Origin: a virus
Length of the DNA: 64,000 nucleotides
IMG/VR virus record: IMGVR_UViG_3300005529_000029
Location: 1-64,000 of that record
Strand: one strand, 5' to 3'
In this document: positions 1 through 64,000 of the stretch, piece after piece
Layout of the letters: each line of letters opens with the position of its first letter
How positions within the stretch are numbered: the stretch's first letter is position 1
Position numbers and translations under genes: made by a program
The notes under the pieces: model-generated
Told to the model about the DNA's origin: nothing
Seen by the model: the letters and a program-made list of their open reading frames with translations, nothing else
Database searches by the model: none

Positions 1-4
1 TTGA

Positions 5-51
5 TGGGGCCTGTAGGATTCGAACCTACAACCAACAGATTATGAGTCTAT
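5..51 (-). pseudogene. 3' half of tRNA(CAU) (Ile2 or Met), att core duplication
   Basis: Minus strand reads ATAGA-CTCATAA-TCTGT-TGGTT-GTAGG-TTCGAAT-CCTAC-AGGCCCC-A: anticodon arm, T arm and acceptor 3' strand; D arm and 5' acceptor strand absent. Confidence 0.88.
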
Positions 52-65
52 TCCCTGCCTTATCT

Positions 66-182
66 ATCGGTTTCGTATACGCTAAATCGGTTTCATTTTC
101 TTTCACTTAACCAAATCTAGCAATTGCACTTGGTTTTTATCGGTTTCACTCGGTTTTATTGACTTGGCACCATTTTGGCACC
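66..182. repeat. Putative integrase arm-type / Xis binding repeats
   Basis: ATCGGTTTC at 66, 86, 139 (variant at 150); TTGGCACC at 164 and 175, next to the att core. Confidence 0.6.
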
Positions 183-245
183 TTTTTCTTGACCTTAGAG
201 GGCAGAATATGTCAGTATATGTTTACGGAATAATGGAGGATTTTT

Positions 246-485
246 ATGCCGGAAGTTTCGATCAATGAGATTATTCAGCCTACATCTGACGTTGACCTAA
301 GCCAGATCGATGACTTCTTCACAGTACCGCAGATCGCGCTAAAACTGCAGAAATCTGAGCAGGCAGTCTATCGGCTAATCCGATCTGGACAGTTACCCCA
401 TGTGAGACTAAGCCAAAACTGCATACGGGTCACAGCCTCACAAATTAGGCAGTTTGTTAATCAGTCTTTAGAGATAATCGAGTGA
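246..485 (+). CDS. Excisionase-like HTH protein
   Basis: FTVPQIALKLQKSEQAVYRLIRSGQLPHVRL motif, GGAGG RBS, adjacent to att. Confidence 0.8.
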   Translation: MPEVSINEIIQPTSDVDLSQIDDFFTVPQIALKLQKSEQAVYRLIRSGQLPHVRLSQNCIRVTASQIRQFVNQSLEIIE

Positions 486-487
486 AA

Positions 488-799
488 TTAGCGCGACCGC
501 AGTTCTGCTAACTGCCTCTCTAGTTCGTCAACACGAGATCGCAATGACGAGAGCTCGCCGTACAGCTTGATCACGATCATCATGTACATAGTCCGGAAAA
601 CGTCCTGCCGCTGAGTGCCCCATAATCTATCGATGACATTATCGCCAAGCGCGAGGGTGTTATGAACTTCGGCCGATTCCCACGGAGACATAGAGCCCGT
701 CATCGAAATGAATCGATTCTTTTCGCGCTTCCAGATATCTTTATTGACCTTGAGCCTTTGATCCCAGGGCTGTTGATTGTTTTTGCTTTGGTGCGCCAC
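488..799 (-). CDS. Hypothetical protein
   Basis: 103-aa ORF with C-terminal coiled coil, convergent with xis. Confidence 0.4.
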   Translation of the reverse strand: MAHQSKNNQQPWDQRLKVNKDIWKREKNRFISMTGSMSPWESAEVHNTLALGDNVIDRLWGTQRQDVFRTMYMMIVIKLYGELSSLRSRVDELERQLAELRSR

Positions 800-1366
800 G
801 GAAACCCCTCCAGGAGCGTCTTCCCGTTGCGGCAGAGGCAGGATAACCTCGAACTTGACAGGAAAATAATAACAGGCTTCGTGTGCATCTCCAAACCGGC
901 ATCAAATCACTGCAGAACCTTGACACAACCGTGCCCACTATACAATCATTCGTCACGTGAAAGCCTGCACTGCGCACGTTCGTGGTTCGAACGCTTGTTA
1001 AAAGCGCAAGGCTGGAAACCCTATAGATGCCAGATCTGCGGATACCGATTTATCGCGAGATAGGGTTTCACTGACGATAGTCGGGTTCACAGATGAACCA
1101 CAGTCAGATAGGGCCTCTTACGTCAATCTCGCAACTGTCTGCCGTAATTGATTTATGAGTATTCCACTTCCAGGGCTTTTCGTAATCATTTCGCTGGGCA
1201 TCGCTGGAGGATGGCTTTCTCGTCACCTGTGGCAACGATCAAAAACCATCGCGATTTATTTTGCTCTTCAATCAATGATCCTGTTTGCCGTTGGCGTGTT
1301 CGCGCTGGTTCATCGCTTGTGATGGCCCCTTGACTTTGGATTGTCGCTGGTAAATTATTCCCGCCT

Positions 1367-2164
1367 ATGAATGATTGTGCGATCAAAGCCGAAGGCTTGG
1401 GCAAGCAATTCCGCTATTCACTGCTTGACTCAAAACACCAAACTGACAAAGACCAGACTTATGCAGATGGAATGGAACAATACTTTGATGGAGCGCTAGG
1501 CTCGACAGTAGACAAGCTCCGCAACTTCACAAAGTTTGTTCCGCGGCAGTCTCTCAGTATTTTTCTGGCTAAGCACGAACTGTTTAAACTTGCGCAGAAC
1601 GCCCACGGCAACATCGTAGAGTGCGGAGTGCATTTGGGCGGAGGGCTGATGACCTGGGCGCAGCTATGCGCAATTTACGAACCATATTCGCACGTCCGCA
1701 GGATCATCGGCTTTGATACTTTCACTGGCTTCACTGCCGTCTCAGCAAAGGATCAAGGAGCGCCTGTCCAATTCAAAACAGAGGGCGGACTGGCGACAGA
1801 AGCCGAAGAAGATTTGCAGGAGTGTATTAGATTGTTCGATCTCAATCGCCCCATAGGTCATATTCCAAAAATCGAACTAGTCAAAGGTAATGCTTGCCTG
1901 ACTATACCTGAGTACGTTGAGCGCAATCAGCATCTTGTCGTTTCGCTCTTATATCTGGACTTTGATCTATACGAGCCGACAAAGGTAGCGCTGGAAATCT
2001 TTCTTCCACGAATGCCAAAGGGTGCTATGATAGCATTCGATGAGTTGAATCAGGAAAGATGGCCGGGAGAAACTCTGGCTGTGTTGGAAACGGTGGGTAT
2101 TAGGAATCTTCGGATCCAGAAGATTCCTTTCACCCCTGGGATGTCGTATGCAGTGATAGAGTGA
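1367..2164 (+). CDS. TylF/MycF-family sugar O-methyltransferase
   Basis: GNIVECGVHLGGG, IIGFDTFTGF, LLYLDFDLYEPT, FDELN motifs. Confidence 0.85.
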   Translation: MNDCAIKAEGLGKQFRYSLLDSKHQTDKDQTYADGMEQYFDGALGSTVDKLRNFTKFVPRQSLSIFLAKHELFKLAQNAHGNIVECGVHLGGGLMTWAQLCAIYEPYSHVRRIIGFDTFTGFTAVSAKDQGAPVQFKTEGGLATEAEEDLQECIRLFDLNRPIGHIPKIELVKGNACLTIPEYVERNQHLVVSLLYLDFDLYEPTKVALEIFLPRMPKGAMIAFDELNQERWPGETLAVLETVGIRNLRIQKIPFTPGMSYAVIE

Positions 2165-3004
2165 TCAGTATACAGCCCACCGCGTGTCTAAATAACTGGT
2201 CAGGTTGGTAACATCGCCGGCCGAAAGGGCAGTGCTATAAACTCCCATCTCTGCAATATACCCGTTGAGAGTAAACGAAGATGTCCCGGAGTTGTTAATA
2301 CGCGAGCCGATTCCCCCGACATCGGTGCCTGTGCGCGCAAAGGTACTGCTACTGACCACCGTCCTGGAGACGCCATCGAATGTTATCGTATAGCTCCCCG
2401 TAGAAGTGTTTGTCCCACCATTATAGGTCGCGATTAAAATGTGCCAATTGCTATCAAAGACTGGATTGTAGCCGACTCCAGTCTGCGAACCAGCCAGATC
2501 ATTAATGAAGCTGACCGTCGTGTAACCCGCGACGGAGTTAATGATCAGCAGCTCACTGAAGGTCGTATTCTTCAGGGTAAACAGCTCGGCAGAGTTTCCC
2601 GATGAAAGCGATGCGACCTTATATACGATGAAAAAGCTCATCTGCCCTGATACGGCCAGAGTATCGTTAAACGCATCGTCGCTTCCATCAAATTGTAGAA
2701 CCTGCTTGCCATTCTGGATCGCCAGCTTTAACAACGGGCGCTTGCCCGAAGTCGACTGAGTGACGTTATTACCCTGACCACTCTGATCCTGCCAGCACCC
2801 AACCGGATCCGTATCGGCGGATGCAGCCGTGGTACAGCTAGATGCCTGGAATGTGCCAGTATCAGCTTTTAACCATTGCTTCAGGCCAGACGGTGTAGTC
2901 GGCGTCCAAGGTCCGCTAGGATACATAGGAAACCGGCGCACGGTTTGCGCTAACGACGGAACAATCATAGCGAAAAGGACAAGGGCGCAGAATAATTTCC
3001 TCAT
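2165..3004 (-). CDS. LamG/concanavalin-like domain protein with signal peptide
   Basis: WLKAD...WQDQSG...RP...NG...FDGSDD and GYIAEMGVYSTALS motifs; N-terminus MRKLFCALVLFAMIVPSLA. Confidence 0.7.
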   Translation of the reverse strand: MRKLFCALVLFAMIVPSLAQTVRRFPMYPSGPWTPTTPSGLKQWLKADTGTFQASSCTTAASADTDPVGCWQDQSGQGNNVTQSTSGKRPLLKLAIQNGKQVLQFDGSDDAFNDTLAVSGQMSFFIVYKVASLSSGNSAELFTLKNTTFSELLIINSVAGYTTVSFINDLAGSQTGVGYNPVFDSNWHILIATYNGGTNTSTGSYTITFDGVSRTVVSSSTFARTGTDVGGIGSRINNSGTSSFTLNGYIAEMGVYSTALSAGDVTNLTSYLDTRWAVY

Positions 3005-6000
3005 TATGGCAAGGACCTCCTCATCGTGACTTCGACCGCAACCAGGCGTCCCGTCGTAATCGGACTTGCCTCTGATCCATCCCGAGCAATCTTTAGGTGC
3101 ATTAGTTTGTTTGCCCCGCTACCCGTAATAGTGATCGAGGTCAGAGAGCTATTAGTTATCTGATTCGCCGATCCAGGCGCAGCAGTCGTAACCGTATTCG
3201 CGGTATTGAATGCCGGATCATCGGTAGCGCTCGCATTGTCGCCTGTGAATGCGGTAGAAACCAGCCATTTACAGTTACCGCTAGTTGAGGAGGTAAACCA
3301 GATGATCCGGACATCAATATTGCCTGTAAAATCTAACGGCAAATACAGAGTGGTCTGCGCGGTGGAGGCTGTCGAAAAATCGAGTACTCCCTTTTGCGTG
3401 TTTGTCCCAGTGACACAGCTCGCAGATGCCGCATTGCTGGTCGGCAAATCCCAGAATGGGCCAGCAGTCGCGTTATTGCAGCCAGCCCCAGGCAAAAGCA
3501 CTTTAGCTGGAAATGCATTCTCAGCAATCGTCACGCTGCCATTGCCATTGTCGGTCAGCCATCCGGCTGGAACGGTTAGTCTTGATACGGCTTGAACCGA
3601 CGTGGCTGCATCAGCAGTGACCACGGTCAACGGTATAACTCTCTGACGATCCCTGGCTCTCGCCTGCGCATTGACTCTGTCCTCTACCGCCGCTGCCATT
3701 TTCGCATTGCCCGTGTTTCCAATGTGCAAGCCATCGCTGTACATATCGACACTTGGGTCGACCGAGCTAAAATAATCGACCAGGGCGATGTTGAGCCCAT
3801 AGCCAGCAAGTCGATCAACGACGTATCTAATGTTTTTGTTGTATAAGGCGACGTTTGCATCGCTTCCGCCAAACGTTGAGTATCCCGTGCTATTCGCTCT
3901 CGGTATCAAACCAGCATAGACCTGTGGACCTGATTGAGAATTGATACCGCCATTACCAGCAACCCAATCAATAGTTGCATTATTGCCGGTCGTGGCAGGA
4001 GCGGTGATGACGACTGTGTGTGCGCCAAAATCCAACCCGTCAATGATGATCGTCCTCGGGCTATAATTACGACTGAAGTCGGTATTCACCGTCGCTGCTG
4101 GAATGCAATTGAACGTTCCTTTTGACACGCCATCGACGGTTACGCTCCACACGCCGTTCGTCGTCACCCCATCAGAGACAGGACTTTCAATAAAAACCGT
4201 ATCTCCTAAAACCGGAGGGAAAGTGAGAGTAGACAATGTTCCTGTGGCAAATAGCGTCATGGCGCCGCCATAGGTTGAATTGAGCGTCCAGCTTCCTGTT
4301 TTGGTTACTGATGAGTCGTTGGCACGTATCTTAAGCGCATCAGGAATTCCCAGCCAAAGCAGTTCTGCTTCTAAGCCCTCACGAAACACTTGTACCGAAC
4401 CAGCAGTGGCGCTATGGCGTTCGTTGTTGGTTCCAATTAAGAGGAAGTTCTGAGTCGAGTTCGTTGTGGGGACAATAGTTGCATAGATCGCGTCGGCTTG
4501 GTCAGCAACCCACGAACCAGCAAGACCAGAATCGGTATAGTGGCCAAACCAGCCCTGGGCATTTGCGACTAGTTGCGTGTACCTGTGCGCGGCATCTGTT
4601 GGTCCGGTCGTGGCCGCGTCATCTGTCAGCGAGTCACCAAAGAAATGAACAGAGTTGCCGGTTGTGTTTAAGTTTTGATTGCCGCCCGTCAGAGCAGCGA
4701 ATGCGCCGCCCTCGGTCGAAAGCATTACTTGATGAGTGCCCGAGTCGTAATAGAATTTAGCGAAACCTGCCGCGCTAAGAGCAGGGACCGTTTGACCCGT
4801 AAGAATCAGTGGCGCTTTCAGAGTAAAATCGCCGTTGTTCTGGATCGTTGCTCGGCTGAATCCATTATGCGTCTGGAAATCGATGACGCCTGTTCCAGAA
4901 CCGCCACTATCGGCGCCTATTGTTGTCGAGCCAGCGTTAATTACACCGCCAGGATTTCCAAGCCCAGTACAGGCTGAGCAATTGATCACAGGCGTTCCGA
5001 GAAATGTTCCCGAGAGCGTTCCGCCAGAGATCGTCGGGCTTGTATATGTTCCTCCAATTATGCCGCCCGTGTTCGTTACTATGCCGGCGACGATTCCGCC
5101 ATTTATGGTAGGACTGTTGAGAACTGTTGTGTTGAGGGTCTTGCTCGACATAGTTCCGGGCAAGTCGCCATCTAAAATACTACTGAAACCAGTGTCAGTT
5201 CCGTCTGTTCTAACATATGTACCAGCACCGCCCCGAGGCACAGCGGCCCACTTATTGGCGGAATTTCCGACAATTATTGCGCCGCGGGTTGGTGATCCAG
5301 TAGCCGTATCGCTATGAAGCGAACCGAGTAAGCTATGGCTCAAAGTAATCGCGTTCACCTGTGCTGCGATCGCCTCAACTTCATCAGATGTTGCAAGCTG
5401 GATCTGAGAACCATTTAGATTATAGAGTTGATTAGCCGCAAGAGTTGTCTGAGTAATTGGCGATGTACTCGCTGGAATATTGTAATAGAACGGACCTTGT
5501 CGTGAGGCTCCATTCACGATCCACAGCACATAAAAGGTATTTGGCGAAAGCCCGATCGTGCTGTAGAGGCTGACCGTATAATTGCCACCACTATCGAGTG
5601 TCCGGCTAACACTGCTGCCACCAACGATAAAAAACCCGTCAAATGTCGTTGCAGTTTGCGCGAGAGCCCAGACAGCCTGTCCAACCATCGGAGAGCCATC
5701 AGGATTCGTCAGGGTTCCGTTGATTGTCGTCCTACTATTCTGTACGTTCAGACTTATTGTCGCCGCTGAACTGGTCACACTTCCAGTCGTACAAGAGCCA
5801 GTCGTAAATGCAGTAGCGGTGAACGTAAACGAATCCGTTCCCGCATATCCCGACGCGCTAGTATAGAGTACCAGTCCAGTCGCGCTATTCAATTGTGAGA
5901 GCGTTCCATGTGATGGTCCAGTGCCAATCGCATAGGTTATTGCGCAACCTTCAGGACTGACCGCGGGCATGTAGATCCTACGCACGAATCCTGTGATCGC

Positions 6001-6114
6001 ACCAATAGGCCCGAGATTCGATGCCACAGGTCCAGTAAATGCTCTGGCATTGATAGATGCCACTGTAATGATCAACAGACAGATCAGAGAGAGAGTCGTT
6101 AAGATTTTCTTCAT
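3004..6114 (-). CDS. Tail fibre/spike-like protein with Ig-like domain and SGNH/GDSL esterase; signal peptide
   Basis: FFGDSLT, GTNN and DGLH blocks; GPSHGTL...YAGTDSFTF Ig-like motif; likely start MKKIL at 6114 with AGGA RBS. Confidence 0.7.
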   Translation of the reverse strand: MKKILTTLSLICLLIITVASINARAFTGPVASNLGPIGAITGFVRRIYMPAVSPEGCAITYAIGTGPSHGTLSQLNSATGLVLYTSASGYAGTDSFTFTATAFTTGSCTTGSVTSSAATISLNVQNSRTTINGTLTNPDGSPMVGQAVWALAQTATTFDGFFIVGGSSVSRTLDSGGNYTVSLYSTIGLSPNTFYVLWIVNGASRQGPFYYNIPASTSPITQTTLAANQLYNLNGSQIQLATSDEVEAIAAQVNAITLSHSLLGSLHSDTATGSPTRGAIIVGNSANKWAAVPRGGAGTYVRTDGTDTGFSSILDGDLPGTMSSKTLNTTVLNSPTINGGIVAGIVTNTGGIIGGTYTSPTISGGTLSGTFLGTPVINCSACTGLGNPGGVINAGSTTIGADSGGSGTGVIDFQTHNGFSRATIQNNGDFTLKAPLILTGQTVPALSAAGFAKFYYDSGTHQVMLSTEGGAFAALTGGNQNLNTTGNSVHFFGDSLTDDAATTGPTDAAHRYTQLVANAQGWFGHYTDSGLAGSWVADQADAIYATIVPTTNSTQNFLLIGTNNERHSATAGSVQVFREGLEAELLWLGIPDALKIRANDSSVTKTGSWTLNSTYGGAMTLFATGTLSTLTFPPVLGDTVFIESPVSDGVTTNGVWSVTVDGVSKGTFNCIPAATVNTDFSRNYSPRTIIIDGLDFGAHTVVITAPATTGNNATIDWVAGNGGINSQSGPQVYAGLIPRANSTGYSTFGGSDANVALYNKNIRYVVDRLAGYGLNIALVDYFSSVDPSVDMYSDGLHIGNTGNAKMAAAVEDRVNAQARARDRQRVIPLTVVTADAATSVQAVSRLTVPAGWLTDNGNGSVTIAENAFPAKVLLPGAGCNNATAGPFWDLPTSNAASASCVTGTNTQKGVLDFSTASTAQTTLYLPLDFTGNIDVRIIWFTSSTSGNCKWLVSTAFTGDNASATDDPAFNTANTVTTAAPGSANQITNSSLTSITITGSGANKLMHLKIARDGSEASPITTGRLVAVEVTMRRSLP

Positions 6115-6193
6115 CGCAGTTTTCCTTTCTGAATATATTTCACTACGTAAAAACACCGCAATAATCCTGAAAGCGAATTCACTTTTTGTTTTT

Positions 6194-7162
6194 CTATGTG
6201 ATTAAATCCGCTGGCTGCTTATCAGGTGGTCCAGGATCGCTACCACCACTGCTACCACCACTACCACCGCTTGAAAATTCAACAGATATAGGTGTTGAAA
6301 ATGGACTCCAAGGTCCATTGATTCCTGCTGAGCTGTGCGCAACTTTTACATGTCGTGTCTGTAATCCAGTGTCAGAATGCCGAGTGACAAATTCATAAGT
6401 TGGATCAGAGATGCCTGCTAAGAGATCACGATAAGTTGTGGTCAGGTTTGTTGTGAATCCAGCATCATCGGCAGAGATAACTTGTCGCGCAACTGTGTAT
6501 GGACCGAAACCGCCAACTTTAAGAGTAATGCTCAAATCGCTTGAAGCCCCGAGCTGTGCAATCGTCGGAGTATTATTCTCTCGATTCTGAGCATACGGTC
6601 CATTGAAAGTGACATCTGCCCAACTCGAATATTTACGAATACCAAAAGCATTTATGGGATTGAAACCAACCCAGATCGTTTGATCTTTTGCCCAAAAGTT
6701 ATTGATCGTGATTTCCGTATTAATGCTATATGGTCCATACTCTTTCACTGCATGAGTAGGATCGCCATCTATCCTAACTCCAACGATTACACCGGCTGCA
6801 TTAATGGTTGGAGTAGGTAAGGATATTGGAAGCGCTTCCGGACGAAAGATTAAGTTTAATCCTCGGGAAGGTCGAACGACAATATTCATTCCAGGAGATG
6901 CAGTGCCACTTACTGTAACCTGTTGTGCCCATCCCTTACGTCCATGGCCGTCATCCTCAAGTCTGAAATTTACATGTGTTCCCACCGCTACTGATAAAGT
7001 CCCCGCTGGAATATTGCCACTCGAATCCGTTGAACCAATTGAACCGAGATCAGTATTCGTATCTGCGTTATAGGCTTTAATAGTCTTGCCAGCAATAGGA
7101 GTTAAAGACCCATCAGAGTCTTTAAATATGCTAACATTAAATGATCCGTAATTGCTCGACAT
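6194..7162 (-). CDS. Putative minor tail protein
   Basis: Position in tail operon, beta-rich sequence, GPWSPFS FnIII-like end. Confidence 0.55.
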   Translation of the reverse strand: MSSNYGSFNVSIFKDSDGSLTPIAGKTIKAYNADTNTDLGSIGSTDSSGNIPAGTLSVAVGTHVNFRLEDDGHGRKGWAQQVTVSGTASPGMNIVVRPSRGLNLIFRPEALPISLPTPTINAAGVIVGVRIDGDPTHAVKEYGPYSINTEITINNFWAKDQTIWVGFNPINAFGIRKYSSWADVTFNGPYAQNRENNTPTIAQLGASSDLSITLKVGGFGPYTVARQVISADDAGFTTNLTTTYRDLLAGISDPTYEFVTRHSDTGLQTRHVKVAHSSAGINGPWSPFSTPISVEFSSGGSGGSSGGSDPGPPDKQPADLIT

Positions 7163-7171
7163 CTTAAACTC

Positions 7172-7423
7172 TTATTCTGTTGTCGGTTCGCAATAATTAG
7201 CCATGCCTTGATATACGGCACCTATTCTTAGCAGAGTACCAGTGACAACATTGATTGTCGGTTCGACTACAACACCCTGGGAATCGCTCTGTAATCCAGG
7301 ATCAGGAGAAACGGCCGCATCCAATGTTGCATTGAATGTCGTCAATGAGAGATTAGGGACAATAGTCGCATCATAACCAGTTCCTTGCTTATAAACATCG
7401 AATGTCAGCACGATCGAGCTCAT
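7172..7423 (-). CDS. Small putative tail protein
   Basis: In operon between tail genes. Confidence 0.5.
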   Translation of the reverse strand: MSSIVLTFDVYKQGTGYDATIVPNLSLTTFNATLDAAVSPDPGLQSDSQGVVVEPTINVVTGTLLRIGAVYQGMANYCEPTTE

Positions 7424-7429
7424 AAATCT

Positions 7430-9760
7430 CTATTCCAACGACAGTATAAATCGGAACGCATCATCCCCTAATAATGGATTCTTGATCTTTGGATCCTTTG
7501 GTATGTTTCCAGGTCCTCCAGCACCAGGCCCTGTTCCAGGTCCACCACTACCACCGCTGCCAGGTCCAGTAATTGGTGGTGAGAGCCTTCTCGGCAAAGG
7601 CTGCGTATTATCTTCGTGAACTGCATAATAGGCATCTGGATATGCCTGACAGGTTACCGTTACGCGAAGACCCTTATATTCAAGGTTCATCACGCGAAAA
7701 TATTTAAATCCCCAGACCTTTACCATGCGATCAAGCTTATATGAGTCAATTTGGATGATTCGATATGGGTGCAATGTGAGAGCATCTAATAACGTTGTGT
7801 CAAAAGTTACCCAAATTGGATTAACCAAACCACCATTGTCGAATTCGCCAACATCGAGTAAGCGATTAATAATCCGGAGAGCCTCCGCATAGCTCGTCAC
7901 GCCAGTTAAGAAATATGGCTTCTTAACCCGTTTAATTGTGTTATCACCAGCATTCTCTCCAGCTTTCTTTTGCGCAGGAAGGTCTTTAACAATTAATGGT
8001 CGTTCAGCATATCCATCAAGACTGGCATCATCGAATCGACCCTCAATCTCATTTGGCTGCTCGTCAATTAAGTTTTCGCCACAGTCGCAACTTGATACTT
8101 TCCCATCTGGACCAGGTAGGATATTTTGCCAGGGAGCATCCTCTCGATCAGTGAATACCAAGATATTTGCAAGATCGTCTTTGGTAATTGGAATAATGCG
8201 CATCTGCCCTTCAAACATGAAAGGCATCGATGTAAACCGAAACATGAAGAAGTCGCGTAATTGATCCTGCACTTTGCGACCATGCCATTCACCATTCCAG
8301 GTGGATCGTTGAACTGTCGTCTGAGTTGTATCAGGATTAAAACTAGAAACGCTATCTGTGTAATAGCTGGCAAGGTTAATCCAATCTTGAATGACCAGTC
8401 TCTTTAGGTCGACACCTTGACCCCACATACGATCACGATAGGACTCCAGAGCGAACCATGCAGGGTTATTGCTCCAGCCATTTGAGAAAGTCACTGGATC
8501 GCTATAAATCCTGAGATTACTCAGACCACTAACCATGACCTTGACATTAAAGTTAGCCGCAACCTGCCCAGCAAAATTCCCTTTCTGAACGACCACAAGA
8601 ACAGCTCGAGAACTGAAGTTTGCTGTAGGTATTGCTGGAATAAATGCAGTCGATGACTGCATCACAGTTCCAAGTCTGAAGATCGAATTCGAAATATCAA
8701 CAGGAATGTCATTAATTGATGGCTGACTTAATGATTGAATTGGTCCTTCGCAGACGATACAGACAAGGGTAACCGAGCCTCTTTCCGGATGATCAGGATT
8801 GGTCTGAATCGTAATTTGAACAATGTCACATTGCTTTGTCAGTCGGGTACCACCAATGACTCTGACCGGCTCACTTAAAGCGCTATCATTGCCAATAGAT
8901 TGATCGAGCGTCTTGCTATCTTGCCTGAATGGAAGCCCATTATTAACTTGAATCGAATCTATTCCTGTGTATGGTAGGTTCTTAAGATTATTGGGAAAGA
9001 ACGTGGGGCATCCGCCAGTAGCATTAAGCCGATTACATTTTGATACACCAGGAACAGTAACACCAACTCCTATCGATGGATCATAAGGGCATCGGTTCGC
9101 TGCTCTTGCTGCATGATTTGGAGTTCCATCCGGATTATTAAAGAGCTCTGGATATTCTTCCGGAAAATCATTAAAGCAGAATGGATAGAATGGAGCATTA
9201 GGAAGATCCTGCTGGCTTGTCCGAAATCCCCACGAGGCCTTGAATTTGATCGTCGGTCCAGTAATAGATTGAACTGGATTCGTATATCCAAACCAAAGTG
9301 ATTTCAACAAACTCTGCTGAGGCATCCAGATGAAAATCTCAACTGGAACTCCGGCGCCTCCTTTTGGAGTGGGATCACTACCCTTTCCCTGGCTAACGGT
9401 CCAATAAGCATCCTCGATCACGCCATCAAGGTTACTTAACTCTATCTGAATAGTCGTATCTTTTGCCTGTGTCTGATCACCGCCTATCGAGAATGCTGGA
9501 AAACATTCTTCAGCATTGCCACTAGTTCCTCCTGATCGTAAGATCAAACGGTTCTCAATTGGACTAAAAGGCATCTGCCCAAAAATCTCTGGTGGAAATA
9601 GATATGGATCATCATATGGTCCAGCGGCATAATATTTTGTTCCAATTGGCTCAGGCCAATAGAAAGCCACAAACCCAAGATAGAATACGCTCTCACCCTG
9701 CGCGCGAAGGTTCTTTAGCGCTTGCCATTTTGTCTGATCTATAGTTGATAACTCGATCAT
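7430..9760 (-). CDS. Tail tip/hub protein (gpJ/Tal-like)
   Basis: VCEGPI, SNNPAW, PNEIEGRF motifs; likely start 9760 overlapping the upstream stop (ATGA). Confidence 0.75.
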   Translation of the reverse strand: MIELSTIDQTKWQALKNLRAQGESVFYLGFVAFYWPEPIGTKYYAAGPYDDPYLFPPEIFGQMPFSPIENRLILRSGGTSGNAEECFPAFSIGGDQTQAKDTTIQIELSNLDGVIEDAYWTVSQGKGSDPTPKGGAGVPVEIFIWMPQQSLLKSLWFGYTNPVQSITGPTIKFKASWGFRTSQQDLPNAPFYPFCFNDFPEEYPELFNNPDGTPNHAARAANRCPYDPSIGVGVTVPGVSKCNRLNATGGCPTFFPNNLKNLPYTGIDSIQVNNGLPFRQDSKTLDQSIGNDSALSEPVRVIGGTRLTKQCDIVQITIQTNPDHPERGSVTLVCIVCEGPIQSLSQPSINDIPVDISNSIFRLGTVMQSSTAFIPAIPTANFSSRAVLVVVQKGNFAGQVAANFNVKVMVSGLSNLRIYSDPVTFSNGWSNNPAWFALESYRDRMWGQGVDLKRLVIQDWINLASYYTDSVSSFNPDTTQTTVQRSTWNGEWHGRKVQDQLRDFFMFRFTSMPFMFEGQMRIIPITKDDLANILVFTDREDAPWQNILPGPDGKVSSCDCGENLIDEQPNEIEGRFDDASLDGYAERPLIVKDLPAQKKAGENAGDNTIKRVKKPYFLTGVTSYAEALRIINRLLDVGEFDNGGLVNPIWVTFDTTLLDALTLHPYRIIQIDSYKLDRMVKVWGFKYFRVMNLEYKGLRVTVTCQAYPDAYYAVHEDNTQPLPRRLSPPITGPGSGGSGGPGTGPGAGGPGNIPKDPKIKNPLLGDDAFRFILSLE

Positions 9761-10203
9761 ATCATCATTGGATTTGGCAAATTGGCAATTCCATAATCGC
9801 CGGCACCATATTGGATCATCTTCACTGTGCCAGCCCAGACACGCCACTGAAAACCTTGCATATCCATTTGATCATCAACGAAGGTATAGAGACGATCGAC
9901 CATATCGTCATTGCCCTTAACAATTCCTGTCACAATAAAAATCTTCCTTCCAGCAGCGCAATGACGTTCATAGAACCCATAGAGATAAGGCAACTCCGGA
10001 AGGAGAGTGCCTAGATCATCTGGATACGAGCCATATTGTTCACGAACACCGGTAAAGTTAAGCGTCAAAATATATCGAGGCAAAGTCGTATCGAACTTTC
10101 CAAACTCATCAATTCCACCACGATGTGGTACGCGAACATTGCCTAACGCCATCTGACTAACTGTTAGACCGTAATCGCTTGGAAGTTGAAAAGTCTCTGG
10201 CAT
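9757..10203 (-). CDS. Putative distal tail protein
   Basis: Immediately downstream of TMP, translationally coupled. Confidence 0.55.
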   Translation of the reverse strand: MPETFQLPSDYGLTVSQMALGNVRVPHRGGIDEFGKFDTTLPRYILTLNFTGVREQYGSYPDDLGTLLPELPYLYGFYERHCAAGRKIFIVTGIVKGNDDMVDRLYTFVDDQMDMQGFQWRVWAGTVKMIQYGAGDYGIANLPNPMMI

Positions 10204-13200
10204 TAGTTACCCACTAACCTCGCTAACTGATAAGAGTGTCCTTCGTTATTGTTAAAACCATCTACGGCCTTACCACTCACGATGTCATCATCAACAAATT
10301 GCATGAATGTATTGGGATTAACTTCTTTAAGACGATTGAGAACTTTGTTAACCTCACTCATCATCTGCATTGTCATTCTATGAATGATCTTCATCCCATT
10401 ATCATTATTTGGACTTGATGTAGAGTTACCCCGATTAGCCGCATGGTTGAAGAAAATCCCAGCGTCTCGATGGATATATCCAGAACCGCGAGGGATAAAG
10501 ACTTCAGGAACATTACTGTCGTGAACGATTACACCTTGACCACCAAAAGCGGTTCCACCTTCAGCTCGTGTTGGAAGATCTCCCATCCGAGTAATATTAT
10601 TTGCTGTGCTATTTGGATTTGTCCCGACATATGTTCTAACAAGTTCGTTATTTACCTGACCGGTCTGGAGCGCATAAGCAGTAAGCATCTGCTTGACATT
10701 CTGAAGATGAATAATGTCATTGACGTGATTACCAGCCTGTCCCTGGCCAAATGTCTGTTCACCAACCTGCTTGATTGACGTCAGAAGGTTATTATCTTTG
10801 ACGTCCAGGATCGGGTAGGTCGTACTCACAGCTTGTTTGATTGCTCTCTGGACTCCATTAGAAAGCCATCCAGCGAGTAATGCTCCACCAATAAGACCAC
10901 CAGCAACAATCGCGGTAATAGGATTGGAGAAGAGAGCTGGAAGAGCTGCAGAAAGACCGCTTCCAAAGATTCCAGTAGCTGCTAATGCCCCAGCACCAAG
11001 GGTACCACCAGCCATTCCAAGTGTCTGTCCAATTGGACTATTACCACCAGCAAAAGCTCCGAGGATGGATCCACCAGCAAGAACTCCCGCAGAACCTAAA
11101 CCGGCTAACTCAGAACCCTGTCCAACAAGTGGGATATTGGCCTTCATGTCTGCTGGACCGACATCTAAATTGAATGTGTTGGGTGAGAGATTCTGGAAGT
11201 CTGAATTCGTAAGAGTTTTTGATGCTGCATTGCCGGGGAACAATCCTCGTAATCCAGGAATCTTCTTTGCAAGAGTCGAAATTCCCTGTGGTGCCAATGA
11301 GCTTAATCCCGAAAAACCAGTTCCTCCAGCTTCAACTGGCGAGACCGAAAACGTCCCGGATGAACTGCCACCGCTAGGATTCGTGATTGAACTCACTGCA
11401 CTATGAGCCAGGTTCGGGAAGATGCTACTAAAACCTCCACTAGAACTTGTTCGTCGCGCGCCACCTGAATTACTGCCAGAGCCTGCACCATTTCCGGAAC
11501 CGGTTCCAGCACCAGCATAAGTTGGATCGAGGAAGTTCATGATCGCGCGGAAGAACTTCGAGGTAATCCATTCTGAGAAGAGTTGAGCAAGAGTACTCCT
11601 GAAGGATTCAAGTAGATGCTTAAATCTGGCTTCTGGACCTCTGGTAAGAGCATCTGTAAGTGAAGACTGAAAATCCTTCTGGAAATCGCCTATCGCTTTA
11701 TGAAGTTTAGTGAATTGATCAACTCTCTGAGCCTCGGCAATGAGAGAATCTTTCTGGGCCTGACTCAGATCATCATATTCAGACTTCTCAAGTTTAAGAG
11801 CAACCTGCTGAGCATAGGTTAAGTTGAGGCTCCGCTTCCGCTGTTCTTCAATCTCGATAAGAAGATTCTTGTATTGATCCTGAGTCTTGTTGAAATCCTG
11901 TTGTGCTTTATCAGCATTAATTGCATCCTGTGCCTGCTGAGCATAATCGAGGATCGAGTCCTTCTGTTCTCCCGTCAATGTCCTATCGCGACGTAATTTT
12001 GCCCTGATAGTGTCGACAAAAGAGGATTCGTCTTTCTTTGGGAACTTCTGTTCGATCTCACTCTGGAATCGCTCGAAAGTCTGTTGAGCTTTATCATTCT
12101 GGGCAATGACATCAAGAGCATGCCCCACCTGCTGAAGTTGAGTGATAAAATTCCTCATGTCAGTAGGAGCAAACTTTTCCAAGAACTCAAAAAGTGGCAG
12201 TCCAGCCGCGGCTCTTTGCTGTTCATCTGTAAGAGATTTGAGAACAACTTTACGGGCATCCTCGAGTAAAGTCATCTCTTTGGTCTTCACACCGAGCTGA
12301 TCTAATGAATCTTTAGCTTGTGCAGTTAACTCCGCAAGACTCTTAAGACCTTCATCATGGCGTTTCATTCCATCTAACTGGAGAGTGAAGTCGAGAACGC
12401 CTTGTGCGAGTTTGGCAAATCCAGGGTGAGCTTTATCAACCTGTTGAATGAACTTACTTAGATCATTCTCGGCCTCTGAACCGAAAGCCTTCTTTTTGGC
12501 TTCGTCCATGGCCTTGATTTCTTTGGCCATCTCTTTAAAGCCATCTTTAATAATCTCCTGCTTGACTTTCTCGAGATCAGAGACTTTGCCATAGTTATTA
12601 ACCGCATCACTTAACTCATCGTATTCTTTCCTAAGATCGGCAAAAGGAACTTCAGAAGTCGCCGTCGATTTGGTTTTACGCAAACCACCAGATTTATTCA
12701 GACCAGTCGCATTTTGAACTGCCTGTCGATCCTGGTCTAATTGTCTCTGAAGTTTGACATCCTCAGAGAACTGAGGCTCTTTCATCAGATCACGAACCAT
12801 CTGCTGAGTTGTCTGACCATATTCCGGATGGGTTAATCGCCATTGAATTGCTTCATCGGTTCTGGATTGGATTCGTCTGGCAACATCGCCAGCCATTAAT
12901 CCGCGAATCTTCTGATCAAGATTCTGAACTGCATTAGCCTGGTTATCGATCGCGTTTGTTCCGGCATCCATCTGGCCAGTGAAGAAGTTATAACGATTGC
13001 CAGTTTCAGTTAGTGCTGCATAAAACTGATCAAAATTACCCTTCGTATTTCCAAGAGTTGTCTGTAGATCAAAGAACTGTCTCGCACCTTCTTTGGTGCC
13101 TCCAGTTAAAAGAAGTATCTTCTGTCGCAGTGACTCTGTTTGCTTTTCTAGTTCTAACGATTTCTCGGTTATGCGAGTGACTTGCTGCTGTAACTCATCA

Positions 13201-15533
13201 AATGGGAGTCCAGTATTCTTATCATATCTGAGTAAGCCTACAGGCTGATAATTTTCAACATCTCGCTTATGTTGCTCAAGCTCATTGATAATCTGCTTCT
13301 CTTGCTGATAACTCTTCTGGAAACCGGAAATGACATCGCCACCCTGGACGAGTTGCTCTTGCTTTCGTAATGCCAGCTCTTTCGCTAACTCTTCATTCAG
13401 AAGTTTTAAAGCCTCAGTCTGATCATGCGCACTATTAATTCGCTGGCGAGATGCAGGATCCAATAGATCATACGCATTCTTTAGATCAACATTGGAGTCG
13501 GCTAAACTCTTTGTTCCTACAGTGATTCCTTTTAGATCATTATTGGCAGATTGCAAAATATTAATCTGCTTCTGTAAGGAAGTGATCTCATTCTCTGAGG
13601 CAATATGTAGCTCATTATAGTTTTGGATCAGTTTATAAATTCCATAACCGATTGCAGCCACTCCTGCAATGACTAATCCATAGACTCCGGCAGTGAGTGC
13701 CATTGCTCCAGCGCTCATCTCTGCAGCTTCACCAACTCCCATGAAATAGAGTCTGACCTGCATTAACACTGAGAGTAATCGTGAGCCACCTTCACCACTG
13801 GCAATCATTGCCTGAAGATTAAAGGCCGCAAACGCAATAGTCGCGCTCGTAATTGCAACCGTTGTCGCGGAAAACGCACCTGGATATTGATTGATAAACG
13901 CCAGGACTGAACTTAAAACAGTGATAAATGGCCCAGACAGAATCGTTAAACTCTTCTCAATATTGGCAGTAAACTGATCGAACTGTGCTCCAATTGATTG
14001 CTGTTCTTTCTTAAACGCTTCATCGACCTTGCCAGCGGCAATACTCATCGACGTCAGATCAGAAGAGAAGACTTGAGCTCGATTTCCGGTAAGAGAAAGA
14101 ACAGTTGCAAGGGCCTGTGTACCCGCAAAGAGTTTTCCGATGGTAGAAACATTACCACCAGTCTTTTGGTAGACTTCATCAAGGAAACCACCTAATCCTT
14201 TTGCTCGAAGGCCAGTCTCATTAAACTCAATACCTAACTGTCTGGCTAATCTCTGAGTAGTCTCTGATGGTTCTTCAATATCTTTCAGAGCTGCTCGTAA
14301 ACCAGAAATAGCTCTTTGTGGTCCAAGAGTCTCAGAGGATGCAGAGATTGCTGCAAACATCTCTTCCATCTTTAATCCAGATGAAGCCGCTAATTCTGAG
14401 ATTCCACCTAAATCTTTGGCAAGTTGAGGAATCGTAATATGGCCTTTAGCCACTGTCTGGAACATCTCATCATAGATTCTTGTAAGATCAGATGACTTTA
14501 ACCCAAAGGCATCCATCACGGTCGTTCCAGCTTGGATTGCATCTTCGGTGGATCCAATACCAGCGCGCGCGGCTTTGACCGAACTTGTTAATGCATCAAG
14601 AGCATCTTTCTGATCGATACCGGCTTTCAAAACTTCGTAATATCCATGAGCAAGGTCAGAGGTCTTACCATATTCGGCACCAAGACCTATCACCTGCTCG
14701 CGAACTTTATTAATTGATTGATCTTCTCCTAATAACATATTTACATTGGCAAACTCTCGCTCAGATTGAACGACTTCGGCAAAACCCTCCTGGATTAATC
14801 TCAATGCCTCAAAGAATGTCCGGCGTATGATTGTTCCCTGAAGGATCGCGACTAAAACGCTCCGACCCATCACTGCATCTGTATTCTGTACAGAAGTTGA
14901 GAGAGAATTTGATGCAGATGCAGCAGTGAGCATTACATTACCAAGTCGCTGCATCGCTATCTCATATTGTCCTCCCGCGGTAAGAGGTTTAGTTGTGATA
15001 CCACCACGTAACTGCGCGCCAATGAATCCCGATAAGTCAGTTGGAAATGCAGTTCCTCCAGTTTGGAGAGCACCTGCATCTGGACGGACGAACTTGAAAT
15101 TCTGGATCTGTAATAATGATCGGTAATAGTTCTCAGCTTCCTGCCGAGCTGCAGCAAATCTCGCTTTAGTGACTTCACCCCATAACTCAGCACTACGTTT
15201 TGCCTGCGCGAACTGAGCATCTAATTTTGCCACCACTAATCTAAGTTTCTCGATCGAAGGTGAAGCAAAATCAGCCATCTTCTTGACTGAATCACGAAGG
15301 TCTTGAACGCGCTGGTTCGCCAGTCTCAACTCTTCCTGTATTTTCCGAACCTCCATGAACTTCCTCATGAAGTCGGCGACTCCAGGACCGAGCTTGGCCA
15401 GATCGGCCAACATTCGCGTAATTGACTGATCAATGGAATCAAAGACAGATTTGACCTGTGGACCTTGCTGTTTTGCTGAGGTCGAATCTATCTCTATTCC
15501 AATACTGGCAATATCTAGATTATTGATGTCCAT
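10203..15533 (-). CDS. Tape measure protein (TP901-family core), 1776 aa
   Basis: Length, helical Ala/Gln-rich sequence, PhageMin_Tail-like region, position after tail chaperones. Confidence 0.93.
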   Translation of the reverse strand: MDINNLDIASIGIEIDSTSAKQQGPQVKSVFDSIDQSITRMLADLAKLGPGVADFMRKFMEVRKIQEELRLANQRVQDLRDSVKKMADFASPSIEKLRLVVAKLDAQFAQAKRSAELWGEVTKARFAAARQEAENYYRSLLQIQNFKFVRPDAGALQTGGTAFPTDLSGFIGAQLRGGITTKPLTAGGQYEIAMQRLGNVMLTAASASNSLSTSVQNTDAVMGRSVLVAILQGTIIRRTFFEALRLIQEGFAEVVQSEREFANVNMLLGEDQSINKVREQVIGLGAEYGKTSDLAHGYYEVLKAGIDQKDALDALTSSVKAARAGIGSTEDAIQAGTTVMDAFGLKSSDLTRIYDEMFQTVAKGHITIPQLAKDLGGISELAASSGLKMEEMFAAISASSETLGPQRAISGLRAALKDIEEPSETTQRLARQLGIEFNETGLRAKGLGGFLDEVYQKTGGNVSTIGKLFAGTQALATVLSLTGNRAQVFSSDLTSMSIAAGKVDEAFKKEQQSIGAQFDQFTANIEKSLTILSGPFITVLSSVLAFINQYPGAFSATTVAITSATIAFAAFNLQAMIASGEGGSRLLSVLMQVRLYFMGVGEAAEMSAGAMALTAGVYGLVIAGVAAIGYGIYKLIQNYNELHIASENEITSLQKQINILQSANNDLKGITVGTKSLADSNVDLKNAYDLLDPASRQRINSAHDQTEALKLLNEELAKELALRKQEQLVQGGDVISGFQKSYQQEKQIINELEQHKRDVENYQPVGLLRYDKNTGLPFDELQQQVTRITEKSLELEKQTESLRQKILLLTGGTKEGARQFFDLQTTLGNTKGNFDQFYAALTETGNRYNFFTGQMDAGTNAIDNQANAVQNLDQKIRGLMAGDVARRIQSRTDEAIQWRLTHPEYGQTTQQMVRDLMKEPQFSEDVKLQRQLDQDRQAVQNATGLNKSGGLRKTKSTATSEVPFADLRKEYDELSDAVNNYGKVSDLEKVKQEIIKDGFKEMAKEIKAMDEAKKKAFGSEAENDLSKFIQQVDKAHPGFAKLAQGVLDFTLQLDGMKRHDEGLKSLAELTAQAKDSLDQLGVKTKEMTLLEDARKVVLKSLTDEQQRAAAGLPLFEFLEKFAPTDMRNFITQLQQVGHALDVIAQNDKAQQTFERFQSEIEQKFPKKDESSFVDTIRAKLRRDRTLTGEQKDSILDYAQQAQDAINADKAQQDFNKTQDQYKNLLIEIEEQRKRSLNLTYAQQVALKLEKSEYDDLSQAQKDSLIAEAQRVDQFTKLHKAIGDFQKDFQSSLTDALTRGPEARFKHLLESFRSTLAQLFSEWITSKFFRAIMNFLDPTYAGAGTGSGNGAGSGSNSGGARRTSSSGGFSSIFPNLAHSAVSSITNPSGGSSSGTFSVSPVEAGGTGFSGLSSLAPQGISTLAKKIPGLRGLFPGNAASKTLTNSDFQNLSPNTFNLDVGPADMKANIPLVGQGSELAGLGSAGVLAGGSILGAFAGGNSPIGQTLGMAGGTLGAGALAATGIFGSGLSAALPALFSNPITAIVAGGLIGGALLAGWLSNGVQRAIKQAVSTTYPILDVKDNNLLTSIKQVGEQTFGQGQAGNHVNDIIHLQNVKQMLTAYALQTGQVNNELVRTYVGTNPNSTANNITRMGDLPTRAEGGTAFGGQGVIVHDSNVPEVFIPRGSGYIHRDAGIFFNHAANRGNSTSSPNNDNGMKIIHRMTMQMMSEVNKVLNRLKEVNPNTFMQFVDDDIVSGKAVDGFNNNEGHSYQLARLVGN

Positions 15534-15890
15534 TTAATCAGTCTTGTTTATGTGTGAAACGAATAGCTGATCGAGGTCTTTAATCCTATCAATCAGCCAT
15601 GGATTAAGGAAAATGCGGTGAAGCTGGCAATAAAAGAACAAGTCTGACCAGGATAACAGATCGATGCCAAAACCTGTTGATCGGCGACCCTTATTTACCT
15701 CAAAGAAGATATCAAGGATCGCCGCAGATTCAGGCATCAGCTCAGGCTCTCTATTCTCAGGTCGTATCAGGGACTTCCCTGACTCTTTTTCCTGCTCTTC
15801 AATCTTGCGGAGTGCAGGCAGAAAATCCGTTCTCTTTGGCCCAGCAACTAAGAGACGGAAACGCCAGTCTGCCCACTCTCGGAGTTTTTT
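15534..15890 (-). CDS. Tail assembly chaperone, -1 frameshift extension (gpGT-like)
   Basis: The -1 frame after A AAA AAC is open (KLREWADWRF...) and runs in frame into ORF 15534..15737. Confidence 0.85.
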   Translation of the reverse strand, partial: KKLREWADWRFRLLVAGPKRTDFLPALRKIEEQEKESGKSLIRPENREPELMPESAAILDIFFEVNKGRRSTGFGIDLLSWSDLFFYCQLHRIFLNPWLIDRIKDLDQLFVSHINKTD

Positions 15891-16279
15891 TCGATAACCG
15901 CCAGGAAGTTCTTGCGGTTATTGATAAATTGATCAACTTGCTCCCGGATGAATGCAAGTTTTGAGTTTTTATAGAGCTGATAGGCAGTCTCAAACTTGCA
16001 GGCAACTGGCTGTCCATCCTGAGTGATTCCTTCCCACTCAAGAGTGCAGGCAGCAAGAACTTTGATTCCAGCTTCCTGTTGACCTTCAAGGGATCCTTTA
16101 CCTTGAAGGTATTTTTCCCTTGCGGTATTAATGTATTTGCTCTCAGCGGTTCGATAAACGTCGCTATCTACACCGGCGAGTTTGATCCGAATGTCTGTGT
16201 CTTTTCCATTAGGAAGAACAATCGTTAGCCATTGCCCATCATCAGAGGTATTACTCTGCATTAATGCTGTGATATCCAT
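15848..16279 (-). CDS. Tail assembly chaperone (gpG-like)
   Basis: IRIKLAGVDSD...LAACTLEWEGI...FIREQVDQFINNRKNF; between tail tube and TMP. Confidence 0.85.
   Translation of the reverse strand: MDITALMQSNTSDDGQWLTIVLPNGKDTDIRIKLAGVDSDVYRTAESKYINTAREKYLQGKGSLEGQQEAGIKVLAACTLEWEGITQDGQPVACKFETAYQLYKNSKLAFIREQVDQFINNRKNFLAVIEKNSESGQTGVSVS
15884..15890 (-). promoter_or_regulatory. -1 programmed frameshift slippery site A AAA AAC
   Basis: Minus strand GAA AAA AAC in frame; X XXY YYZ pattern. Confidence 0.85.
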
Positions 16280-16330
16280 CAGGAATTTAACCGCGTATTA
16301 GCGGCCCCTTTCTTAGTTGGAATTGCGAAA

Positions 16331-17524
16331 TTAGATATTGGTTATTTGCTCAATGAAGAACTTGGTTCCATAGGTCGAGTCATACTCGGCATAGAACATC
16401 ATGTCCTGAGTTATGCTCTTTCCAGTTTTCTTATCTGTCTTTGTTACACAACAGGTCGGAAAATTCAGCCGGTACTTATCACCCTTGCTCTGGTCGACAA
16501 TAGTGATCTGCGCCGAAATACGAGTGCCATTCTTCATCTTGGTGAGATAGGTCTCATCAAAGAAATAGGCGTTGATGGCAACCTCAGATCGGAAGATATC
16601 TTGCTCAATATGAGAAGGAACTTGAGAACCAACCTGATTCTTAGCATCGCGGCCATTCTTGAAATCGATCTTAACCGATTCACCACCAGTCAAAGTTGCT
16701 AGATTGGCCAGTCCAGCGTCACCAAGTTGTAAGGAGCATCCAGAGACCGCGCCGGCATCTGGAACGTTATTATTTGTCGCCGTATAAGTTGATCCTGCGA
16801 CTTGCGCAAGAGCCTGCGTCAGTCCGACAATTGGGAACGTCGCTTTAACAGCACCAGAAGTAGGTATATCGATCGTCGCATCGCCCACTTCACAGCCGGC
16901 ATAGACTTCATAAACGATTGGCGAAAGATCACCGAACTGCTGCTCGATCGAAAGGGTTGGCCTTGATGTTCCACCGGCAATAGCAACTTGTCGGTTACTC
17001 AGGAAAGTGACCGAGACTGGACCGGCCTCATCAACACAGGCTTCAGTAAATGTTAACTGTGTCGATGAAATCGCTGTGATTGTCTTGATGCCATTATTAC
17101 TGACTGATCCGGAGATAGTGACTCGATCGCCAATGGCCAGCCGAGCTGAGCCTAGGGGATCTGTTAAGAAGTTACCTGACGTCGCCGTGAACTTCTTTGT
17201 TCCGGCTGCAAAACCGCCACTGCGAGTAACAGTGATAGTTGCAAACGCTCCACCAATTGCAGATTCGATGAATCTGAGAATTGCGGCTTCATTGACCATC
17301 AAAGTGTCGATAGATCCGCGTGGAGTGAATGTTCCACCAACCTGTACGCCACCCTGTCGATCTGACCTGACCATTGCGGCTTCCTCATATTTCTGCTCGA
17401 GATTGATGATCGAATTCTCGAGATGAGGAATAATGCTATAGGCTGGAGTCGCTGGTGTCGTCCCAACTGTGACCTCTGGAATGAGGCTAAATTGGGTTAC
17501 GCTACTTGATGCTGGTCTGGCCAT
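16331..17524 (-). CDS. Major tail tube protein
   Basis: PEVTVGTTPATP N-terminus, RSDRQ, YAGCEV motifs; position. Confidence 0.85.
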   Translation of the reverse strand: MARPASSSVTQFSLIPEVTVGTTPATPAYSIIPHLENSIINLEQKYEEAAMVRSDRQGGVQVGGTFTPRGSIDTLMVNEAAILRFIESAIGGAFATITVTRSGGFAAGTKKFTATSGNFLTDPLGSARLAIGDRVTISGSVSNNGIKTITAISSTQLTFTEACVDEAGPVSVTFLSNRQVAIAGGTSRPTLSIEQQFGDLSPIVYEVYAGCEVGDATIDIPTSGAVKATFPIVGLTQALAQVAGSTYTATNNNVPDAGAVSGCSLQLGDAGLANLATLTGGESVKIDFKNGRDAKNQVGSQVPSHIEQDIFRSEVAINAYFFDETYLTKMKNGTRISAQITIVDQSKGDKYRLNFPTCCVTKTDKKTGKSITQDMMFYAEYDSTYGTKFFIEQITNI

Positions 17525-17537
17525 AATCGCTCCTTAT

Positions 17538-17993
17538 TTAAAAAGTAACTGACTCGTAAAAATCGAATGGTGTATTGACAATCATTCGAAAGCACCCATC
17601 ATCTGGAATCTGCCGTGGCAAACTTGATGCGCGAAAAAGCAATCCACTGAAACTGGCCCGGTTAAATATCGCCCTTGCATAATCGACCAAAAGATTCAGA
17701 GCTGATGTACCATTGCCCTTTGGTCCCATCACTGATAACTGGACAGTGCCAAAACATTGATTCTGGCCACCACCATTCTGACCAATTGTTGCTATTGCAG
17801 ATGGACCCATCAAAATATCTAGTTGCAACCAAGCTGAATCTGTTGGTGGTCGATCTATAATTGAGCCATCAACGTTAACCAATCCCTTCACGTTTGGGTA
17901 CTGAATCGGAGTCCGAGGATTATTGCTATTATCAACCCAGAGGGTCTTAAGCCGCGATTCAATAGCACTCCGGATTATCTCTGTCGTTCCCAT
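17538..17993 (-). CDS. Tail terminator-like protein
   Basis: IQYPN...WLQL...GTVQLSVMGPKGNG pattern; position. Confidence 0.7.
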   Translation of the reverse strand: MGTTEIIRSAIESRLKTLWVDNSNNPRTPIQYPNVKGLVNVDGSIIDRPPTDSAWLQLDILMGPSAIATIGQNGGGQNQCFGTVQLSVMGPKGNGTSALNLLVDYARAIFNRASFSGLLFRASSLPRQIPDDGCFRMIVNTPFDFYESVTF

Positions 17994-18389
17994 TTACTGT
18001 CTCTCTGCAATCTGAAGAACCGCAGGCGCTACAACCTTTACAATTCCGACTGGCGCCTGTTGTGATGTCCCATTCTCTAGACCTTTAACGACGTAATCTA
18101 AAGAATTCGTTATATACGTCTTCGATGGTTCTTTGATCTGAGCTGCAAACTCGGCAGCTTGAACTTTTCCCTCATATCCATCTGGATCCCGCGCATCCAT
18201 ATCAACGGAGGTATCAGGTTCATCAATCGCGTTATTCCAGTTTGCCCTTGCTCGACCGGTCTTCACTGGTGTCTGATCAATAAGGAGTTGCGCAGCAGCA
18301 ATATGCACTCGCTGATGTTTCTGTACGACCTTTTTAGGGATCGTCTCTTCAGTGAATCTCAGAAAGACCTGTTGATAATTGCTACTCAT
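17994..18389 (-). CDS. HK97 gp10-like tail completion protein
   Basis: TPVKTGRARANW...LENGTSQQAPVG. Confidence 0.85.
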   Translation of the reverse strand: MSSNYQQVFLRFTEETIPKKVVQKHQRVHIAAAQLLIDQTPVKTGRARANWNNAIDEPDTSVDMDARDPDGYEGKVQAAEFAAQIKEPSKTYITNSLDYVVKGLENGTSQQAPVGIVKVVAPAVLQIAERQ

Positions 18390-18802
18390 GCTTGTTCCAG
18401 GTAGAGTAAGTAACTTAGGATGGTCCCATCCGGCGCATCAGGTTCAAAGTTCCTGATATTGAAATAAATGCCGTCTCTACCGCGTTTAATCTGGCCCTGA
18501 AGGGTGACACTGAAACTAAGTGGGCTTCCGGATGTATCTAAAACCGCCATCTGGAATTGAGCCTTCTCAGTTGCCGGATCGGATTGACTCTTTCCAGTCT
18601 TACGTTGAAATGAATCTTCATCCAGGCTTTGCCAGATCCCAACAATCGCATGTGATCGACTGACTTCATTTCCCTGACTCAGTACTCCGGAAGTTGTGTT
18701 ATAGCCAGTCGCTCCCTCGGCGATATAAAGACTTGTCTGATCTCCAATTTTAAGAGCTGCTTTAAGAGCTGCTCTTTGGAGGGTTAGATCGATATTTCCC
18801 AT
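18386..18802 (-). CDS. Putative head-closure protein
   Basis: Position and size. Confidence 0.55.
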   Translation of the reverse strand: MGNIDLTLQRAALKAALKIGDQTSLYIAEGATGYNTTSGVLSQGNEVSRSHAIVGIWQSLDEDSFQRKTGKSQSDPATEKAQFQMAVLDTSGSPLSFSVTLQGQIKRGRDGIYFNIRNFEPDAPDGTILSYLLYLEQA

Positions 18803-18837
18803 CTTAGTCTTTCAAAGGGATTTATATACTTAAGTTC

Positions 18838-19098
18838 CTATTTCCCTTCAGGGCGTTTATCCAAGCCTTTTTCGGCTAGCACTTCTGCGACGTCATCCAC
18901 ATGTAGGCAATCGACCATGCAAGCGAAGTCATTGAACGGCTGAATTACTGCGATATTGCCATTGCAATAATCATTTCCCGCAGTTGCGCTGTGGAGTACG
19001 CCATAGGCTATGACCTTACCCCCTTCCAGCTTCACGATTTTGTCTCCGTTTTTTGCTTCACGTCCGTTTCTGTAGTGCATTTTGTTTTTTCCTTTCAA
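18838..19098 (-). CDS. Conserved hypothetical protein (MHYRNGREAKNGD type)
   Basis: Recognisable N-terminal motif; YCNG and DCLH residues. Confidence 0.55.
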   Translation of the reverse strand: MKGKNKMHYRNGREAKNGDKIVKLEGGKVIAYGVLHSATAGNDYCNGNIAVIQPFNDFACMVDCLHVDDVAEVLAEKGLDKRPEGK

Positions 19099-19101
19099 AG
19101 A

Positions 19102-19587
19102 TCAGCAACCACCTTGACCAAGGCAATTCATCGTCATGGATACGATTCCAATTGGATTTACTGCCACTTGAGCATTACAGGTCCAGCAGGTTGTGAGAGC
19201 ACAACCACAATAAGGTCTTGGTGAAACATTGCCGCCAAGAAGTGGCATCGCAACCACAACATAAGGTCCGCGCTGTGGCGTATCATAGAGGAGAAATAGT
19301 CCCTGCATAACCAGGTAATCTCTCGTGCGAGTATCAGAACTATCAACTCCATATTTGCCGCCAAAGATTCGATCAGCGCGTTCGCCAAGATTATCGATGT
19401 CATCCATCAAAGCATTTAGGTACTGATTCTGAGCATCTGTAAGTGAAGCTAACTTCGCTGCCAGATTTGGGAATCGTCCAGGATGCTTTAAATACATATC
19501 GAGATTCCGGATTAATGTAAGCCAGCGTAGTTGTCGGATAGCCGATAACGCTGGTGACGCATTCTGAATCTCGATAGTTGTGGGCAT
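19102..19587 (-). CDS. Putative head-tail adaptor with Cys-rich C-terminus
   Basis: Position after capsid genes. Confidence 0.5.
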   Translation of the reverse strand: MPTTIEIQNASPALSAIRQLRWLTLIRNLDMYLKHPGRFPNLAAKLASLTDAQNQYLNALMDDIDNLGERADRIFGGKYGVDSSDTRTRDYLVMQGLFLLYDTPQRGPYVVVAMPLLGGNVSPRPYCGCALTTCWTCNAQVAVNPIGIVSMTMNCLGQGGC

Positions 19588-19598
19588 TACTTCGTCTC

Positions 19599-20009
19599 TT
19601 AGGTCTTAGTCTCAGATGGCCTTGTGGCATCACTTAACATCGACTGGTAAGTGATATTCTCATCTTCTTTCTCACGAAGCTGCTGCCTGAGACTCTCTAT
19701 CTCTTTCTCAGCATCATTGAGCTTTGATTCCAGGGAAAGATTTCGTGGTCCAGACGGCGCCTCGATCGTAACTTTTGTCTTTCCCTTTTCAGCATCATTT
19801 GCTGGACGAATGACCTCAAGACGAACGAGCTTCTTAATCTCAGGATCACTCGGATCATGTTCGAAGACATCGCCTCGAAACTTGGGGAGAGCATTAATAG
19901 ATTTATCGCCTACTTTGAATGGCGGAACTGTTGCCCCGCCACTCAGCATCACAAACTTAGACATTTTCGATTCCGGCGCCTTTGCGCCTACCTGCGTATT
20001 AGCAGCCAT
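19599..20009 (-). CDS. Hypothetical head-associated protein
   Basis: Directly after major capsid, AGGA RBS. Confidence 0.55.
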   Translation of the reverse strand: MAANTQVGAKAPESKMSKFVMLSGGATVPPFKVGDKSINALPKFRGDVFEHDPSDPEIKKLVRLEVIRPANDAEKGKTKVTIEAPSGPRNLSLESKLNDAEKEIESLRQQLREKEDENITYQSMLSDATRPSETKT

Positions 20010-20046
20010 CGTACTTTCCTTTCTTAAGTGAGTTCGGGACGTATCA

Positions 20047-21072
20047 TTACGACACGTCGATGATAACTATCGCAGATGGATAGAAGATTACTGGTCCACC
20101 GTTATGACCCTTTTCAACTTCGAGTCGGCGTGGCGTGGGTTGACCATGCTCTGCTGAATCGTAGACATAGGTGTATGGTCCAGGAGCAAAACCAGGCGTC
20201 GATGCAGAGCGGACCATTCGGTACTGTCCAAGTGGCTCTCCATTTGGACGGTTGCCGACCAGAATCACCTTGCCATCAGGAATGAACTTGTGGAAGGTCT
20301 TGGAATCATCGAAGTAGCCTTCATTATATATCACGAACTTTGGCAGATTATACGCGCGAAGAACGAAGTTTACGTCAACTTCACCATTGACTGTTGATCC
20401 ACCGCCAATACGCTTGCCGCCAAGATCACTGGCATTAGTATTATTGACAAGATCATTCCAGGTCTTCAGATTGCAATAGCAGGTCGCATCAGGTCCAAAC
20501 GAAACTGAGTGGCCATCTGCCAATAACTGTGCTCCCTGAAGATCAACTAATGGTGTTGCTGATGAATGGGTGCTCCACGTTGACGCATCGTATGTCTGGA
20601 GGTCAAATCCAGCTTTGTACTGGACGATTCCTTTGACGTCGGAAACAGAGATCGTGCCCGTTCCCACGAGTGTCCAGATGATATATCTAATTCGCGTGAT
20701 TTCACGAATCCGGAGTTGCTCGTTCAACTCCATGATGTACTCTTCGAGATCGATTACAGTGCCGATGGAAGTTACCTGCTTGCGCTTAAGTATTTCCTTT
20801 TCGGAAACTGGAACTTTTTCCGAGAATACGCCGGGATCCATCTGGAACTCAGTATCAGAAAGACGGCTGATTAACGGTACTTCACCTTCCAGTCCACGGA
20901 CGTTTTGTAGACCGCGGTAATTATCACGCTGGAACCATTGAAGCGTGAAAACATCTTTATTGACCATCGGGAAGAACTGGAATTCAGGGCCATTCATATT
21001 CTGGTCGGCAATGAAATCAGCATTGATCCTCATTAACTCGACCGCTCTCGGATATCTGATAATTTCTGTCAT
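20047..21072 (-). CDS. Major capsid protein (lambda gpE-like)
   Basis: WSTHSSATPLVDL, YNEGYFDD, FIPDGKVILVG motifs; GGAGG RBS. Confidence 0.88.
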   Translation of the reverse strand: MTEIIRYPRAVELMRINADFIADQNMNGPEFQFFPMVNKDVFTLQWFQRDNYRGLQNVRGLEGEVPLISRLSDTEFQMDPGVFSEKVPVSEKEILKRKQVTSIGTVIDLEEYIMELNEQLRIREITRIRYIIWTLVGTGTISVSDVKGIVQYKAGFDLQTYDASTWSTHSSATPLVDLQGAQLLADGHSVSFGPDATCYCNLKTWNDLVNNTNASDLGGKRIGGGSTVNGEVDVNFVLRAYNLPKFVIYNEGYFDDSKTFHKFIPDGKVILVGNRPNGEPLGQYRMVRSASTPGFAPGPYTYVYDSAEHGQPTPRRLEVEKGHNGGPVIFYPSAIVIIDVS

Positions 21073-21087
21073 TTTGTTCCTCCAGGA

Positions 21088-21840
21088 TTAGAATATGAAC
21101 GAGTCTGAAGTCTGACGACCACCAAGATCGGCAATCGCATCAGCATTCAGTCCGGTTATAGCCGCGGTAGCAAACTCACCACCTATCCAAACTTCAGTAG
21201 TCAGTTCACCGAGAATTTCAGTAAGTACGGTATTACCCTGAGTGATCAGGTTATTAGCATCAGAGATCGAGTCAGCTCTCAGAATGCCAATCGCCTTTGC
21301 TGTACCGTCCGTCTTCGCTCGACAGGTATTTGTGAGAGGCGGTTCAACGGCGGCAAGAGCTGCAGTAAGATCAGCCGCATCAAAGACGAACGCAGAACCG
21401 TCGTTATTTTTGAATAGTCTGAGCACTGGTGATCCGACAAGAGCCGTGATATACCAGTTAACTGATGTCGCTCCTGTTGGAAGCGGCGTAACTGCACTCA
21501 CAGAACCCTTATGCAAGCTATCACCAGGGGACCATTGCACGACCGGCGATAAAGTTGTCTCACCATTGGCATTCACAAAGGTATAGCCAATTGTATAGTT
21601 GCCAGCCGGTACAGTACCTGCTGCGCCATTAGCGACGACTGGGGCAGCAGCAGGAACGGCAACGCGAGTACTATCAAAAGTAGTGAGTTGCTTGTTGGAT
21701 GTTAAGGCAGCGACGACGGTGCCTTTTGCGAGAGTCGAATTAGCCTGCATCGGATAAGGAGCAAGAGACGGCCTCTTGATATTTTCCCGAATCGGCTCCA
21801 GGACATCGATCGAATATTGTCTGACAACATTCTGAGTCAT
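21088..21840 (-). CDS. Head decoration protein with Ig-like insertion
   Basis: LAKGTVV...DGTAKAIGIL...GGEF lambda D-like motifs. Confidence 0.7.
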   Translation of the reverse strand: MTQNVVRQYSIDVLEPIRENIKRPSLAPYPMQANSTLAKGTVVAALTSNKQLTTFDSTRVAVPAAAPVVANGAAGTVPAGNYTIGYTFVNANGETTLSPVVQWSPGDSLHKGSVSAVTPLPTGATSVNWYITALVGSPVLRLFKNNDGSAFVFDAADLTAALAAVEPPLTNTCRAKTDGTAKAIGILRADSISDANNLITQGNTVLTEILGELTTEVWIGGEFATAAITGLNADAIADLGGRQTSDSFIF

Positions 21841-21846
21841 TATGGA

Positions 21847-23532
21847 TTACTCCTTTTCGTTTGATGGAACCGACCGGAGGCCGGCTTTATTACGCTGTTG
21901 CTGAGCTCGAGCGTAAATGGTTGACCCGCCAGGGGTGAGCGAGTGAAGATGAGCTATTCGCTCCTCGTCAATTTCTTCAGAAGTGTCTGCACTCGAGAGT
22001 TTTTCATGCTTCTTCGGATCAAAACTCTGGTCCGTCAGACCATGTTTTGGTGCAGATTCGAATGCGGCTTTAAGAACGTCGACGCGCTTGCCTTCAGGAA
22101 GAGGCATTAACTCATCGGCGGCGGCGGCAAAGAAATAACTCTGTGCAACTGGGCCAAGATCTGCAAAGTTCTCTGCCTTCTTATCGCCTCGATCGCCACG
22201 TGCATCCTGGGCTGGGAAAATCTTCTGAGCATGGATCAAATCTTCTGCCCATCGATCTGCCTCAGAGATAAATCGCTTCTCAGTATCAGCCGAGAGAACT
22301 GGCTTGCGCTTGAGTTGCGCATTTTCTTTTTCGAGTTCTACAACTCGCAAGTTCGCCAAATTAGCGCTGGCGGTAAGTTCGGCAATCTTCTTATCCTTCT
22401 CTGCCGATTCTGCTGAAGGCGCATTCACTATTTCAGTTGCCGCGGCCTCACCTGATGCTATTTGATCCACATCATCAAAATTCTTGAGATAGGCCATCAA
22501 CCTTTCCCACTTTGAGGGCTTAGATTCTTTTGTCATTGTTTTGACTCCTTTACGATTTGCATTCCCCTTCTCAGTATTGACAGCAACCGAACTAGATTCA
22601 GGATGGTCAGAACTTTTTACAGTTGGCACACTTGAATGCCTGATTGAATAAGTAGGTTTACTTGACGTATCTGAATTCTTGGCTTTATCGATTAACTCGT
22701 CCAGAAGAGTTTCAAAGGATCCAAGTCGATCAGCCATTCCTGCATTAATAGCTTCTTGGCCGACCTTCAGGCCGCCACCGCCAAAGTTATCGATTACGTC
22801 TTCAGAAGAGACTCCACGATTCTTGGCCACCGTATCGACAAATACCTGTGCCATTGAATCAGCAAGTTCCTGCCAGGCCTTACGTCCCTTTTCTGAATCC
22901 GGAGTTAGTCTCTTATTTGGTGATTGACTGGAAATTATTTCCTTGCGCTGGATACCATTTGCAGCATCACGTTTCTTCGTATCTGTATAGAGTAATGCCA
23001 CACCAATTGAGCCAAGTAATGCTGTGTCATTCGTGATAATCTCGCTTGCTGCGCTGGCAATCCAATACGCGGCAGAAGCTGCCATTCCATCAATATAGGC
23101 ATAGACTGGTTTTGAACCGCGAGTGTCATAAACCATCTTGGCAAATTCGCTAATGCCATTTGCCTCACCACCTGGAGAATCAAAACTAATCAGAATACAT
23201 TTGCACTCTTCATCATCTACAAGTGCTTTATAATCTTCAGCGATCTTTTGGAGCGATGTCATCCCACTGATTTCATCAAACATATCCGCCCGACGAACGA
23301 TTGGGCCATTGATCGACATCACACCAACACCATCGATGATAGACGCTTTGCCATCCCCAACAGGCTTTCCAGATCGAAGCGCTATCGCGGCAGGTTTCGA
23401 GTCTCGTAACTCTTTAATCCGCTTTGCTTCATCAAGATCGAAGTTTTCACGAGTCGCAATATCACGAATCAGAGTCAAATATGGCTCGTAAATTAACCAG
23501 GGTGTATTGTCGATAAGTTCTAAAACTTTCAT
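21847..23532 (-). CDS. S49 prohead protease with C-terminal scaffold region
   Basis: DSPGG, AASAAYWIASA, GSIGV, GMADRLG motifs. Confidence 0.92.
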   Translation of the reverse strand: MKVLELIDNTPWLIYEPYLTLIRDIATRENFDLDEAKRIKELRDSKPAAIALRSGKPVGDGKASIIDGVGVMSINGPIVRRADMFDEISGMTSLQKIAEDYKALVDDEECKCILISFDSPGGEANGISEFAKMVYDTRGSKPVYAYIDGMAASAAYWIASAASEIITNDTALLGSIGVALLYTDTKKRDAANGIQRKEIISSQSPNKRLTPDSEKGRKAWQELADSMAQVFVDTVAKNRGVSSEDVIDNFGGGGLKVGQEAINAGMADRLGSFETLLDELIDKAKNSDTSSKPTYSIRHSSVPTVKSSDHPESSSVAVNTEKGNANRKGVKTMTKESKPSKWERLMAYLKNFDDVDQIASGEAAATEIVNAPSAESAEKDKKIAELTASANLANLRVVELEKENAQLKRKPVLSADTEKRFISEADRWAEDLIHAQKIFPAQDARGDRGDKKAENFADLGPVAQSYFFAAAADELMPLPEGKRVDVLKAAFESAPKHGLTDQSFDPKKHEKLSSADTSEEIDEERIAHLHSLTPGGSTIYARAQQQRNKAGLRSVPSNEKE

Positions 23533-25007
23533 GCGGCAATCTCCCCTTCATCTGAATTTGGCGACTTCTGCGGGCTTGGAGTTTCAGCAGGATTTTGATT
23601 TTGAGTTGTAGTTTCTTGAATCGTGATACTGGCTGGTTTACGATCAGTCAGATCGCGCGGCTCAAGACCCATCTTGGCATCGAGTTCTGGTAACTGAGCT
23701 TCATCAACTGCACCCTGTCCAACAAGTTGCGCTACACCCTGAGCAATCTCATTGAAGTTCGGAATTGGCTTATCACCTAATGAACATTGAGGAAGGAACT
23801 CTTCGGCAACTGCATCCCCAAAGTTGTAAGCAACAGCAGGTCTAAAGATCGCCTGTTGAATCATCATTCCAATGGTTATCTTCAACCACCAGATTGCCAG
23901 CTCCCATATTGAAAGGTGTGTCTGTGAAGCTGCTCGAGCCTGACTTCGGCCTTCACGATTCGCAAGAGTCACGAACATAATTGCTTTCGCAATTTGCTCT
24001 GACACAAGATTCATTAGTGAGGTAAATACTTGTCCATCGTGCTTACTCTCAAGGAATTTGGCATCTGTTCCATGTGGAACTGCAAGAACCCTCGAGTTAG
24101 CCATCTGCATACCAGCAGAGGCGAGTTGCTGCTCAGGCGTCTGTACGATTGGAGTTATGCCATCAGCAGCATAGACAATATCGCCGTTCTGATTTCGTAA
24201 CTCGACATCAAGAGCATCCTGCGCGGCAACTAGGATTAATCCAGGAACTGCAGCAAACTGAGCAAACCGTAAACATTCAGGCCAGATCGAATTTTTGACA
24301 TTCCAGGGATTAAACGCACTTCGAATCTGCGAGCGTCCACGTGGATCATTATTATGAGGCTCAAAAGTAGCGATGAAGAATTTCTCTTTGGGTAATAGCT
24401 GCTGTTTATCGACAAACCCATTACCGAAGACTGGATACATTCCCATTCCTACGCGGAATCCGAGAATGCCTACCAGATTCATAAAAGTGTCGACAACGAA
24501 TGTCACACGTCGACGCTGGATAGGATTGATCGACTTGAGAACCAGCTTTGCCCGATCCGGACCAAAGCGAGGAATTTCCCAGGTAAGCTCAGCCACTTTA
24601 TTGCCATGCGTGAATGCTTCAGTGAGTATCGTTTCGAGGATTGTCACAAATGGTTGCTGAATCCTGGTTAATTGACGCGCACAAAAATCGCTAATCTGTT
24701 GAGCTCTCTTAAACTTCGGATCCTTGCTTCGGAACGTTGGACGGGCCTGAATTCCATCTGCCAGCGCTGTCTGAATCATCAACTTCACAGAGCTGGATAC
24801 ATCCGGATCAGTCATCATCAGGTCATAAACATCACGACCCATTAAGCGAGTCAGTTCATCGGCATTATGAGCGAGAGCTTGAGGAGAGAGATTGATAGAC
24901 GAAAGCATTCCACTCACAACATAGTGCTGTTGTGGATTGGCTTTAGGTGTATTCCCATCGCCAATTCTATTTGGTGGATCCTGCTTCTTTACTGCTCTTT
25001 CAGTCAT
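23529..25007 (-). CDS. Portal protein (DUF935/Mu gp29-like)
   Basis: HGNKVAELTW, NDPRGRS, IAKAI, YNFG motifs; after terminase. Confidence 0.82.
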   Translation of the reverse strand: MTERAVKKQDPPNRIGDGNTPKANPQQHYVVSGMLSSINLSPQALAHNADELTRLMGRDVYDLMMTDPDVSSSVKLMIQTALADGIQARPTFRSKDPKFKRAQQISDFCARQLTRIQQPFVTILETILTEAFTHGNKVAELTWEIPRFGPDRAKLVLKSINPIQRRRVTFVVDTFMNLVGILGFRVGMGMYPVFGNGFVDKQQLLPKEKFFIATFEPHNNDPRGRSQIRSAFNPWNVKNSIWPECLRFAQFAAVPGLILVAAQDALDVELRNQNGDIVYAADGITPIVQTPEQQLASAGMQMANSRVLAVPHGTDAKFLESKHDGQVFTSLMNLVSEQIAKAIMFVTLANREGRSQARAASQTHLSIWELAIWWLKITIGMMIQQAIFRPAVAYNFGDAVAEEFLPQCSLGDKPIPNFNEIAQGVAQLVGQGAVDEAQLPELDAKMGLEPRDLTDRKPASITIQETTTQNQNPAETPSPQKSPNSDEGEIAA

Positions 25008-25018
25008 AAAATGGAAAT

Positions 25019-25044
25019 GGCTCGCTCAAATTAATGAGCGAGCC
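25019..25044 (-). promoter_or_regulatory. 10-bp perfect hairpin 11 nt upstream of the portal start
   Basis: GGCTCGCTCA-6nt-TGAGCGAGCC followed by ATTTCCATTTT-ATG on the minus strand. Confidence 0.6.
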
Positions 25045-25123
25045 GCATCAGTTCTCGCATTGTGACCGATTATGGTCTGCGCCGGATTAAGAAGACCTCA
25101 AGACTCACGATAACTTCCTGTGT

Positions 25124-25153
25124 ACATTTACGGCAAATAACTCTAAATGTCAA
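25124..25153 (-). promoter_or_regulatory. Putative sigma70 promoter for head genes with ACATTTA inverted repeat
   Basis: Minus strand TTGACA-17-TAAATG; ACATTTA-13-TAAATGT. Confidence 0.5.
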
Positions 25154-25376
25154 CAGTATTTTGAGAAATATTTTCAGATTGGGCTTGAACTCCAGGTCTC
25201 CACTTGAGAAAACGTCGGCAGGATGTGCATTGAAATTTGAAGACAGTCCGGATTTTAACGGCGCCAATGATAAGAATTGTCGCTGAGGTAGCTCCAATAA
25301 TCTCACCGCACCGCTTACACTTATAGACTGTGAACTCCATTTCAATCGGTATAGGCATTGGATTAAATGGCACCAT
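25143..25376 (-). CDS. Small zinc-ribbon protein (Mu Com-like)
   Basis: CKRC...CTSC; between terminase and portal. Confidence 0.5.
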   Translation of the reverse strand: MVPFNPMPIPIEMEFTVYKCKRCGEIIGATSATILIIGAVKIRTVFKFQCTSCRRFLKWRPGVQAQSENISQNTVDI

Positions 25377-27015
25377 AGATCTTGAAGTTCTTTAGACTAT
25401 CGCGTTCACCCGCGACCGCTGCACCGCCTGATCGCTTTGATCGCTTCTCAAAATAAGCCTCTGCCTGACTATGAGCATCAACCTGATCGTTATTTGCTCC
25501 ATTAGGAAACATCTCGTGTTCATGAATACACTCTTCAACCCAGGAGTAGAGCTGGGGATGTGGCATAAAGACATCGCCCGCGGCAATCGTATATTCCATC
25601 GCGACAGCGCGATCTTCCTTTGAGCCAAGAGGATCAACTGCCATAATTCCAGTGAGTTTCTTTTTTAAGAGCTGAATAACTGCAACGCCATTCGCGCGTT
25701 CTTCAATCAATTTCACTCTTGCAGTTGGCCATTTCCTCGATGTTTTAACGATGGCTCTGAGAGTTTCAGGTATATCCATTCGTTCGCGAATGACGTCAAG
25801 AAAGAACTTCTGACTTCCCTTACGACCTATCACAAGCCCGACAACGTATGAGGAGTCATTTAGATTCTTGAAAGAACAGTCCCATGTTTGAATGATCTCG
25901 TCAAAGGCAGATGGTAGAGTGATACAGGCATAATCTTTATATGATCCATCTTCCTGTTGAACTTGAATTGATGGCATTGGCTGAGTCCTGGTCGTGTAGT
26001 ATCGCCACCACCATCGCTTGAACATTCCACCGCCAATGGGAACGGGATCCTGTTGAAGCTGTCCAGCAGCGGCAAATGGACCCATCTCTTTCTCAAGAAT
26101 CTTTGCTTCTGCTTCTGGAAATCGTTCTGGCGCTAAAAGCTCACCTTTCTCTGTACGAGGATCACTCCAGCCAATACACGTGACATGCTTCACAGGTTTG
26201 GGTACATATCTAAATGGTAGGCAGAGATGTTCCCAACCACCTTGTTCAAGAACGTAACCCGATAGATCGTTTTGTCGACAGCGCTGCATGATCATTACGT
26301 CAACATCAGTAGCAGGATCGATCTTTCGGCTAACCCAGACCTGGCGGTACCACTGAATAGCACTCTTAATCATCGTGTCATTAAGAGCATCTTTCATATT
26401 ATGAGCATCATCGATCACTCGGCGATTGCCACCTTCGCCAGTTGCCGTTCCACTAACTGATGTCGCGATCCGATAGCCAGCGCGATTGTTCTTATAGTTA
26501 CTCTTAATATTCTGATCACTAACCAGGTGATATAAGTGCCCCCATCGTCTCTGATACCATTCACTCTGGATAACAGCACGACAAGCAATATTGTCCCGAA
26601 GAGTTAGATCGCCAGAATATGCAGCAAAGAGCCAGCGTAAGGTTGGTTCATGGATCCACTCCCAAGCTGGCCAGAGAACCGAAACAATCGATGACTTACC
26701 ATGTCGAACGGGGATATTGATTAAGAGTTTGCGAATCTGGCCTAATCGAATTGCTTCAAGATGTTCACAGATTGCTCCTATATGAATTCCATCTTTAAAT
26801 GGCTGTCCAGGATTAATAATTGGCCATGCTTGTTTGACGAATTCATATAGAGAGACTTCCGCTTTAACTGTGTTCTCCGGATCGGGAGGTTCTGGTCGAG
26901 CAATCGATTTATATTCTTTGATCTGATTAGAATCCTTCAGTGCAAGTTTCTTCGCCTCACGCTGAAGCTTTAAGTCATCAACAAGTTTATTGTATTCCAG
27001 AGTGCCGTGTTCCAT
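25363..27015 (-). CDS. terL: Terminase large subunit
   Basis: INIPVRHGKS Walker A, VIDDAH Walker B, QQDP, WDCS, DQVDA nuclease motifs. Confidence 0.95.
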   Translation of the reverse strand: MEHGTLEYNKLVDDLKLQREAKKLALKDSNQIKEYKSIARPEPPDPENTVKAEVSLYEFVKQAWPIINPGQPFKDGIHIGAICEHLEAIRLGQIRKLLINIPVRHGKSSIVSVLWPAWEWIHEPTLRWLFAAYSGDLTLRDNIACRAVIQSEWYQRRWGHLYHLVSDQNIKSNYKNNRAGYRIATSVSGTATGEGGNRRVIDDAHNMKDALNDTMIKSAIQWYRQVWVSRKIDPATDVDVMIMQRCRQNDLSGYVLEQGGWEHLCLPFRYVPKPVKHVTCIGWSDPRTEKGELLAPERFPEAEAKILEKEMGPFAAAGQLQQDPVPIGGGMFKRWWWRYYTTRTQPMPSIQVQQEDGSYKDYACITLPSAFDEIIQTWDCSFKNLNDSSYVVGLVIGRKGSQKFFLDVIRERMDIPETLRAIVKTSRKWPTARVKLIEERANGVAVIQLLKKKLTGIMAVDPLGSKEDRAVAMEYTIAAGDVFMPHPQLYSWVEECIHEHEMFPNGANNDQVDAHSQAEAYFEKRSKRSGGAAVAGERDSLKNFKIYGAI

Positions 27016-27017
27016 TT

Positions 27018-27662
27018 CTAACCTATGCGCTCAACCATCTCGATCGTTTCTTCTTTGATTTTGGCTTCGATTAGATTGTCAGTATTCGCCTCTGGTAATT
27101 GCTTCTGCTTATTGAATGTCTGCTCTTTAACCAATTCCCAGCGCGCGCGAAGGACATCACCTTTTCCATAGCCGGCATCGATCAATGCTTGTACGGCTAA
27201 TTTCAGTTCGATATTTTGATCCATTAATCGCTTGAGAGCCTCAAGCGCAATATTCACTGCACTCTGATTCTGATCGGCAATAGCCTGTCCATCAGGAGTA
27301 GTCTGGGCAATGAGAGTAGGCTTATCAACTCCAGTGAGTTTTGCTTCTCTTTCATCTAACTTAAGACAGAATTCGGCCGCTTTAAGATCGCCATCCATTG
27401 CCTTTGGAAAGTATCTTTTACGTAACTGATCATAGGAATATAAACGCTTAAGGCGAATCTTCTCAGCATTCTCCATCTGCTGTTCTTTTAAGCGCTTGAA
27501 GAGGATCCTTATATCGGTATTGATAACTGTCAAACTGACCTTGAGAGCTTCTGCGATCTCGCGGGAGTTCATTCCAGCGATAAGAGACTGAGATACCTTT
27601 AGCCGTCTCCCCTCGACGGTTAAGAGTTTGCCAGGCTGTGCTGTTTCAAAAGTACCTATCAT
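27018..27662 (-). CDS. Putative terminase small subunit (HTH)
   Basis: SREIAEALKVS HTH, AMDGDLKAA...REAKLTG, directly upstream of terL. Confidence 0.75.
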   Translation of the reverse strand: MIGTFETAQPGKLLTVEGRRLKVSQSLIAGMNSREIAEALKVSLTVINTDIRILFKRLKEQQMENAEKIRLKRLYSYDQLRKRYFPKAMDGDLKAAEFCLKLDEREAKLTGVDKPTLIAQTTPDGQAIADQNQSAVNIALEALKRLMDQNIELKLAVQALIDAGYGKGDVLRARWELVKEQTFNKQKQLPEANTDNLIEAKIKEETIEMVERIG

Positions 27663-27728
27663 TTATACTTAGCAGTCTTCTTCGGTTTCGCCCATATCAA
27701 AATCATTTGGATATTCTTTATGCATCAC

Positions 27729-28598
27729 TTAAGCCTTCGCTTTCTTTGGCTCTAACTGATTCACAAAACCAAGCTGATCAAGCTGGGTATGAATCTGTAA
27801 CCAGTCCTCTTTGGAGTCTGGCATTCGGTTATGCGTCTCAAGGAACTCGCAATAGAGATGCGTTACATAGACCATGGCCATAAAGGCAGTCGAGGTATTG
27901 ATGATCCGCATTGAATCCTTGGCTTCGATAATAGCTTTCGCAATTTCTGGAAACTGCTCTTTGGCTCCAATCAGATGTAACTTGGATCCATTGGTAATCT
28001 CCTTTAGGCAGCTCTTTAGAGACTCCAATTCCTTCGGCAGAAATAGCAGGTCAATCGACTGCATAACTAATGCTTGATCAGAGAACGCTTTGAGGTCGAT
28101 TGGTTTGAAAGCCTCAAAATAAGTGTCATCAATTCCGGCATATTGCTTGAGAGCAATGTCCTCAATCTCTTCCCAGATTTTCTTGAGCTGGCCAGGATCA
28201 TCTTCACCGACGATCGAGTTATGCGAGATACGAATAGCAATCTGTTGCTGTCGGGAAAGGTTTCTATTGGTATAGATATAGAAGTGGTACTTCTCTCCCG
28301 CTTCATGGCCTGCTCGAATGCGATGGTGTCCACTAAGGACATAGATTTTGTTATCTTTATCGATCCAGCAAAGCGGCCAGGATGATGACGCTCCATCGGC
28401 TTTGATATTCGCTACGAGTTGCTGAAATTGCTGCTTCTTCATGAAACGTGGGTTATCTTCAGCAAAGATAAACTCCTCGAACGTGCCTACACCTAATCGA
28501 AAAGGTTTTTGGTACTTTTCGAATGTAATATTAAGAGGAATCAGGCTACTTTTGAATTCGCTGAGCTCGGTGTCTTGCTCGCCCATTTTGACCACCAT
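27729..28598 (-). CDS. ParB/Srx-like protein
   Basis: NPRFM...LVANIKADG...VLSGHHRIRA...HNSIVGEDD. Confidence 0.8.
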   Translation of the reverse strand: MVVKMGEQDTELSEFKSSLIPLNITFEKYQKPFRLGVGTFEEFIFAEDNPRFMKKQQFQQLVANIKADGASSSWPLCWIDKDNKIYVLSGHHRIRAGHEAGEKYHFYIYTNRNLSRQQQIAIRISHNSIVGEDDPGQLKKIWEEIEDIALKQYAGIDDTYFEAFKPIDLKAFSDQALVMQSIDLLFLPKELESLKSCLKEITNGSKLHLIGAKEQFPEIAKAIIEAKDSMRIINTSTAFMAMVYVTHLYCEFLETHNRMPDSKEDWLQIHTQLDQLGFVNQLEPKKAKA

Positions 28599-29173
28599 TC
28601 TTGATAAAACTGCTTCATTCCCTTATTTGGCCAATCGGCATAATAAGTGAGAGCACCTACTTCCCTTTTGATGCACTCCATATAACTTCGATATTTCATT
28701 GATGATTGGCGATGTGTCCAGGCGGTTGTGATTACACCAACCGATTTTAGAAGGTTTGTCTTCTCCAACTCAGCGCGCATTTCATTGCTGAGAGCAATCA
28801 TCGCGATTAACTTTGAGGCTAGTTCATGTGGTTTTGGCTCGATCGGAAAGTCTGATAGCAGATACCAGATTCGTTTATTAATGAAGTCATGACGAATCCG
28901 GCTCATCTCAATAAAGCCAAGAACTTTTCCATCGGCGAGAACGGCAAATCCTTGCTCGGCTGAGCAGAAGTCTATGTGCCTGGCAAGGAAGAGTCCCTTG
29001 TAATACTGAACATCTGCAGTACTAAAGACACCAGTGGGATGTGAGTTTTGAAGGATTAACTTCTCAAGAGAAAAGTCGCCTGAACTGCCAATGATGATTT
29101 GCTTGTCATTAAAGACTGAGGCATTCTTGGCAATAAAACTTCTGATATTCGCATTAATCGAGCTTGCAAACAT
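28541..29173 (-). CDS. ParB-associated DNA modification protein (methyltransferase-like N-terminus plus GNAT-like C-terminus), apparently shortened
   Basis: MFASSI...GSSGDFSLEK and YLLSDFP...SKLIAM...TTAWT...SMKYR motifs recalled from longer phage homologues. Confidence 0.5.
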   Translation of the reverse strand: MFASSINANIRSFIAKNASVFNDKQIIIGSSGDFSLEKLILQNSHPTGVFSTADVQYYKGLFLARHIDFCSAEQGFAVLADGKVLGFIEMSRIRHDFINKRIWYLLSDFPIEPKPHELASKLIAMIALSNEMRAELEKTNLLKSVGVITTAWTHRQSSMKYRSYMECIKREVGALTYYADWPNKGMKQFYQEWWSKWASKTPSSANSKVA

Positions 29174-29176
29174 TAC

Positions 29177-29563
29177 CTAATCATCGAACTTCGGTTTGTG
29201 GACTGGATAAATATGTCTCTTCTGATGACGCGGATAATCGCGCTTTAGATCTTCGATCTCTTGTTCCAGGGCCTTGATCTTCGCATCATCTCTTATGGAT
29301 TTAATTAATAAGTCCTGAGCTCTCTGACGTTCTACCCGCTTCTCGTATCGGGACTTAATTAAAAGAAAGACGCCGGCAATGATTCCACCGAGGATCGTAT
29401 TTAGGATTGTAATCAACCCGCGTTCAGTATCTCCGGAAAGAAGAAAAATAAGCGGTTTCCCCAGCTCACCAACAACTACGAAGAGAATCCAGGCGATGAA
29501 GGCGTCAAGTAGTGCTCGCATAGTTATTGGCGTCCTCTCTTGGCTAAATTGATTCTCAGGCAT
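29177..29563 (-). CDS. Two-TM membrane protein (holin candidate)
   Basis: Two hydrophobic segments, charged C-terminus, lysis region, GGAGG RBS. Confidence 0.5.
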   Translation of the reverse strand: MPENQFSQERTPITMRALLDAFIAWILFVVVGELGKPLIFLLSGDTERGLITILNTILGGIIAGVFLLIKSRYEKRVERQRAQDLLIKSIRDDAKIKALEQEIEDLKRDYPRHQKRHIYPVHKPKFDD

Positions 29564-29613
29564 TATGGACCTCCGTGCGGTCTTTCCAGGATTGCCCTCG
29601 ATATTCTTATTAC

Positions 29614-29868
29614 TTATGCTTCCGGTTCAGGTTGAATAATTGTCTCAGGGTGAGATTCTTCGATCACTGGCGCTGGACTGGACATAGAGTTGAGAATCTT
29701 TGCCTCGGCATCGATGACCGATTTACCGAGCGAAAGCAATTCTTCTCTTGTCTGTCCTGTATGATCAAGAAGACGTTCCCAGATTTGCTCTAGTTTAACA
29801 CCATCTTCATGGCTTTCTTCTAACCATTTCACCACCGCGGAAGAGTCGATTTGAAAATGTCCTGACAT
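29614..29868 (-). CDS. Hypothetical protein
   Basis: AAGGAG RBS, in operon. Confidence 0.55.
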   Translation of the reverse strand: MSGHFQIDSSAVVKWLEESHEDGVKLEQIWERLLDHTGQTREELLSLGKSVIDAEAKILNSMSSPAPVIEESHPETIIQPEPEA

Positions 29869-29943
29869 TGGTATTCTCCTTTTTAGAAAGGTGGGTGCAG
29901 GTTTTTAATCTGCACCCATTAGGTGCTCGTGCAGGGAAAAGAT

Positions 29944-30345
29944 TTAACTGACCTTTGGAGCCACTTGCTGTGACTGTAGTGCCTTCTGAAGATCAGTAAC
30001 GGCACTCGTCAGTCGACTCAGAGTATCATTGATACTGGATGACGGCTGCTGGTTCGAACCCCCATGATGTGTTCCACAAGTCGCACAGGCTCGATCATCA
30101 GAATGACGTACCAGATTCTGTGAGGATACAGTGATCGCTCCCGCAATGCCCGCCGTCGCCGTGGCCAGGATAACTTTCAGCGCATTATCGAAATCCAGTG
30201 ATGAGTTATTCACCCGGTTGGATAACTTCATCCCATCGATGCCCTGTTGTCGGCCATCGATATTATTCTCAAGAAACCTCTCTTGGGTTTCATCATCTTC
30301 GGCATTTGCCGCGGCTGTGGCATTTCCTATAACTCCATCTGACAT
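29944..30345 (-). CDS. Hypothetical protein
   Basis: AAGGAG RBS; followed by hairpin at 29892-29919. Confidence 0.6.
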   Translation of the reverse strand: MSDGVIGNATAAANAEDDETQERFLENNIDGRQQGIDGMKLSNRVNNSSLDFDNALKVILATATAGIAGAITVSSQNLVRHSDDRACATCGTHHGGSNQQPSSSINDTLSRLTSAVTDLQKALQSQQVAPKVS

Positions 30346-30496
30346 AATTAGCTCCTTTTAAACTTAACTTGGAAAACGTGAACGAACTTTGAAACTCAAC
30401 GCTGTCATTGCCATAGCGGGCAAACTCACACCGATTTGGAAATTATCCAGCAGAATTCGAGTTAATAGTTTCCACCAAGTAATGACAGCGAAACTC

Positions 30497-30730
30497 TTAT
30501 TGATTGGCTGCGATATTCGCTGCGATCTCTGCCTGATTTGCAATAAACGCCTTATGATCATCAGATAGATTGCCAAAGAACTGATTAACAATATCGGCCC
30601 AACTCATCTCAGGATTCTGAGACTTAAAGTGATTAATCAAGGCCGCAATACCACCAATGATGACGGGTGAATTCTGAAGAATCTCGAGGGTGATAGCCTC
30701 TCCAACTGGCATAGGTATATTAGAACTCAT
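30497..30730 (-). CDS. Hypothetical lysis-module protein
   Basis: Coupled to upstream gene. Confidence 0.5.
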   Translation of the reverse strand: MSSNIPMPVGEAITLEILQNSPVIIGGIAALINHFKSQNPEMSWADIVNQFFGNLSDDHKAFIANQAEIAANIAANQ

Positions 30731-31541
30731 ATCCCTTAACTCCTTCTATGCAGGATTTCCAATTAGATGGATCCGTAATATCAATGCATATTTCTATCGA
30801 CGTTGGCAGTTGAGACTTCAACAAGGTGATAAGCGACTGAACTGTAGCCTGAGCTGAGGCGACAATTGTATGAAGTTGCTGATCTCCAATAGAGGCAAAA
30901 ACAGGATCGTTAAAAAGTCCGGCAATTTGTTGGCCTAAATTTAGAGCCTGAAGAATTGGTGGTCCTGTAAAGTTTGTATTATCGGTAATGATCTTCCCGG
31001 CCTGTTCTTCCAAGTCGATTGACTTGCCCCAGATCTCATTAATAGCATTCGACTGAGAGTTAAGTTGCGCGATCTGGTCATGGCGCTGTTTATCAGTTAG
31101 AGTCTTATCGGCCTTAAGTTGCGCCAATTTTGTGCGATAGACATTCATGTAGGTATCCATCGCGGTACGACCGGAAAACCGAATATCATCCACATATTTC
31201 AGAGCCTTCTGTTGTGGGGTCTGCTGAACTTGCGTTGATGGTTTTGGAGTTCCACATCCATATTGAGGGATTAAAATCATAGAGCATAATAGAAATACGA
31301 GAATGATCTTTGTGGCCTGGCCAAAGTTTCCTGGTGTTGGCGCATTTGGATCGTATGGTTCTTGGGCAGACGATCCATCAGGGTTATATGAATGTGCGAT
31401 GATCGCTACGATTCCCTGAACGAACACAATCCCAAGCGCAATCCAGGGTTTTACTTTGTCTGACGCAATCGGAGTCGCCAGGTTTAGAAGATGAACGAGC
31501 AATGCACAAATCTGAATCAAAACATTTGTTTTTCGAGTCAT
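30720..31541 (-). CDS. Membrane protein: holin-like N-terminus plus lipobox-like segment
   Basis: Two N-terminal TM segments, third hydrophobic segment ending QYGC. Confidence 0.5.
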   Translation of the reverse strand: MTRKTNVLIQICALLVHLLNLATPIASDKVKPWIALGIVFVQGIVAIIAHSYNPDGSSAQEPYDPNAPTPGNFGQATKIILVFLLCSMILIPQYGCGTPKPSTQVQQTPQQKALKYVDDIRFSGRTAMDTYMNVYRTKLAQLKADKTLTDKQRHDQIAQLNSQSNAINEIWGKSIDLEEQAGKIITDNTNFTGPPILQALNLGQQIAGLFNDPVFASIGDQQLHTIVASAQATVQSLITLLKSQLPTSIEICIDITDPSNWKSCIEGVKGYEF

Positions 31542-31546
31542 TTGAC

Positions 31547-32143
31547 CTATCTCCTATTTTTTAACTCATTAGCTAAATTCATATTGTGACTAACGGCATA
31601 CCAGTGAGCTCCAGCAATCCCATGAAGCATTGCTTCATAGATTCGGGCATCGATCTTTTTGTGTGTAAACCCAAGTCTCATAATAACTGGCAATGTGGCC
31701 AAGCCAGCATCAATACCAATTGCAGTGGGAACGCTCAATTGACGTTTGCTATTTTTTGCGATACCAGTTTCGATGCAGCCAAATTTCTGACAGTGGAGTT
31801 GAGATTCAATATCGGCAGTCACGCTCGCCGCATAATCCGCCATCGATAGGATGCACCAAACTCCACAATGAACATCGGGTTGTGTGGGTCCAATATGACC
31901 CTGAATAGTCTGTTGCCACGGCATGTTCTGGGCTATTTTCGATTGATCAAAATCTCGAGCTGAGATAGGAGCGACATTAAGATGTGGCACCTTAAGCAAT
32001 TTGGGTTTGACTGCATCGATCCCATTGCCATTAAATTGCACTTTGGGCATTTCCAGGTGAACGACTTTTGTACTGGCCATCTGTCCATAAGCGGCTCCAA
32101 GGAATCCAAAGAGACAGATCAATAGGGAGAGGGTCTTTTTCAT
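31547..32143 (-). CDS. Secreted/membrane hypothetical protein
   Basis: Signal peptide MKKTLSLLICLFGFLGAAYG. Confidence 0.55.
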   Translation of the reverse strand: MKKTLSLLICLFGFLGAAYGQMASTKVVHLEMPKVQFNGNGIDAVKPKLLKVPHLNVAPISARDFDQSKIAQNMPWQQTIQGHIGPTQPDVHCGVWCILSMADYAASVTADIESQLHCQKFGCIETGIAKNSKRQLSVPTAIGIDAGLATLPVIMRLGFTHKKIDARIYEAMLHGIAGAHWYAVSHNMNLANELKNRR

Positions 32144-32763
32144 AATGGTACCTCGCTTGAAGATTGGTCTATGATGAGTGCTTCAGAAAGAATTCGTTCG
32201 AAGGTCACAGCTAATCCGGCAATAGTTGCGGCCGAATCCTGGCCATTAATAATCCTGCGACACTCGATATACGCCTTGCAGATTTCCTCAAGAGCTATTG
32301 GAGTTTGATCATTCAGATAATCATTGAGAGATTTGCCAGTGAATAGACCTTGACGCATTCCAAGGGATGCAATCTGATATGCAATCTCCGGCTGGCAGGC
32401 AAGTTCAGGATCATTGACGAGATCCTGATTAATTAGGCGACCGAGTTTTAAGTAATTGTCTTTCCACGTTAACTGAATGTAACCGCGGCCATAATAGACA
32501 AGTCCGGTCTTCGCATCTGGCATTCCATAAGATCGACCCTTCCCTTTTCCAAACTCCTCGCGCGGTAAGAATGTATGCGCCGTTTCCCATTTGATCGTTG
32601 CTAGAAGATAGGCATGTTTCTCAAGAACTAATGGCTCCTTGAACTGATCATCGGCATTGATAAATCCAAGGACTTGTCGGAGTCCCGCTGGCTGAATATG
32701 TCCAGGAAACGCGCGTGGATAAGCAGATACGGTTTGGTCGACATTATACATATCGACCTCCAC
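32140..32763 (-). CDS. Endolysin, glycoside hydrolase family 19
   Basis: AYLLATIKWET, YYGRGYIQLTWKDNY, RRIING. Confidence 0.9.
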   Translation of the reverse strand: MEVDMYNVDQTVSAYPRAFPGHIQPAGLRQVLGFINADDQFKEPLVLEKHAYLLATIKWETAHTFLPREEFGKGKGRSYGMPDAKTGLVYYGRGYIQLTWKDNYLKLGRLINQDLVNDPELACQPEIAYQIASLGMRQGLFTGKSLNDYLNDQTPIALEEICKAYIECRRIINGQDSAATIAGLAVTFERILSEALIIDQSSSEVPL

Positions 32764-32941
32764 TCATCCGGAAAAATGGAGCGCTGGCCTTCAGTGACGA
32801 AGGTTTTCCTGACTGGTTGTCAGTCGCATCAGCGTAAATGCTTCCAGCGCTTAAAATCTGTGCAGATATATAGGTGGGCACTGAGGAGAGAGTTGTCATC
32901 TTTTTGGCCGCAGAATAAAGAAATTTACGATCGCCTCCCAA

Positions 32942-32970
32942 AAACTAAGTAAAAGGTCTTTAAATGTCAA
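32942..32970 (-). promoter_or_regulatory. Putative late-operon promoter
   Basis: Minus strand TTGACA-17-TAGTTT; shares TTGACATTTA with the 25.15 kb promoter. Confidence 0.5.
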
Positions 32971-33030
32971 TATAAAAGTGTTAATGTATACGCAAAAATC
33001 AATACATTTCTGATTTCTTTAGGAGAATTT

Positions 33031-33774
33031 ATGAGTGCTGAGGTCGAATCATCAATCGAATCATCTGAGGTCAAACATCGGAAGAGTCAGATACTTATCA
33101 ATAATTGTTGCCAGCATATAGAAGCGGCTATTCTAAAATGTTTTCCAGAATACTATTGGGAGCACTGGATGGTAGTTGAAGATTCTCGGTATGAGCCATT
33201 GGCCGGAAAACCGCTGATGATAATTCTCGGTTTGGGCTATCGCTCAGTCAGAGATGATGTGATTCGATCAATAGCAAAGAAGCATCCGGAAGTGCTGATC
33301 ATCTCGCTTTTTAATATTGGCCGCCCTGGCTTTCGAGCAATACTCGAGGATACATTCACGCCGTTTCATATCGAGCTTCTAAATTTCGTAAAGGGATTAC
33401 CGGCGTTAATAACCTGTGATTGTGCAACTCAGCCAAAGAGTTTACAGGCATCGCAGATCCTCGAGCGCGCGAAAGAAGTTATCTATCGTCGTTATAAAGA
33501 GGCGCCACTAAATCTCTGGACTGTGGCAGATGAACTCAAGATTACGGCATCCCAGCTTTCAGCCTTTTTGAATCGAGGGGCAGGCATCAGTTTTCGAGCA
33601 TTACTGCAGGGAATCCGGATCGAGAAAGCAAAAGAGTTGATGACGTCACACCCGCAGATGTCAATTAAACAGATAGCATATTCTGTGGGATTTTCTGACA
33701 CGCATTATTTCTCACGATGCTTTCATAAAGTTGTCGGAGTGACCCCGACCGAATATAATAAGGGCAATGGATAA
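33031..33774 (+). CDS. AraC-family transcriptional regulator
   Basis: RIEKAKELM...SIKQIAYSVGFSDTHYFSRCFHKVVGVTPTEY. Confidence 0.92.
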   Translation: MSAEVESSIESSEVKHRKSQILINNCCQHIEAAILKCFPEYYWEHWMVVEDSRYEPLAGKPLMIILGLGYRSVRDDVIRSIAKKHPEVLIISLFNIGRPGFRAILEDTFTPFHIELLNFVKGLPALITCDCATQPKSLQASQILERAKEVIYRRYKEAPLNLWTVADELKITASQLSAFLNRGAGISFRALLQGIRIEKAKELMTSHPQMSIKQIAYSVGFSDTHYFSRCFHKVVGVTPTEYNKGNG

Positions 33775-34021
33775 ACGATATTATCTTCGGGCTCGTATCT
33801 GGGGTATGACCTCTCTTGAAATTGATAAGATGAGGGAGGATACATCTATCAAAATTATTTGTGCAGTTCAGCAGGTGGCAGATCGCTTGAAGAAAACCTA
33901 TCCAGATATCGCAGATCGAATTTTTACAATTGAATCCTATACAAACGCTTTTCCGGATAAATCGGAAATCCTTGTACGACACGCTGACCAAATTGTCATA
34001 GACGAACCTGATGGAAAATAA
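33767..34021 (+). CDS. Hypothetical protein
   Basis: Overlaps AraC stop; operon. Confidence 0.5.
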   Translation: MDKRYYLRARIWGMTSLEIDKMREDTSIKIICAVQQVADRLKKTYPDIADRIFTIESYTNAFPDKSEILVRHADQIVIDEPDGK

Positions 34022-34277
34022 TAAAGAGTCTTGGGCCACATCTAGCAATTCGGATCCAGTCTCGGATCTCAAGAGGTCCATAGAAAAGGCATTCGAATCT
34101 GTCGATAGCATTGCTTACTCCGATTGGGATATTTCCAGATCTGGGAGAGACAAGACGTCGTTTTCATTACTCGACGTTAAATCTGGTAAGATCATCAGCC
34201 CTAACTTTGATACTGAAGATGAACTGGCCAATTGGATGATGCAGAATTGGAGAAAACTTCATCTTGGAACTCACTGA
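34011..34277 (+). CDS. Hypothetical protein
   Basis: Overlapping operon gene. Confidence 0.5.
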   Translation: MENNKESWATSSNSDPVSDLKRSIEKAFESVDSIAYSDWDISRSGRDKTSFSLLDVKSGKIISPNFDTEDELANWMMQNWRKLHLGTH

Positions 34278-34509
34278 AGAAAACATTAAGGCATTCATTT
34301 CCTGGCTCTACGATCAGGATGGATTCACCGAGTCGATGGTTCGATCAGTTGAGAGTTTTCTCAGAAAAATTAGCGAGACACATCAAAACGCGGACCAATT
34401 CTCAATGAGACTCCAAGGTATGCATTACAACTTTAGCTTTAAGACTTTCCCGGATTTTAAGATCACTGAACTTAACAAATCACTGCAATGTGTCGATAGC
34501 GATTTATGA
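34264..34509 (+). CDS. Hypothetical protein
   Basis: GGAG RBS, overlapping operon gene. Confidence 0.5.
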   Translation: MELTEENIKAFISWLYDQDGFTESMVRSVESFLRKISETHQNADQFSMRLQGMHYNFSFKTFPDFKITELNKSLQCVDSDL

Positions 34510-34819
34510 TATAATTCCACCTATGGGATTGATCCTTCTTATCATTGGCTTGGCAGTCGGCTTCACGATCGGCTTCATTCTGAACTGCCAGCCTGGATGG
34601 AAGGAACTGCTCTCGCTCCGAACCTCAATCAAGTTATACCAGCAGGTCTTCGGCAAATATCCTGACGACGATCTCAAAAAGTTTTTAGATCCTTCTTGCA
34701 TCGACAAACCGCGCCCCGCTGTTGACTGGAGTAGCGACCAGCCTATCGAAGTCACTTATACTCCAGTCCAGCATAAACGGATCGCTCCAGATCAGTGGCA
34801 ATGGAAAGCCGAGGAATGA
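34490..34819 (+). CDS. Hypothetical membrane protein
   Basis: N-terminal TM segment. Confidence 0.5.
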   Translation: MSIAIYDIIPPMGLILLIIGLAVGFTIGFILNCQPGWKELLSLRTSIKLYQQVFGKYPDDDLKKFLDPSCIDKPRPAVDWSSDQPIEVTYTPVQHKRIAPDQWQWKAEE

Positions 34820-35061
34820 TGATCACTACGATAGATTCTGTACCTGATTTAAGCAATTTTCGCGATCAGACAATTTTGCAGTTTAATGTATCTTGGCTAA
34901 TGTCCGATCAGATCACTGCTTTAATCGGTAAACTGATCTCAATTGATGGAGTGGCTGGTATCTGGCAAATAAAAAAGTGCGAGACTCGACTTCCTGGATT
35001 CACCACCGTAACTCTTTATGGATATGCTCCATCTAATGAGAAAACCCAGCAATCAAAATGA
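34795..35061 (+). CDS. Hypothetical protein
   Basis: Overlapping operon gene. Confidence 0.45.
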   Translation: MAMESRGMMITTIDSVPDLSNFRDQTILQFNVSWLMSDQITALIGKLISIDGVAGIWQIKKCETRLPGFTTVTLYGYAPSNEKTQQSK

Positions 35062-35240
35062 ATTATATAACCATCATTAATCCAACACCACGCGAACTCC
35101 CAGTCCAAATAACTGTATCCTCACCACTGGATAGATATGTATCTCCTAATGCGCTAGAATTGCCAGTACAGATTTCCATTAGTTGTCCTGTGCCGCCAAC
35201 TCCAGTTTCTGATTTGCAATTGCTATCCCTTCGCTATTAG
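35058..35240 (+). CDS. Small protein with internal ELPVQI duplication
   Basis: ATGA coupling; ELPVQITVS / ELPVQISIS. Confidence 0.4.
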   Translation: MNYITIINPTPRELPVQITVSSPLDRYVSPNALELPVQISISCPVPPTPVSDLQLLSLRY

Positions 35241-35424
35241 CGAATTTCTTTGTGCAATTTTTTATTTCCTGATTTTTCCACTCGCTTCATACGCATATTT
35301 TTGTTTTGGATATTTCGACAAGAGCGCTTATATGTGCCTGGCGCGCCAGCGCATTGCGACCCCCTTTAGCGAGCTAACGATCCACCCCTGGCACTAGCCT
35401 GGCGCGGGTTAGGTAGGGGAGCGT

Positions 35425-35886
35425 GTCAGGTAATCGGAGCTCGGTCGTATTAGGTAACTACCTGATACTGCGCGAGTTACGGTCATTTTGATACGTCACT
35501 TCGACTAATTCACTCAAAAATGTCGAATAGACACACAGATTTGTTACCTTCGGTGACGATTAACCAGAATCGGGTCAGTTCGACTCAAAACCGGTTAATT
35601 GACCGTCTTTAAACATATCCACTCGTCAGGTAATATCTTGATAAGTGTACATAATAAGACGTTTAGATACAGTAAGATAGGGATTATCTAGCGTAAGCTA
35701 TTACAAATAAAGCGTTTATCGTGACTTATGGCATGACGGTTGTATATAAGGTAGGTGACTCTAAACGAGTTCGGTCTCTGACAATCCATTACCTATAAAC
35801 CTGACTGTCTCATATTGTACGTCATTCTGACAGGAAAGACGGTCAGGTAATGACAGGTGACTGGGTTCGACCGTTCTTTGACAATC
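35425..35886. repeat. Dispersed GTCAGGTAAT repeats and two boxA-like motifs in a non-coding block
   Basis: GTCAGGTAAT at 35425, 35625, 35842; GGTCTCTGACAATC at 35773 and GTTCTTTGACAATC at 35873. Confidence 0.6.
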
Positions 35887-35932
35887 GAAGTACCACGACC
35901 GAAATCACATCTTAAGTATCGGAGATAATCAC

Positions 35933-36316
35933 ATGTCAACCAATACCAATATCGTTAACGTCAACGCTCTGTCTTCTGATAAGGCTGCTGAAATCCGGCG
36001 ACGTATCGAGGAAAAGCGGGCACAGAAGATTGACACTGAGGTTAAGGTCGAGATCGCGAATGAGCAGCTTGGCGAGCAGATCAAAGACTTCGCCACGCAG
36101 ATCATGGCCAAGTGCGATCAGTACATCATGTGTGTCGAGGAAGGCCGTCTTGAGGAGCTGCCCATGGACGCAGGGCTTCCGGCAATCTACAAGGAGCTCA
36201 ACAAGCGCGTCACTTGGATTAAGGACAATTACAAGTTTATTAAGACGGGCGAGCACACAAACTTCAAGAGAGCTGGGCTGCAGAATCCGGTTCTGGCTGA
36301 AATTATCGGCGAGTAG
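35933..36316 (+). CDS. Hypothetical early protein
   Basis: GGAG RBS, GC3-rich codons, followed by terminator. Confidence 0.75.
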   Translation: MSTNTNIVNVNALSSDKAAEIRRRIEEKRAQKIDTEVKVEIANEQLGEQIKDFATQIMAKCDQYIMCVEEGRLEELPMDAGLPAIYKELNKRVTWIKDNYKFIKTGEHTNFKRAGLQNPVLAEIIGE

Positions 36317-36338
36317 TTAAACCTTAACATCGGTTAGC

Positions 36339-36366
36339 GGGTCCGGTTTGGTGTCCCGGACCCTTT
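36339..36366 (+). terminator. Intrinsic terminator-like hairpin
   Basis: GGGTCCGG...CCGGACCC-TTT. Confidence 0.55.
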
Positions 36367-36387
36367 GTCATTTTACAGGAGCGCGAC

Positions 36388-36555
36388 ATGGATACGTTAA
36401 CTCTTATCAATGGATACAATGAAGCAGCGAAGGTACTAGGCCAAGCAAAGATAGATGCCGTTCATGATGCCCAAGCAATTTATAGTCAGGTCTATCGAAT
36501 TGACGAGTATATAAATGGGCAGATCATGGCATTGCTTGCCGAGCTGAAAGGCTAA
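36388..36555 (+). CDS. Small hypothetical protein (55 aa, below ORF-track cutoff)
   Basis: AGGAG RBS; MDTLTLINGYNEAAK...ELKG. Confidence 0.55.
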   Translation: MDTLTLINGYNEAAKVLGQAKIDAVHDAQAIYSQVYRIDEYINGQIMALLAELKG

Positions 36556-36577
36556 TGATTCCCATAGGCGAATGACC

Positions 36578-36609
36578 AAGGGGAGCGGGTTGCCACCGAC
36601 TCCCCTTTT
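36578..36609 (+). terminator. Intrinsic terminator
   Basis: AAGGGGAG...CTCCCCTTTT. Confidence 0.65.
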
Positions 36610-36866
36610 CTTATGCCCAGGCGATGCCAGGCGATGCCAGGCGCGCAGCTAGAAGTGTACATTAAGCGAGCTGGATCCTGGCAGCATAGCGCGCCGGCGC
36701 AGCCTTGCCCGAGTAAGTAGCCAGGTGTACAGGCGCAGCCAGCTTGATCTTGCAGGCTATTCACGGCGCGCATTAAGCATTCATGGGCAAGCATAGATCT
36801 ACGAGCGCTAATCGAACCAAGGGCGCTTAGCAAATCATCAGGCAATACTTTAAGAAGGAGCAGCGA

Positions 36867-37295
36867 ATGAAAGCACGAAGAATAGATGGGCAGGTTATAG
36901 ATATTCAAACTGGCCAGCAATTAACCGGCAAGGCGCTGGAAAGCATCACGATTACTTGGGCTGATATGAAAGGCGGGATCGGAGTCAGGTTCGATGACTG
37001 GCTCTTCGAGTGTGTGCTTGTTAGGCTTAGCCCAATTGATCCCGTAAATAGCTCACGAAATCATCAAGCTATTAACAGTCTAAAAGAATTTCTAGACTAT
37101 AACGTTCGAGTTAAGCAGCAGCGCGTGGAGATCCTGGAATCACGGATCGCGGTATTATCAGAAGTGCCAGCGGATCGCTTTGACGCTCGGGCGTTTGAGC
37201 AAGCGCTATCTCTCAAAGAAGCTGATCTGCAGAAAGTCAAGTTAGAGCTCGAACAATTCAAATCCTGGCGCGATCTGATCACCAGCCAATTCTAG
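36867..37295 (+). CDS. Hypothetical coiled-coil protein
   Basis: AAGGAG RBS. Confidence 0.65.
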   Translation: MKARRIDGQVIDIQTGQQLTGKALESITITWADMKGGIGVRFDDWLFECVLVRLSPIDPVNSSRNHQAINSLKEFLDYNVRVKQQRVEILESRIAVLSEVPADRFDARAFEQALSLKEADLQKVKLELEQFKSWRDLITSQF

Positions 37296-37331
37296 AATCG
37301 ATTCTACATTTGTAGCAATATGCTTTTTATG

Positions 37332-37411
37332 TTGACGCATCTCTACACGCTTGTGTATAGTTGCCAAAGTCCAGCAAAACAGCAATATCAACTCTACACA
37401 GCTTTGTATAG
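37332..37411 (+). promoter_or_regulatory. sigma70 promoter with two 20-bp palindromic operators
   Basis: TTGACG-18-TATAGT (extended -10); CTCTACA-N6-TGTATAG at 37341 and 37392, third copy at 37620. Confidence 0.7.
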
Positions 37412-37420
37412 TTACGACCT

Positions 37421-37720
37421 ATGGAACGATTCTCAATTAAGCAGGCAGCAAGTAGGCTCGGCGTTATTCCTCGCCGCGTCTACCAGTTCATCGAACAGGG
37501 TAGGCTTGTCGCGCAAACTGATGAGTTCTCAGGCAAATTATTCATTACCGGCGATCAGCTTACCAAATTCAAGCGCCTGGATCGATCGCCAGGTAATCCC
37601 AATTTCAAGCAAAAGACATCTCTACACAGCGATGTAGAGTTAGACGCAGAGTCCACTGATACCGCGAGAACTTTTGAGCCTGATCCGGAAAGCAATTGGG
37701 CTCGCGCTTTTGACGATTAA
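37421..37720 (+). CDS. Excisionase-like HTH DNA-binding protein
   Basis: FSIKQAASRLGVIPRRVYQFIEQGRL. Confidence 0.75.
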   Translation: MERFSIKQAASRLGVIPRRVYQFIEQGRLVAQTDEFSGKLFITGDQLTKFKRLDRSPGNPNFKQKTSLHSDVELDAESTDTARTFEPDPESNWARAFDD

Positions 37721-38069
37721 TAGGCAGCATAGAGATATGATTAAGCCATTTGATAGCAGCTAATTAGCTAAATATGACATTCGCTGTCATATTTGCAGCA
37801 GATGCGCGCGCGGCGGCTTGGGGCAAAGCGCAATTTTAAAAAGATCACGGGCGATTCTCAGGGTCAAATACCAGGTAAAAAAGGTCAACGCAGAACGATC
37901 TACGACTCATCGTACAACAAAATAGTGCACAATCATCCAATTGAGCCTTAATGACACAGGGAGCGGGTATATGAGCCATATAGAAACACGAGCGAAATAG
38001 GCTTATAGGTATATCCCTGACGTAAGGTAATCCTAAGGAATAAGGGCAGATAAAGGCTATTAGTCTGAG

Positions 38070-38133
38070 TTGATTTCATAAGCTAATCTATGTTAAAGTG
38101 TCCTCGGTTTTTGTGTACATTTAGGGACATTTA
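38070..38133 (+). promoter_or_regulatory. Putative early promoter with tandem ACATTTA
   Basis: TTGATT-18-TAAAGT; ACATTTA at 38117 and 38127. Confidence 0.5.
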
Positions 38134-38160
38134 CGGAGCTATAGAGCGGAGGGTAAAGCA

Positions 38161-38367
38161 ATGGCAGATCGGGATATGGATGCTCTCAACTTAAATGAGC
38201 CAGAAGAGGCAAGTCCGCGTGATCTGGCAAGTTTCTGCGGTTTAGAGGCTGGTAAATGCGTAAGGAATGGGTCTGCTGATAGTGCCAGGTACTACGCTCG
38301 ATGGGCAGCACATTATGGATTTGAGGCATTGCTCAAAGAAGAGAGGGATAATGATCATGGGTTATAG
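38161..38367 (+). CDS. Hypothetical protein
   Basis: GGAGG RBS. Confidence 0.6.
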   Translation: MADRDMDALNLNEPEEASPRDLASFCGLEAGKCVRNGSADSARYYARWAAHYGFEALLKEERDNDHGL

Positions 38368-38548
38368 ACCACCGCGACCGCCATTACGTGTTAGAGATAT
38401 CTTTCCGGCACCACCCTGCCCTGATCCTCCAGGCGATGGACGTTGTAAATCTTGTGGCGCTCCCCTCAGTAGGGAGTTCGTCATTAAAGGTCACTGCGGT
38501 TACTGCGGAATCACGATCCATCAACGGCAAGTTCCACGTGAAACATAG
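38351..38548 (+). CDS. Small zinc-ribbon protein
   Basis: CKSCG...CGYCG. Confidence 0.45.
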   Translation: MIMGYRPPRPPLRVRDIFPAPPCPDPPGDGRCKSCGAPLSREFVIKGHCGYCGITIHQRQVPRET

Positions 38549-38742
38549 GCGAAATTATGAAATCAAACACAGTTCATAAGAACCAAGCGGGCTCGATTCC
38601 TTGTGGCGTCGATAGAGGCTACAACAAGATTAGAGCAAAGCAGATCTTCGTCACTTCCCACGATTGGCGCGTTGTCACCTGCAAACGTTGCCTTCTCACA
38701 ATAAGCAAAAGCAAAAAGAGCAATAAAGGAGCATAAAAAATT

Positions 38743-38985
38743 ATGATTATCGAGATTGATGGAGTTCAAACTAGTGACGTCCAGGTGGCGAAAGTCACCT
38801 TCCAGAAATGCGATGAACTTCCATTTGACTTCAGCTTGGTTTTTGGAGCGGATCATTCGATTAAGGCTGAGGCTGAAATGGATGGCGAAATGCTTGATTT
38901 AACACCATTAATTGGTTCTCTCAATATCATTGAAATGTTTAAAAATCGTGAGGGAGCATCGGCAAACGCTACCGGAGGTTTCTAA
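38743..38985 (+). CDS. Hypothetical protein
   Basis: AAGGAG RBS. Confidence 0.55.
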   Translation: MIIEIDGVQTSDVQVAKVTFQKCDELPFDFSLVFGADHSIKAEAEMDGEMLDLTPLIGSLNIIEMFKNREGASANATGGF

Positions 38986-38986
38986 T

Positions 38987-39286
38987 ATGTCGTTGCAAGA
39001 CTTCGATTCCCTTCCCGATGATACGACCGTTGACACTATCACCGCAGTCCTCAGAGCCGCGCGCCAGTCATTTACCAATGAAGAGACTCTAATAAAAGCC
39101 TGCATTCTCTGTGATACCGAATACCATATACCGGTGGAAGCCTCCGACCTGGCTGAATACAAGAGTCCGGATCGGCGCAAGATCCAGGAAGTCTTTCCTT
39201 ACCTTCCTTCTGGCGATCGCGAGCTCCTCATCTCTGGCATCTGTGAGAAATGCTTCGATGATTATTGCGAGGAGGATGAAGACTAA
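38987..39286 (+). CDS. Conserved phage zinc-binding protein
   Basis: CILC...IQEVFPYL...RELLISGICEKCFD; GGAGG RBS. Confidence 0.65.
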   Translation: MSLQDFDSLPDDTTVDTITAVLRAARQSFTNEETLIKACILCDTEYHIPVEASDLAEYKSPDRRKIQEVFPYLPSGDRELLISGICEKCFDDYCEEDED

Positions 39287-39672
39287 TGGCCGCGATTAAT
39301 CCCGCAAAGCTTTATTCAACTGTCTGGGGTCTCTCAATGTCCGTTGTGAAGCCGATCCGAGTTGAATTATTGGCCAGAGCCAAAAATGGACGGATCGAAT
39401 TCCCTCTGCAGGAGAGCTCGTTAAAGATTTCCAGGCAGATCATCAACTTTCGCCAGTTAATTGTCCAGATGGCCTACAGCGATCTTCAGAATATGCTTGA
39501 TCACGCAGATAAGCCAGAACAGATCAAATATATCCAGGATGGCGTGGCTTTCTCCCATAAAAAGCTTGATGAAGCTATCGAATTTCACCGCGGACTCTTT
39601 GCTGAAATACAGCTCTGGAAGAAGACCAAAAAGCCTTTTCCTCGAGCCTTTGAATCAGTCGAATTTGTATAG
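39286..39672 (+). CDS. Hypothetical protein
   Basis: TAATG coupling. Confidence 0.55.
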   Translation: MAAINPAKLYSTVWGLSMSVVKPIRVELLARAKNGRIEFPLQESSLKISRQIINFRQLIVQMAYSDLQNMLDHADKPEQIKYIQDGVAFSHKKLDEAIEFHRGLFAEIQLWKKTKKPFPRAFESVEFV

Positions 39673-39680
39673 GAGCATTT

Positions 39681-39899
39681 ATGCCAGCACCAGATGACGA
39701 TGCAGAAGATCGAATCTACAAATGGGAGATTGGCCCTTCAATCGACCGCGATTATGACTTTAATGTGACCGATGATGATGATCGAGCAGCTCAAATCCTT
39801 TATGAGATCGCTGAACACGAAATCGACAATCTGTTACCTGGCAAGTCGACTACGATAACCATTAAGCATAACAAGATCGAACCAAAACCTAATTCCTGA
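39681..39899 (+). CDS. Hypothetical acidic protein
   Basis: AGGAG RBS. Confidence 0.55.
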   Translation: MPAPDDDAEDRIYKWEIGPSIDRDYDFNVTDDDDRAAQILYEIAEHEIDNLLPGKSTTITIKHNKIEPKPNS

Positions 39900-39934
39900 A
39901 AGCGCTTTCACCAATTTCAAAAGGAGATAATCAC

Positions 39935-40255
39935 ATGGGCTATGAAACTTACCATCAACTCTACATTGACACCAATAATGAAGCCATCTGGAAGGCGATT
40001 GACGAGGATCCGACATATGCGGATGTCAAATATGCTGTCGGTTCTGATGGAACTAGCGGCGATAGCTGTAAATGGTATGACCACGAGGTAGATATGAGGC
40101 GCCTCTCGGCCCAATTTCCAGATGTTCTTTTCACCCTTAATGGCTCTGACGAAAATAACGAGGACATCTGGATCGAATACTATAAAGGCGGCAAGATGCA
40201 ACGGTGTCCAGCCATAATCACTTTTGATGAGTACGATGAATCAAAGCTAAGTTAA
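39935..40255 (+). CDS. Conserved phage protein (MGY...KWY type)
   Basis: KWYDHEVDMRRLSAQFPDVLFTLNG motif; AAGGAG RBS. Confidence 0.7.
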   Translation: MGYETYHQLYIDTNNEAIWKAIDEDPTYADVKYAVGSDGTSGDSCKWYDHEVDMRRLSAQFPDVLFTLNGSDENNEDIWIEYYKGGKMQRCPAIITFDEYDESKLS

Positions 40256-40266
40256 GGAGCAATTCC

Positions 40267-40755
40267 ATGTCAAGCATTCTATTTAACCTAGGCGAATACA
40301 AACACTTTGAAGAGAAAAGCGATCTGCTTAAACATCTCTACAACAGTTCGCGTCCATATACTCAGCAAGATTTGCCAGCGAGCGTGGGAGAATTTCTTTT
40401 TGAGCTTAACGCTGAAGCATATGCAGAAAGATATGCTGAGAACGCAGAGACCGGAAGTGAAATTGAAGAAGCGCGCGCCAATCTGTCATTTGATCCCTCT
40501 GATTATGACTTCGGCAAGGTCACTGACTGGAATAACCTGCTTCAAATCTATGATCTTCTTAAGCGAATTCGTTATCAATGCGATGAATTCCACGAGGGAC
40601 ATCCCGCAATGGATCGCTATGAGATTCTTCAACTGATGATAACTATCCTCTCTCAAGTGCTCATAAATAAGATGAAAGCCGGAAGTGAGTTTAACGACAT
40701 TCCCGCTAAATACTATACGTTCTCGGCGGCGACTGACAAAGAAACCCTTTTTTGA
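40267..40755 (+). CDS. Hypothetical protein
   Basis: AAGGAG RBS; LNAEAYAERY...IRYQC. Confidence 0.65.
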   Translation: MSSILFNLGEYKHFEEKSDLLKHLYNSSRPYTQQDLPASVGEFLFELNAEAYAERYAENAETGSEIEEARANLSFDPSDYDFGKVTDWNNLLQIYDLLKRIRYQCDEFHEGHPAMDRYEILQLMITILSQVLINKMKAGSEFNDIPAKYYTFSAATDKETLF

Positions 40756-41204
40756 CCTTTTGGGGTATACATATTATGCAAAATACAGCAGAATTGGATA
40801 AGAGTCTGACAGACCATCCTGGAACTATTGGTGGTGGCGCCGTCGTCAAGGTCTGGAATGAACCTGAAGGCAAGTTCTACACGATCCAGCGTGAAGACAG
40901 TTCAACTTTCCGGCTTCAGATCTTCCATGATCGGCAAGCATTAATCAACCGCCTTTCTGAGCTATTAGCAATCTTCAGAACGAAATTTGGAATACCTAAG
41001 AGCTGCGATCCTGGCGTTTATATTCGAGCATTAGGATACCGAACTGCCGCAAACGACATTGAACACATCTCTGTGGCTCATCTTCTGCTACGGCTTCCAG
41101 AAATCTCTCCTGATGCTGCGGTAATTACCAATGACGATATTAACGCCTGGCTTGAACCTCTCGGTCTCTATTTCGAGCCAAGGGAAAGTGAGCAATCCCA
41201 ATGA
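40752..41204 (+). CDS. Hypothetical protein
   Basis: Operon position. Confidence 0.5.
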   Translation: MTFWGIHIMQNTAELDKSLTDHPGTIGGGAVVKVWNEPEGKFYTIQREDSSTFRLQIFHDRQALINRLSELLAIFRTKFGIPKSCDPGVYIRALGYRTAANDIEHISVAHLLLRLPEISPDAAVITNDDINAWLEPLGLYFEPRESEQSQ

Positions 41205-41395
41205 AGCCACTTTATGCAAATACCTGTGGTGATTGCGGGAACCGAATAATTTCCAAGTCTATCTGGACACTTCCATTGCTCTTAATTTGGCACGATCTCA
41301 ACGTTCATGGACTTCTATTCACCGATGCCTGGAACCCTCGCAAGATCATCAGTCGCCACCATAAAACAAGACAACGAGAAAGAGAGGGCAAATAA
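41201..41395 (+). CDS. Hypothetical protein
   Basis: ATGA coupling. Confidence 0.4.
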   Translation: MKPLYANTCGDCGNRIISKSIWTLPLLLIWHDLNVHGLLFTDAWNPRKIISRHHKTRQREREGK

Positions 41396-41397
41396 TC

Positions 41398-41643
41398 ATG
41401 ACCAAAGAACAAGAGATCGAGCAGGCAAGACGGCAATATGACGCTTTAGGGCAATCATGTGATCGATTGCTTCAGGCTCAGATCAAAGCTCAATCAACCG
41501 GCAACTGGCCTCTCTTCAAGAAGATCAGGGATGCTCACTCGCGAGTGGTCCAGCGCCGGCGCTACCTGAAGGTTCTAATAGAAGTTTTACCAGGAATCCA
41601 GGGACAAGAGCCAAATCCGCGTTCAAAGTCTTTTTGGCGTTAA
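41398..41643 (+). CDS. Hypothetical protein
   Basis: Operon position. Confidence 0.5.
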   Translation: MTKEQEIEQARRQYDALGQSCDRLLQAQIKAQSTGNWPLFKKIRDAHSRVVQRRRYLKVLIEVLPGIQGQEPNPRSKSFWR

Positions 41644-41650
41644 AGCTGAC

Positions 41651-41679
41651 TTGATTTTGTAAACATTTAGTGATATATT
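41651..41679 (+). promoter_or_regulatory. sigma70 promoter upstream of the structured RNA
   Basis: TTGATT-17-TATATT with TG extension; ACATTTA at 41663 and 41693. Confidence 0.65.
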
Positions 41680-41684
41680 AAGAC

Positions 41685-42457
41685 AATACCGGACATTTAA
41701 GCTCTAGAGCCGGTATTCAGCCTCAAGTTCGATTTCGGCGGAGTTCCAATGACAGGCAATCAGCAAATACACACACAGAGATTGTCCTCTGATTACCTGC
41801 TGGGACTCCGCTCTGAGTTTCCCCTGGCGGGAAGGTCTATCCGAATCCATAAGCAAAGGAAAGGAGAGTGCGCATACAACCAGGTGGGCGCTATAGACTT
41901 CACCGATGTCCTGGGCATTTACGCGGAAAACTGCCGTAGTGGTTTCCCTGAGTCCAGATCGACATCTGCCGAGATGCGTCCTGAAATGGTTTCTGGAGCT
42001 GTGATGCTTGAAAACGTAGAGCATCGCCAAGGGTTCACAGGCATGAGGTCGGTTGCTCGACCGGTTTGTGAGAATCGTAAATCCCCGCGCTCCATGGCCA
42101 AATTTAATCCCATAAGACTTTGGGATCGCACAACACTCTTTGACAAAGTGCCGGAGCTGGAATCCAGAGAAGTACACGCTGAAGTCTTGTAAAAGACGAG
42201 TCAGCCTGGAAACACAGTGAAATCGGCCACGTCTCAGGAACAGAGCTCTTAAACTCACCTGAGGCCCATTTCGCCGTCATCGCGAACGGACACCGGAGAA
42301 AATAGTATCCGGGCCAAGCCGGTCTAACCACGGTAGCGATGAGTCGGGCGACGTATGCGATTTTTTCGTTGACCATGTGATTACGACAAAGCAAGTAGTC
42401 GACAGTTTGGCTTTATATGGGAGATCGGACTATCGAAGCGGTCTCCCATCTTTTTTT
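41685..42457 (+). ncRNA. Large structured non-coding RNA candidate (class unassigned)
   Basis: More than a dozen nested stems with G-U pairs and a GTAA tetraloop between a promoter and a terminator; no convincing ORF. Confidence 0.7.
42417..42457 (+). terminator. Intrinsic terminator
   Basis: ATGGGAGATCG...CGGTCTCCCAT-C-TTTTTTT. Confidence 0.85.
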
Positions 42458-42523
42458 AATTTGCTTATGGATTTCGATAGACCGCACAAATCAAATTTCA
42501 ATGGAGTCAGGAGACAGACCACC

Positions 42524-42730
42524 ATGCAAAGAACCGGCAAGTATATATGTTATTTCCTACAGAGTGATACGAACAAAGAATTTGACTCGCTGCAGTTAGC
42601 ATTAGAGGCTGCGAGAAAATACGTGGGGAATGCTGCCTATACTAAACCATTCCCACACGAAGAAACATATTTGTTCGGTCCTGGCGATGGTACAACTAGC
42701 GTCACAGTCCGGGAAAAAATCATATTCTAA
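42524..42730 (+). CDS. Hypothetical protein
   Basis: AGGAG RBS before ATG 42524, a more likely start than 42377. Confidence 0.55.
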   Translation: MQRTGKYICYFLQSDTNKEFDSLQLALEAARKYVGNAAYTKPFPHEETYLFGPGDGTTSVTVREKIIF

Positions 42731-42744
42731 AATTAGAAGCACAT

Positions 42745-43167
42745 ATGTCCCAAACTATAGAGATTCTTGAAAAGCAGATCGAGGAGCTGAGGTTTCAGCT
42801 TCAACAAACGAAGGATCGTGAAGCGAGTCTCCTCAGATGGATTAAAGAGATTCGTGATTGGGTAGAGGAACAAGAGGCTTGTATCCAATGCGATGACTTT
42901 TTATATTGTGAAAAGCATGCATTCAATGGTTACAAGATCGATGTGATGGGTGCTTATGAGTCCTACCTGATGCTGCTCCAGAAGTTCAAGAAAGTATCAT
43001 ACAAAGCAAATCAGGCAATAGAGTTCCTAACCTGGCTCGATGAGTTCATATCAAGCGAGACCGCTACAGTTCAGGCAATCTCCACCGTCGAACTAATTCG
43101 GGAGCGAGTAACACTGATCAAAGAACAGATGGAGTTTAATGATGACACTTCAGCAAATAAAGGCTAG
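42745..43167 (+). CDS. Hypothetical protein (coiled coil, CxxC...CxxH)
   Basis: Operon position. Confidence 0.55.
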   Translation: MSQTIEILEKQIEELRFQLQQTKDREASLLRWIKEIRDWVEEQEACIQCDDFLYCEKHAFNGYKIDVMGAYESYLMLLQKFKKVSYKANQAIEFLTWLDEFISSETATVQAISTVELIRERVTLIKEQMEFNDDTSANKG

Positions 43168-43417
43168 AGAGCAGGTCGCTCACTTCTCTTTTGCCGACGT
43201 TAATAAGTGCTTTATCGCAATGGGATTTCATCACGTCACAAGTATCTATGGTGGCATTCAGAGTGAAGCTGGGATCCATATCTATGCGAAGAATCGTTCC
43301 AGAATCCTGGCGATCAGGAATGGCAGCGACGGAATATGGTCATTCTATCACGAATCAGGCAAGGCATTTCTTGATCGAATGATCGGCGTTAAGAGTGAAC
43401 TGGAGAAACTCACATGA
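43139..43417 (+). CDS. Hypothetical protein
   Basis: GGAG RBS. Confidence 0.55.
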   Translation: MMTLQQIKAREQVAHFSFADVNKCFIAMGFHHVTSIYGGIQSEAGIHIYAKNRSRILAIRNGSDGIWSFYHESGKAFLDRMIGVKSELEKLT

Positions 43418-43635
43418 CAAAAGAGCAACTCGAGAAGTTTATTAAGATTCGCAACGAATCACCTTTCAATTCCAATATGCAATTTCAAATTGATGCTAAT
43501 GCGGCCGGTTTCGATAACAAGGAATTAGGCGAAGCTCAGAAGATCGACTTCAATGATGGTTATGGATGGCAATGGATAACGCCCCATGGCCGCTTGATCG
43601 AGTCACCTGCAGGCCGGCTTACCCTCTTGAATTAG
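43414..43635 (+). CDS. Hypothetical protein
   Basis: GGAG RBS, ATGA coupling. Confidence 0.55.
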   Translation: MTKEQLEKFIKIRNESPFNSNMQFQIDANAAGFDNKELGEAQKIDFNDGYGWQWITPHGRLIESPAGRLTLLN

Positions 43636-43644
43636 GAGACTGAT

Positions 43645-43986
43645 ATGAAAGACCTTGATGATTACCTGGCCCTGCAGAACAAAATCTTCAAATACTTTGG
43701 CTATCAAGAAGACTGGCGAGTTATTCCAATCGATGATCGACGCCAGATGTATTGGTCAATCAACGGTCCTTTAGATTCTTCACAGACGGAGATTATATAC
43801 CACCAGGACCGCGACACGGTAATCGCGCAGGATGGCAATCACTATTGTGACACGCTTTACACTCAGCGCTTCTTACCAAAATGGGTCTATGAAGGTCCAG
43901 ATTTTACCATGGTTGCAGTCAACACTCACGTAGATGGCAATCAATTCCTTGCAATCTTTGATAACGCGAAACGAGTTCAGCTATAG
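43645..43986 (+). CDS. Conserved phage protein
   Basis: YFGYQEDWRVIPI...YTQRFLPKWVY...VDGNQFL; AGGAG RBS. Confidence 0.65.
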   Translation: MKDLDDYLALQNKIFKYFGYQEDWRVIPIDDRRQMYWSINGPLDSSQTEIIYHQDRDTVIAQDGNHYCDTLYTQRFLPKWVYEGPDFTMVAVNTHVDGNQFLAIFDNAKRVQL

Positions 43987-44000
43987 ATGGAGGCTACACA

Positions 44001-44726
44001 ATGAATTCTCTTCTTAACCCGCACGAAACCGAAACTGATCCTACTCTTCTCGATGATTACGTTGCCAAGATGATGAAGCTCTCAGAGAAGATTCATTGTC
44101 TGGCCTGTGGCGAGAGCATCTGCGATGAATGCTTTAAGAAGATGATGGATCGCATTGCTGAGGGTGAAAAACCCATCCGGACAGCAACGAAAAAGACCCA
44201 GCGATCGAGACTGGAAACGTCTCTCGATAATCCAGAGCGTCTAAAGATTTACCTTGAAGGATTTCCTACAACCGCTCGATTCCCGCGGAAAAACCAATCG
44301 CTTAATCCAATCGCGCAGTTCCTCTCCGATAAGCTGAGCGAAAGAGTTTGCGTCGATCAGGCAGAAGCCTGGATTGATGGCGCAGATGAACTCATCGAAT
44401 TACCCAATTGGGCTAAATGGCTCATGATCTCAATTCAAAAAGAGGATGGTTATATCAGCGTCGGCACAGCGGCCAAACTGGTCGGATCGTGGGTATCAGA
44501 GGAACTTCGGGAAAGAGCGCGCGACGTCGTGAACGAGCTGAACACGAAGATCCAAAACATCGCTAATAGCCTGTGCTATATGCTTGGAAATGACGATTTC
44601 TCTCAGGCATCATCACTTAATGAGCTTCCGAACCTGGCTCACAAACTCAAACAGCATCTGATTATCCTGAAGGATTATGAGTCTCAGCTCTCGCTGATTA
44701 GCGGTATTCACCAGTCTTCGAATTGA
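44001..44726 (+). CDS. Hypothetical protein
   Basis: GGAGG RBS. Confidence 0.6.
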   Translation: MNSLLNPHETETDPTLLDDYVAKMMKLSEKIHCLACGESICDECFKKMMDRIAEGEKPIRTATKKTQRSRLETSLDNPERLKIYLEGFPTTARFPRKNQSLNPIAQFLSDKLSERVCVDQAEAWIDGADELIELPNWAKWLMISIQKEDGYISVGTAAKLVGSWVSEELRERARDVVNELNTKIQNIANSLCYMLGNDDFSQASSLNELPNLAHKLKQHLIILKDYESQLSLISGIHQSSN

Positions 44727-44736
44727 TCTCGAAAAC

Positions 44737-44797
44737 GTCACGTCGACCGATGCAGTTATTCTCTACGCCAACAGCGCGGTACGACGTGACTTTTTTT
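44737..44797 (+). terminator. Long-loop intrinsic terminator
   Basis: GTCACGTCG...CGACGTGAC-TTTTTTT. Confidence 0.65.
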
Positions 44798-44863
44798 GCT
44801 GGTTTTCCGTAAACATATCAACACACAAAATCTATTACTCCTCACAGAAAGAATAGGTCGCAA

Positions 44864-45073
44864 ATGGCAAATAAAGAACCTGATGCAAGTCTCTATGAAA
44901 CCGAAGCGATGATTGCGTCCCTGAAACAGTTTCGTCAATTAACACCTAATCGCGAGCTGCAACGCTCATTGGATAGAACTGTTGCTATCGCAATCGACGC
45001 GCACCGTGATCTTAAACGCAAATGTTTGAGAGTTACCAAGCGAACGATTAATCCGGAACTTATAGCCTCGTAA
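44864..45073 (+). CDS. Hypothetical protein
   Basis: Operon position. Confidence 0.5.
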   Translation: MANKEPDASLYETEAMIASLKQFRQLTPNRELQRSLDRTVAIAIDAHRDLKRKCLRVTKRTINPELIAS

Positions 45074-45088
45074 TTAAGGAGCATTCAA

Positions 45089-45967
45089 ATGAAACCTACA
45101 AAAACAAAGACTGCGCGAGCAACTAAAATAGCAAAGACGACAAAAAGAGCCTCAAAGCCTTCAGCGAAATCGAAAGCAGTGATACCTGCGGCCAAAACTC
45201 AGCCGATTACCCATGAAGAGATTTTAGGAACTTCAGTGACTACTGAGCAGGTCCAGGAGAAGGTTCTCGTATTACGCTCCTGCAAGGCTGATATGACCAG
45301 TTATGATGGCTTTAAGTGGCCAGAATCTGGTTTCGTAGAAGCGCCTGACTGGAAACCCACAAAGCAATGTGGAAATGGGCTTCATGGGTGGCAATGGGCT
45401 GTTGGTGATTTCCGGCTTGGATTCCATGACAGAGATACAAAGTGGCTAGTTATTGAGGTCGACAAGTCACAGATCGTTGAGCTTGACGGTAAGGTCAAAT
45501 TCAAGAATGGCAATGTTATTAAGGTTGGAAACTGGCATGATTGTTTTTGGTATGTGAGAACCCACACACCGAAGCCGGTTTTGGAGAAACCGGCGCCTGG
45601 TGACTACGCGCACTCTTCGACAACCGGTGACTACGCGCACTCTTCGACAACCGGTTACTACGCGCACTCTTCGACAACCGGTAACTACGCGCACTCTTCG
45701 ACAACCGGTTACTACGCGCACTCTTCGACAACCGGTGACTACGCGCACTCTTCGACAACCGGTAACTACGCGACCGCTTGTGCCCTTGGCACAAACTGCC
45801 GCGCAAAAGCAGGAGATAAAGGTTCGATCATCCTCACCTATTGGGATGATAAGGCGAATCGTTTTCGGCATGTCATTGGATACGTTGGCGAAGATGGAAT
45901 CGAAGCTAATACTTGGTACGAAATCCAAGATGGAAAACTTGGTAAATGTTCGCGCCAGGATTATTAA
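45089..45967 (+). CDS. Phage repeat protein (DUF7666-like) with 9-aa repeats
   Basis: CGNGLHG, GKVKF, VGEDGIEANTWY motifs; (G[DYN]YAHSSTT)x6. Confidence 0.75.
   Translation: MKPTKTKTARATKIAKTTKRASKPSAKSKAVIPAAKTQPITHEEILGTSVTTEQVQEKVLVLRSCKADMTSYDGFKWPESGFVEAPDWKPTKQCGNGLHGWQWAVGDFRLGFHDRDTKWLVIEVDKSQIVELDGKVKFKNGNVIKVGNWHDCFWYVRTHTPKPVLEKPAPGDYAHSSTTGDYAHSSTTGYYAHSSTTGNYAHSSTTGYYAHSSTTGDYAHSSTTGNYATACALGTNCRAKAGDKGSIILTYWDDKANRFRHVIGYVGEDGIEANTWYEIQDGKLGKCSRQDY
45599..45772 (+). repeat. 27-bp in-frame tandem repeat, 6.4 copies
   Basis: GGT-NAC-TAC-GCG-CAC-TCT-TCG-ACA-ACC. Confidence 0.95.
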
Positions 45968-45982
45968 TCTCATTGCATTCCA

Positions 45983-46657
45983 ATGGACTGCCCTTTCTGC
46001 GGAGATGAGATTCTTACCGAAATAGAGATTGGCCCAGATCGAGAGTTTTATGCTCAGTTTTGTTGCTCTGAAGCCGAGAGCATCATGCATGAGATGGATC
46101 GTAAGACCTGGGCCAATATTCTTCGAGAATGTGCTGGCATCAAAATCCGTCAACCCTTTGATGCAGGTCTCACCTGGCAATTAGATTTCGGCCTCGAAAT
46201 CGTCACAGTCGAACAAAGAGACGCAAAAGACTTTATTCGGAAATGGCATAGGCATAATCCTCCTCCGGCTGGCTGGAAATTCGGTTTTGGAATAGCCAAT
46301 GGCGCCGATCTTATTGGAGTTTGCTGGGTAGGTCGTCCAGTCGCTCGAATGCTGGACCATAAGACAATCATCGAAGTTAATAGATTATGTGTTCGAGATG
46401 ATCTGCCAAAAGCTCTCACTTGGAATGCCTGTTCTCAGATGTATGGCGAGGCCGCGAGAAACGCCCAAGCAATGGGCTATCAGAAGATAATCACATATAC
46501 ACTGATTACTGAGGAAGGTACGGCATTAAAAGCTGCTGGCTGGCAGAAAGAGTTGGTTTCGAGTGGTGGCACTTGGGATCGGCCAAGTAGGTATAGAAAG
46601 CAGAAGTCACCGACAGTTCCTAAGATTCGCTGGGCAAAATATCTCGTTTCAGTTTAA
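45983..46657 (+). CDS. XF1762/Mom-like GNAT-fold putative DNA modification protein
   Basis: WHRHNPPPAG, VGRPVARMLD, EVNRLC, NACS, IITYTL..E.G..LKAAGW. Confidence 0.75.
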   Translation: MDCPFCGDEILTEIEIGPDREFYAQFCCSEAESIMHEMDRKTWANILRECAGIKIRQPFDAGLTWQLDFGLEIVTVEQRDAKDFIRKWHRHNPPPAGWKFGFGIANGADLIGVCWVGRPVARMLDHKTIIEVNRLCVRDDLPKALTWNACSQMYGEAARNAQAMGYQKIITYTLITEEGTALKAAGWQKELVSSGGTWDRPSRYRKQKSPTVPKIRWAKYLVSV

Positions 46658-46792
46658 TTATTTGGCCGAAGAAACAGCGTTTCATCAATAAAACAGCTTG
46701 ACCAATTTATAAAAATATCGCACTATCTGAGTCAGGTCCACAATATAAATAAGAATCCACAGCCGCAACTGGATTCTCTTGGAGTCACCGAA

Positions 46793-46987
46793 ATGTCGAT
46801 GTTGCTTGTGTATGTCGTGCTCACCATCATAAGTTTCTGGCTTTGGTCACAGATTTATAGCTTCTCGCCCATTCTCTTCATGATGGGTTATTACTGGTAT
46901 TGGAAGGCATTCATCCTTGGTCTATTTGGCCTTATTCCTGATGATAAGGATTTTCGGGTTTATCTTGAGACCCAATCGCAATTATAA
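46793..46987 (+). CDS. Small membrane protein
   Basis: GGAG RBS, two hydrophobic segments. Confidence 0.5.
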   Translation: MSMLLVYVVLTIISFWLWSQIYSFSPILFMMGYYWYWKAFILGLFGLIPDDKDFRVYLETQSQL

Positions 46988-47105
46988 CTGAACGCGCCTT
47001 CATCAATTTAAATCTGCCGCAACAGATTCCCTTCTAAGTGAGAGAGCCAGGTAATCCTATTCTGGCTTAGGTAAATCAAAGACCAATCAAAAGGAGCTAA
47101 CTGAG

Positions 47106-47342
47106 ATGGCCGACAATTCGGCTGGAGAATCTCAGCGCGTCAAAGTGTGTTCGTTTTGTGGCGCTCAGATTCCTCTCATACCAAAGTCGCATCCGGATGA
47201 CATGTTCAAGATTATCTGGACATTCAAACATTCTTGCCCGCGAAGAGACGCCTTGATCGAAGAACTCTATCGTGACAGGCCCACCTTACGAGGGGTTAAA
47301 GAGAAAGGAGATGCTAGTGAGCAAAGAGAAACATACACCTGA
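47106..47342 (+). CDS. Small zinc-binding protein
   Basis: CSFC...HSC; AAGGAG RBS. Confidence 0.55.
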   Translation: MADNSAGESQRVKVCSFCGAQIPLIPKSHPDDMFKIIWTFKHSCPRRDALIEELYRDRPTLRGVKEKGDASEQRETYT

Positions 47343-47673
47343 GCCATGGAGCGTAGAAGATCCGCGTCTTGAATATCCACAGAATTATAAACTCTGGATA
47401 CGTAGCGAGTCACAGCCCAATTTCATTGGCGAAGTTGACCTAAGCGATTACTCCAATGAAGAAATAGCAATGGCAAATGCTAATCGAATAGTTGCTTGCA
47501 TTAATGCATGCAAGGACATTCCGACCGAAAATCTCGAAGCAGGAGTCATTGATGAACTTCGCGGTGCAGCTCAGAAGGTCATCGACAATTGGGAGCGTGG
47601 CGATTTATCAGCAGCAGTTCGCGCGCTTAATATTACCCTCGGTAAACTCTCAACTCCAATCTCTGAGCTCTAG
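47311..47673 (+). CDS. Conserved phage protein (HTP.PW...ANA.RI type)
   Basis: HTPEPW, ANANRIVACINAC. Confidence 0.65.
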   Translation: MLVSKEKHTPEPWSVEDPRLEYPQNYKLWIRSESQPNFIGEVDLSDYSNEEIAMANANRIVACINACKDIPTENLEAGVIDELRGAAQKVIDNWERGDLSAAVRALNITLGKLSTPISEL

Positions 47674-47720
47674 CCTCATCAATTAAAGGATCTATATTCA
47701 TATCCAGAAAGGCATAACCA

Positions 47721-48869
47721 ATGATAAAGAATAATCCAGATGCTCCGATGGAGTTCACATTAAAGAAAGAAGACTTCCTGCGAGAGTTAACGCTGATCCA
47801 GGGCGTCATTGAAAAGAAGAGCACGATCCCAATCCTCTCGTATATTGCGATCGCTGCAAACGAGATAGGTGAGGATGGCAAAATCACTTTGATTGGCACA
47901 GATATGGATTTAAGTCTGACATCGACATGTCCGGCGAATATCAAGAATGCCGGCGTCGTTACAGTATCTGCAAAGCGGCTATTTGAGATCGTCAGGAATC
48001 TGCCAGATGAGCCGATCCATATCAAATGGATCGCTAATGATGGTATCGTCCTAACCTGCGCCAAATTCGTCTCCAAAGTCCTCGGCGCCGATCCAAATAC
48101 TTTCCCGGCGATCGAGACAACTGAGCAGCCAGGTATCGAAGCGAATAGCAAGATTCTTGCCGATCTGATCGCCAGAACCTCATTTGCAATCACCACGGAT
48201 GAATCTCGATATGCTCTTAATGGCGCTCTAATACTTCGAGAAGGAAAAAACCTCGTAATGGTAGCGACTGATGCGCACCGGCTTTCAGTAGCTCAATCTC
48301 AAGCTGAAGAACCATTAAAGGCTGGCCAGAAGTTACGGGCCTTGATTCCAAAGAAGACACTTTCAATGCTCTCAAAGTTATTGATAGGCATCGATGAGAC
48401 AATCACCTTCATTGAAGATGGCAATCACTTCTTCTTCAATATTGGAGAGCGAGTTCTAGTATCGAGATTACTTTCTGGCCAGTTCCCGAATTACGAGCTG
48501 GTTCTCCCGAAAGATAACAACAAGAAGTTGGTTGTAGACGCCTCTAATCTTGGGAAAGCAGTTCGAAGGGTCTCTCTTATGGCAGATGAGCGTAGTCATG
48601 CGGTCAAGTTGTCAGTATCCGATAAACAGATCCAACTTGAGACTAGATCGAGCGAGACCGGCGAAGCAACTGAGATTCTTTCTGCAGAGTACGAAGGACC
48701 AGCTCTTACACTCGCATTCAATGCTCAATACGTGACTGAGTTGCTCAGTGTTATCAGTGCCGAGAAACTGGAATTCGCCCTGAAGGATGAACAGAGCCAA
48801 ATCCAGATTCGTCCTATTGGCGAAGCAAAGATCGATCACAAATACATCGTGATGCCAATGAGGTTATGA
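47721..48869 (+). CDS. dnaN: DNA polymerase III beta sliding clamp
   Basis: STIPILS, GTDMD, ESRYALNG, VATDAHRL, GQFPNY, FNAQY, YIVMPMRL. Confidence 0.96.
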   Translation: MIKNNPDAPMEFTLKKEDFLRELTLIQGVIEKKSTIPILSYIAIAANEIGEDGKITLIGTDMDLSLTSTCPANIKNAGVVTVSAKRLFEIVRNLPDEPIHIKWIANDGIVLTCAKFVSKVLGADPNTFPAIETTEQPGIEANSKILADLIARTSFAITTDESRYALNGALILREGKNLVMVATDAHRLSVAQSQAEEPLKAGQKLRALIPKKTLSMLSKLLIGIDETITFIEDGNHFFFNIGERVLVSRLLSGQFPNYELVLPKDNNKKLVVDASNLGKAVRRVSLMADERSHAVKLSVSDKQIQLETRSSETGEATEILSAEYEGPALTLAFNAQYVTELLSVISAEKLEFALKDEQSQIQIRPIGEAKIDHKYIVMPMRL

Positions 48870-48872
48870 TTT

Positions 48873-49202
48873 ATGAGCTATTACGATTACGAACAGTCAA
48901 AGAAAATATCAAGCGATGATCCCCAATTTGCGGCATTAATAATGGCTGCAATTCGTAAAGCCGATTCTAACAACGCTGAGAAGCTCGCAATGGCATTTCC
49001 CTTTATCTATGCTGAATTCCAAGCGAGATACCACGTTGCTGGTGGCATCCTTCCAGGCGAAAAAGTCACACCACCTGACGAAGATACTTGTGAGTTATCT
49101 TCTCCAATTAACCAAGCATCAGTTGAGCTAATCAACTCAATCGTGCGGACAAAAATATCCAAGGAAGCAATCCTAAGAGACTTTGATGATGAGGAAACCT
49201 AA
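48873..49202 (+). CDS. Conserved phage protein
   Basis: FAALIMAAIRKADSNN...AFP motif. Confidence 0.65.
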   Translation: MSYYDYEQSKKISSDDPQFAALIMAAIRKADSNNAEKLAMAFPFIYAEFQARYHVAGGILPGEKVTPPDEDTCELSSPINQASVELINSIVRTKISKEAILRDFDDEET

Positions 49203-49214
49203 AGGAGCGATCTT

Positions 49215-49403
49215 ATGACAAAGAAGAAAGAGCTAGACATCAATAATCCTGACATCGCAAGCATTGGTATCGAGATTGATTGCACATCTAAAGGTGGCCG
49301 GAGGGAAGCTCAGGCTGTCTTCAACTCCATTGATGCGAGTATTAAGAAGAAATTAAAGAGCCTGAAAAGATACAAAAAGAGACACGCAAATAAGGAGCGA
49401 TAA
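49215..49403 (+). CDS. Small basic protein homologous to the TMP N-terminus
   Basis: AAAGGAG RBS; DINNPDIASIGIEIDCTS versus TMP DINNLDIASIGIEIDSTS. Confidence 0.8.
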   Translation: MTKKKELDINNPDIASIGIEIDCTSKGGRREAQAVFNSIDASIKKKLKSLKRYKKRHANKER

Positions 49404-49405
49404 AA

Positions 49406-51049
49406 ATGTCGGCCATAATAGAAGTGCAAAAACCACAGCATAGGAAAGAACGAGCTAACCCGGACTGGCCGGTTAAGGTCTACTCATATTGGATTGAGCC
49501 AATAGGCGATATCCCGGAATGGTTTTGGTTATTCCATGATCATATGCAACTACTCTGGAACGATATGGTGATTGCGCATGATGCTTTTATTGACGAACGT
49601 GAATTCTCTGAAGAATCAGATGGGAAATGGGATACAGATCGTAAACGGCTTGAATTCTCTGGCCTACGTGAGAAGCTCAAGAATGTGGCCAAGTCTAAAA
49701 AGGGTATTCTTCCTAGCTCATGCTATTATGAGGTTAGGGATCGATTTCTCATCACGATGGGCAGATATTGGAATCCTGACTCCACACTAAAACGCAGACG
49801 AAACGAAACAAAGAATTTCGATCTTGGGCGACCTGGAATGAAATTTGGTCGCAATAAAGTACTCATCCCACATGATTTGAATGCTGCAAATATCTCAACG
49901 TCTATTCTCTTTTCTAATAAAAAACCTCTCACCATTTTGCAGCGCACAAAACAACAGGGGCCGACGCGAGGAATTTTTGAGACACTCGGTTATAACTTTA
50001 ACTTTCGCATCAATCTTCATCGGCCGATTCCAAATGGTAATATCAAGCGTATCGCTATTGTCGGGGAAATGGTTAAACCATTTGGATGGCAGTGGCGACT
50101 GAACCTGACCATTGAAGAGCCACCAGTAAGACCTCAAAGGAAGAATGGTAGGGTTGCAGCAATCGACCTTGGATGGCGTTTAATGGACGATTGTATTCGA
50201 ATAGGCGTGTTAGTTGATAACAGTGATAATGCTATTGAACTATCCATTCCGCTGGATTTTGCGAATAATTCGCTAAGACGTCAAAGAGAGCATTTCATGG
50301 ACGTGACCGATGCATGTCTTCCTATACATTCTATTCCAGACATCTGGAAAGCTCAACAGGAGTCAGACCTCATCTTAGAAGTCTGCAAAAATCGTCTAAC
50401 CGCTCTTATTCCTGAGCTTTTACCAAATAAGGTTGCATGGGATAAGGCTCGACATAAGAGTCTTATTAAGTTACTCAATACATTGCGGGAAGATCATCCA
50501 GAGAGTTCCGCAATTGCAGTTATAGAGCAGTGGCGTACGACAAACTGGGTTCTACATAGAAGATGGCGGGCAGCATATGAACGATTCATGAGATGGAGGC
50601 GTGAAATCTACAGAGTCCTGGCTGCGGAGATTGCTTCTACGTATGACGAGATCGTTTTAGAGGATCGTTTGAATCTAGCAGAGATGTCGAGAGACGAACA
50701 GGCACCACCAGCTATCAAAGCAAGTCAAAAATACCGACACTGGACATCGCTTTATCTCTTTAAAGAATGCTTAAAATATGCGATGGATAAACAGCAAAAA
50801 CTCATTATCGCGGGTAAAACTGCTTACTCAACAGCAACTTGCTCAACCTGTGATGGTAAGATTAATACCGATGCTTCACTCTATCTAACCTGTGCTAATG
50901 GGCATACCTTGGATCAGGATCTTAATGCAGCGCGAAACCTATTAAAATCATATCCAGAATGCGAGAGCCTCCCAGGGTTAGAGTCGCCGATTAGGCACTC
51001 GCAACTTTCTAAGTGCGTTAGGACGCTAAGTCTTTTAAAATCACTATAA
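49406..51049 (+). CDS. cas12m: Compact type V CRISPR effector, Cas12m (V-U1/V-M)-like
   Basis: RuvC-I IDLGWR (D254), RuvC-II VLED (E419), Zn finger C479/C482/C496/H500, RuvC-III DQDLNAARN (D505); LWND and HRPIP motifs; array 9 nt downstream. Confidence 0.8.
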   Translation: MSAIIEVQKPQHRKERANPDWPVKVYSYWIEPIGDIPEWFWLFHDHMQLLWNDMVIAHDAFIDEREFSEESDGKWDTDRKRLEFSGLREKLKNVAKSKKGILPSSCYYEVRDRFLITMGRYWNPDSTLKRRRNETKNFDLGRPGMKFGRNKVLIPHDLNAANISTSILFSNKKPLTILQRTKQQGPTRGIFETLGYNFNFRINLHRPIPNGNIKRIAIVGEMVKPFGWQWRLNLTIEEPPVRPQRKNGRVAAIDLGWRLMDDCIRIGVLVDNSDNAIELSIPLDFANNSLRRQREHFMDVTDACLPIHSIPDIWKAQQESDLILEVCKNRLTALIPELLPNKVAWDKARHKSLIKLLNTLREDHPESSAIAVIEQWRTTNWVLHRRWRAAYERFMRWRREIYRVLAAEIASTYDEIVLEDRLNLAEMSRDEQAPPAIKASQKYRHWTSLYLFKECLKYAMDKQQKLIIAGKTAYSTATCSTCDGKINTDASLYLTCANGHTLDQDLNAARNLLKSYPECESLPGLESPIRHSQLSKCVRTLSLLKSL

Positions 51050-51058
51050 ATTGCCGCT

Positions 51059-51289
51059 GTGACAACTCTTGCTCAACCGAGTCTCGGTTGAGACACTGCG
51101 CTGCCAATTCCTTGGCGGAAAGCTCAAAAAGTGACAACTCTTGCTCAACCGAGTCTCGGTTGAGACGTCTTGCCTCTGCTTCTCTCCTCGAGCCTTTCAC
51201 TGGTGACAACTCTTGCTCAACCGAGTCTCGGTTGAGACAGCGGAGGACGCGAGCGACAGCCTACCCTAATCCGCGTGACAACTCTTGCT
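51059..51289 (+). CRISPR. Mini CRISPR array: 3 full repeats, 1 truncated repeat, 3 spacers of 36 nt
   Basis: GTGACAACTCTTGCTCAACCGAGTCTCGGTTGAGAC at 51059, 51131, 51203; first 15 nt at 51275. Confidence 0.97.
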
Positions 51290-51363
51290 GAATTTTATTA
51301 ATGAATATATAATTCTGCTGGTTATCATTGGGTTATCTTTTTGAACGAGAGTTTGACGGACCT

Positions 51364-51390
51364 AGGGCTTCGAAAGAGGCCCTTTTCTTT
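51364..51390 (+). terminator. Intrinsic terminator after the array
   Basis: AGGGCTTC-GAAA-GAGGCCCT-TTTCTTT. Confidence 0.8.
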
Positions 51391-51470
51391 CTCCTTTTCC
51401 TGTCTACATTTACATCTCTTTGTTGACATTCACACCCACATTAACCTAAAAAACATTTACAGGAGTTCTT

Positions 51471-53066
51471 ATGTCTCTTCTTAGCGACGTAAAACGAGCG
51501 CGTTCTTGTTCTGTGCCAATTATCAGGATTACGACCCCTGACCCAATCAATTTGATGTTGACGTTAGCTAATGATGGGGATCCTACCCAGCAACATACTG
51601 AAGCACCAAAAGTCGGTTGGGACTGCATTCGTGGGCATTTCCACCTGAACAAAGCCGGTGAATCCTGGATTAACTCAAAGCTGAGTATTCCCGATCCGAA
51701 GGATGCGAACAAATTCAATAAGACGAACATCGTCACAGCGCCCGAAGCTGTGGGAGTCCTATTATCGCTTCCGGAAAATAGTATAGCTGTAATGCTTAAT
51801 GCCCATCGGTATCTGACCAATGATGCAAATGGCGCGCGGTTTATCCAGGTCCTGATGAATATCAGGGACCGGTTTAAGAATAATGGCCGAACTCTCTTCC
51901 TTCTCACAACCGATTGTCCTTTACCAATCGAGCTACAGCATGACGTCGTGAGTCTCTCAGAAGATTATCCAGATGACAAAGCGCTAAAAGAGATCATCGA
52001 GCCAATCTTTAACGATGCAAAGCTCTCTCCGACCAATGACATGGTTGAGAGAATTGTCGATGGGATTCGTGGATTACCGGCTTTTCCCGCTGAACAGGTG
52101 ACAGCAATGGCAACGACCATTGGCAAAGGCGTCGACGTTGATCTTCTCTGGCGACTAAAAGAACAGCAGATCAAAAACATCAAGGGTTTACGGTTCGACA
52201 CGTCCAGAGAAACATTTGACGATCTCGGTGGGCTCTTAGCCTGGAAGACCTTTACTCACCGGCTTCTCTCAGGGCGACAAAGATTCAAGCTAGTCGTCCG
52301 TCTTGAAGAGATTGAGAAAGCGATGGCTGGAGTTGGCGGCGATGGAAAACACGGTGATACATCGGGTGTCTCGGCCGGGATCCTCGGTTATCTCCTTGAA
52401 GTCTTCGAAGACTATGGCTGGACGGGAGCTTTACTTTTTGGGGTTCCGGGCAGTGGGAAGAGCGCGAGCAGTAAAGCACTTGGCAATACATTCGGAATCA
52501 AAACGATGGTCATGGATATTGCCGGAGCGAAAGAAAGTTACGTCGGTGCATCAGAACAAAATGTCAGAGAGCAGGTCAAAGCAATTAAGGCAATCGGTGG
52601 TAATGACATTTTATTTCTAGCCTCGTGCAATGGACTTGATGCTCTTCCACCAGCTCTAAAGCGTCGGTTCAAACTCGGCGTCTGGTTCTTCAATACTCCG
52701 ACAAAAGAAGAGCGAGAGAGCATCTGGACTATTAACGTCAAGAAGTTCAGCCTGAATGAGAGCCAGGAACTCCCGGATCAAGACGGTTTGACCGGTGCAG
52801 ACATCAGGAATATCTGCGAGATCGCGTATCAGCTTTCGAGTCCGACAGAGGAATGCTCTTTAGCTGAGGCAGCTCAGTACATTGTTCCAGTCTGCAAATC
52901 CGATCCGACTTCAATCACTCAGATGCAGACTCTTGCTGATGGGCGATTCTTATCAGCCAGTTTGCCTGGGATCTATCGAATGAATCCAGAAGAAGAGATC
53001 GCAATTCCTGAGTCAAAACAATCACGTAGATTCGCGCATGAATCCGATCCAGGTTTCACTTTTTAA
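51471..53066 (+). CDS. Ycf46-like AAA+ ATPase with rearranged motif order
   Basis: DLGGL, EEIEKA...GDTSG, GVPGSGKS, YVGASE, LPPALKRRF, LTGADI. Confidence 0.85.
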   Translation: MSLLSDVKRARSCSVPIIRITTPDPINLMLTLANDGDPTQQHTEAPKVGWDCIRGHFHLNKAGESWINSKLSIPDPKDANKFNKTNIVTAPEAVGVLLSLPENSIAVMLNAHRYLTNDANGARFIQVLMNIRDRFKNNGRTLFLLTTDCPLPIELQHDVVSLSEDYPDDKALKEIIEPIFNDAKLSPTNDMVERIVDGIRGLPAFPAEQVTAMATTIGKGVDVDLLWRLKEQQIKNIKGLRFDTSRETFDDLGGLLAWKTFTHRLLSGRQRFKLVVRLEEIEKAMAGVGGDGKHGDTSGVSAGILGYLLEVFEDYGWTGALLFGVPGSGKSASSKALGNTFGIKTMVMDIAGAKESYVGASEQNVREQVKAIKAIGGNDILFLASCNGLDALPPALKRRFKLGVWFFNTPTKEERESIWTINVKKFSLNESQELPDQDGLTGADIRNICEIAYQLSSPTEECSLAEAAQYIVPVCKSDPTSITQMQTLADGRFLSASLPGIYRMNPEEEIAIPESKQSRRFAHESDPGFTF

Positions 53067-53071
53067 CCGCT

Positions 53072-53299
53072 ATGGCCAAGAAGTCTAAGACCGTCACTTT
53101 ACATACTTGCGAGCAGGCACATCTACGTTTTGATCGAAGAAAGCGTTCAGAACGTGAAGTCTGTGAGGCTTGCATGGAAGAAAACCAATCTTTCGGCGCA
53201 GTCCAACTGGAGTATTTCAAGGAAGACTTACTGAATCGGCCAGCATTTCCTCAGCGGAGAGCAAAGAATCTCTCAGAGCTAGATGGCGATCGAGATTAG
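53072..53299 (+). CDS. Hypothetical protein
   Basis: Operon position. Confidence 0.5.
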   Translation: MAKKSKTVTLHTCEQAHLRFDRRKRSEREVCEACMEENQSFGAVQLEYFKEDLLNRPAFPQRRAKNLSELDGDRD

Positions 53300-53308
53300 G
53301 AGATAAGC

Positions 53309-54067
53309 ATGTCAACTGAACAACAAAGGTTCCTACCTAATATTCCTCCCCAAACTAACTGGCTAAAAGACCACTGCATGAAGGCATATTCTTCATATGA
53401 GAGTCTTCAAGAGCCAGTATCGTTAACGATTTTTGATCAGCAGTGGCTAGCTGTATCTAATGCTCATTATCTCATCATCGTGCGTTCAGAAGAACCTGGC
53501 ACATCAAAGAATCCAATAGAGGCGCGAAGGTTAATCAGCAATGTTCTTAGTAACTATGATGAGGCCCGTGAAGTTAACATTCCATTCTCGTTATTGCAGG
53601 AGTGGATCGGCGAACCCGAAGTTAAGCCACCCTGTGAAACCTGCGAATCAACTGGCTATGTCAAATGTGATAACTGCCACAGTTTTGGATCTATCGATTG
53701 TAAGTGCGACAATTGCAATAACAGTCATCCAAAAGAATGCAAAGAATGCTCTGGTGAAGGCAAAAAGCAATGCGCTAATTGTCGTCACGCAATCCCACCC
53801 ATAACAAGATACGGATATCTTGGCCCAGCTTGGATGAACCTGGATCAGCTATACGCAATCTTTCAGCATTTGATAAGTGACGAGGTTCTTATTAGCGTCT
53901 TACCTATTAGCCCCCAACCTAGCTCTGGATATTTAGTGTTGATGAGGGATTCTTTCGATCAATGGCGCGTAGTGATCATGTCATTGGTTCAGACTGGTGA
54001 ACATAATCCAGCATATCCAACTCTCGATATTACGAAAGGAACCATCAATGCTGGAATCAATCTCTAG
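53309..54067 (+). CDS. Protein with DnaJ-type Cys-rich zinc region
   Basis: CETCESTG, CDNCHSFG, CKECSGEG. Confidence 0.65.
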   Translation: MSTEQQRFLPNIPPQTNWLKDHCMKAYSSYESLQEPVSLTIFDQQWLAVSNAHYLIIVRSEEPGTSKNPIEARRLISNVLSNYDEAREVNIPFSLLQEWIGEPEVKPPCETCESTGYVKCDNCHSFGSIDCKCDNCNNSHPKECKECSGEGKKQCANCRHAIPPITRYGYLGPAWMNLDQLYAIFQHLISDEVLISVLPISPQPSSGYLVLMRDSFDQWRVVIMSLVQTGEHNPAYPTLDITKGTINAGINL

Positions 54068-54326
54068 AGAGCAACTCACTGAAAAACTCTTTCTGCATAT
54101 GCTCCAGCGTGATGCCATCGCGGATTGTGGAATGCAGACCGATGAAAGTATTGAAGGTCTAAAGCTGGACGCTAAAGACATTGCTGATCGCATCTATCCC
54201 GATCTGACTGAACAGAACCTCCAACAGCAATTAGACGAAGTTTTTGAGATGGTACGTCTCGTTGAACTCCAACATGAGGCGCGGGTTCTCAGGTATCAGG
54301 CCGCAAGTTTTGAAATAGAGGAGTAG
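54048..54326 (+). CDS. Hypothetical protein
   Basis: AAGGA RBS. Confidence 0.5.
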   Translation: MLESISREQLTEKLFLHMLQRDAIADCGMQTDESIEGLKLDAKDIADRIYPDLTEQNLQQQLDEVFEMVRLVELQHEARVLRYQAASFEIEE

Positions 54327-54330
54327 CAAC

Positions 54331-54843
54331 ATGTCCCATATAACGACTGTAGAAAAAGAGATCAAAAACCTGGATGGAGCCAAACGTGCAGCTCAGGCTC
54401 TTGGTCTCGGTTTTGAACTCGGACCTTCACCTGTCAAATATTTCTCCGGTGATGGTCCGGTCTGTGACGCGATTATCTATCTTCCAAAGGCGACCAAGGC
54501 ATCGAAATATACGCTCGGTCTCAGGCTCAATCCAAAGACTGGATGCTATGACCTGTGTGCTGATGAAGAGTTGATTGGTGGTCGTTCCGGAACCGATGAT
54601 TACGGTGTCAACGATCCACTCAGGAAGATTCTTGGCGAAGACTGCCGCAACTTCATGAAGGAATATTCTTGCGAGATTATTCAGGGAACCTATGGCCCGC
54701 TTCTCGCTGGTAATCCCAATCTCAGATTGGAACGAACAAATCACCCTGATGGCAGCATCGACTTCCGAATCTACGACGTAACCGATGTCGAGATCGCGTC
54801 CACGCAGGAAATGATTCAAGACTTATGGCAGGGGGTGGCATAG
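54331..54843 (+). CDS. DUF1257/Ycf35-like protein
   Basis: MSHITTVEKEIKNLD...ALG N-terminus; context with AAA+ and DUF2997. Confidence 0.7.
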   Translation: MSHITTVEKEIKNLDGAKRAAQALGLGFELGPSPVKYFSGDGPVCDAIIYLPKATKASKYTLGLRLNPKTGCYDLCADEELIGGRSGTDDYGVNDPLRKILGEDCRNFMKEYSCEIIQGTYGPLLAGNPNLRLERTNHPDGSIDFRIYDVTDVEIASTQEMIQDLWQGVA

Positions 54844-54845
54844 CT

Positions 54846-55043
54846 ATGGCTAAAGAAATCCATATCAACATTGGCGAGGAAGGCGAGATCACAATCAAAG
54901 CTGAAGGGTACTCCGGAGACGAATGCTTAAAAGCCACTGAACCTTTCGAGCGCGCGCTTGGCCGGAAGAAATCCCAAGATCTCACACCAGAATTTTTCGA
55001 GACGCCAATTCAGCAACAAGAGGAAGATCAGGTAAAGGTTTAA
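54846..55043 (+). CDS. DUF2997-like protein
   Basis: GEITIKAEGYSGDECLKATEPFERALG...TPEFF. Confidence 0.8.
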   Translation: MAKEIHINIGEEGEITIKAEGYSGDECLKATEPFERALGRKKSQDLTPEFFETPIQQQEEDQVKV

Positions 55044-55048
55044 GAAGT

Positions 55049-56641
55049 ATGCAAGTCAATAAACCAACGCAACCCGTTCTCACACAATTCACGATCCCTC
55101 CGGCAACTGGATCAGTAGGACAAAAAGTCTGGCAGATAACTTCAAGCCCTCAATTTCAAAACGTTCTTTATCAGTGTGCGCCTGGAGATATCCTTGAGAT
55201 ACCTGCTGGTTCTCGATTGGTAGCACCGGTAGGTGGTTTTATCTTACCGGCTAAAAGTAATCCTCAAGGTCTTTGGATCACTATTCGTTCAAGCCTGGCA
55301 ATAACCTTGTCCCTAGATAAAAGAGTCTCACCTGGCAATCAACTGCAGATGGCTTCTTTAATCGGTCAAGACTCTGGACCTGTCTTATTAACGGCGCAGA
55401 GCCAGTCCAATAACGTGGCGTTTTATTACTTTGCAGGTCTGAATATCACTGTCCTGTCGACTTCGATGCCAGACGCCAAAGACCCTCATACACAGTTCAA
55501 TAGTGGGTTAATTCGACTTGGCGATCTATCTGAGACAAGCCTGTCGCACATGCCACATGACTTCATCTTTGATAGATGCATCATCGCTGGCCAGCCGAAT
55601 CTCAATACCATCCGGGGAATTGCTCTTAATTGCTCAAGAGTTGCAATCGTTAATTGCTATCTTCCCGATTTCCACGCGATTGGGAATGATGCCCAGGCTA
55701 TATGGGGATCGAACGGACTTGGCATGTACCTTATCCAGAATAACTATCTGGAAGGGTCAGGCGAGAATATCATGTTCGGTGGTACTGATCCGAAGATTCA
55801 GGGCCTGATTCCGAGCGACATCATCATCAGAGGTAATACAATTGCCAAACCTCTTACCTGGAAACAGAACGATCCTTCATACCTTGGTTATCATTGGGGA
55901 ATTAAGAATCTGCTCGAGCTGAAGAATGCTCAGCGCGTCCTCATCGAAAATAACGAGTTCTCAGGTTCATGGGCAGATGCTCAGACTGGAATTGGCATCA
56001 GTTTCAAATCGAACAATCAGGATGGAACCGCGCCATGGTGTCAAACCAGCGATGTGGAATTTAGGAATAACAAGATCACCGGCGTTGGTTTAGGAGTCAG
56101 TATTCTTGGCACTGACTTCAATCAGAAAACCGACAATCTGACATCGCGCATCTGGATTCACGATAACGATTTTGCCGACATCAATTCCAGATGGACTGGT
56201 AATACTCAGGCTGCAAGCGGGAACGCGATGCAGGTTCTTTCTGCAGTTGATCTCTTAGTCGAGAATAACAGTTTCGACAATAATGGTAATGCTCTAGTTC
56301 TTGATTCCGCAGACCCAAACTCTACCGTTAAGACAGAGCGATTTGCTTTCAGGAATAACGTCGTCAATTTCGGTCCTTATGGGATTAAGGGCAGTGGCGC
56401 GGCTTCTGGAAATGACAGCATTGCCAAGTTCATAGACGATGCTGATTTCACTGGTAACAACTTTATTGGCGATGTGTCGCTGATCAAACAATATCCCGTG
56501 AATAATAGCATCCTGGCATCCAGGCCAGTGAGGAAGCCGTCTCTACCAACAGCCGATCTGACTATCAAAGGTACGGTTCAATTCGATCCGTTGACCGGAA
56601 AACTGAGTTTTACCAGTGCCCCTATCATAACTCTGGAGTAA
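55049..56641 (+). CDS. Right-handed beta-helix (pectin lyase-like) protein
   Basis: PGDILEI, IQNNYLEGSGENIMFGG, LLELKNAQRVLIENN; Asn-rich coils. Confidence 0.75.
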   Translation: MQVNKPTQPVLTQFTIPPATGSVGQKVWQITSSPQFQNVLYQCAPGDILEIPAGSRLVAPVGGFILPAKSNPQGLWITIRSSLAITLSLDKRVSPGNQLQMASLIGQDSGPVLLTAQSQSNNVAFYYFAGLNITVLSTSMPDAKDPHTQFNSGLIRLGDLSETSLSHMPHDFIFDRCIIAGQPNLNTIRGIALNCSRVAIVNCYLPDFHAIGNDAQAIWGSNGLGMYLIQNNYLEGSGENIMFGGTDPKIQGLIPSDIIIRGNTIAKPLTWKQNDPSYLGYHWGIKNLLELKNAQRVLIENNEFSGSWADAQTGIGISFKSNNQDGTAPWCQTSDVEFRNNKITGVGLGVSILGTDFNQKTDNLTSRIWIHDNDFADINSRWTGNTQAASGNAMQVLSAVDLLVENNSFDNNGNALVLDSADPNSTVKTERFAFRNNVVNFGPYGIKGSGAASGNDSIAKFIDDADFTGNNFIGDVSLIKQYPVNNSILASRPVRKPSLPTADLTIKGTVQFDPLTGKLSFTSAPIITLE

Positions 56642-56644
56642 ATC

Positions 56645-56941
56645 ATGTCAGAGATAAGAATTGTCATCAGCCCTGATGGCCGCTTAGTCAGGGCAATCTA
56701 TAACGACAATCTCAGAGAACTCTTTAATAAACTCGGACTGGCGCAAACCCATCGAGCAAGTCACGTTGAACCAGACGAAAACAATAACTGGATAGCTGAC
56801 TGTTCACCTATTGGCGGGCCAAAACTTGGTCCATTCGAACGGCGGGAAGACGCTCTTACCGCTGAGGTTACTTACATAAATACGAAAGGCTTGTTCCAGA
56901 TGACCAGTCCAGACACAAGCCCTTCAAACGGAGATAAATAA
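56645..56941 (+). CDS. Conserved hypothetical protein (RASHVEP motif)
   Basis: RASHVEP...WIAD.SP.GGP.LGPF..R..AL.AE. Confidence 0.65.
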   Translation: MSEIRIVISPDGRLVRAIYNDNLRELFNKLGLAQTHRASHVEPDENNNWIADCSPIGGPKLGPFERREDALTAEVTYINTKGLFQMTSPDTSPSNGDK

Positions 56942-57892
56942 ATGCCCGATCAAAATACCGAAACCAATGTTTCCGGCTCCAGCATTTTTGACAAAGCAAC
57001 ATGTCTGAGTCTGAAATTATCAGCTTTCCGGACAAATTGCAATGCCAGTATTCAATTGGTCGAAACAGACGCCGATCGAGAGCGCCTAAAACTGAAGAAG
57101 AACAAACTCCAGAATGAGACACTCGACAAGATCAACTCGCGTCATCAGGAGATTCGTAACTACATCGCGAAGCGTTGCCTTCCCAATAATCTATTCCGAT
57201 CTGGGACATATATTCTCCCGGATAAGATATTGAATGACGTCATCCAGTATCTTCACGCTCAGAAGCTGCAACTTGAGCCGTTGATCGAACAGTTCATGGC
57301 CGAATATGAAGATGCCTACGCTAATGATTTCACCGCAGAAAGAGAGGCGCTTCAAAGTCAGTTCAACCTCGAGGATTATCCAGCGCCGGCAAAGGTCAGA
57401 CGTAGGTTTGATATTGAGTGGAACATCTTCACTTACGATGCGCCTGGCAAACTCTCTCGACTCAACCAGGAACTCTTTCTCGAAGAACAGGAGAAGATCC
57501 GCGAACAAGGCAAGCAAACTCTGGAAGAGCTGCAGCAATTAATGAGAGCTCAGTTCGTCCAAGGCGTTGAACATATGCTTGACCGACTTACTCCCGGAGC
57601 AAATGGCAAGAAGAAAATCTTCAAAGACTCCTCGATTAATGGCTTTAAGGAGTGGATCGATTTCTTTGAAGCACGAAACATCGCCGACGATCAGGAATTG
57701 TCAAAGATAGTTGAGCTGGCCAAATTGGCCCTGGATGGTGTAGATCCTGAAGTCCTTCGTAATAACGAAGCAGTTAGAAGCGCAGTTGCTCAACACTTCT
57801 CTGAGATTAAATCAATTATTGACGACTCGATCACTACGACAGGCAGGAAATTCTTTGAGTTGGAGGAGGAACAAAAGCCCGCGGCGGCGTAA
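56942..57892 (+). CDS. DUF3150-like helical protein
   Basis: FNLEDYP...RF, KKIFKDSS motifs; context. Confidence 0.55.
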   Translation: MPDQNTETNVSGSSIFDKATCLSLKLSAFRTNCNASIQLVETDADRERLKLKKNKLQNETLDKINSRHQEIRNYIAKRCLPNNLFRSGTYILPDKILNDVIQYLHAQKLQLEPLIEQFMAEYEDAYANDFTAEREALQSQFNLEDYPAPAKVRRRFDIEWNIFTYDAPGKLSRLNQELFLEEQEKIREQGKQTLEELQQLMRAQFVQGVEHMLDRLTPGANGKKKIFKDSSINGFKEWIDFFEARNIADDQELSKIVELAKLALDGVDPEVLRNNEAVRSAVAQHFSEIKSIIDDSITTTGRKFFELEEEQKPAAA

Positions 57893-57894
57893 CT

Positions 57895-58281
57895 ATGGCA
57901 GGAACTTTGATCATTCACACTCGATCGTGCAAAGAAGGTAAACCTGGCAATTTTGGGGTATTCCGGAATGGCTGGGGCCTATATGATTGGCTTAAGAAGC
58001 GCGAATTGATTAATCGAAGTGAATTTGCGCCAAGCCAAGCGTTGCTCAAATCCGTTAAGACAGGTCTCTCTTTTGAGAAATTCAGAGAGAGATATATTCA
58101 GGAAATGCGCGAGCATAAGAAAGCTAATCCTCAGACTTGGGATCAGCTCCTGGCGCATGAAGAGATCACCCTATGTTGTTTCGAGCACGACCCCAGAGAA
58201 TGTCACCGTTCGATCCTGGCCGAGCTAATCCAAAAATGGGCAGAATTCAATGGATTAACAGTAACTATGGACATTCAATAA
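57895..58281 (+). CDS. DUF488-like protein
   Basis: FAPS..LL...F.ERY..EM...ITLCCFE...CHRSILA. Confidence 0.8.
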   Translation: MAGTLIIHTRSCKEGKPGNFGVFRNGWGLYDWLKKRELINRSEFAPSQALLKSVKTGLSFEKFRERYIQEMREHKKANPQTWDQLLAHEEITLCCFEHDPRECHRSILAELIQKWAEFNGLTVTMDIQ

Positions 58282-58319
58282 AAGCATCCAATACAATCTG
58301 ATTCTGTGAGGGAAGTCCT

Positions 58320-58541
58320 ATGATCAAAAGGCCCGTCAAGCCGATGAAAAAGGACCGGTTATCCCACACTATCTCTGTCCGATTCAGCGAAGCTCAACGC
58401 GCTGAGATTCAGGAAGCTGTGGTTAACCAGGGTTTTTTAAACGAGGCAGATGCAATCCGAAGTTTTGTTCATCAAGCCATGCATCTACCTGATATAATCA
58501 GAACGATTGTTAGAGACGAACTCAAGAAAGCCCAAGAGTAG
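58320..58541 (+). CDS. Ribbon-helix-helix regulator
   Basis: TISVRFS strand followed by two helices. Confidence 0.65.
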   Translation: MIKRPVKPMKKDRLSHTISVRFSEAQRAEIQEAVVNQGFLNEADAIRSFVHQAMHLPDIIRTIVRDELKKAQE

Positions 58542-58569
58542 TTTTAGACGATCTTCTGCCAGAAAGATT

Positions 58570-58603
58570 AAGACCCTCGGGCCTGAAAAGCTCGAGGGTC
58601 TTT
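58570..58603. terminator. Bidirectional terminator between convergent RHH genes
   Basis: AAGACCCTCGGGC...GCTCGAGGGTCTT. Confidence 0.7.
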
Positions 58604-58643
58604 GATCATTAATGCTAGATACAAAGCTAAGATGGCTTATGGT

Positions 58644-58895
58644 TTATTTGGTGTTCCGTCTTGGTTTCTTCTTTTCGCTTTCTTTTTCTTTAACATGTTC
58701 CATTCCTTCAAGAAACTCCTGCGGATTATCCCGCTTAAATTTCCTGATAAAGTCCTTTATCGCGGCGCGAACCGCATTCGAGTCATTTAATCCCATCGCA
58801 TAGCATACGACTTTAAATTCCCTGGCGTCCTCTTCATTGAGACGACTTGAGATATTCTTTTCGACTGCTTCGCCTGGGCCAACTATTCTTGGCAT
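58644..58895 (-). CDS. Ribbon-helix-helix regulator (repressor candidate)
   Basis: KNISSRL...SNAVRAAIKDFI; GAGG RBS; lone minus-strand gene divergent from the replication operon. Confidence 0.65.
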   Translation of the reverse strand: MPRIVGPGEAVEKNISSRLNEEDAREFKVVCYAMGLNDSNAVRAAIKDFIRKFKRDNPQEFLEGMEHVKEKESEKKKPRRNTK

Positions 58896-59209
58896 GTAAT
58901 ACCCTCTTCATCCTGAGCTTAGGTTTTTTGTTTTTTAACTCTACGCCTGCTGGGGAGTTTTCACTCCTTGGAGTGTCATTTTATAGCGATTCCACGTCAT
59001 AATGCAAGCATATGTAAACATTTTGTCATCTCTACGCTTACATCTTGTTTATTTCAAGCATTTAGCTTTATTTCACTCTAAATAGGTCTTTACAGTTTAG
59101 TCCTCATAAATTATTCTGTAAACATATAAATGAATGCAGCTACATTTGCAGTAAGGTTAATTAAACAGAATCGGAAAAAGCCACCCGAGAGATTAGAAAG
59201 GCGGTCTAT

Positions 59210-59515
59210 ATGGCAGAGGAAATCATAGAGGGAACCACAGGCACGGACCAGGCTAAAGATCAGATCAATGTGACCAATATCAAGGAGCGTAGACGAAAGC
59301 GCTCAACGGTCGCTGGTACTAATAAATCTGAGAACATCAATTTCCGGATGTCAGAGGAAGAGACCGATATGCTGTTCGAGCAATCTACATCGGTCAAACT
59401 GGCAATGTCGACCTATGTTGGATTCGTGATGAGCAAGGTTATTGTAGGTGAGAATCCTATTCCGGCATTGGTTGCAATGGGTGTCAAGTTTCCAAAAGTC
59501 GCAGTTAACCAGTAA
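59210..59515 (+). CDS. RHH-like regulator (Cro/Arc-like position)
   Basis: SENINFRMSEEE...MSTYV. Confidence 0.55.
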   Translation: MAEEIIEGTTGTDQAKDQINVTNIKERRRKRSTVAGTNKSENINFRMSEEETDMLFEQSTSVKLAMSTYVGFVMSKVIVGENPIPALVAMGVKFPKVAVNQ

Positions 59516-59558
59516 CTCCCAGATTCCAAGCAAGTCATAACATCATAGGAGATAAATC

Positions 59559-61436
59559 ATGTCTGCTAATGCTTCTATCGTCCATGAAGCCCAGGTAGTT
59601 CCCGAAGTTCTCAATGGACACGACCAGTCCTATGGAGCTTCACAAGCACTTGAAAGACGCTCTGAAAATGTCTCAGTTCAGTTTATGCCGGCCCTCACAC
59701 CTCAAGCAATGCTTGAACGTCGCAACGTGATAGTTGAGCTGATGGGTTCTGTGCTGAAAGAAGGAATGCACTATGGACCGGCCTTTCCAGGATCAGATAA
59801 ACCGACATTACTGCAGCCAGGCGCCGAGGTTCTTTGTTCAACATTCGGTTTAACGCCACGTCCGACGATCGTTGAGATGGTTCAGGACTGGACCGGTGAG
59901 GAACATGGCGGTGAGCCATTCTTTTCATACCACTATCGGTATGGCCTTTACCGCGGCGATCAGCTTTTGGGTGAAGCAGATGCGATCTGCAACTCCAAAG
60001 AAAAGAAGTTTCGCTGGCGCTGGGTGCAGGAACAAGACATTCCACCAGGATTCCCGAAGGCTAAATGTAAGACTCAGAGTGCGGTCATTTCTGAGTTCAA
60101 ATTCTCAGTCGATAAAGCTGAGACCGGTGGGAAGTATGGCAAGCCAAAAGAGTATTGGGACAAATTCAGAGCTGCGATCGAGCGAGGCGAAGCTAAACTG
60201 GTAATGAAAAAGGCTAGTGGCAACCGTGAGTTTGAGGCATACGAGATTGGCTCGGTTCTTTATCGCGTTCCAAATGAGGAAATCTTCGATCAGATCAACA
60301 CGATCATGCAGATGGCTCAGAAGCGGGCATTAATTCGTGTTACTCGTATGGTAACGGGAGCAAGCGAATTCTTCACTCAGGACTTCCCTGACGATGATAA
60401 CGAGCCTGACGGACATGTTGTGGAGTCCAAAGAGAAGAAGAGCGCAGCGAAACAGCAAGATCTGCCACCTACATCGAACCCACCGGAATCTCAGCCAGCT
60501 CATAGTAATGCAGTTAATACCAAGGCAATGCAGGGCGTTCGTATAAAGCGTGCGCAGGTTATCCTTGAATTAGGTCTAATCCGTCGCGAAGGTCCAGCAT
60601 TCTGGGTTGGTTCTACTACACAAAAGAACGTCGAGTTTCAGGTATGGCGTGATGAAGCCGGCCGGGTCAAATGCACTTGTGGCGACTTTTGCGAACTCGG
60701 TCCCAATGATACATCTTTCAGATGTGAGCATATCCTGGCAGTTAAGGAGTATCTTGATCAAAAGAAGGTATCAGCTAGCAATCAGACCGATGATAATGTG
60801 ATCTCCAATCAACAAATGCAGCGATTAGAAAAACTCGCTGAAGATAAAGAGATCGATCTCGAGCTGGTCTGCAACAGCGAATACAAATGTGATGTGATTA
60901 ACCTCACTCAGAATCAGGCTGCAGAGTTTATAGCAAAGCTCGAAGCCATGGACGTTGACAACGCCCGCTTTAATGCCCCGATCCCAAGCAATAAGCAGAA
61001 TAAAGTCCAATCACAGGAAGACGCGATGCTTGATAAGATCATTCCAAAAGAAATGATCTGGCAGATGTCCAAGCCTTCAAAAGAGGCATTCTGTGATGTC
61101 GATGGAACGTTTGGGAAAGCCGGCGAAGAACGATTCCGAGCTCACCTGATTCATCACACTGGCAAGAACACTCGCAAGGACCTAACATTCAGGCTAGCTA
61201 ACCCCTATATCGCTCTCCTGAACGAATTGGCAGGCATCCGGAATACCTGGAATATCCTGATAGCGGATAATAATGGCAACTACGATCAGGATCAGCATAA
61301 TTCCGCCCTCGAGCATTTACGAGCCACAACCACCAAATGGTACAAAGAACCGATCGCCTTTGAGAAGCTCAACCTGGAACAGGCAAAGCGGTATCATCAG
61401 TTCGTTCTCGCAGCTCTTGAAGACAAATCAAATTAA
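59559..61436 (+). CDS. Putative recombination/annealing protein with SWIM zinc finger
   Basis: HYG...KPTLLQPGAE...NTIMQMAQKRA N-domain; CTCGDF...CEH SWIM motif. Confidence 0.6.
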   Translation: MSANASIVHEAQVVPEVLNGHDQSYGASQALERRSENVSVQFMPALTPQAMLERRNVIVELMGSVLKEGMHYGPAFPGSDKPTLLQPGAEVLCSTFGLTPRPTIVEMVQDWTGEEHGGEPFFSYHYRYGLYRGDQLLGEADAICNSKEKKFRWRWVQEQDIPPGFPKAKCKTQSAVISEFKFSVDKAETGGKYGKPKEYWDKFRAAIERGEAKLVMKKASGNREFEAYEIGSVLYRVPNEEIFDQINTIMQMAQKRALIRVTRMVTGASEFFTQDFPDDDNEPDGHVVESKEKKSAAKQQDLPPTSNPPESQPAHSNAVNTKAMQGVRIKRAQVILELGLIRREGPAFWVGSTTQKNVEFQVWRDEAGRVKCTCGDFCELGPNDTSFRCEHILAVKEYLDQKKVSASNQTDDNVISNQQMQRLEKLAEDKEIDLELVCNSEYKCDVINLTQNQAAEFIAKLEAMDVDNARFNAPIPSNKQNKVQSQEDAMLDKIIPKEMIWQMSKPSKEAFCDVDGTFGKAGEERFRAHLIHHTGKNTRKDLTFRLANPYIALLNELAGIRNTWNILIADNNGNYDQDQHNSALEHLRATTTKWYKEPIAFEKLNLEQAKRYHQFVLAALEDKSN

Positions 61437-61463
61437 GCCAGGCAATTAAGGAGATCACCCCAG

Positions 61464-62237
61464 ATGTCATTATTGCCTGCGCAAGAAATTGCGTCTGAAT
61501 CTTTCTCTGAGCTTTCACCGGAGTTCACTGCAAATGGACTTGCCAGAGAGTTCGAGAGTGATTCCTTAACTGAGACTCAGATTAGTCGCCTGCTAAATGG
61601 TTTCGAGCAGGCGACTAACGTTATCGATCTAATCATCCCTCTGGTTCCAAGGATCAAGAATACTGAGCATGTCAGTTACTTACGCGATGCTTCTGATAAG
61701 TTAGGTGAAAAGTCCTGGCGTTTAAAGATCGCCTGTGATTCCGAGCTTATTCACCGAGCTGAGGCCAAACGTGGCCGAGGCCACAAAGACCTCGATGGTA
61801 TTGGTGTCGTCGCTCAGGTTAGGAAACTGGCATACGAAAAAGGCGTTTCAGCACGTCAGATATTCCTCAATGATCAGATCCACAAAACATTCTTCAAAGA
61901 ACCCGACGAAAATATTGAAAGCGCAGCCACCACTTTAGGACCGACTTTTTTCAGGATCGCTCTCTCTGCTGAGGATCCAAAGACAGCAATTAAGGTCTTT
62001 GCCAAACAGAAAGATGACAATCCTTTCTTTAGCACCCGCGATGCTGAAGTGATGGTGGGTAAAAAACCTTTCAGACGGGTCGACTTTGAGAGAGTTGAAC
62101 ATTTAATTCAAGCAGGTCAAGCAGTGGTTGACATTTGGCAAACACACTTCGCCGACCTCGAGGATGATCCCGAAATCCGTAGCGCGTTTAATGAACTTGA
62201 GAAGGAAATCAAATCGTTTAACGAGGGTAATGTATGA
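61464..62237 (+). CDS. Hypothetical protein, possibly DNA-binding
   Basis: AAGGAG RBS. Confidence 0.6.
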   Translation: MSLLPAQEIASESFSELSPEFTANGLAREFESDSLTETQISRLLNGFEQATNVIDLIIPLVPRIKNTEHVSYLRDASDKLGEKSWRLKIACDSELIHRAEAKRGRGHKDLDGIGVVAQVRKLAYEKGVSARQIFLNDQIHKTFFKEPDENIESAATTLGPTFFRIALSAEDPKTAIKVFAKQKDDNPFFSTRDAEVMVGKKPFRRVDFERVEHLIQAGQAVVDIWQTHFADLEDDPEIRSAFNELEKEIKSFNEGNV

Positions 62238-62947
62238 TTTGGCCAACATTAGATACGCCTGCACCGCCACTATCAGATACGTTTATTAGTGATATTGATA
62301 CCGAGGTAAAACATTTGCATCAATATTGTTATGATCATTATAACCTTTTAGCAGATCCGCTTTGGAATGACGCTGAATTCCCAAGCGATGGTAGTCCTAT
62401 TCCATACAGAAATAATGCCATCCGATATCCCCTTGGTCCTAATACTGAAGCCTATTGGCGAGAATATACGATTACTGATACCGACACTGGAACATATTTA
62501 GCAGGCATATGCCATTATCCAGTTGATCGTGATGAAGCGATCCAGGTAATTGCCAGCCTGATATACACGCTGAAAACCTCTTACGGCGATGAATATTCAT
62601 TCTCGATTCTGGAGCTCATTAAAGAATATGAGGCAATATCTCATCTAAGCGAGATTCTTTATCAGCCTTGTGATAATCAAGCTGGTGCCCATCTAGCAGG
62701 TTATATCTACCTCCTAGAAGCCGAAGAGACGGGATCTTATAAGATTGGTCGTGCAAAGGACCTAGACAACCGCATTAAAACATTTGAGGTAAAACTGCCA
62801 TTTGAAACCGAACTGCGCCATTCAATCAAAGTTCAAGACATGGCCTGTGCGGAGTTGGCTCTTCACAAAAAGTTTGCAGGTCGCCGTATAAATGGCGAGT
62901 GGTTCAAATTAACTCCTGAAGACGTTTCCTGGATTTGTTCATTATAG
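62234..62947 (+). CDS. T5orf172/GIY-YIG domain protein
   Basis: GYIYLL...YKIG...RI...E..LH..F...RINGEWF. Confidence 0.85.
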   Translation: MIWPTLDTPAPPLSDTFISDIDTEVKHLHQYCYDHYNLLADPLWNDAEFPSDGSPIPYRNNAIRYPLGPNTEAYWREYTITDTDTGTYLAGICHYPVDRDEAIQVIASLIYTLKTSYGDEYSFSILELIKEYEAISHLSEILYQPCDNQAGAHLAGYIYLLEAEETGSYKIGRAKDLDNRIKTFEVKLPFETELRHSIKVQDMACAELALHKKFAGRRINGEWFKLTPEDVSWICSL

Positions 62948-62955
62948 GCTTAAAC

Positions 62956-64000
62956 ATGGCTTACGTACCGGACGAAGCAATTAAACGAACAAATGAGATC
63001 GGGATGAAAGCCTTCTTGCTGTTCTCATATTACTGCATGAGGGCAGATAAGAATGGATGCTCATTCGCTCAAAGTTCCACAATAGCCTCAGAATTGGAAA
63101 TTGGGCTAAGTCATATATACGAGTATCGCAAGAAACTAATACAGGTTGGCTGGATTAGCGCAGATGGCGATAACATTACGGTTTTATTGGGTTTTCCGTT
63201 ATGCCCTAACTCCAAAAATCGGAGCGATGGTCCAAAAATCGGATCACGGCGACTGCAAAAATCGGACAAATCAACTCCGAAAATTGGAGTTAACGCAGAT
63301 ATAAACGCAGATATAGATGTCCAAAAATCGGAGTCCCTTAATCCAGAAATTGGAGTCGATAACTCCAAAAATCGGAGCGATAGCAGTCCAAAAATCGGAC
63401 CTGCATGTAAGGAAGAACCAAACCAATTAACCAACCCATTTAACCAAACCAATGAACCAACCCATGCCGAACAGAGTCCGGCTGGAGATGATGACTCTTG
63501 GTTTGATACTGAAACCGTACTCACGATTCAAGAGGACAATCCAGAATCAGAGCCTGACAAACCAAAGCCAAAAAGGGAAAGGAAACCTGACGCTCTCTTT
63601 CCACTGGTTGAGGAAATCTTTTCATACTGGAAACTCGTGATGAATCACCCAAGGGCAAGTTTATCTACGAAGCGTAGAAGAATGGTCCGCGCCCGACTTA
63701 AAGAGAAATACACGGTCGATGACATTAAACGCGGAATCGATGGATGCAAAGCAACGCCATTCAATATGGGCGAAAATAAAGATCATGCAATACACGATGA
63801 TCTAGAGCTAATTTGCCGTACCACTGAACATCTTGATCGCTATATTGGCAATTATTACAAATCACAAACTGGCCAAAGTCCACAGACTCAGAACGTCTAC
63901 AAATTAAGCCAGAAAGGAGGAAGCATTGGAGGATATAACCCAAATAACAGACCAACTGGCAATAGATCAGAGCCAATCCAAGAGAACCTCATCAAGCCAA
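62956..64000 (+). CDS. Phage replication initiator (wHTH N-terminus), truncated by window end
   Basis: Frame open from ATG 62956 to 64000 (absent from ORF track); TIASELEI HTH, internal iterons, IFSYWK...HPRA...DDLELICR C-domain. Confidence 0.85.
   Translation, partial: MAYVPDEAIKRTNEIGMKAFLLFSYYCMRADKNGCSFAQSSTIASELEIGLSHIYEYRKKLIQVGWISADGDNITVLLGFPLCPNSKNRSDGPKIGSRRLQKSDKSTPKIGVNADINADIDVQKSESLNPEIGVDNSKNRSDSSPKIGPACKEEPNQLTNPFNQTNEPTHAEQSPAGDDDSWFDTETVLTIQEDNPESEPDKPKPKRERKPDALFPLVEEIFSYWKLVMNHPRASLSTKRRRMVRARLKEKYTVDDIKRGIDGCKATPFNMGENKDHAIHDDLELICRTTEHLDRYIGNYYKSQTGQSPQTQNVYKLSQKGGSIGGYNPNNRPTGNRSEPIQENLIKP
63211..63399. repeat. Replication origin iterons, 8 x 13 bp
   Basis: TCCAAAAATCGGA or close variants at 63211, 63231, 63254, 63276, 63320, 63342, 63364, 63387. 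Confidence 0.85.

What the first reader, a model, noticed from the sequence alone, without database searches (positions are those of the whole stretch)
41685..42457. Unannotated ~770-nt highly structured RNA in the early region
Seen: between a promoter (41651-41679) and a strong terminator (42417-42457) much of the sequence pairs: 41685-92/41710-17; 41738-48/41801-11 enclosing 41753-63/41789-99; 41833-40/41893-900; 41905-16/41952-66; 41994-99/42089-94 enclosing 42001-08/42020-27 and 42035-42/42064-71; 42107-12/42121-26; GCTGA-A-GTCTT-GTAA-AAGAC-GAG-TCAGC (42178-205); 42217-23/42268-74 enclosing 42232-38/42258-64; 42293-97/42308-12. Deviations are mostly G-U wobbles, which favours plus-strand RNA structure over DNA palindromes. 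Known: phages carry large ncRNAs such as GOLLD and ROOL. I could not match this to RNase P, tmRNA or group II intron motifs by eye. Inference: a large phage ncRNA, possibly a new class.
Basis: partly seen in the sequence, partly recalled or inferred. Interest (0 to 1): 0.85.

Follow-up and report, generated by a model that had tools for sequence, protein, structure and literature searches.

The report
Structured early phage cassette, probably mRNA
A self-contained 800-base promoter-to-terminator unit in an uncultured soil phage folds more tightly than its neighbours, but it carries a 147-codon reading frame that is also kept open in its only known relative, so it is more likely an oddly structured message for an orphan protein than a new class of large non-coding RNA.

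Summary
The hairpins, promoter match and terminator are in the sequence as described. The unit folds better than shuffles (z -2.7 to -3.2) and better than 14 coding control stretches (z +1.0 to -2.3). The excess is almost the same on the minus strand, the ensemble is not unusually well defined, and no Rfam family matches.

ORF 41749-42192 fills 57% of the unit and has a GGAG Shine-Dalgarno 5 nt upstream. Its only relative among 1.8 billion representative proteins is P0002 (145 aa, 43-45% identity, E 2e-12). P0002 is open over the same length and ends at the same place.

The frame does not look like a protein:
- its codon score equals that of random ORFs
- there is no three-base periodicity
- AlphaFold pLDDT is 31
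- only 2 of 30 replacements in the conserved parts are conservative

A 24-29-nt sequence just past the terminator pairs with codons 29-38, but only in read-through RNA (-39.5 kcal/mol). That resembles an RNase III retroregulation site.

My odds are about 0.55 for the mRNA of an atypical orphan protein with regulatory RNA structure, and about 0.27 for a genuine large ncRNA. Covariation could not be tested, because no relative's DNA could be obtained.

Other first-stage readers flagged this same stretch; nothing similar was noted on other DNA.

The parts
41651..41679 (+). Sigma-70-like promoter TTGATT-17-TATATT with a TG extension. The predicted start is about 41685-41687.
   Evidence: Consensus scan. 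It lies directly after the stop codon of the upstream gene (41641-43). The match is not statistically supported.
41685..41717 (+). 5'-terminal stem-loop, AAUACCGG...CCGGUAUU (8 perfect pairs), at the predicted 5' end of the transcript.
   Evidence: The 146-nt leader has z -2.64 (4 of 200 shuffles fold as well).
41736..41813 (+). Long hairpin (41738-48/41801-11 enclosing 41753-63/41789-99). It buries the GGAG Shine-Dalgarno (41740-43) and flanks the AUG (41749-51).
   Evidence: Unpaired probability of 41738-41747 is 0.0.
41749..42192 (+). ORF147, an orphan 147-aa frame (P0001). The only relative is P0002 (145 aa).
   Evidence: speak for coding. Searches show weak or absent coding signatures.
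41834..41862 (+). Left arm of a long-range inverted repeat, inside codons 29-38. It coincides with the conserved block IR(I/T)HKQ(R/N)KG and with the point where similarity to P0002 begins.
41994..42094 (+). Nested three-helix domain (41994-99/42089-94 enclosing 42001-08/42020-27 and 42035-42/42064-71). This is the least conserved part of the frame.
42121..42180 (+). Most conserved block, WDxTTLFDKVPELExREV (19 of 23 aligned residues from W125 to the C-terminus are identical to P0002). It contains the boxA-like CTCTTTGACAA at 42136-42146.
42178..42205 (+). Two-step hairpin GCUGA-A-GUCUU-GUAA-AAGAC-GAG-UCAGC. The stop codon UAA sits in its GUAA loop.
42217..42312 (+). 3'-UTR hairpins 42217-23/42268-74 (enclosing 42232-38/42258-64) and 42293-97/42308-12.
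   Evidence: The 3' part including the terminator has z -2.58.
42417..42457 (+). Intrinsic terminator: 11-bp stem 42417-27/42439-49, 11-nt loop, then C and U7. It works in the plus direction only.
   Evidence: Sequence. Folds.
42455..42483 (+). Right arm of the long-range inverted repeat, starting in the terminator's U-tract. It pairs with 41834-62 only in read-through RNA.
   Evidence: 29 nt, 86% complementary; the 24-nt core matches 22 of 24, with 0 expected by chance.: -39.5 kcal/mol, pair probabilities about 1.0 in read-through RNA and absent from the terminated RNA.

Best explanation
This is a stand-alone, moron-like early cassette whose RNA is the message for an orphan, probably unfolded 147-aa protein, wrapped in regulatory RNA structure. 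It is not a dedicated large non-coding RNA.

Proposed working (steps marked shown or inferred):
1. A sigma-70-type promoter at 41651-79 starts the transcript at the foot of a 5'-terminal hairpin, which would protect the 5' end. The sequences are shown; the function is inferred.
2. A 24-pair hairpin buries the Shine-Dalgarno sequence, so translation of ORF147 would be throttled. The fold is predicted; the effect is inferred.
3. ORF147 is translated. Its reading frame, length and C-terminal motif WDxTTLFDKVPELExREV are kept in the one known relative (shown). Most of its residues drift freely.
4. The strong terminator at 42417-57 ends the cassette transcript.
5. RNA that reads through the terminator gains 42455-83. 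This pairs with codons 29-38 in a 26-30-bp duplex. That would be an RNase III-type substrate that cuts ORF147 out of read-through transcripts, as in lambda int/sib retroregulation. The pairing is shown by computation; the cleavage and its purpose are inferred.
For: ORF and translation signals:
- The ORF is 147 codons (164 stop-to-stop). Random sequence with the same dinucleotide make-up gives an ORF this long in any of six frames only 7% of the time.
- GGAG lies 5 nt before the first ATG. An SD core precedes 27 of 41 genes of this phage but only 10% of all ATGs.

The relative:
- It is the only one among 1.84 billion representative proteins. P0002 is 145 aa, E 2.4e-12, 43-45% identical, aligned in one frame over residues 30-144 with only in-frame gaps. 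Its N-terminal extension has similar length (32 vs 30 residues) and its last residues are the same.
- Neutral mutation to this level of identity leaves the aligned part free of stops in only about 5% of trials.
- No shorter fragments of broken relatives were found.
- No hit to the conserved peptide patterns passed tblastn in the viral, metagenome or genome collections.

Other strand and known RNA families:
- The minus-strand 184-aa ORF has worse statistics and no Atlas recognition.
- There is no Rfam match at gathering score or at E up to 10.

Cassette and long-range pairing:
- Promoter and terminator.
- Local GC is 0.49 against 0.42-0.46 in the flanks.
- Long-range duplex.
- RNase III control of lambda transcripts is established (reference list of PMC5371410: Plunkett and Echols 1989; Steege et al. 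1987).
Against: Intrinsic coding signals are absent:
- Codon score is -0.002. Random ORFs give -0.015 +/- 0.053 and 13 small neighbouring genes give 0.170 +/- 0.055.
- There is no three-base periodicity: chi2 6.4, p 0.38, while neighbours scaled to the same length give 12-67.
- The amino-acid make-up of both P0001 and P0002 falls within the spurious-ORF distribution.
- ESM Atlas mean pLDDT is 0.27 (on a 0-1 scale) and AlphaFold2 pLDDT is 30.9, with no residue above 50.

Replacements between the two homologues are radical and mostly single-base:
- 7 of 62 are BLOSUM-positive overall, and 2 of 30 in the better conserved parts (P 0.0007 against the 32-38% seen in terminase controls of equal identity).
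- The mean BLOSUM score of -0.77 equals the neutral-mutation simulation, -0.71.

The Shine-Dalgarno sequence is fully base-paired in the predicted fold. The evidence for ORF retention rests on a single relative known only as a protein sequence.
Confidence: 0.55

Rival explanations
1. A genuine large (about 770 nt) structured non-coding RNA of an undescribed family. On this reading the ORF is fortuitous, or kept open only because the nucleotide sequence is conserved, and the conserved blocks are RNA motifs.
For: - The unit has its own promoter match and terminator.
- MFE z is -2.7 to -3.2, lower than all 14 coding controls.
- There is no codon bias, no periodicity and no predicted fold.
- The replacement pattern matches neutral nucleotide change rather than protein selection.
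- Both homologues have the composition of out-of-frame translation.
- The best conserved blocks coincide with RNA-level features: the left arm of the long-range duplex and a boxA-like motif.
- The least conserved part of the frame is the nested-helix domain, where an RNA could vary by covariation.
Against: - A 147-codon ORF with an SD by chance has a probability of roughly 0.035 x 0.1.
- The same frame must also stay open, in register and with the same end, in a relative at 43-45% identity. My rough estimate is 0.2-1%, built.
- There is no Rfam match.
- The folding excess is nearly equal on the minus strand.
- The ensemble is not well defined.
- A partial back-translation test of the helices against P0002 gave 6-12 broken pairs and 1 compensatory pair. 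This is weak evidence and depends on the alignment.
Confidence: 0.27
2. A cis-acting read-through control region for the genes downstream. The RNA would carry a nut- or put-like antitermination signal (boxA-like CTCTTTGACAA plus the GUAA-loop hairpin) ahead of a checkpoint terminator, and ORF147 could even be an unfolded N-like factor.
For: - No sigma-70-like promoter is predicted on the plus strand between 41679 and 48000, so the genes from 42524 onward appear to depend on passing the strong terminator.
- The boxA-like motif lies in the most conserved block. The exact pattern YTCTYTGACAA recurs once in the early leader at 35.87 kb (2 matches found, 0.23 expected). A near copy, TCTCTGACAA at about 35.78 kb, falls outside that pattern.
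- A 5-bp stem with a GNRA-type loop lies 38 nt downstream of the motif.
- The protein is Arg-rich and predicted to be unfolded, as lambda N is (the lambda N comparison is from my own knowledge).
Against: - There is no Pfam, PHROG or NCBIfam match to any antiterminator.
- The protein's net charge is only about +3, from my own count of K, R, D and E in the translation.
- The boxA match is short and its spacing to the hairpin is not lambda-like.
- The promoter scan has no statistical power.
- No Rfam hit to any family, including any antitermination RNA the library holds.
Confidence: 0.1
3. A DNA-level element: a 650-bp segment (41834-42483) bounded by 24-29-bp inverted repeats, either a MITE-like insertion or an invertible switch. 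On this reading the hairpins and the ORF are incidental.
For: - The inverted repeat is highly non-random: 0 expected, 22 of 24 matches in the core.
- Similarity to P0002 starts within 5 nt of the left arm.
- GC content is higher than in the flanks.
Against: - There is no other copy of the arm in this phage record or in IMG/VR.
- No target-site duplication is visible at the flanks.
- No recombinase or transposase family was found among the 26 ORF translations of the window scanned with Pfam.
- No joints or inverted forms appear in contigs of four metagenome runs, though coverage is low.
- The one non-Watson-Crick position that can still pair is G-U on the plus strand, which fits RNA pairing.
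Confidence: 0.06

Closest known systems
Phage morons: single genes with their own promoter and terminator inserted between phage genes, as defined for lambdoid phages (from my own knowledge)
   Same: A promoter match, one ORF, an intrinsic terminator, and a GC content 3-6 points above the flanks, embedded in a co-directional gene array.
   Different: - The ORF shows no coding statistics and no predicted fold.
- The 225-nt 3' UTR and the amount of RNA structure are unusual for a moron.
- Absence from related phages cannot be checked, because no related phage was found.
Lambda int/sib retroregulation and the RNase III site in the lambda N leader (cited in the reference list of PMC5371410)
   Same: A long duplex that becomes complete only when transcription passes a terminator. 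It pairs distal sequence with the upstream gene's RNA, which is the logic of sib.
   Different: - In lambda, sib is a local hairpin spanning the terminator. Here the arms are 592 nt apart and the upstream arm lies inside the coding frame.
- RNase III cleavage is not shown here.
GOLLD (RF01998) and ROOL (RF03087), large ornate RNAs of phages and prophages
   Same: Size class (500-800 nt), phage location and many hairpins.
   Different: - There is no match to either covariance model, even at E up to 10.
- Those RNAs are ORF-free and supported by extensive covariation. This unit carries a conserved 147-codon frame, and covariation could not be tested.
Dual-function RNAs such as Staphylococcus aureus RNAIII or Bacillus SR1 (from my own knowledge)
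   Same: A structured RNA that also carries a translated frame. This would reconcile a maintained ORF with nucleotide-level conservation.
   Different: Known examples encode peptides of 26-50 residues, not 147. No regulatory target is known here.

Membership tests
Any Rfam 15 family (GOLLD, ROOL, RNase P, tmRNA, group I/II introns and others) | Match to the family covariance model at its gathering score | tested here: not met
   No hit in the whole window at gathering score. On 41300-42800 at E up to 10 the only hit is a chance miRNA match of 16 bits. ARAGORN finds no tRNA or tmRNA.
Large structured non-coding RNA (generic) | Folding energy clearly below shuffled controls, specific to one strand | tested here: inconclusive
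   z is -2.68 to -3.17 on the plus strand and -2.31 on the minus strand. Entropy z is -1.07. The value is lower than all 14 coding controls.
Large structured non-coding RNA (generic) | Helices supported by compensatory changes in relatives | not testable with these tools
The four metagenome runs hold identical sequence. A back-translation proxy gave 1 compensatory and 6-12 broken pairs.
Large structured non-coding RNA (generic) | No conserved open reading frame | tested here: not met
   The 147-codon ORF is kept as a 145-codon ORF in P0002.
Protein-coding gene | ORF with a ribosome-binding site, retained in relatives | tested here: met
Protein-coding gene | Codon bias, three-base periodicity and protein-like composition | tested here: not met
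Protein-coding gene | Conservative replacement pattern between homologues | tested here: not met
   7 of 62 replacements are BLOSUM-positive overall and 2 of 30 in the conserved parts, against 32-38% in terminase controls.
Protein-coding gene | Match to a known family or a confident predicted fold | tested here: not met
   Pfam, PHROGs, NCBIfam, PADLOC and PDB give nothing. pLDDT is 27-31.
Phage moron | Own promoter and own terminator flanking one gene | tested here: inconclusive
   The terminator is clear from sequence and folds. The promoter is only a 9-of-12 consensus match plus a TG extension, and no transcript data exist.
Phage moron | Absent from related phages whose flanking genes are adjacent | not testable with these tools
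   The flanking genes have no relatives in IMG/VR. The nearest terminases are about 40% identical, and their records lack the region.
sib-type retroregulation site | A duplex of 20 bp or more that is complete only in RNA extending past the terminator | tested here: met
sib-type retroregulation site | RNase III cleavage and destabilisation of the upstream message | not testable with these tools
   This needs an experiment.
Lambda N/nut antitermination | An N-family protein and a boxA-boxB site | tested here: not met
   There is no family match. Only an 11-nt boxA-like motif is present, with a GNRA-loop hairpin 38 nt away.
MITE or invertible segment | Terminal inverted repeats plus a target duplication, further copies, or a nearby recombinase | tested here: not met
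   Inverted repeats are present. There are no further copies, no duplication at the flanks and no recombinase among the ORFs scanned.
tracrRNA of the phage's own Cas12-like locus | An anti-repeat complementary to the 36-nt CRISPR repeat | tested here: not met
   Duplex energy with the repeat is -25.5 kcal/mol, at the background median.

The most novel reading that the evidence does not exclude
The unit is a new family of large phage RNA, either purely non-coding or dual-function. On this reading its nucleotide sequence, not its protein, is what selection conserves, and a translated frame is merely kept open. Its fate would be switched by a 26-30-bp clamp that forms only when the terminator is read through.
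Probability: 0.25. Interest if true: 0.65.

Novelty: new member of a known kind. Interest (0 to 1): 0.33.

Why it matters
If the best reading holds, this is one more orphan early phage gene. It has an instructive layout: a buried ribosome-binding site and a read-through-dependent long-range duplex that could act as a lambda-sib-like retroregulator.

The case also has methodological value. Hairpin density together with a promoter and a terminator is not enough to call a large ncRNA. Equally, an ORF conserved in one relative is not enough to call a protein when every intrinsic coding measure fails.

If the minority reading is true, this would be a new large phage RNA family with only two known members.

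Tried and rejected
Searches that found no relatives:
- DNA similarity to GenBank phages and PLSDB plasmids: none.
- Relatives of ORF147, of P0002 and of three flanking or nearby genes in IMG/VR: none.
- JGI metagenome contigs and GTDB genomes, two scans each: none.
- Fifteen phage records sharing a roughly 40% identical terminase: only chance matches.
- Word-based protein searches for near-length and shorter relatives: only P0001 and P0002.

Sequencing runs:
- No RNA holder is listed.
- Four DNA runs (soil and mine metagenomes, three studies) hold fragments identical to the window across this unit. The single difference is G>T at 43539, outside it. They therefore give no variation and no joints.

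Ideas rejected:
- tracrRNA or anti-repeat: rejected.
- Self-targeting by the three CRISPR spacers: none within 8 mismatches.
- Minus-strand ORF184 as the real gene: rejected on statistics, on the absence of an SD, and because the Atlas does not recognise it.
- An internal promoter at the TTGACA inside the conserved block: no -10 element follows it (read from the sequence).
- ESM Atlas look-alikes of ORF147: best score 0.82, which is chance level.

Full report
CONTEXT

The window is the first 64 kb of a 75,239-bp linear IMG/VR virus record, estimated at about 79% complete. Structural and lysis genes run on the minus strand from 1 to 32.8 kb. A dense array of small plus-strand early genes follows from 33 kb. 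The nearest terminases in GenBank phages and in IMG/VR are only 38-41% identical, so the phage has no close described relative. Identical DNA fragments occur in soil and mine metagenomes of three studies.

THE OBSERVATION

Thirteen of the 14 listed internal helices are present exactly as written, perfect or with G-U pairs and at most one mismatch. The exception, 41905-16/41952-66, pairs over only 6 bp as written.

The promoter is TTGATT-17-TATATT with a TG extension at 41651-79. Such matches are as common in shuffled sequence as in the real one, so it is only a plausible match.

The terminator is an 11-bp stem (42417-27/42439-49) followed by C and U7.

The 772-781-nt RNA has an MFE of -262.3 kcal/mol. 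z is -2.68 with 20 shuffles and -3.17 with 40 shuffles. Fourteen coding stretches of equal length from the same early region give z between +1.0 and -2.3. A running mean over 200-nt windows puts the unit at the 4th percentile.

The structure is therefore above chance and above the neighbours, but not extreme. The minus strand scores z -2.31. Positional entropy and ensemble diversity are not significantly better than shuffles. The CRISPR array at 51.0-51.4 kb and the leader at 35.3-35.5 kb are stronger.

No Rfam family matches, and there is no tRNA or tmRNA.

THE READING FRAME: EVIDENCE FOR CODING

ORF 41749-42192 covers 57% of the unit. Four lines of evidence speak for coding.

- Chance. Random sequences with the unit's dinucleotide make-up contain an ORF of 147 codons or more, in any of six frames, in only 7% of trials.
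- Ribosome-binding site. GGAG lies 5 nt before the first ATG. An SD core precedes 27 of 41 genes here but only 10% of all ATGs.
- A relative with the same frame. An exhaustive phmmer search of 1.84 billion representative proteins found exactly one relative, P0002. It is 145 aa, comes from a 995-bp ENA contig, and scores E 2.4e-12. It aligns in a single frame over residues 30-144 with only in-frame gaps. Its N-terminal extension is of similar length and its end is the same (...REVxA..VL stop).
- Retention is unlikely by chance. Mutating the window's ORF neutrally to the same amino-acid identity leaves the aligned part free of stops in about 5% of trials. Adding the in-frame gaps and the open N-terminus, I estimate well under 1% for chance retention. 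Broken relatives should have been visible as short fragments or as tblastn hits to the conserved peptide patterns, and none was found.

THE READING FRAME: EVIDENCE AGAINST A NORMAL PROTEIN

- The codon score (-0.002) is that of random ORFs (-0.015 +/- 0.053). It lies 3 sd below the 13 small neighbouring genes (0.170 +/- 0.055).
- There is no three-base periodicity: chi2 6.4, p 0.38. Neighbours scaled to the same length give 12-67.
- The amino-acid composition of both P0001 and P0002 sits in the distribution of spurious ORFs.
- ESM Atlas mean pLDDT is 0.27 (on a 0-1 scale) and AlphaFold2 pLDDT is 30.9 throughout.
- There is no Pfam, PHROG, NCBIfam, PADLOC or PDB match.
- The replacements between the two homologues are radical. 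Only 7 of 62 are BLOSUM-positive, and only 2 of 30 within the better conserved parts (P 0.0007). Terminase pairs of the same identity show 32-38%.
- 65% of replacements need only one base change, and the mean BLOSUM score (-0.77) equals the neutral simulation (-0.71). The conservation therefore looks nucleotide-level.

The minus-strand 184-aa ORF scores worse on every measure and lacks an SD.

WEIGHING THE TWO SIDES

Neither simple model fits well. Taking rough likelihoods, the existence of the ORF, its SD and its retention favour translation by more than the intrinsic measures disfavour it. The prior for such a cassette also favours a gene.

I therefore place about 0.55 on a translated but atypical protein: unfolded, fast-drifting and motif-bearing. 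I place about 0.27 on a true ncRNA. A dual-function RNA would reconcile both sets of facts and is counted within the novel case.

RNA FEATURES WORTH KEEPING UNDER EITHER READING

- The predicted 5' end sits at the foot of an 8-bp terminal hairpin.
- The SD is fully paired in a 24-pair hairpin.
- The stop codon lies in the GUAA loop of a two-step hairpin.
- 41834-62 (codons 29-38, the conserved block IRxHKQxKG) is complementary to 42455-83, which begins in the terminator's U-tract.
  - The arms are 29 nt long and 86% complementary. The 24-nt core matches 22 of 24, with 0 such matches expected by chance.
  - The duplex is worth -39.5 kcal/mol. It is absent from the terminated RNA and predicted with probability about 1 in read-through RNA.
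  - Another first-stage note (e1-6098078) had flagged this pairing, and I confirmed it here.
  - It has the logic of lambda int/sib retroregulation by RNase III (literature cited in PMC5371410). Cleavage itself is untested.
- No further plus-strand promoter is predicted before 48 kb. The terminator may therefore be a checkpoint that downstream genes must pass.
- The most conserved block contains a boxA-like CTCTTTGACAA. The exact pattern YTCTYTGACAA recurs once in the early leader, which supports a minor antitermination rival.

ALTERNATIVES TESTED AND SET ASIDE

- tracrRNA for the phage's Cas12-like locus: no anti-repeat.
- Mobile or invertible segment bounded by the inverted repeat: no other copies, no recombinase and no joints.

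LIMITS

Covariation, the test that would settle the matter, could not be run. No RNA run is listed.

Noticed in passing
window 49406-51390: A 547-aa ORF has a Cas12f1-like TNB domain (Pfam E 1.5e-8). It is followed 9 nt later by three full 36-nt repeats (GTGACAACTCTTGCTCAACCGAGTCTCGGTTGAGAC), three 36-nt spacers and a truncated fourth repeat. This looks like a phage-borne miniature type V CRISPR locus. It is the most structured stretch of the early region (z down to -5.6). No spacer matches the window within 8 mismatches.
   Followed up: partly
window 34820-35932: A 1.1-kb stretch with no ORF of 100 aa or more lies upstream of the early genes. It has strong local folding (35301-35500, z -3 to -4) and two similar units, GGTGACT...TCTYTGACAATC, about 100 bp apart (35755-35788 and 35857-35888). 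It may be a control region, an origin, or another RNA.
   Followed up: no
window 37401-37600: An isolated 200-nt window with z -4.27 on the plus strand, overlapping the 3' part of ORF 37320-37637.
   Followed up: no
window 42426-42437 and 42473-42484: The right arm of the long-range repeat can also pair with the terminator's loop and 5' stem (12 nt, 92% complementary). Read-through RNA therefore has two competing partners for 42473-84.
   Followed up: no
window 1-6200: GC content is 0.50-0.54, against about 0.44 elsewhere. The stretch includes a TylF-like methyltransferase (1367-2164) and a 1050-aa minus-strand ORF. The protein database places P0001 on a 102,742-bp contig, which is longer than the 75,239-bp virus record. 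The record may therefore be a trimmed provirus or a shorter assembly.
   Followed up: no
window 39900-44000: Fragments from four metagenome runs (soil in 2017 and 2020, mine in 2024; three studies) match the window without a single difference across the unit. The one difference, G>T at 43539, lies outside it. This is a remarkably clonal, widely spread phage or prophage.
   Followed up: partly
window 45983-46657, 47721-48869, 62234-62947: Three family matches: a Mom-family protein, a full three-domain DNA polymerase III beta clamp, and a T5orf172/MUG113-domain protein (putative GIY-YIG-like nuclease).
   Followed up: no
window 41685-42457: The trinucleotides TTA, CTA and TCA (stops on the minus strand) are depleted to 0.027 per nt, against 0.047 +/- 0.008 in the window (0.3rd percentile). 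This explains the 184-codon minus-strand ORF. The cause is unknown.
   Followed up: partly

Follow-up and report, generated by a model that had tools for sequence, protein, structure and literature searches.

In phage lambda, the terminator tI lies inside the sib site, an RNase III site by which int is retroregulated, and this site is completed only by antiterminated transcripts that pass tI. In rRNA operons, which are boxA-antiterminated, the helices flanking 16S and 23S rRNA are cut by RNase III. Inverted repeats are also part of systems that act as DNA. Invertible switches have a standard anatomy of 20–30 bp inverted repeats around a few hundred bp, and a unit of a few hundred bp bounded by inverted repeats is also the form of MITEs and of small mobile elements in phages, for example the MPMEs of mycobacteriophages. 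To which of these should a long-range inverted repeat in the non-coding DNA of a phage be assigned? Here, we describe such a repeat in IMGVR_UViG_3300005529_000029, a linear IMG/VR phage record of 75,239 bp that is about 79% complete; the window is the whole stretch of DNA that was analysed, namely the first 64 kb (64,000 nucleotides) of this record. An earlier note on the window, made from the sequence alone, had pointed to a 24-nt pairing that becomes available only after terminator read-through, and had proposed a two-state RNA switch, with an invertible or MITE-like DNA element as the alternative.

The locus resembles lambda sib in that a helix of a size suited to RNase III is predicted to be complete only after read-through of an intrinsic terminator: transcripts from a local promoter would stop and escape, whereas antiterminated ones from upstream would form the helix. 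In silico, the terminated RNA lacks one strand of the helix and the read-through RNA contains a helix of at least 20 bp, as in a sib-type site. The two differ in geometry and in target. The lambda helix is a local hairpin extending the terminator stem and its target is the upstream mRNA, whereas here the partner strand lies 600 nt upstream and a large, probably non-coding segment is enclosed, cleavage and antiterminator both being hypothetical. As in an rRNA processing stalk, sequences far apart would pair around a large stretch of RNA, in a helix that exceeds 20 bp, and the transcription unit also has a boxA-like motif. However, the 5′ strand lies here about 148 nt inside the predicted transcript rather than at its edge, the terminator is within the stalk, and no known family includes the RNA enclosed; the boxA-like motif is found between the strands and not before the 5′ one, and two further + strand copies lie 6 kb upstream.

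The inverted repeat and its place in the early gene block

The phage has its structural genes on the − strand to about 33 kb, followed by a long + strand block of small early genes. Its terminase is at best 38–41% identical to that of any phage or IMG/VR contig, and most of its early proteins are orphans, so the lineage appears to be isolated. No non-coding gap in this block is larger than the one that contains the repeat (41644–42523). A script count reproduced the complementarity reported earlier exactly, in coordinates, sequences and pair counts: 41834–41857 faces 42460–42483 with 22 Watson-Crick pairs, one G-U pair (41843:42474) and one C-C mismatch (41842:42475), and 23 of the 24 core positions pair in silico. 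As DNA, the repeat extends over 29 nt at 86% (41834–41862/42455–42483). On the RNA, the U-tract of the terminator also pairs with a purine tract (41858–41866), giving a helix of about 33 nt that runs outward from the foot of the terminator hairpin. The 5′ arm (41834–41866, + strand) thus consists of the core 41834–41857 and the purine tract, and the 3′ arm (42449–42483, + strand), which is complete only in read-through transcripts, consists of the U-tract part 42449–42457 and the core 42460–42483. The predicted duplex energy is −39.6 kcal/mol for the 33-nt arm and −33.6 kcal/mol for the 29-nt arms.

The 24-nt repeat is confirmed as real and above chance. The 75,239-bp record contains no other 24-nt inverted repeat with up to two mismatches at a spacing of 30–2000 nt, and the best repeats obtained when the genome was shuffled 15 times by dinucleotides matched at 18–20 of 24 positions, against 22 of 24 in the real sequence. 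The analytic expectation for an inverted repeat of at least 22/24 is about 1.4e-3 per genome. Further copies of the arm were absent from the window when up to three mismatches were allowed.

Between the arms, close to the 3′ one, lies an intrinsic terminator (42417–42457, + strand) with an 11-bp stem (42417–42427/42439–42449), an 11-nt loop, a C and seven U residues (42451–42457). It was read from the sequence and from folds, the automated scan with its loop limit of 8 having passed over it; the hairpin is present in both the MFE and the centroid folds. On the − strand the hairpin has no U-tract after it, and thus the terminator is one-directional. The core of the 3′ arm starts 2 nt past the last U, within one base of the 3 nt given before. 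At the other end of the gap, the consensus scan found a promoter-like site (TTGATT-17-TATATT, its −10 preceded by TG; 41651–41679, + strand), a consensus match of a kind that is not enriched across the region; from it a start near 41686 is predicted. The transcript predicted to run from there to the terminator (41686–42457, + strand) has 772 nt and is probably non-coding.

The unit is flanked by two small genes on the same strand. The upstream early gene encodes 81 aa (41398–41643, + strand); it is in the ORF list, its product is in the public protein collection and its codon score is 0.036–0.053. The downstream gene encodes 68 aa (42524–42730, + strand), with a Shine–Dalgarno (SD) sequence, GGAG, at 42510–42513, an ATG at 42524 and relatives of 55–60% identity that share an invariant block, EETYLFGPGDGTTSV; judging from these relatives, it is a real, conserved small protein. 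The family is small and conserved and matches neither Pfam nor PHROG. The scan found no terminator-like site 3′ of the 81-aa gene on the + strand, so that upstream transcription can enter the unit, and no promoter-like site was found by consensus scan in 42458–42523, between the terminator and the 68-aa gene, so that expression of the latter seems to need read-through. Consequently, read-through transcripts are to be expected, originating from the local promoter or from upstream.

Two predicted states of the transcript

In the terminated RNA (41686–42457), the 5′ arm has a mean P(unpaired) of 0.55, and 12 of its 24 nt are unpaired with a probability of at least 0.9. The latter value is reached throughout a 9-nt hairpin loop (41849–41857), which is perfectly complementary to the nine bases of the 3′ arm that are transcribed first. 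The description of the 5′ copy as largely a loop therefore holds in part. Opening the 5′ arm costs 7.6 kcal/mol, which ranks 7 among 63 windows, and an overlapping window at 41842 is the cheapest to open in the whole RNA. In models of the read-through RNA, the long-range pairs have probabilities of 0.8–1.0 with either start point, and the additional 30 nt carrying the 3′ arm lower the MFE from −262.3 to −286.8 kcal/mol and the z-score from −2.7 to −5.3, values that come from thermodynamic folding, which is unreliable for RNAs of 800 nt and ignores kinetics. The helix encloses 41858–42459 and leaves two stable 5′ hairpins (within 41686–41812) outside. The proposed two-state switch thus has its anatomy in silico, with the 3′ arm past the terminator, a helix that dominates once the arm is present and a 5′ arm that is easily opened. 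The folds do not separate a function of the RNA from one of the DNA, because the same helix would be predicted for any inverted repeat in transcribed DNA. When the remainder of the genome was searched for targets with which the open 5′ arm could pair in trans, none stood above shuffled controls.

What could such a helix do? We favour, tentatively and at somewhat less than an even chance, a reading in which the repeat acts as + strand RNA, forming an RNase III-type stem for processing or retroregulation like lambda sib or the rRNA stalk. Transcripts that stop at the terminator (42417–42457) would be devoid of the 3′ arm, with half of the 5′ arm open, including the 9-nt loop. The 3′ arm would be added by leaky read-through or by antiterminated polymerases coming from the upstream early operon; its first nine bases would match the loop, and a helix of about 24–33 bp could then zip up, so that the interior of 600 nt would be closed and the terminator hairpin would stack on the helix. 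A helix of such length would be a typical substrate of the host RNase III. Cleavage would excise the unit from the polycistronic transcript, split the cistrons upstream from those downstream and lead to the maturation of the RNA enclosed or to its destruction. The logic would be that of sib retroregulation stretched over 600 nt, or that of an rRNA processing stalk.

Several features point to such a function at the RNA level. The genome has no second repeat of this kind and none of the shuffles equalled it, and from a 3′ arm only 2 nt past the U-tract the pairing continues over this tract to the foot of the terminator hairpin. The high pair probabilities, the shift of MFE and z-score on addition of the 3′ arm and the low cost of opening the 5′ arm agree with it, as do the one-strand early block and the missing promoter-like site before the conserved next gene, by which read-through transcripts should exist, and the over-representation of the boxA-like motif in early non-coding regions. 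Of the two imperfect positions, one is a G-U and can pair in the + strand RNA only, but a single G-U has no statistical meaning. Against the RNA-level reading, a homologue of the region was found in no collection searched, so that there are zero compensatory changes to show; the segment enclosed does not stand out in structure within this genome; and the limits of folding named above apply.

A more elaborate possibility, which we regard as unlikely, is a non-coding RNA of the phage that is switched in time. Here the active species would be the terminated form of 772 nt, transcribed from the unit's own promoter and displaying the 9-nt loop. After read-through by antiterminated early transcription, this loop would nucleate the helix across 600 nt, and RNase III would remove or remodel the RNA and also separate the cistrons on either side. 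If true, this would be sib-like retroregulation of a large non-coding RNA over a long distance. If the helix is a real processing site, the sib principle of a nuclease site completed only by read-through would extend beyond the lambdoid phages, would act across hundreds of nt and would govern a large non-coding unit instead of an mRNA. A U-tract followed directly by the complement of a loop further upstream would then be a simple signature by which read-through-dependent RNA switches could be searched for in uncultured phages. If, on the other hand, the arms are the ends of an inserted element, the case would be an ordinary one.

The segment between the arms

Is the interior a gene or an RNA? 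An ORF of 147 aa (41749–42192) lies inside the unit and is annotated as a gene in public collections. It has no relatives among 5.8 billion proteins and no family match. Its codon log-odds of −0.017 falls inside the distribution for spurious ORFs (−0.04 on average, sd 0.08) and is exceeded by 16 of the 18 small early genes. Models of the protein are unfolded (pLDDT 0.27 in the Atlas, 32 with AlphaFold2), although models from a single sequence are often poor. Coding by this ORF is thus unlikely in view of its missing relatives, spurious-like codon score and lack of a predicted fold, and the unit 41686–42457 is probably non-coding, although a plausible SD sequence, GGAG 5 nt before the ATG, leaves some reservation about the ORF.

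The fold energy of the interior is below that of its own shuffles on both strands (z = −2.7 on the + strand, −2.3 on the − strand); when it is compared with all 772-nt windows of the genome after regression on GC, it ranks 15 among 193 (z = −1.45). Searching the 64 kb with Rfam 15 gave zero matches at the gathering score, and at E-values up to 10 only a chance match to a miRNA. The models suggest only weakly that the interior is an ornate structured RNA. The “RNA domain” that had been placed between the arms is thus a weaker candidate than the earlier note made it: it is not outstanding within the genome and has no Rfam family. The unit is reminiscent of GOLLD and ROOL of Rfam in being about 600–800 nt long, phage-borne and organized from promoter to terminator with no credible gene; it differs from them in matching no Rfam 15 model, in having no relatives and in a fold energy that is only moderately unusual.

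A stretch of the interior, 41931–41957, could pair with the sequence around the SD and start codon of the 68-aa gene (42501–42529; −27.6 kcal/mol). As evidence this was set aside, since 3.3% of shuffles equal it and the start region of another gene beats it; the pairing would cross the long-range helix as a pseudoknot. Also rejected was an effect of the helix in freeing the SD sequence of the 68-aa gene. The P(unpaired) of this SD falls from 0.70 in the wild type to about 0.35 when the 5′ arm is shuffled and returns to about 0.70 when the arms compensate each other, but this result is discounted because it is produced by the ban on pseudoknots in the folding model.

The boxA-like motif reported between the arms at 42135 was located there: ACTCTTTGACAAA (42135–42147, + strand) lies about 9 nt after a 6-bp hairpin and is boxA-like by resemblance. 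Its core, TCTNTGACAA, occurs five times in the window, against 0.85 expected, and the + strand copies, at 35775, 35875 and 42137 (42137–42146), are all in early non-coding DNA. Such over-representation would fit processive antitermination. The early leader, which is 550 nt long, contains two units of about 35 nt (35753–35786 and 35853–35886), placed 100 bp apart and each consisting of AGGTGACT, 12–13 nt and TCTYTGACAATC. The leader units and the copy in the unit could be nut/boxA-like antitermination sites.

DNA-level explanations and relatives of the locus

Pieces of sequence that match the window exactly were found for 41000–43200 in soil and mine metagenomes, in four DNA runs from three studies. 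The contigs of these four runs contained no nucleotide variants, joints or loose ends relative to the window; gaps in coverage were not counted as evidence, one run having both flanks without 41772–42524. In the data at hand the phage is geographically spread yet clonal, as identical pieces with zero nucleotide differences come from four runs and three studies. In addition, a contig of 102,742 bp in the public protein collection encodes the 147-aa ORF and both flanking proteins, all identical.

Relatives outside this clone are scarce. The region 41600–42560 had no blastn match among 50,697 phage records. The flanking proteins of 81 aa, 140 aa and 292 aa have no relatives in IMG/VR, and the 140-aa protein has none among 1.84 billion representatives; a 162-aa protein has a single relative, 40% identical, on a 2.1-kb contig with which no neighbours are shared. 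Fifteen records of IMG/VR terminase relatives, all at most 41% identical, gave chance matches to the unit only. The relatives of the 68-aa protein are on three otherwise unrelated phage contigs of 70–133 kb, with about 66% GC in the one profiled. Neither in these three phages nor in one MAG contig was there a match to the unit, and nothing comparable to the non-coding unit or to the inverted repeat was seen in the three phages within 1.5 kb upstream of the 68-aa relatives, one of which follows the end of a real gene (DUF7168) by 6 nt. Going by this comparison, the unit is not an obligate companion of the 68-aa gene. Nothing more is to be drawn from the three phages, because they are very distant (66% GC, other genes almost unshared) and their missing unit says little.

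Could the RNA pairing be a by-product of something in the DNA? The arms might be the terminal inverted repeats of a 650-bp MITE-like element, or the edges of a cassette inserted in the leader of the 68-aa gene. Like MITEs and MPMEs, the locus is a unit of a few hundred bp between phage genes that has inverted repeats and no credible transposase: the 24-bp arms, identical at 22 of 24 positions and starting with GG, surround 602 bp in which there is no credible gene. The GC content of the unit is 0.51, against about 0.44–0.46 nearby, and deletion of 41834–42483 would leave a plain order of promoter, leader, SD and gene. The three phages, with no unit within 1.5 kb upstream of their 68-aa genes, also fit an insertion, but at their distance this carries little weight. 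Unlike such elements, however, the locus has no target-site duplication of any length in its outer flanks (GGCGGGAA vs GCACAAAT) and no second copy of an arm in the genome with up to three mismatches. A 20–22 nt pattern of the arm was absent from IMG/VR, from 185,579 species genomes (GTDB) and from JGI metagenomes, plasmids and phages gave chance-level blastn matches only, and no contig of the four metagenome runs joined across an empty site. The MITE-like alternative thus keeps its terminal inverted repeats but has neither target-site duplication nor, in the genomes and collections scanned, other copies or empty sites, and we give it a rather small chance. A repeat without any function, left over for example from an inverted duplication or from a template switch in replication, would be tolerated because it lies in non-coding DNA. 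Its single copy, its two imperfections, the missing conserved relatives and the absence of any other long-range inverted repeat from the genome, CRISPR repeats apart, would suit such an origin. It is nevertheless improbable: the edges of similarity are sharp rather than decaying gradually, the placement is very specific, 2 nt past a U-tract with the partner in an open loop, and a stable helix would not be without effect in read-through RNA, even if it had not been selected.

The remaining explanations also make the arms sites in the DNA. As crossover sites of an invertible segment, they would allow 41858–42459 to be flipped, which would remove the terminator and turn the downstream genes on. 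The arms fit the standard anatomy of such switches, and the terminator hairpin when reversed would have no U-tract after it. On the other side, the 75-kb record encodes no serine or tyrosine recombinase (PF00239, PF00589), although at about 79% completeness one could sit in the missing part; the segment contains no − strand promoter-like site; and the off state would silence a long early block that includes the clamp gene, which would be costly for the phage. The low-depth contigs of the four runs showed no inverted-orientation joint, a weak argument as contigs drop rare forms. Taken together, these points make inversion very unlikely. Finally, each arm might be recognised in the DNA as an asymmetric site by a protein, for example a phage regulator that loops the DNA, as two near-identical 24-bp copies 626 bp apart and found nowhere else in the genome might suggest; this is the least probable of the explanations considered, as the 24-mer has no internal symmetry, no candidate binder was found and the sites are tied to no promoter.

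Two further candidates were dropped. Against a retron or DGR, no reverse transcriptase was found. A link of the unit to a Cas12/TnpB-like gene and mini-array at 49.4–51.3 kb was rejected too: the duplex between its repeat and the unit (−25.5 kcal/mol) comes with no shuffle baseline, and none of the three mini-array spacers has a near match (up to 12 mismatches) elsewhere in the phage genome. In its own right, this stretch (49406–51290) encodes a protein of 547 aa that is TnpB/Cas12-like, with PHROG transposase matches over residues 383–515, followed by three palindrome-containing repeats of 36 nt.

Follow-up and report, generated by a model that had tools for sequence, protein, structure and literature searches.

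The head-proximal end of the siphophage tail (three tape measure protein [TMP] N-termini, the completion protein, and the DNA end) has been resolved only recently. In the neck of the S. aureus phage 80alpha, only residues 1 to 37 of the TMP are ordered, with one beta-strand and one helix per chain (Kizziah et al., 2024 preprint; PMC11661146). The three TMP strands and a hairpin of the tail completion protein make up a five-stranded sheet, the TMP helices bundle with the terminal helices of the completion protein directly below the DNA end, and the lining of the lumen is negatively charged (PMC11661146).

Two described phage systems interfere with the assembly of tails. Tab, from Pseudomonas phage JBD26, has a self-targeting activity that is countered by a partner protein, anti-Tab (Patel et al., 2024; PMC10884400), and the Tai systems are carried by prophages and PICIs (PMC11364771). 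A full-text literature search found no published stand-alone mimic of a TMP N-terminus, in agreement with a sequence-only reading of the locus considered here, which knew of no described example. A natural, separate copy of exactly the TMP segment that is ordered in 80alpha is a direct handle on this junction, and here we analyze such a copy, encoded by a mini-gene of an uncultured soil phage.

A separately encoded copy of the TMP N-terminus

The phage is represented by a 75,239-nt IMG/VR viral contig (linear, 79% complete by CheckV, GC content of 45.7%), of which the first 64 kb, called the window below, were analyzed. The same proteins are also found on a record from a contig of 102,742 nt, and so the genome is probably larger than the 75,239-nt record. 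The minus-strand arm (about 1 to 32.8 kb) carries genes for lysis, packaging, the head, and a siphovirus tail. Its tail genes are ordered as completion protein (17994-18389; gpZ/80alpha gp51 class; phrog_169, E 1.1e-22), tail terminator (17538-17993; phrog_179, E 1e-24; PF13554), tail tube (16331-17524), chaperone (15848-16279, plus a downstream frame at 15534-15737), and the 1776-aa TMP (10203-15533; TIGR01760, E 1.7e-27; PF10145), all on the minus strand. Elsewhere on this arm, two minus-strand genes (27018-27662 and 27729-28598) adjoin that for the large terminase, one with an RNase E-like match in PHROG (phrog_645, E 2.5e-19) and one for a ParB-like nuclease or a methyltransferase-type protein.

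The plus-strand arm, from 33 kb onward, includes an AraC-type regulator, a Mom-like protein, a sliding clamp (47721-48869), and a 109-aa ORF, which is followed on its 3' side by the mini-gene, a type V effector gene, a CRISPR array, and a terminator-like hairpin, in that order. An ORF at 45089-45967 (DUF7666) contains 6.4 copies of a tandemly repeated 27-nt unit (96% matches; 45599-45772), which encodes a repeated nine-residue peptide. Farther along, the 530-aa product of a gene at 55049-56641 (plus strand) is a protein with a right-handed beta-helix (PF13229) that may be a depolymerase or a tailspike-like enzyme, and its presence means that this "early" arm does not consist purely of replication genes.

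The mini-gene (49215-49403, plus strand) runs from an ATG start to a TAA stop at 49401-49403 in an intact frame and encodes a 62-aa protein with a pI of 10.1. Its Shine-Dalgarno region, AAGGAGCGAT (49202-49211, plus strand), contains AAGGAG at 49202-49207, which is 7 nt from the ATG, a near-ideal spacing. The sequence-only reading had noted this strong ribosome-binding site, as well as a Lys/Arg-rich tail, and was correct on both counts. No promoter-like site was found 5' of the mini-gene. The window contains just three copies of the 10-mer AAGGAGCGAT: at 49202; at 49392-49401, where a second direct copy on the plus strand forms the last codons of the mini-gene together with the cas12 Shine-Dalgarno sequence; and on the minus strand at 17526-17535, ahead of the major tail gene. 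Each of the three copies is a ribosome-binding site, serving the mini-gene, cas12, and the major tail protein.

The encoded protein begins with MTKKKE, continues with an acidic module that resembles TMP residues 1 to 38 (mini-protein residues 7 to 43; 49233-49343, plus strand; net charge of -3.2), and ends in a polybasic helix (residues 44 to 62; 49344-49400, plus strand), where Lys and Arg account for 11 of the last 19 residues (net charge of +9.8). An AF2 monomer model places a helix at residues 26 to 61 (pLDDT up to 91) and leaves residues 1 to 25 unfolded or in coil, as expected of a strand that needs a partner. The mini-protein has no Pfam, NCBIfam, or PHROG match and no HTH domain. It is not itself a TMP, being only 62 aa long, matching no TMP core domain, and lying 34 kb away on the other strand. 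RNA-level interpretations of the same stretch were tried and rejected: no anti-repeat was found that would mark it as a tracrRNA, it has no excess structure (z +0.59), and it matches no Rfam family. A coding reading is thus the economical one.

The likeness to the TMP stands alone in the window. In an all-against-all BLASTP comparison of the 655 ORFs of at least 30 aa, the mini-gene and the TMP gene are the sole non-overlapping pair at E<=1e-3 (E 1.6e-9). When the mini-protein was compared directly with the 1776-aa TMP, its residues 7 to 52 aligned with TMP residues 1 to 47 (26/47 identical, E 6e-11), which bears out the sequence-only reading's central observation of an ORF resembling the N-terminus of a TMP encoded on the other strand. 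That reading had confined the alignment to TMP residues 1 to 38. Clear homology does start at TMP codon 2 and stop at TMP residue 38 (mini-protein residue 43), so that the copied segment corresponds to TMP codons 1 to 38 (15420-15533, minus strand); beyond this point, only three hydrophobic positions remain in register, namely, L47, L50, and Y53 of the mini-protein with L42, L45, and L48 of the TMP. These are the only three large hydrophobic residues of the tail, and the chance of such a register is about 0.04. Otherwise, past TMP residue 38 the mini-protein differs almost everywhere and turns Lys/Arg-rich, whereas two TMP alleles stay alike.

At the codon level, 7 of the 10 codons of the shared DIASIGIEID block differ synonymously between the mini-gene and the TMP gene, a count from the earlier reading that the codon table reproduces. 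Over TMP codons 2 to 16, pS is 0.91 and pN is 0.03, and over codons 2 to 47 the values are 0.88 and 0.30. A second TMP allele, P0005, was recovered from JGI contig L003 and served as the basis for a three-way codon comparison, in which synonymous sites proved saturated in all three pairs (pS 0.77-0.91). Because of this saturation, the copy is not a recent intragenomic duplication, and to that extent the sequence-only reading holds. Its further step, that the pattern points to selection on the peptide, is not established: the synonymous excess does not demonstrate selection on the mini-peptide itself, since the same pattern would be expected if the segment had diverged as a working TMP N-terminus elsewhere and had then been captured recently. 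Deliberate recoding to avoid recombination or self-targeting was also considered and rejected, as saturation alone predicts that about 8 of the 14 conserved codons would differ, and 7 do.

The same codon table assigns 5 private changes within TMP residues 2 to 38 to the mini-gene branch, 3 to the window TMP, and 9 to P0005, and so the mini-gene branch is not accelerated within the TMP-like module. Over 38 aa, the mini-protein is 63% identical to its own TMP and 47% identical to P0005, and in the strand block the figures are 15/16 versus 10/16. The mini-protein is closer to the resident TMP than P0005, the sole other known allele, is.

The proposed partner of the copied segment is encoded in the same phage. 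The gene at 17994-18389 belongs to the tail completion class (gpZ/gp51/Neck1) by its profile match and by its position directly upstream of the terminator gene, and its product has about 900 phage homologues, several of them annotated as a tail completion or Neck1 protein. The TMPs of distant phages with a homologous completion protein start with an alternating-hydrophobic strand that is followed by a helix. AF2 modeled the completion protein too poorly for its fold to be confirmed (pLDDT 52), with no Foldseek match to the model, and PDB sequence searches with the completion protein and with mini-protein/TMP profiles gave no match. From this sequence layout and from one structure, that of 80alpha, we infer that the copied segment spans the part of the TMP that is expected to dock at the tail top.

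Alleles, relatives, and origin

The TMP gene is common to the window phage and to L003, an otherwise unrelated metagenomic phage contig. DNA similarity between the window TMP gene (10203-15533, minus strand) and L003:827-6163 extends exactly from the ATG to the stop, with unrelated flanks; the first 480 nt are 80% identical at the nucleotide level, and the remainder is 95.7% identical. At the protein level, P0001 and P0005 are 57% identical over residues 1 to 40 and 100% identical over residues 681 to 1760, and the divergent patches between the window and L003 TMPs fall at residues 1 to 80, 161 to 240, and 561 to 640. To judge from these alignments, the gene behaves like a mosaic cassette whose internal alleles are old, and the TMP N-termini of this family are swappable. 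Searches with TMP residues 1 to 110 or 1 to 150 as the query matched only the phage itself, the first 150 residues had no match in isolated phages, and the whole TMP had no match in IMG/VR.

Relatives of the mini-protein were sought by tblastn against 50,697 phage records, by pattern scans of IMG/VR, by a word search of 5.8 billion proteins (near and longer lengths), by phmmer against 1.8 billion representatives, and in JGI metagenomes and GTDB genomes. Among about 15 billion proteins, its sole mini-protein relative is a K45N variant (P0003). The second phmmer match, P0004, is a eukaryote-type IQ-repeat protein and was set aside as spurious, and the ESM Atlas returned only generic single-helix look-alikes. 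The relatives of the mini-protein are thus the two TMP alleles and its own K45N variant only; since they lie within the TMP family, the mini-protein arose there and was not brought with cas12 from elsewhere.

The stretch is present in soil and mine metagenomes from four studies. Four runs from three of these are identical over 2.8 kb except for a G>T change at position 49349 in one mine-metagenome run, which is non-synonymous (Lys45 to Asn) and lies in the basic tail of the mini-protein. The mini-gene arrangement persists across sites and years. The sampled populations are near-clonal and have no power for measuring selection on the mini-gene.

Traces of how the unit was assembled may survive in two nested direct repeats that bracket it. 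The inner repeat, AAGAAGAAA, is 9 nt long and has copies on either side of the TMP-like module (49221-49229 and 49344-49352, plus strand), 123 nt or 41 codons apart, while the two copies of AAGGAGCGAT are 190 nt apart; both repeats together arise in about 3% of Markov simulations. Without the inner AAGAAGAAA unit, cas12 would be preceded by a Lys/Arg ORF of 21 aa. Together, the nested repeats and this residual ORF suggest that a polybasic leader ORF was already present and received the TMP module as an in-frame insertion.

The neighboring gene, the ATG of which (49406) lies 2 nt 3' of the mini-gene stop, is a genuine cas12, as the sequence-only reading had stated. It encodes a compact, 547-aa type V effector (49406-51049, plus strand; Cas12u1/Cas12f-like; PADLOC Cas12u1, E 3.7e-33, and Cas12f, E 1.3e-30; Pfam Cas12f1-like TNB, E 1.5e-8), the class of which is assigned by the Cas12 profile match and the adjacent CRISPR array. 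The array (51059-51292, plus strand) comprises three 36-nt repeats, three spacers, and a truncated fourth repeat, and a terminator-like hairpin at 51364-51383 (plus strand) marks the end of the transcription unit. With the AAGGAG of cas12 inside the last codons of the mini-gene, cas12 is, as far as its signals indicate, translationally coupled to the mini-gene. Nothing beyond co-transcription ties the mini-gene to Cas12 function. No close cas12 relatives were found in IMG/VR, a search in phages gave only distant TnpB matches, and the array spacers had no match in the window, L003, or IMG/VR (22-nt seeds).

Directly 3' of the terminator-like hairpin lies a gene for an AAA+ ATPase (51471-53066, plus strand) with matches to IetA models in PADLOC (E 7e-10) and to ATPase families in PHROG. 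Together with the gene for this IetA-like ATPase, the mini-gene and cas12 may form an accessory, conflict-related island. A companion note on the cas12 locus had called the phage a prophage, a label that is unsupported, as no tyrosine integrase (PF00589) was found in the whole 75,239-nt record, itself 79% complete.

Candidate roles of the mini-protein

We tentatively propose, as the likeliest reading but with a confidence that falls well short of even, that the mini-protein is a self-matched docking mimic that acts on the phage's own TMP family. The mini-gene would be translated into a small basic protein, the core of which is paralogous to the TMP's head-proximal docking module, that is, the N-terminal beta-strand and the start of the helix (residues 1 to 38). 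Through strand mimicry, the mini-protein would dock on the beta-hairpin and helices of the completion protein at the tail top; alternatively, its strand might join the TMP bundle of its own TMP family. This would place the new polybasic helix next to the acidic lumen of the tail or next to the DNA end. In such a position, the mini-protein might serve as a placeholder or modulator of tail completion, or it might be a small passenger that is loaded at the junction between the TMP and the completion protein.

Several observations argue for the docking mimic. The homology is unique and significant, and its sharp limits coincide with the ordered segment of 80alpha, residues 1 to 37. The strand-helix layout recurs in distant TMPs, the mini-gene branch is unaccelerated, and the translation signals are good. 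Action on the phage's own TMP family is suggested by the match to its own TMP, which is better than that to the other known allele, and a poison specific for rivals accordingly seems less likely than a self-matched mimic. Other observations count against the docking mimic. The only relative of the mini-protein is the K45N variant, so that conservation over time cannot be shown, and the gene is located in the plus-strand arm with replication genes, away from the tail genes. Also, there is one completion protein per virion, and a strong binder in excess would therefore harm the phage itself. Finally, the six extra N-terminal residues might hinder docking.

The mini-gene could instead be a by-product of recombination, an account that we regard as doubtful but serious: a 5' fragment of a third TMP allele would have been inserted recently and in frame into the short polybasic ORF or leader of cas12, would not yet have decayed, and would at most couple translation into cas12. 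In its favor, the TMP gene is a mobile mosaic module, with a precedent in L003 for a joint at the TMP start, and this joint and the nested repeats would make the mechanism an easy one. The short Lys/Arg ORF left upon removal of the unit fits this account as well, and so do the saturated synonymous sites, provided that the segment had served as a TMP elsewhere while it diverged. Independent conservation is lacking too, as the single SNP in 2.8 kb of a near-clonal population is non-synonymous and falls in the mini-gene. Nevertheless, both borders of the copy coincide with those of a structural module (TMP residues 1 to 38), and the insert is in frame and in sense orientation. The unaccelerated mini-gene branch allows only a short neutral period, which requires a recent capture. 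The donor allele was not found among the roughly 15 billion proteins, and the copy resembles the resident TMP more closely than P0005 does. We consider it unlikely that the mini-protein is an anti-defense sponge that shows the phage's own TMP N-terminus early and thereby titrates a host or prophage binder, for example, a Tab-like blocker. No defense that binds the N-terminus is known, Tab maps to the TMP's C-terminal region (PMC10884400), and a sensor that is activated by binding would be triggered by a decoy rather than blocked. A sponge also leaves the polybasic tail unexplained, and the mini-gene has no PADLOC or PHROG match. However, a decoy must match self, as the mini-protein does (15/16 in the strand block), the gene sits in an early-type operon beside a conflict system (cas12, then the IetA-like ATPase), and proteins acting on TMPs do exist, as exemplified by Tab (PMC10884400) and by Avs sensors, which are reported to bind TMPs (review, PMC13728456).

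Very unlikely, in our judgment, is the main idea of the sequence-only reading, a dominant-negative weapon that poisons tail completion in co-infecting phages with the same TMP/completion family and forms a two-part anti-competitor module with Cas12. It would share its docking logic with the docking mimic, phages are known to use the blocking of tail assembly as a strategy (Tab and Tai), and the TMP family is common to otherwise unrelated phages, so that rivals with a compatible tail top exist. Such a weapon would hit self first, though, given that the phage's own TMP is the best match of the copy; nothing like anti-Tab is evident as an immunity partner, neither an integrase nor another sign of prophage expression was found, nor a promoter of its own, and the spacers offer no match in the window, L003, or IMG/VR. 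The least probable of these accounts makes the TMP likeness incidental and assigns to the mini-gene a Cas12-linked role, either as a basic, nucleic-acid-binding cofactor or as a regulatory upstream ORF for cas12. The mini-gene stop just 2 nt before the cas12 ATG, the cas12 Shine-Dalgarno sequence inside the mini-ORF, and the charge of +10 in the predicted helix of the tail would all suit such a role, yet it does not explain a TMP-type conservation pattern over 37 residues. Moreover, the region contains no detectable anti-repeat, RNA structure, or HTH domain, and comparable cas12 loci were not found, with only distant TnpB matches in phages.

Beyond this one phage, we suggest, with considerable doubt, that stand-alone copies of TMP N-termini are an undescribed class of phage accessory proteins that operate at the head-proximal tail end through donor-strand mimicry. 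In this phage, such a copy, co-expressed with Cas12, might be an inter-phage weapon, an anti-defense decoy, or a tag that loads a basic passenger by the DNA end for co-injection. If the mini-protein binds the completion protein, the interface could be addressed in trans. Such access would bear on tail completion, on interference between phages or evasion of TMP-binding defenses, and possibly on a tag for loading the tail lumen. If the mini-gene is only a recombination scar, it still documents the movement of TMP 5' modules.

Comparison with known systems

Among described systems, the Tai systems of prophages and PICIs (PMC11364771) share with the ideas above that of a mobile element blocking the tail assembly of a rival. 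They differ in that no sequence similarity was detected, in that they are not based on mimicry, and in their genomic context. The mini-gene has no PHROG or PADLOC match to defense proteins, a search in which PADLOC 2.0 of 2023 may omit Tab and Tai, and traits of Tab and Tai (a promoter of their own, an integrase [sought in the 75-kb record], and a self-immunity partner) were not found at the locus.

Tab is closer in kind, as it too is a small phage protein tied to the TMP and tail assembly. Unlike the mini-protein, Tab is not a TMP copy, and sensitivity to it maps to the TMP's C-terminal region (PMC10884400). Expression of Tab starts from a prophage promoter located between the terminase genes (PMC10884400), whereas the phage here shows neither a partner nor a promoter nor a lysogeny gene.

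The closest parallel is structural, namely, gp56 (residues 1 to 37) and gp51 of 80alpha (PMC11661146). The copied segment has the same position in the TMP, the same length (about 37 residues), and, to judge from its alternating-hydrophobic start and predicted helix, probably the same strand-then-helix layout, and the window phage has a completion protein of the same functional class as gp51 directly upstream of its tail terminator. In contrast to gp56, the segment here is part of a separate 62-aa protein, is fused to a polybasic helix, and is encoded 34 kb from the tail genes, and its sequence identity to gp56 is insignificant (13%). The junction between the TMP and the completion protein of 80alpha was known already, as were Tab and Tai, which are not mimics; what is new here is a separately encoded copy of the TMP N-terminus.

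Follow-up and report, generated by a model that had tools for sequence, protein, structure and literature searches.

Organization of the locus

The window, a stretch of 64,000 nucleotides of a viral record, contains a small CRISPR cassette in the replication/early block of the phage. On the plus strand the order is sliding clamp, two small ORFs, cas12m, a repeat-spacer array, a terminator and an AAA ATPase. The cas12m gene (49406..51049, + strand) encodes a 547-residue protein, recognized as a type V-M (V-U1) effector by profile, fold, PADLOC and Pfam. The sequence reveals a Shine-Dalgarno element, AAGGAG (49392..49397, + strand), 8 nt upstream of the cas12m ATG. The stop of the preceding 62-residue ORF, at 49403, falls 2 nt short of this ATG, showing that the two genes are tightly coupled.

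The cas12m stop codon occupies positions 51047-51049 and the first repeat begins at 51059, leaving a gap of 9 nt. The three 36-nt repeats (51059..51094, 51131..51166 and 51203..51238, all on the + strand) were identified from the sequence and a covariance model, and the first also from its fold. They are interleaved with three spacers of 36 nt (51095..51130, 51167..51202 and 51239..51274, + strand), the third of which has a GC content of 64%. The array ends in a truncated repeat consisting of the first 15 nt only (51275..51289, + strand). An intrinsic-terminator-like hairpin with a T-run (51364..51393, + strand; the hairpin itself spans 51364-51383) closes the cas12m-array transcription unit. 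A promoter-like site was looked for between cas12m and the array, and none was found. An Rfam search of the window and the array region gave no family match. The 547-residue ORF, 9-nt gap, 36-nt repeats, three 36-nt spacers, repeat stub and terminator of the original prediction were all found again in the sequence, down to each detail.

Identity and fold of the effector

Both sequence profile and fold establish the protein as a genuine type V-M effector (Cas12m, formerly V-U1). Its nearest database relative is only 36% identical, and the branch to which it belongs comprises 104 cluster representatives at E < 1e-30, with a median length of about 547 residues. When the family profile was compared with the PDB, four Cas12m entries topped the ranking (23vw_A, Cas12m, 8e-65; 23vu, 4e-38; 8hio/8hhl, 1e-22; 8pm4, 5e-21), with profile positions ~43-506 of 528 being covered. 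The best PADLOC model is Cas12u1 (3.7e-33), and the Pfam TNB domain PF07282 spans residues 451-512.

The AF2 model (pLDDT 87.5, pTM 0.83) is bilobed. The REC region is formed by long helices between residues 38 and 122, and a group of helices between residues 310 and 412 is situated between the RuvC-I and RuvC-II residues. The model thus has the elements of the Cas12m fold, namely a WED domain, a helical REC and a RuvC domain that bears a zinc finger and is interrupted by a large helical insertion. The first four Foldseek ranks are all Cas12m (MmCas12m2 8HHL/8HHM/8HIO and GoCas12m 8PM4), with TM-scores of up to 0.66-0.70. The PDB profile, Foldseek and PADLOC agree, and the prediction of a Cas12m-type effector (V-M) accompanied by an array is borne out.

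The LWN, HR(P), DLGWR, zinc-finger and D-E-D positions are conserved throughout the family. The His-Arg pair of the WED domain, H205 and R206 in the motif LHRPIP (50018..50023, + strand), has the histidine in 113 and the arginine in 128 of 139 relatives. Judging by the position of the motif, it is probably the counterpart of His269/Arg270 of MmCas12m2, which are conserved and touch the crRNA scaffold (PMC10442227). The CCCH zinc finger of the TNB domain (C479, C482, C496 and H500; 50840..50905, + strand) has its four residues kept in 122-134 of the 139 relatives.

Matches to the C-terminal third of the protein come from the TnpB models of NCBIfam and the "transposase" models of PHROG, and two relatives (L004 and L002) have no classic array. 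These observations would fit an IS200/IS605-type TnpB, or an intermediate on the path from TnpB to Cas12, in which the array is a by-product and the protein serves transposon maintenance. Such an origin is extremely improbable. The TnpB models stay far below their cut-offs, with 46.5 bits for NF040570 (cut-off 100) and 41.9 for NF038280 (cut-off 350), and cover only residues ~375-526, whereas the matches over the whole length, in profile as well as in fold, are to Cas12m. The gene is present as a single copy in the record, with neither TnpA nor IS ends; because its ATG lies 2 nt past the previous stop, there is no room for an IS left end. In place of an omega-RNA, the gene is followed by a repeat-spacer array with a covarying handle. 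A grouping with IS-associated TnpB had been named beforehand as the result that would speak against the original prediction; when this was tested, the TnpB models fell below their cut-offs and the Cas12m profile came first. The suggestion that the protein might be intermediate between TnpB and Cas12m is not supported either, since neither its architecture, which is that of a complete Cas12m, nor its length departs from what is typical of Cas12m, and the TnpB models fit only its C-terminal RuvC/zinc-finger part.

Repeats and guide RNA

The three repeats are 100% identical. Each starts with GTGACAAC, ends with GAGAC and contains the arms CTCAACCGAG/CTCGGTTGAG. The repeat folds into a 9-bp hairpin at its 3' side (-13.2 kcal/mol, z -2.3). 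The hairpin covaries: it is 100% paired in four distinct repeats from four related loci, with three of the pairs altered on both sides. Searching with the covariance model of the repeat retrieved the three array copies and nothing else; dispersed lone repeats are absent. The array has the same orientation as cas12m, and its repeat carries a structured 3' handle, as is found in type V-M.

The 75-kb record contains no anti-repeat longer than 13 nt. A candidate for a downstream anti-repeat or small RNA was rejected: its duplex with the repeat (-20.0 kcal/mol, compared with a contig mean of -19.8) is no better than that of 45% of random windows, and the related locus L005 does not conserve the element. 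The record thus holds no anti-repeat above chance, in agreement with the original prediction, and in this computational test the locus shows the lack of a tracrRNA that is characteristic of type V-M.

Spacers, related loci and the state of the cassette

The spacer search, which had been proposed as a way to the targets and the 5' PAM, yielded no protospacer, whether in IMG/VR, in 50,697 reference phages, in the related loci or within the 75 kb of the phage itself. Exact 20-mers taken from the individual spacers gave no match in IMG/VR, and the array gave only chance-level matches to the reference phages. Against the phage's own 75 kb and the related loci no spacer matched over more than 14 nt, and there was no self-target. 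Conversely, the spacers of the relatives L011, L005 and L003 had no match in this phage. One L005 spacer seemed to have a protospacer in L008, but this proved to be an assembly artefact, since one end of the L008 contig is an inverted copy of the other.

Soil and mine metagenomes of three studies contain the locus, together with its spacers, at an identity of 99% or more. The cas12m gene shows zero differences across four runs and the array is identical across the samples of the three studies, so that nothing points to a turnover of guides. No RNA data set was listed among the public runs that contain the locus, a result that has no bearing on its expression.

The relatives L005, L003 and L011, the last being an IMG/VR contig, share the layout of the present locus, with about 10 nt separating gene and array, repeats of 36 nt and a truncated last repeat. 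No flanking genes are common to this locus and those of its relatives, and the L011 virus record has no homologue of the terminase or the major capsid protein of this phage. A search of viral contigs for related loci with the protein, P0002 and alignment A2 found nothing.

The lack of shared flanking genes is the behavior of a mobile cassette, and it raises the question of whether the system was acquired horizontally and is now decaying or idle, either disused or left with three obsolete guides. The small number of spacers, the degenerate last repeat, the failure to find targets and the invariance of the array across samples are compatible with such a passenger, as is the frameshift that splits cas12m in the related viral contig L011. 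However, the ORF of the present phage is full length with all family-conserved residues intact, is preceded by a strong Shine-Dalgarno sequence and is closely coupled to the upstream gene. The perfect identity of the three repeats and the absence of differences in the gene across the four runs argue in the same direction. Truncated terminal repeats are normal, and L005 has a similar stub. An idle cassette is therefore improbable.

The phage carrier

The virus record is a linear IMG/VR contig of 75 kb, about 79% complete, with phage-type genes at both ends; the system is thus phage-borne, as predicted. The designation "prophage" is not supported, because no integrase or recombinase (PF00589, PF00239), tRNA or host flank was found in the 75-kb record. 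A temperate lifestyle may nevertheless be possible, the record being incomplete. Family searches for Cas1, Cas2 and Cas4 (PF01867, PF09827, PF01930), in which the controls were detected, had no match anywhere in this ~79% complete record, in agreement with the earlier statement that these genes were not seen.

The identical protein is also encoded on a 102.7-kb contig, and the carrier is a tailed phage from soil with a size of roughly 75-100 kb. Relatives of its large terminase subunit TerL, with 50-53% identity, occur in 7 of the 401 sampled genomes of Acidobacteriota, the sole phylum searched, and Cas12m relatives are labelled Acidobacteriota. Both observations hint at a host from this phylum.

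The RuvC triad

The three catalytic positions of RuvC are occupied by D254 of RuvC-I (motif IDLGWR; 50165..50167, + strand), E419 of RuvC-II (motif IVLED; 50660..50662, + strand) and D505 of RuvC-III (motif DQDLNAARNLL; 50918..50920, + strand). As originally predicted, all three are present, and they align to the D, E and D of the solved Cas12m 23vw_A. At least 90% of family members have the first aspartate, the glutamate is supported by the family alignments and the second aspartate is invariant in alignments A1 and A2.

The presence of these residues had been taken to set the protein apart and to suggest nuclease activity. Neither conclusion is supported. D-E-D is the majority state of the branch, occurring in 122 of the 139 closest relatives (88%), the others having NED, DND, DKD or other variants in small numbers. 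The triad is within the range described for Cas12m (HEK/HQK, HDD, DED/NED and DED/DND/NED) and matches that of clades 3 and 4, for which D-E-D has been published (PMC10442227). Four D-E-D orthologues have been assayed, and none cleaved dsDNA (PMC11013384). D-E-D is thus normal for this branch of Cas12m and is no sign of a new activity.

There remains a real puzzle, in that D-E-D is strongly conserved, being kept in 88% of a family of only about 30% identity, in proteins reported not to cut. Such conservation looks like selection for some catalytic use that the published assays do not explain. Cas12m processes its pre-crRNA independently of RuvC and protects against phages and plasmids by binding (PMC11013384); the processing by MsCas12m, in particular, leaves the conservation of RuvC unaccounted for. 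A capacity of clades 3 and 4 to hydrolyze DNA was considered, as speculation, by Wu et al. and Omura et al. (PMC10442227). With D254, E419 and D505 in place, the present protein might accordingly be thought to cut or nick target DNA or ssDNA replication intermediates in its natural setting, interference then being cleavage. This is rather unlikely, as all four assayed D-E-D orthologues lacked dsDNA cleavage, including MsCas12m, which is of similar size, and one from an IMG/VR contig. Purified MsCas12m cleaved neither DNA nor RNA and had no collateral activity (PMC11013384), and reverting the HDD triad of MmCas12m2 to DED did not restore cutting (PMC10442227).

A somewhat less probable proposal is that RuvC in the compact D-E-D branch, which is largely borne by phages and mobile elements, is under selection as a conditional nuclease. 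It might, for instance, nick the displaced strand or cut the ssDNA replication intermediates of a rival phage, but need the in vivo setting or a cofactor from phage or host to do so. Its position in a replication operon would in that case point to replication forks as the site of action and not to simple transcriptional silencing. The puzzle could reasonably be put to the test with a phage member of the family that lies beside replication genes.

Proposed function

The locus is probably a self-contained V-M cassette, consisting of cas12m and a mini-array of three spacers, which is carried in the replication/early block of a tailed soil phage and blocks DNA by binding without cutting. Characterized D-E-D, H-D-D and N-D-D Cas12m proteins all bind without cutting and need no tracrRNA (PMC11013384). 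By analogy with the Mm, Go, Ms and Pm proteins, cas12m and the array would share one mRNA, with the array as its 3' tail. As in other characterized Cas12m systems, the protein would then cleave the pre-crRNA within the repeats, without using RuvC, to give crRNAs that each have a ~30-nt repeat handle and a guide of about 17-20 nt. The Cas12m-crRNA complex would bind PAM-flanked dsDNA, form a stable R-loop and, again by analogy, persist as a roadblock to transcription or replication.

Inter-phage competition and host silencing are both plausible as putative roles. The three fixed guides and the presumed expression alongside replication genes suggest that rival phages, whether co-infecting or resident, or other mobile elements would be the likely targets, host genes being less likely. 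The original interpretation therefore stands as to a phage-borne Cas12m with an array and with neither adaptation genes nor a tracrRNA, and lacks support as to the prophage, the special triad and the TnpB intermediate.

The locus reveals no new kind of system, and its effector is a fairly ordinary member of the Cas12m family. The locus is another natural case of a phage with a miniature, adaptation-less CRISPR effector that binds DNA. The branch is diverse and mostly uncharacterized, and the size of such effectors makes them attractive for base or epigenome editing, as compact DNA binders that can be programmed.

Comparison with known systems

TnpB (IS200/IS605) and Cas12f have the RuvC/zinc-finger (TNB) core PF07282 in common with the present protein, and their profiles match its C-terminus only, with E-values of 1e-7 to 1e-13. 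They are shorter, with about 400 residues, do not have the helical insertions of REC and RuvC, and depend on a long omega-RNA or on a tracrRNA. MmCas12m2 and GoCas12m have the same overall fold as the phage protein, although the identity in the structural alignment is just 13-14%; unlike it, they are about 600 residues long, have an H-D-D triad and come from actinobacterial chromosomal loci.

The best solved relative is PDB entry 23vw_A (577 residues), a D-E-D bearer that its depositors labelled "CRISPR-associated DNA-binding protein Cas12m". Judging from a residue-numbering offset of +10, it may be TfCas12m. Residues 201-514 can be aligned (single-sequence E 2e-17), and the two proteins share DLGWR, IVLE(D/E) and DQDxNAA(R/K)NLL as well as the triad, but the REC/WED part at the N-terminus has diverged too far to be aligned from single sequences.

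MsCas12m from Meiothermus silvanus (536 residues, D274/E429/D518; Bigelyte et al. 2024, PMC11013384) is of similar size and also has D-E-D and a zinc finger. Its type of repeat follows the same design, being 36-37 nt long with a GU(A/G)(G/A)CAA start, a CUCA..UGAG hairpin and an AC end. Like the present system, MsCas12m and other D-E-D V-M effectors lack a tracrRNA and adaptation genes. The sequence kinship is distant. MsCas12m is encoded on a bacterial chromosome, whereas the present gene lies in a phage replication operon.

A parallel in setting is MvCas12m of the myxophage MV-1, claimed to be the first phage Cas12m (bioRxiv 10.64898/2026.09.14.751636). It too is phage-encoded, retains D-E-D and has an adjacent array, with no cas1, cas2, cas4 or tracrRNA and no protospacers found. 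It differs in having 610 residues, 8 spacers and a myxobacterial host. The present locus is a further, smaller example of a phage Cas12m, in a different phage.

Locus organization

The cas12m gene (49406-51049, plus strand) encodes a protein of 547 residues. A Shine-Dalgarno sequence, AAGGAG, can be read 8 nt upstream of its ATG, which lies 2 nt beyond the stop codon of the preceding ORF. The first of three identical 36-nt repeats, which start at 51059, 51131 and 51203, is separated from the cas12m stop codon by 9 nt. The three spacers (51095-51130, 51167-51202 and 51239-51274) are also 36 nt long, and only the first 15 nt of a fourth repeat are present. A terminator-like hairpin with a T-run is situated at 51364-51393. 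The size of the ORF, the 9-nt gap, the repeat and spacer positions, the partial last repeat and the terminator are all exactly as described in the original prediction.

The 62-aa ORF directly upstream of and coupled to cas12m (49215-49403, plus strand) repeats the N-terminal sequence of the tape measure protein that this phage itself encodes (10203-15533, minus strand; 55% identity over 47 aa, E 6e-11). It was not found beside cas12m in related loci. The AAA ATPase gene immediately following the array terminator (51471-53066, plus strand) has weak PADLOC matches to IetA (7e-10) and is not conserved beside cas12m in the relatives' loci.

There is no sigma-70-type promoter consensus on the plus strand between the cas12m stop codon and the array. 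Given also the short gap and the terminator that follows, the array would most simply be the 3' tail of the cas12m transcript. An array of 36-nt repeats about 10 nt past the gene is also found in three related loci, L005 (a 66-kb soil contig), L003 and L011 (an IMG/VR contig with at least 10 repeats). The L005 array is likewise closed by a partial repeat, and those of L003 and L011 run off the contig ends.

The 3' half of the repeat folds as a 9-bp hairpin (-13.2 kcal/mol). Across four distinct repeats, a small sample, 8 bp of the hairpin are paired in 100% of cells, and three of the pairs differ on both sides; this score was attained in only 3 of 500 shuffles, and slid controls collapse. The MsCas12m pre-crRNA (Bigelyte et al., Table S5) has a repeat of like design, with a 5' GUAGCAA and CUCAG...CUGAG followed by AC. 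A covariance model of the repeat found no dispersed lone copies. A small anti-repeat RNA downstream of the partial repeat was considered and rejected: at -20.0 kcal/mol it pairs no better than the average for the contig (-19.8 +/- 3.7), and L005 has no conserved counterpart.

Identity of the effector

Pfam recognizes only a Cas12f1-like TNB domain in the 547-aa protein. In a single-sequence search the sole clear relative of solved structure is 23vw_A, "CRISPR-associated DNA-binding protein Cas12m" (E 2e-17), to which all three RuvC motifs align. An exhaustive HMMER search yielded 1590 relatives, 104 of them with E below 1e-30 and the best having 36% identity. The first four solved structures matched by a profile of the 41 closest relatives are all Cas12m (23vw, 8e-65; 23vu, 4e-38; MmCas12m2, 1e-22; GoCas12m, 5e-21), followed by Fanzor/TnpB, TranC and Cas12f at 1e-17 to 1e-2, aligned over the C-terminus only. 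The REC helices are long in the AlphaFold2 model (pLDDT 87.5, pTM 0.83), a large helical insertion separates its RuvC-I and RuvC-II residues, and its top four Foldseek matches in the PDB are Cas12m structures. Among PADLOC models the best is Cas12u1, a former name of V-M.

The proposed Cas12m-type identity is thus borne out by profile, fold and PADLOC evidence alike. NCBIfam TnpB models cover the C-terminal third only, with scores far under their cut-offs; the protein does not group with IS-type TnpB, and a TnpB-like transposon function is highly improbable.

RuvC triad and cleavage

D254, E419 and D505 are all present, as originally predicted. Among the 139 nearest cluster representatives with a length of 430 aa or more (median 547.5 aa), 122 have the D-E-D triad, so neither the triad nor the size of the phage protein is unusual in its branch. 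The remaining relatives have scattered variants, such as NED, DND and DKD. Published Cas12m clades carry HEK/HQK, HDD, DED/NED or DED/DND/NED triads, and conversion of MmCas12m2 from HDD to DED did not restore cleavage (PMC10442227). Bigelyte et al. assayed four D-E-D orthologues, MsCas12m (536 aa), ApCas12m, TfCas12m and UnCas12m; dsDNA cleavage was seen for none, and purified MsCas12m lacked DNA, RNA and collateral cleavage (PMC11013384). These orthologues bind DNA in a PAM-dependent manner, work without a tracrRNA and do not rely on RuvC to process pre-crRNA (PMC11013384).

The triad is therefore intact, but it is no evidence for the nuclease activity or the status between TnpB and Cas12m that had been suggested as possible. 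That the phage protein is an active nuclease is unlikely. There is a small chance that the strong conservation of D-E-D, for which published assays offer no explanation, reflects a conditional nuclease, for example one nicking the displaced strand or cutting single-stranded replication intermediates of a rival phage.

Phage genome

The source record is a linear IMG/VR virus of 75,239 bp, with a CheckV completeness estimate of 79%, of which the window covers bases 1-64000. Genes for the tape measure, major head protein, protease, portal and large terminase (TerL) lie on the minus strand. A long early/replication block occupies the plus strand from about 33 kb. In the window it includes an AraC-type regulator, a Mom-like protein, a sliding clamp, cas12m with its array and the AAA ATPase; beyond it are a replication-initiator HTH protein, a DnaC/IstB-like loader, an N6/N4 methylase, DUF5131, an HNH endonuclease and RNase H.

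The label "prophage" is unproven, since recombinases of the tyrosine and serine types, tRNAs and host-like flanks are all missing from the 75,239-bp record (about 79% complete). An identical 547-aa protein is encoded on a 102.7-kb contig, a length as compatible with a full genome of the size that CheckV implies (about 95 kb) as with a provirus and its host flanks.

Candidate DNA-modification proteins of the phage are a Mom-family protein (45983-46657), a GNAT/DAM-like protein (28541-29173), a TylF-like methyltransferase (1367-2164) and the N6/N4 DNA methylase (1865-3343 of phage DNA L009), suggesting a heavy investment in evasion of host restriction. A T5orf172/MUG113 (GIY-YIG-like) domain protein (62234-62947, plus strand) weakly matches the PADLOC candidate system PDC-S57.

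Spacers, distribution and possible host

None of the three spacers has an exact 20-mer match in IMG/VR, and none matches a reference phage, another part of the 75-kb record or a related locus; nor does any spacer of the relatives match this phage. One apparent match is an artefact of an inverted-duplication assembly: the ends of the 4.6-kb metagenome contig L008 (1-140 and 4497-4636) are inverted copies with small indels, which mimics a protospacer match.

Four metagenome runs, from two soil studies (2017) and one mine study (2024), contain the locus at 99% identity or more, and contig pieces from them carry spacers 1, 2 and 3 unchanged. Over 48800-51700 the runs differ only in a G>T at 49349, within the 62-aa ORF, which comes from the 2024 mine sample; apart from this, the phage shows no change between soil and mine samples collected years apart. 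Spacer turnover is thus not apparent among the four runs, which agrees with the lack of Cas1, Cas2 and Cas4.

Contig L011 (1-2573; IMGVR_UViG_3300045125_000094, minus strand) belongs to an unrelated phage with the same repeat family, in which the terminase and the capsid protein of the present phage have no homologue. None of the genes flanking the cassette recurs in the relatives' loci, and a family member occurs in only one of 301 sampled Acidobacteriota genomes, there without a classic array. For these reasons the module looks like a mobile cassette whose main carriers are phages or other mobile elements of soil. Phage-type DNA methyltransferases in the relatives' loci lend this setting weak support. 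A frameshift or an assembly error divides the L011 cas12m between two overlapping ORFs (817-1746 and 1587-2573). A frameshift would favour an idle or decaying passenger cassette, which is nevertheless quite unlikely.

The Acidobacteriota MAG OY969418.1 has a chromosomal family member (L002, 4890-7300; 627-aa ORF, 26% identity) without a classic array. Two 30-nt copies 428 nt apart (6804-6833 and 7232-7261) surround a palindromic REP-like sequence and may be a disrupted or single-spacer array.

TerL relatives in Acidobacteriota show 50-53% identity. The terminase homologues of loci L012, L013 and L014 (Acidobacteriota genomes G251, G040 and G070) are 43-53% identical to TerL, and the best reference phage 38%, which hints at related prophages in Acidobacteriota. 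Some protein relatives also carry an Acidobacteriota label. Acidobacteriota are a possible host phylum, the search having covered that phylum alone.

Proposed function and relation to known systems

The locus, in its observed identity and anatomy, is probably best explained as a binding-only cassette of cas12m and array. The cassette would be transcribed along with the replication genes and, by analogy with the characterized orthologues, the transcript tail would be processed by Cas12m into three crRNAs. Bound to PAM-flanked target DNA, the crRNA complexes would then obstruct its transcription or replication and leave it uncut. Rival phages or mobile elements would be the likeliest targets, host genes less probable ones.

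A phage Cas12m of 610 aa that has D-E-D and 8 spacers, and for which neither adaptation genes nor targets are reported, was described, and called the first, in a September 2026 preprint (bioRxiv 10.64898/2026.09.14.751636). IMG/VR had already been the source of one assayed orthologue, UnCas12m (PMC11013384). The present system is therefore a further case of the already described phage-borne Cas12m rather than a new kind.
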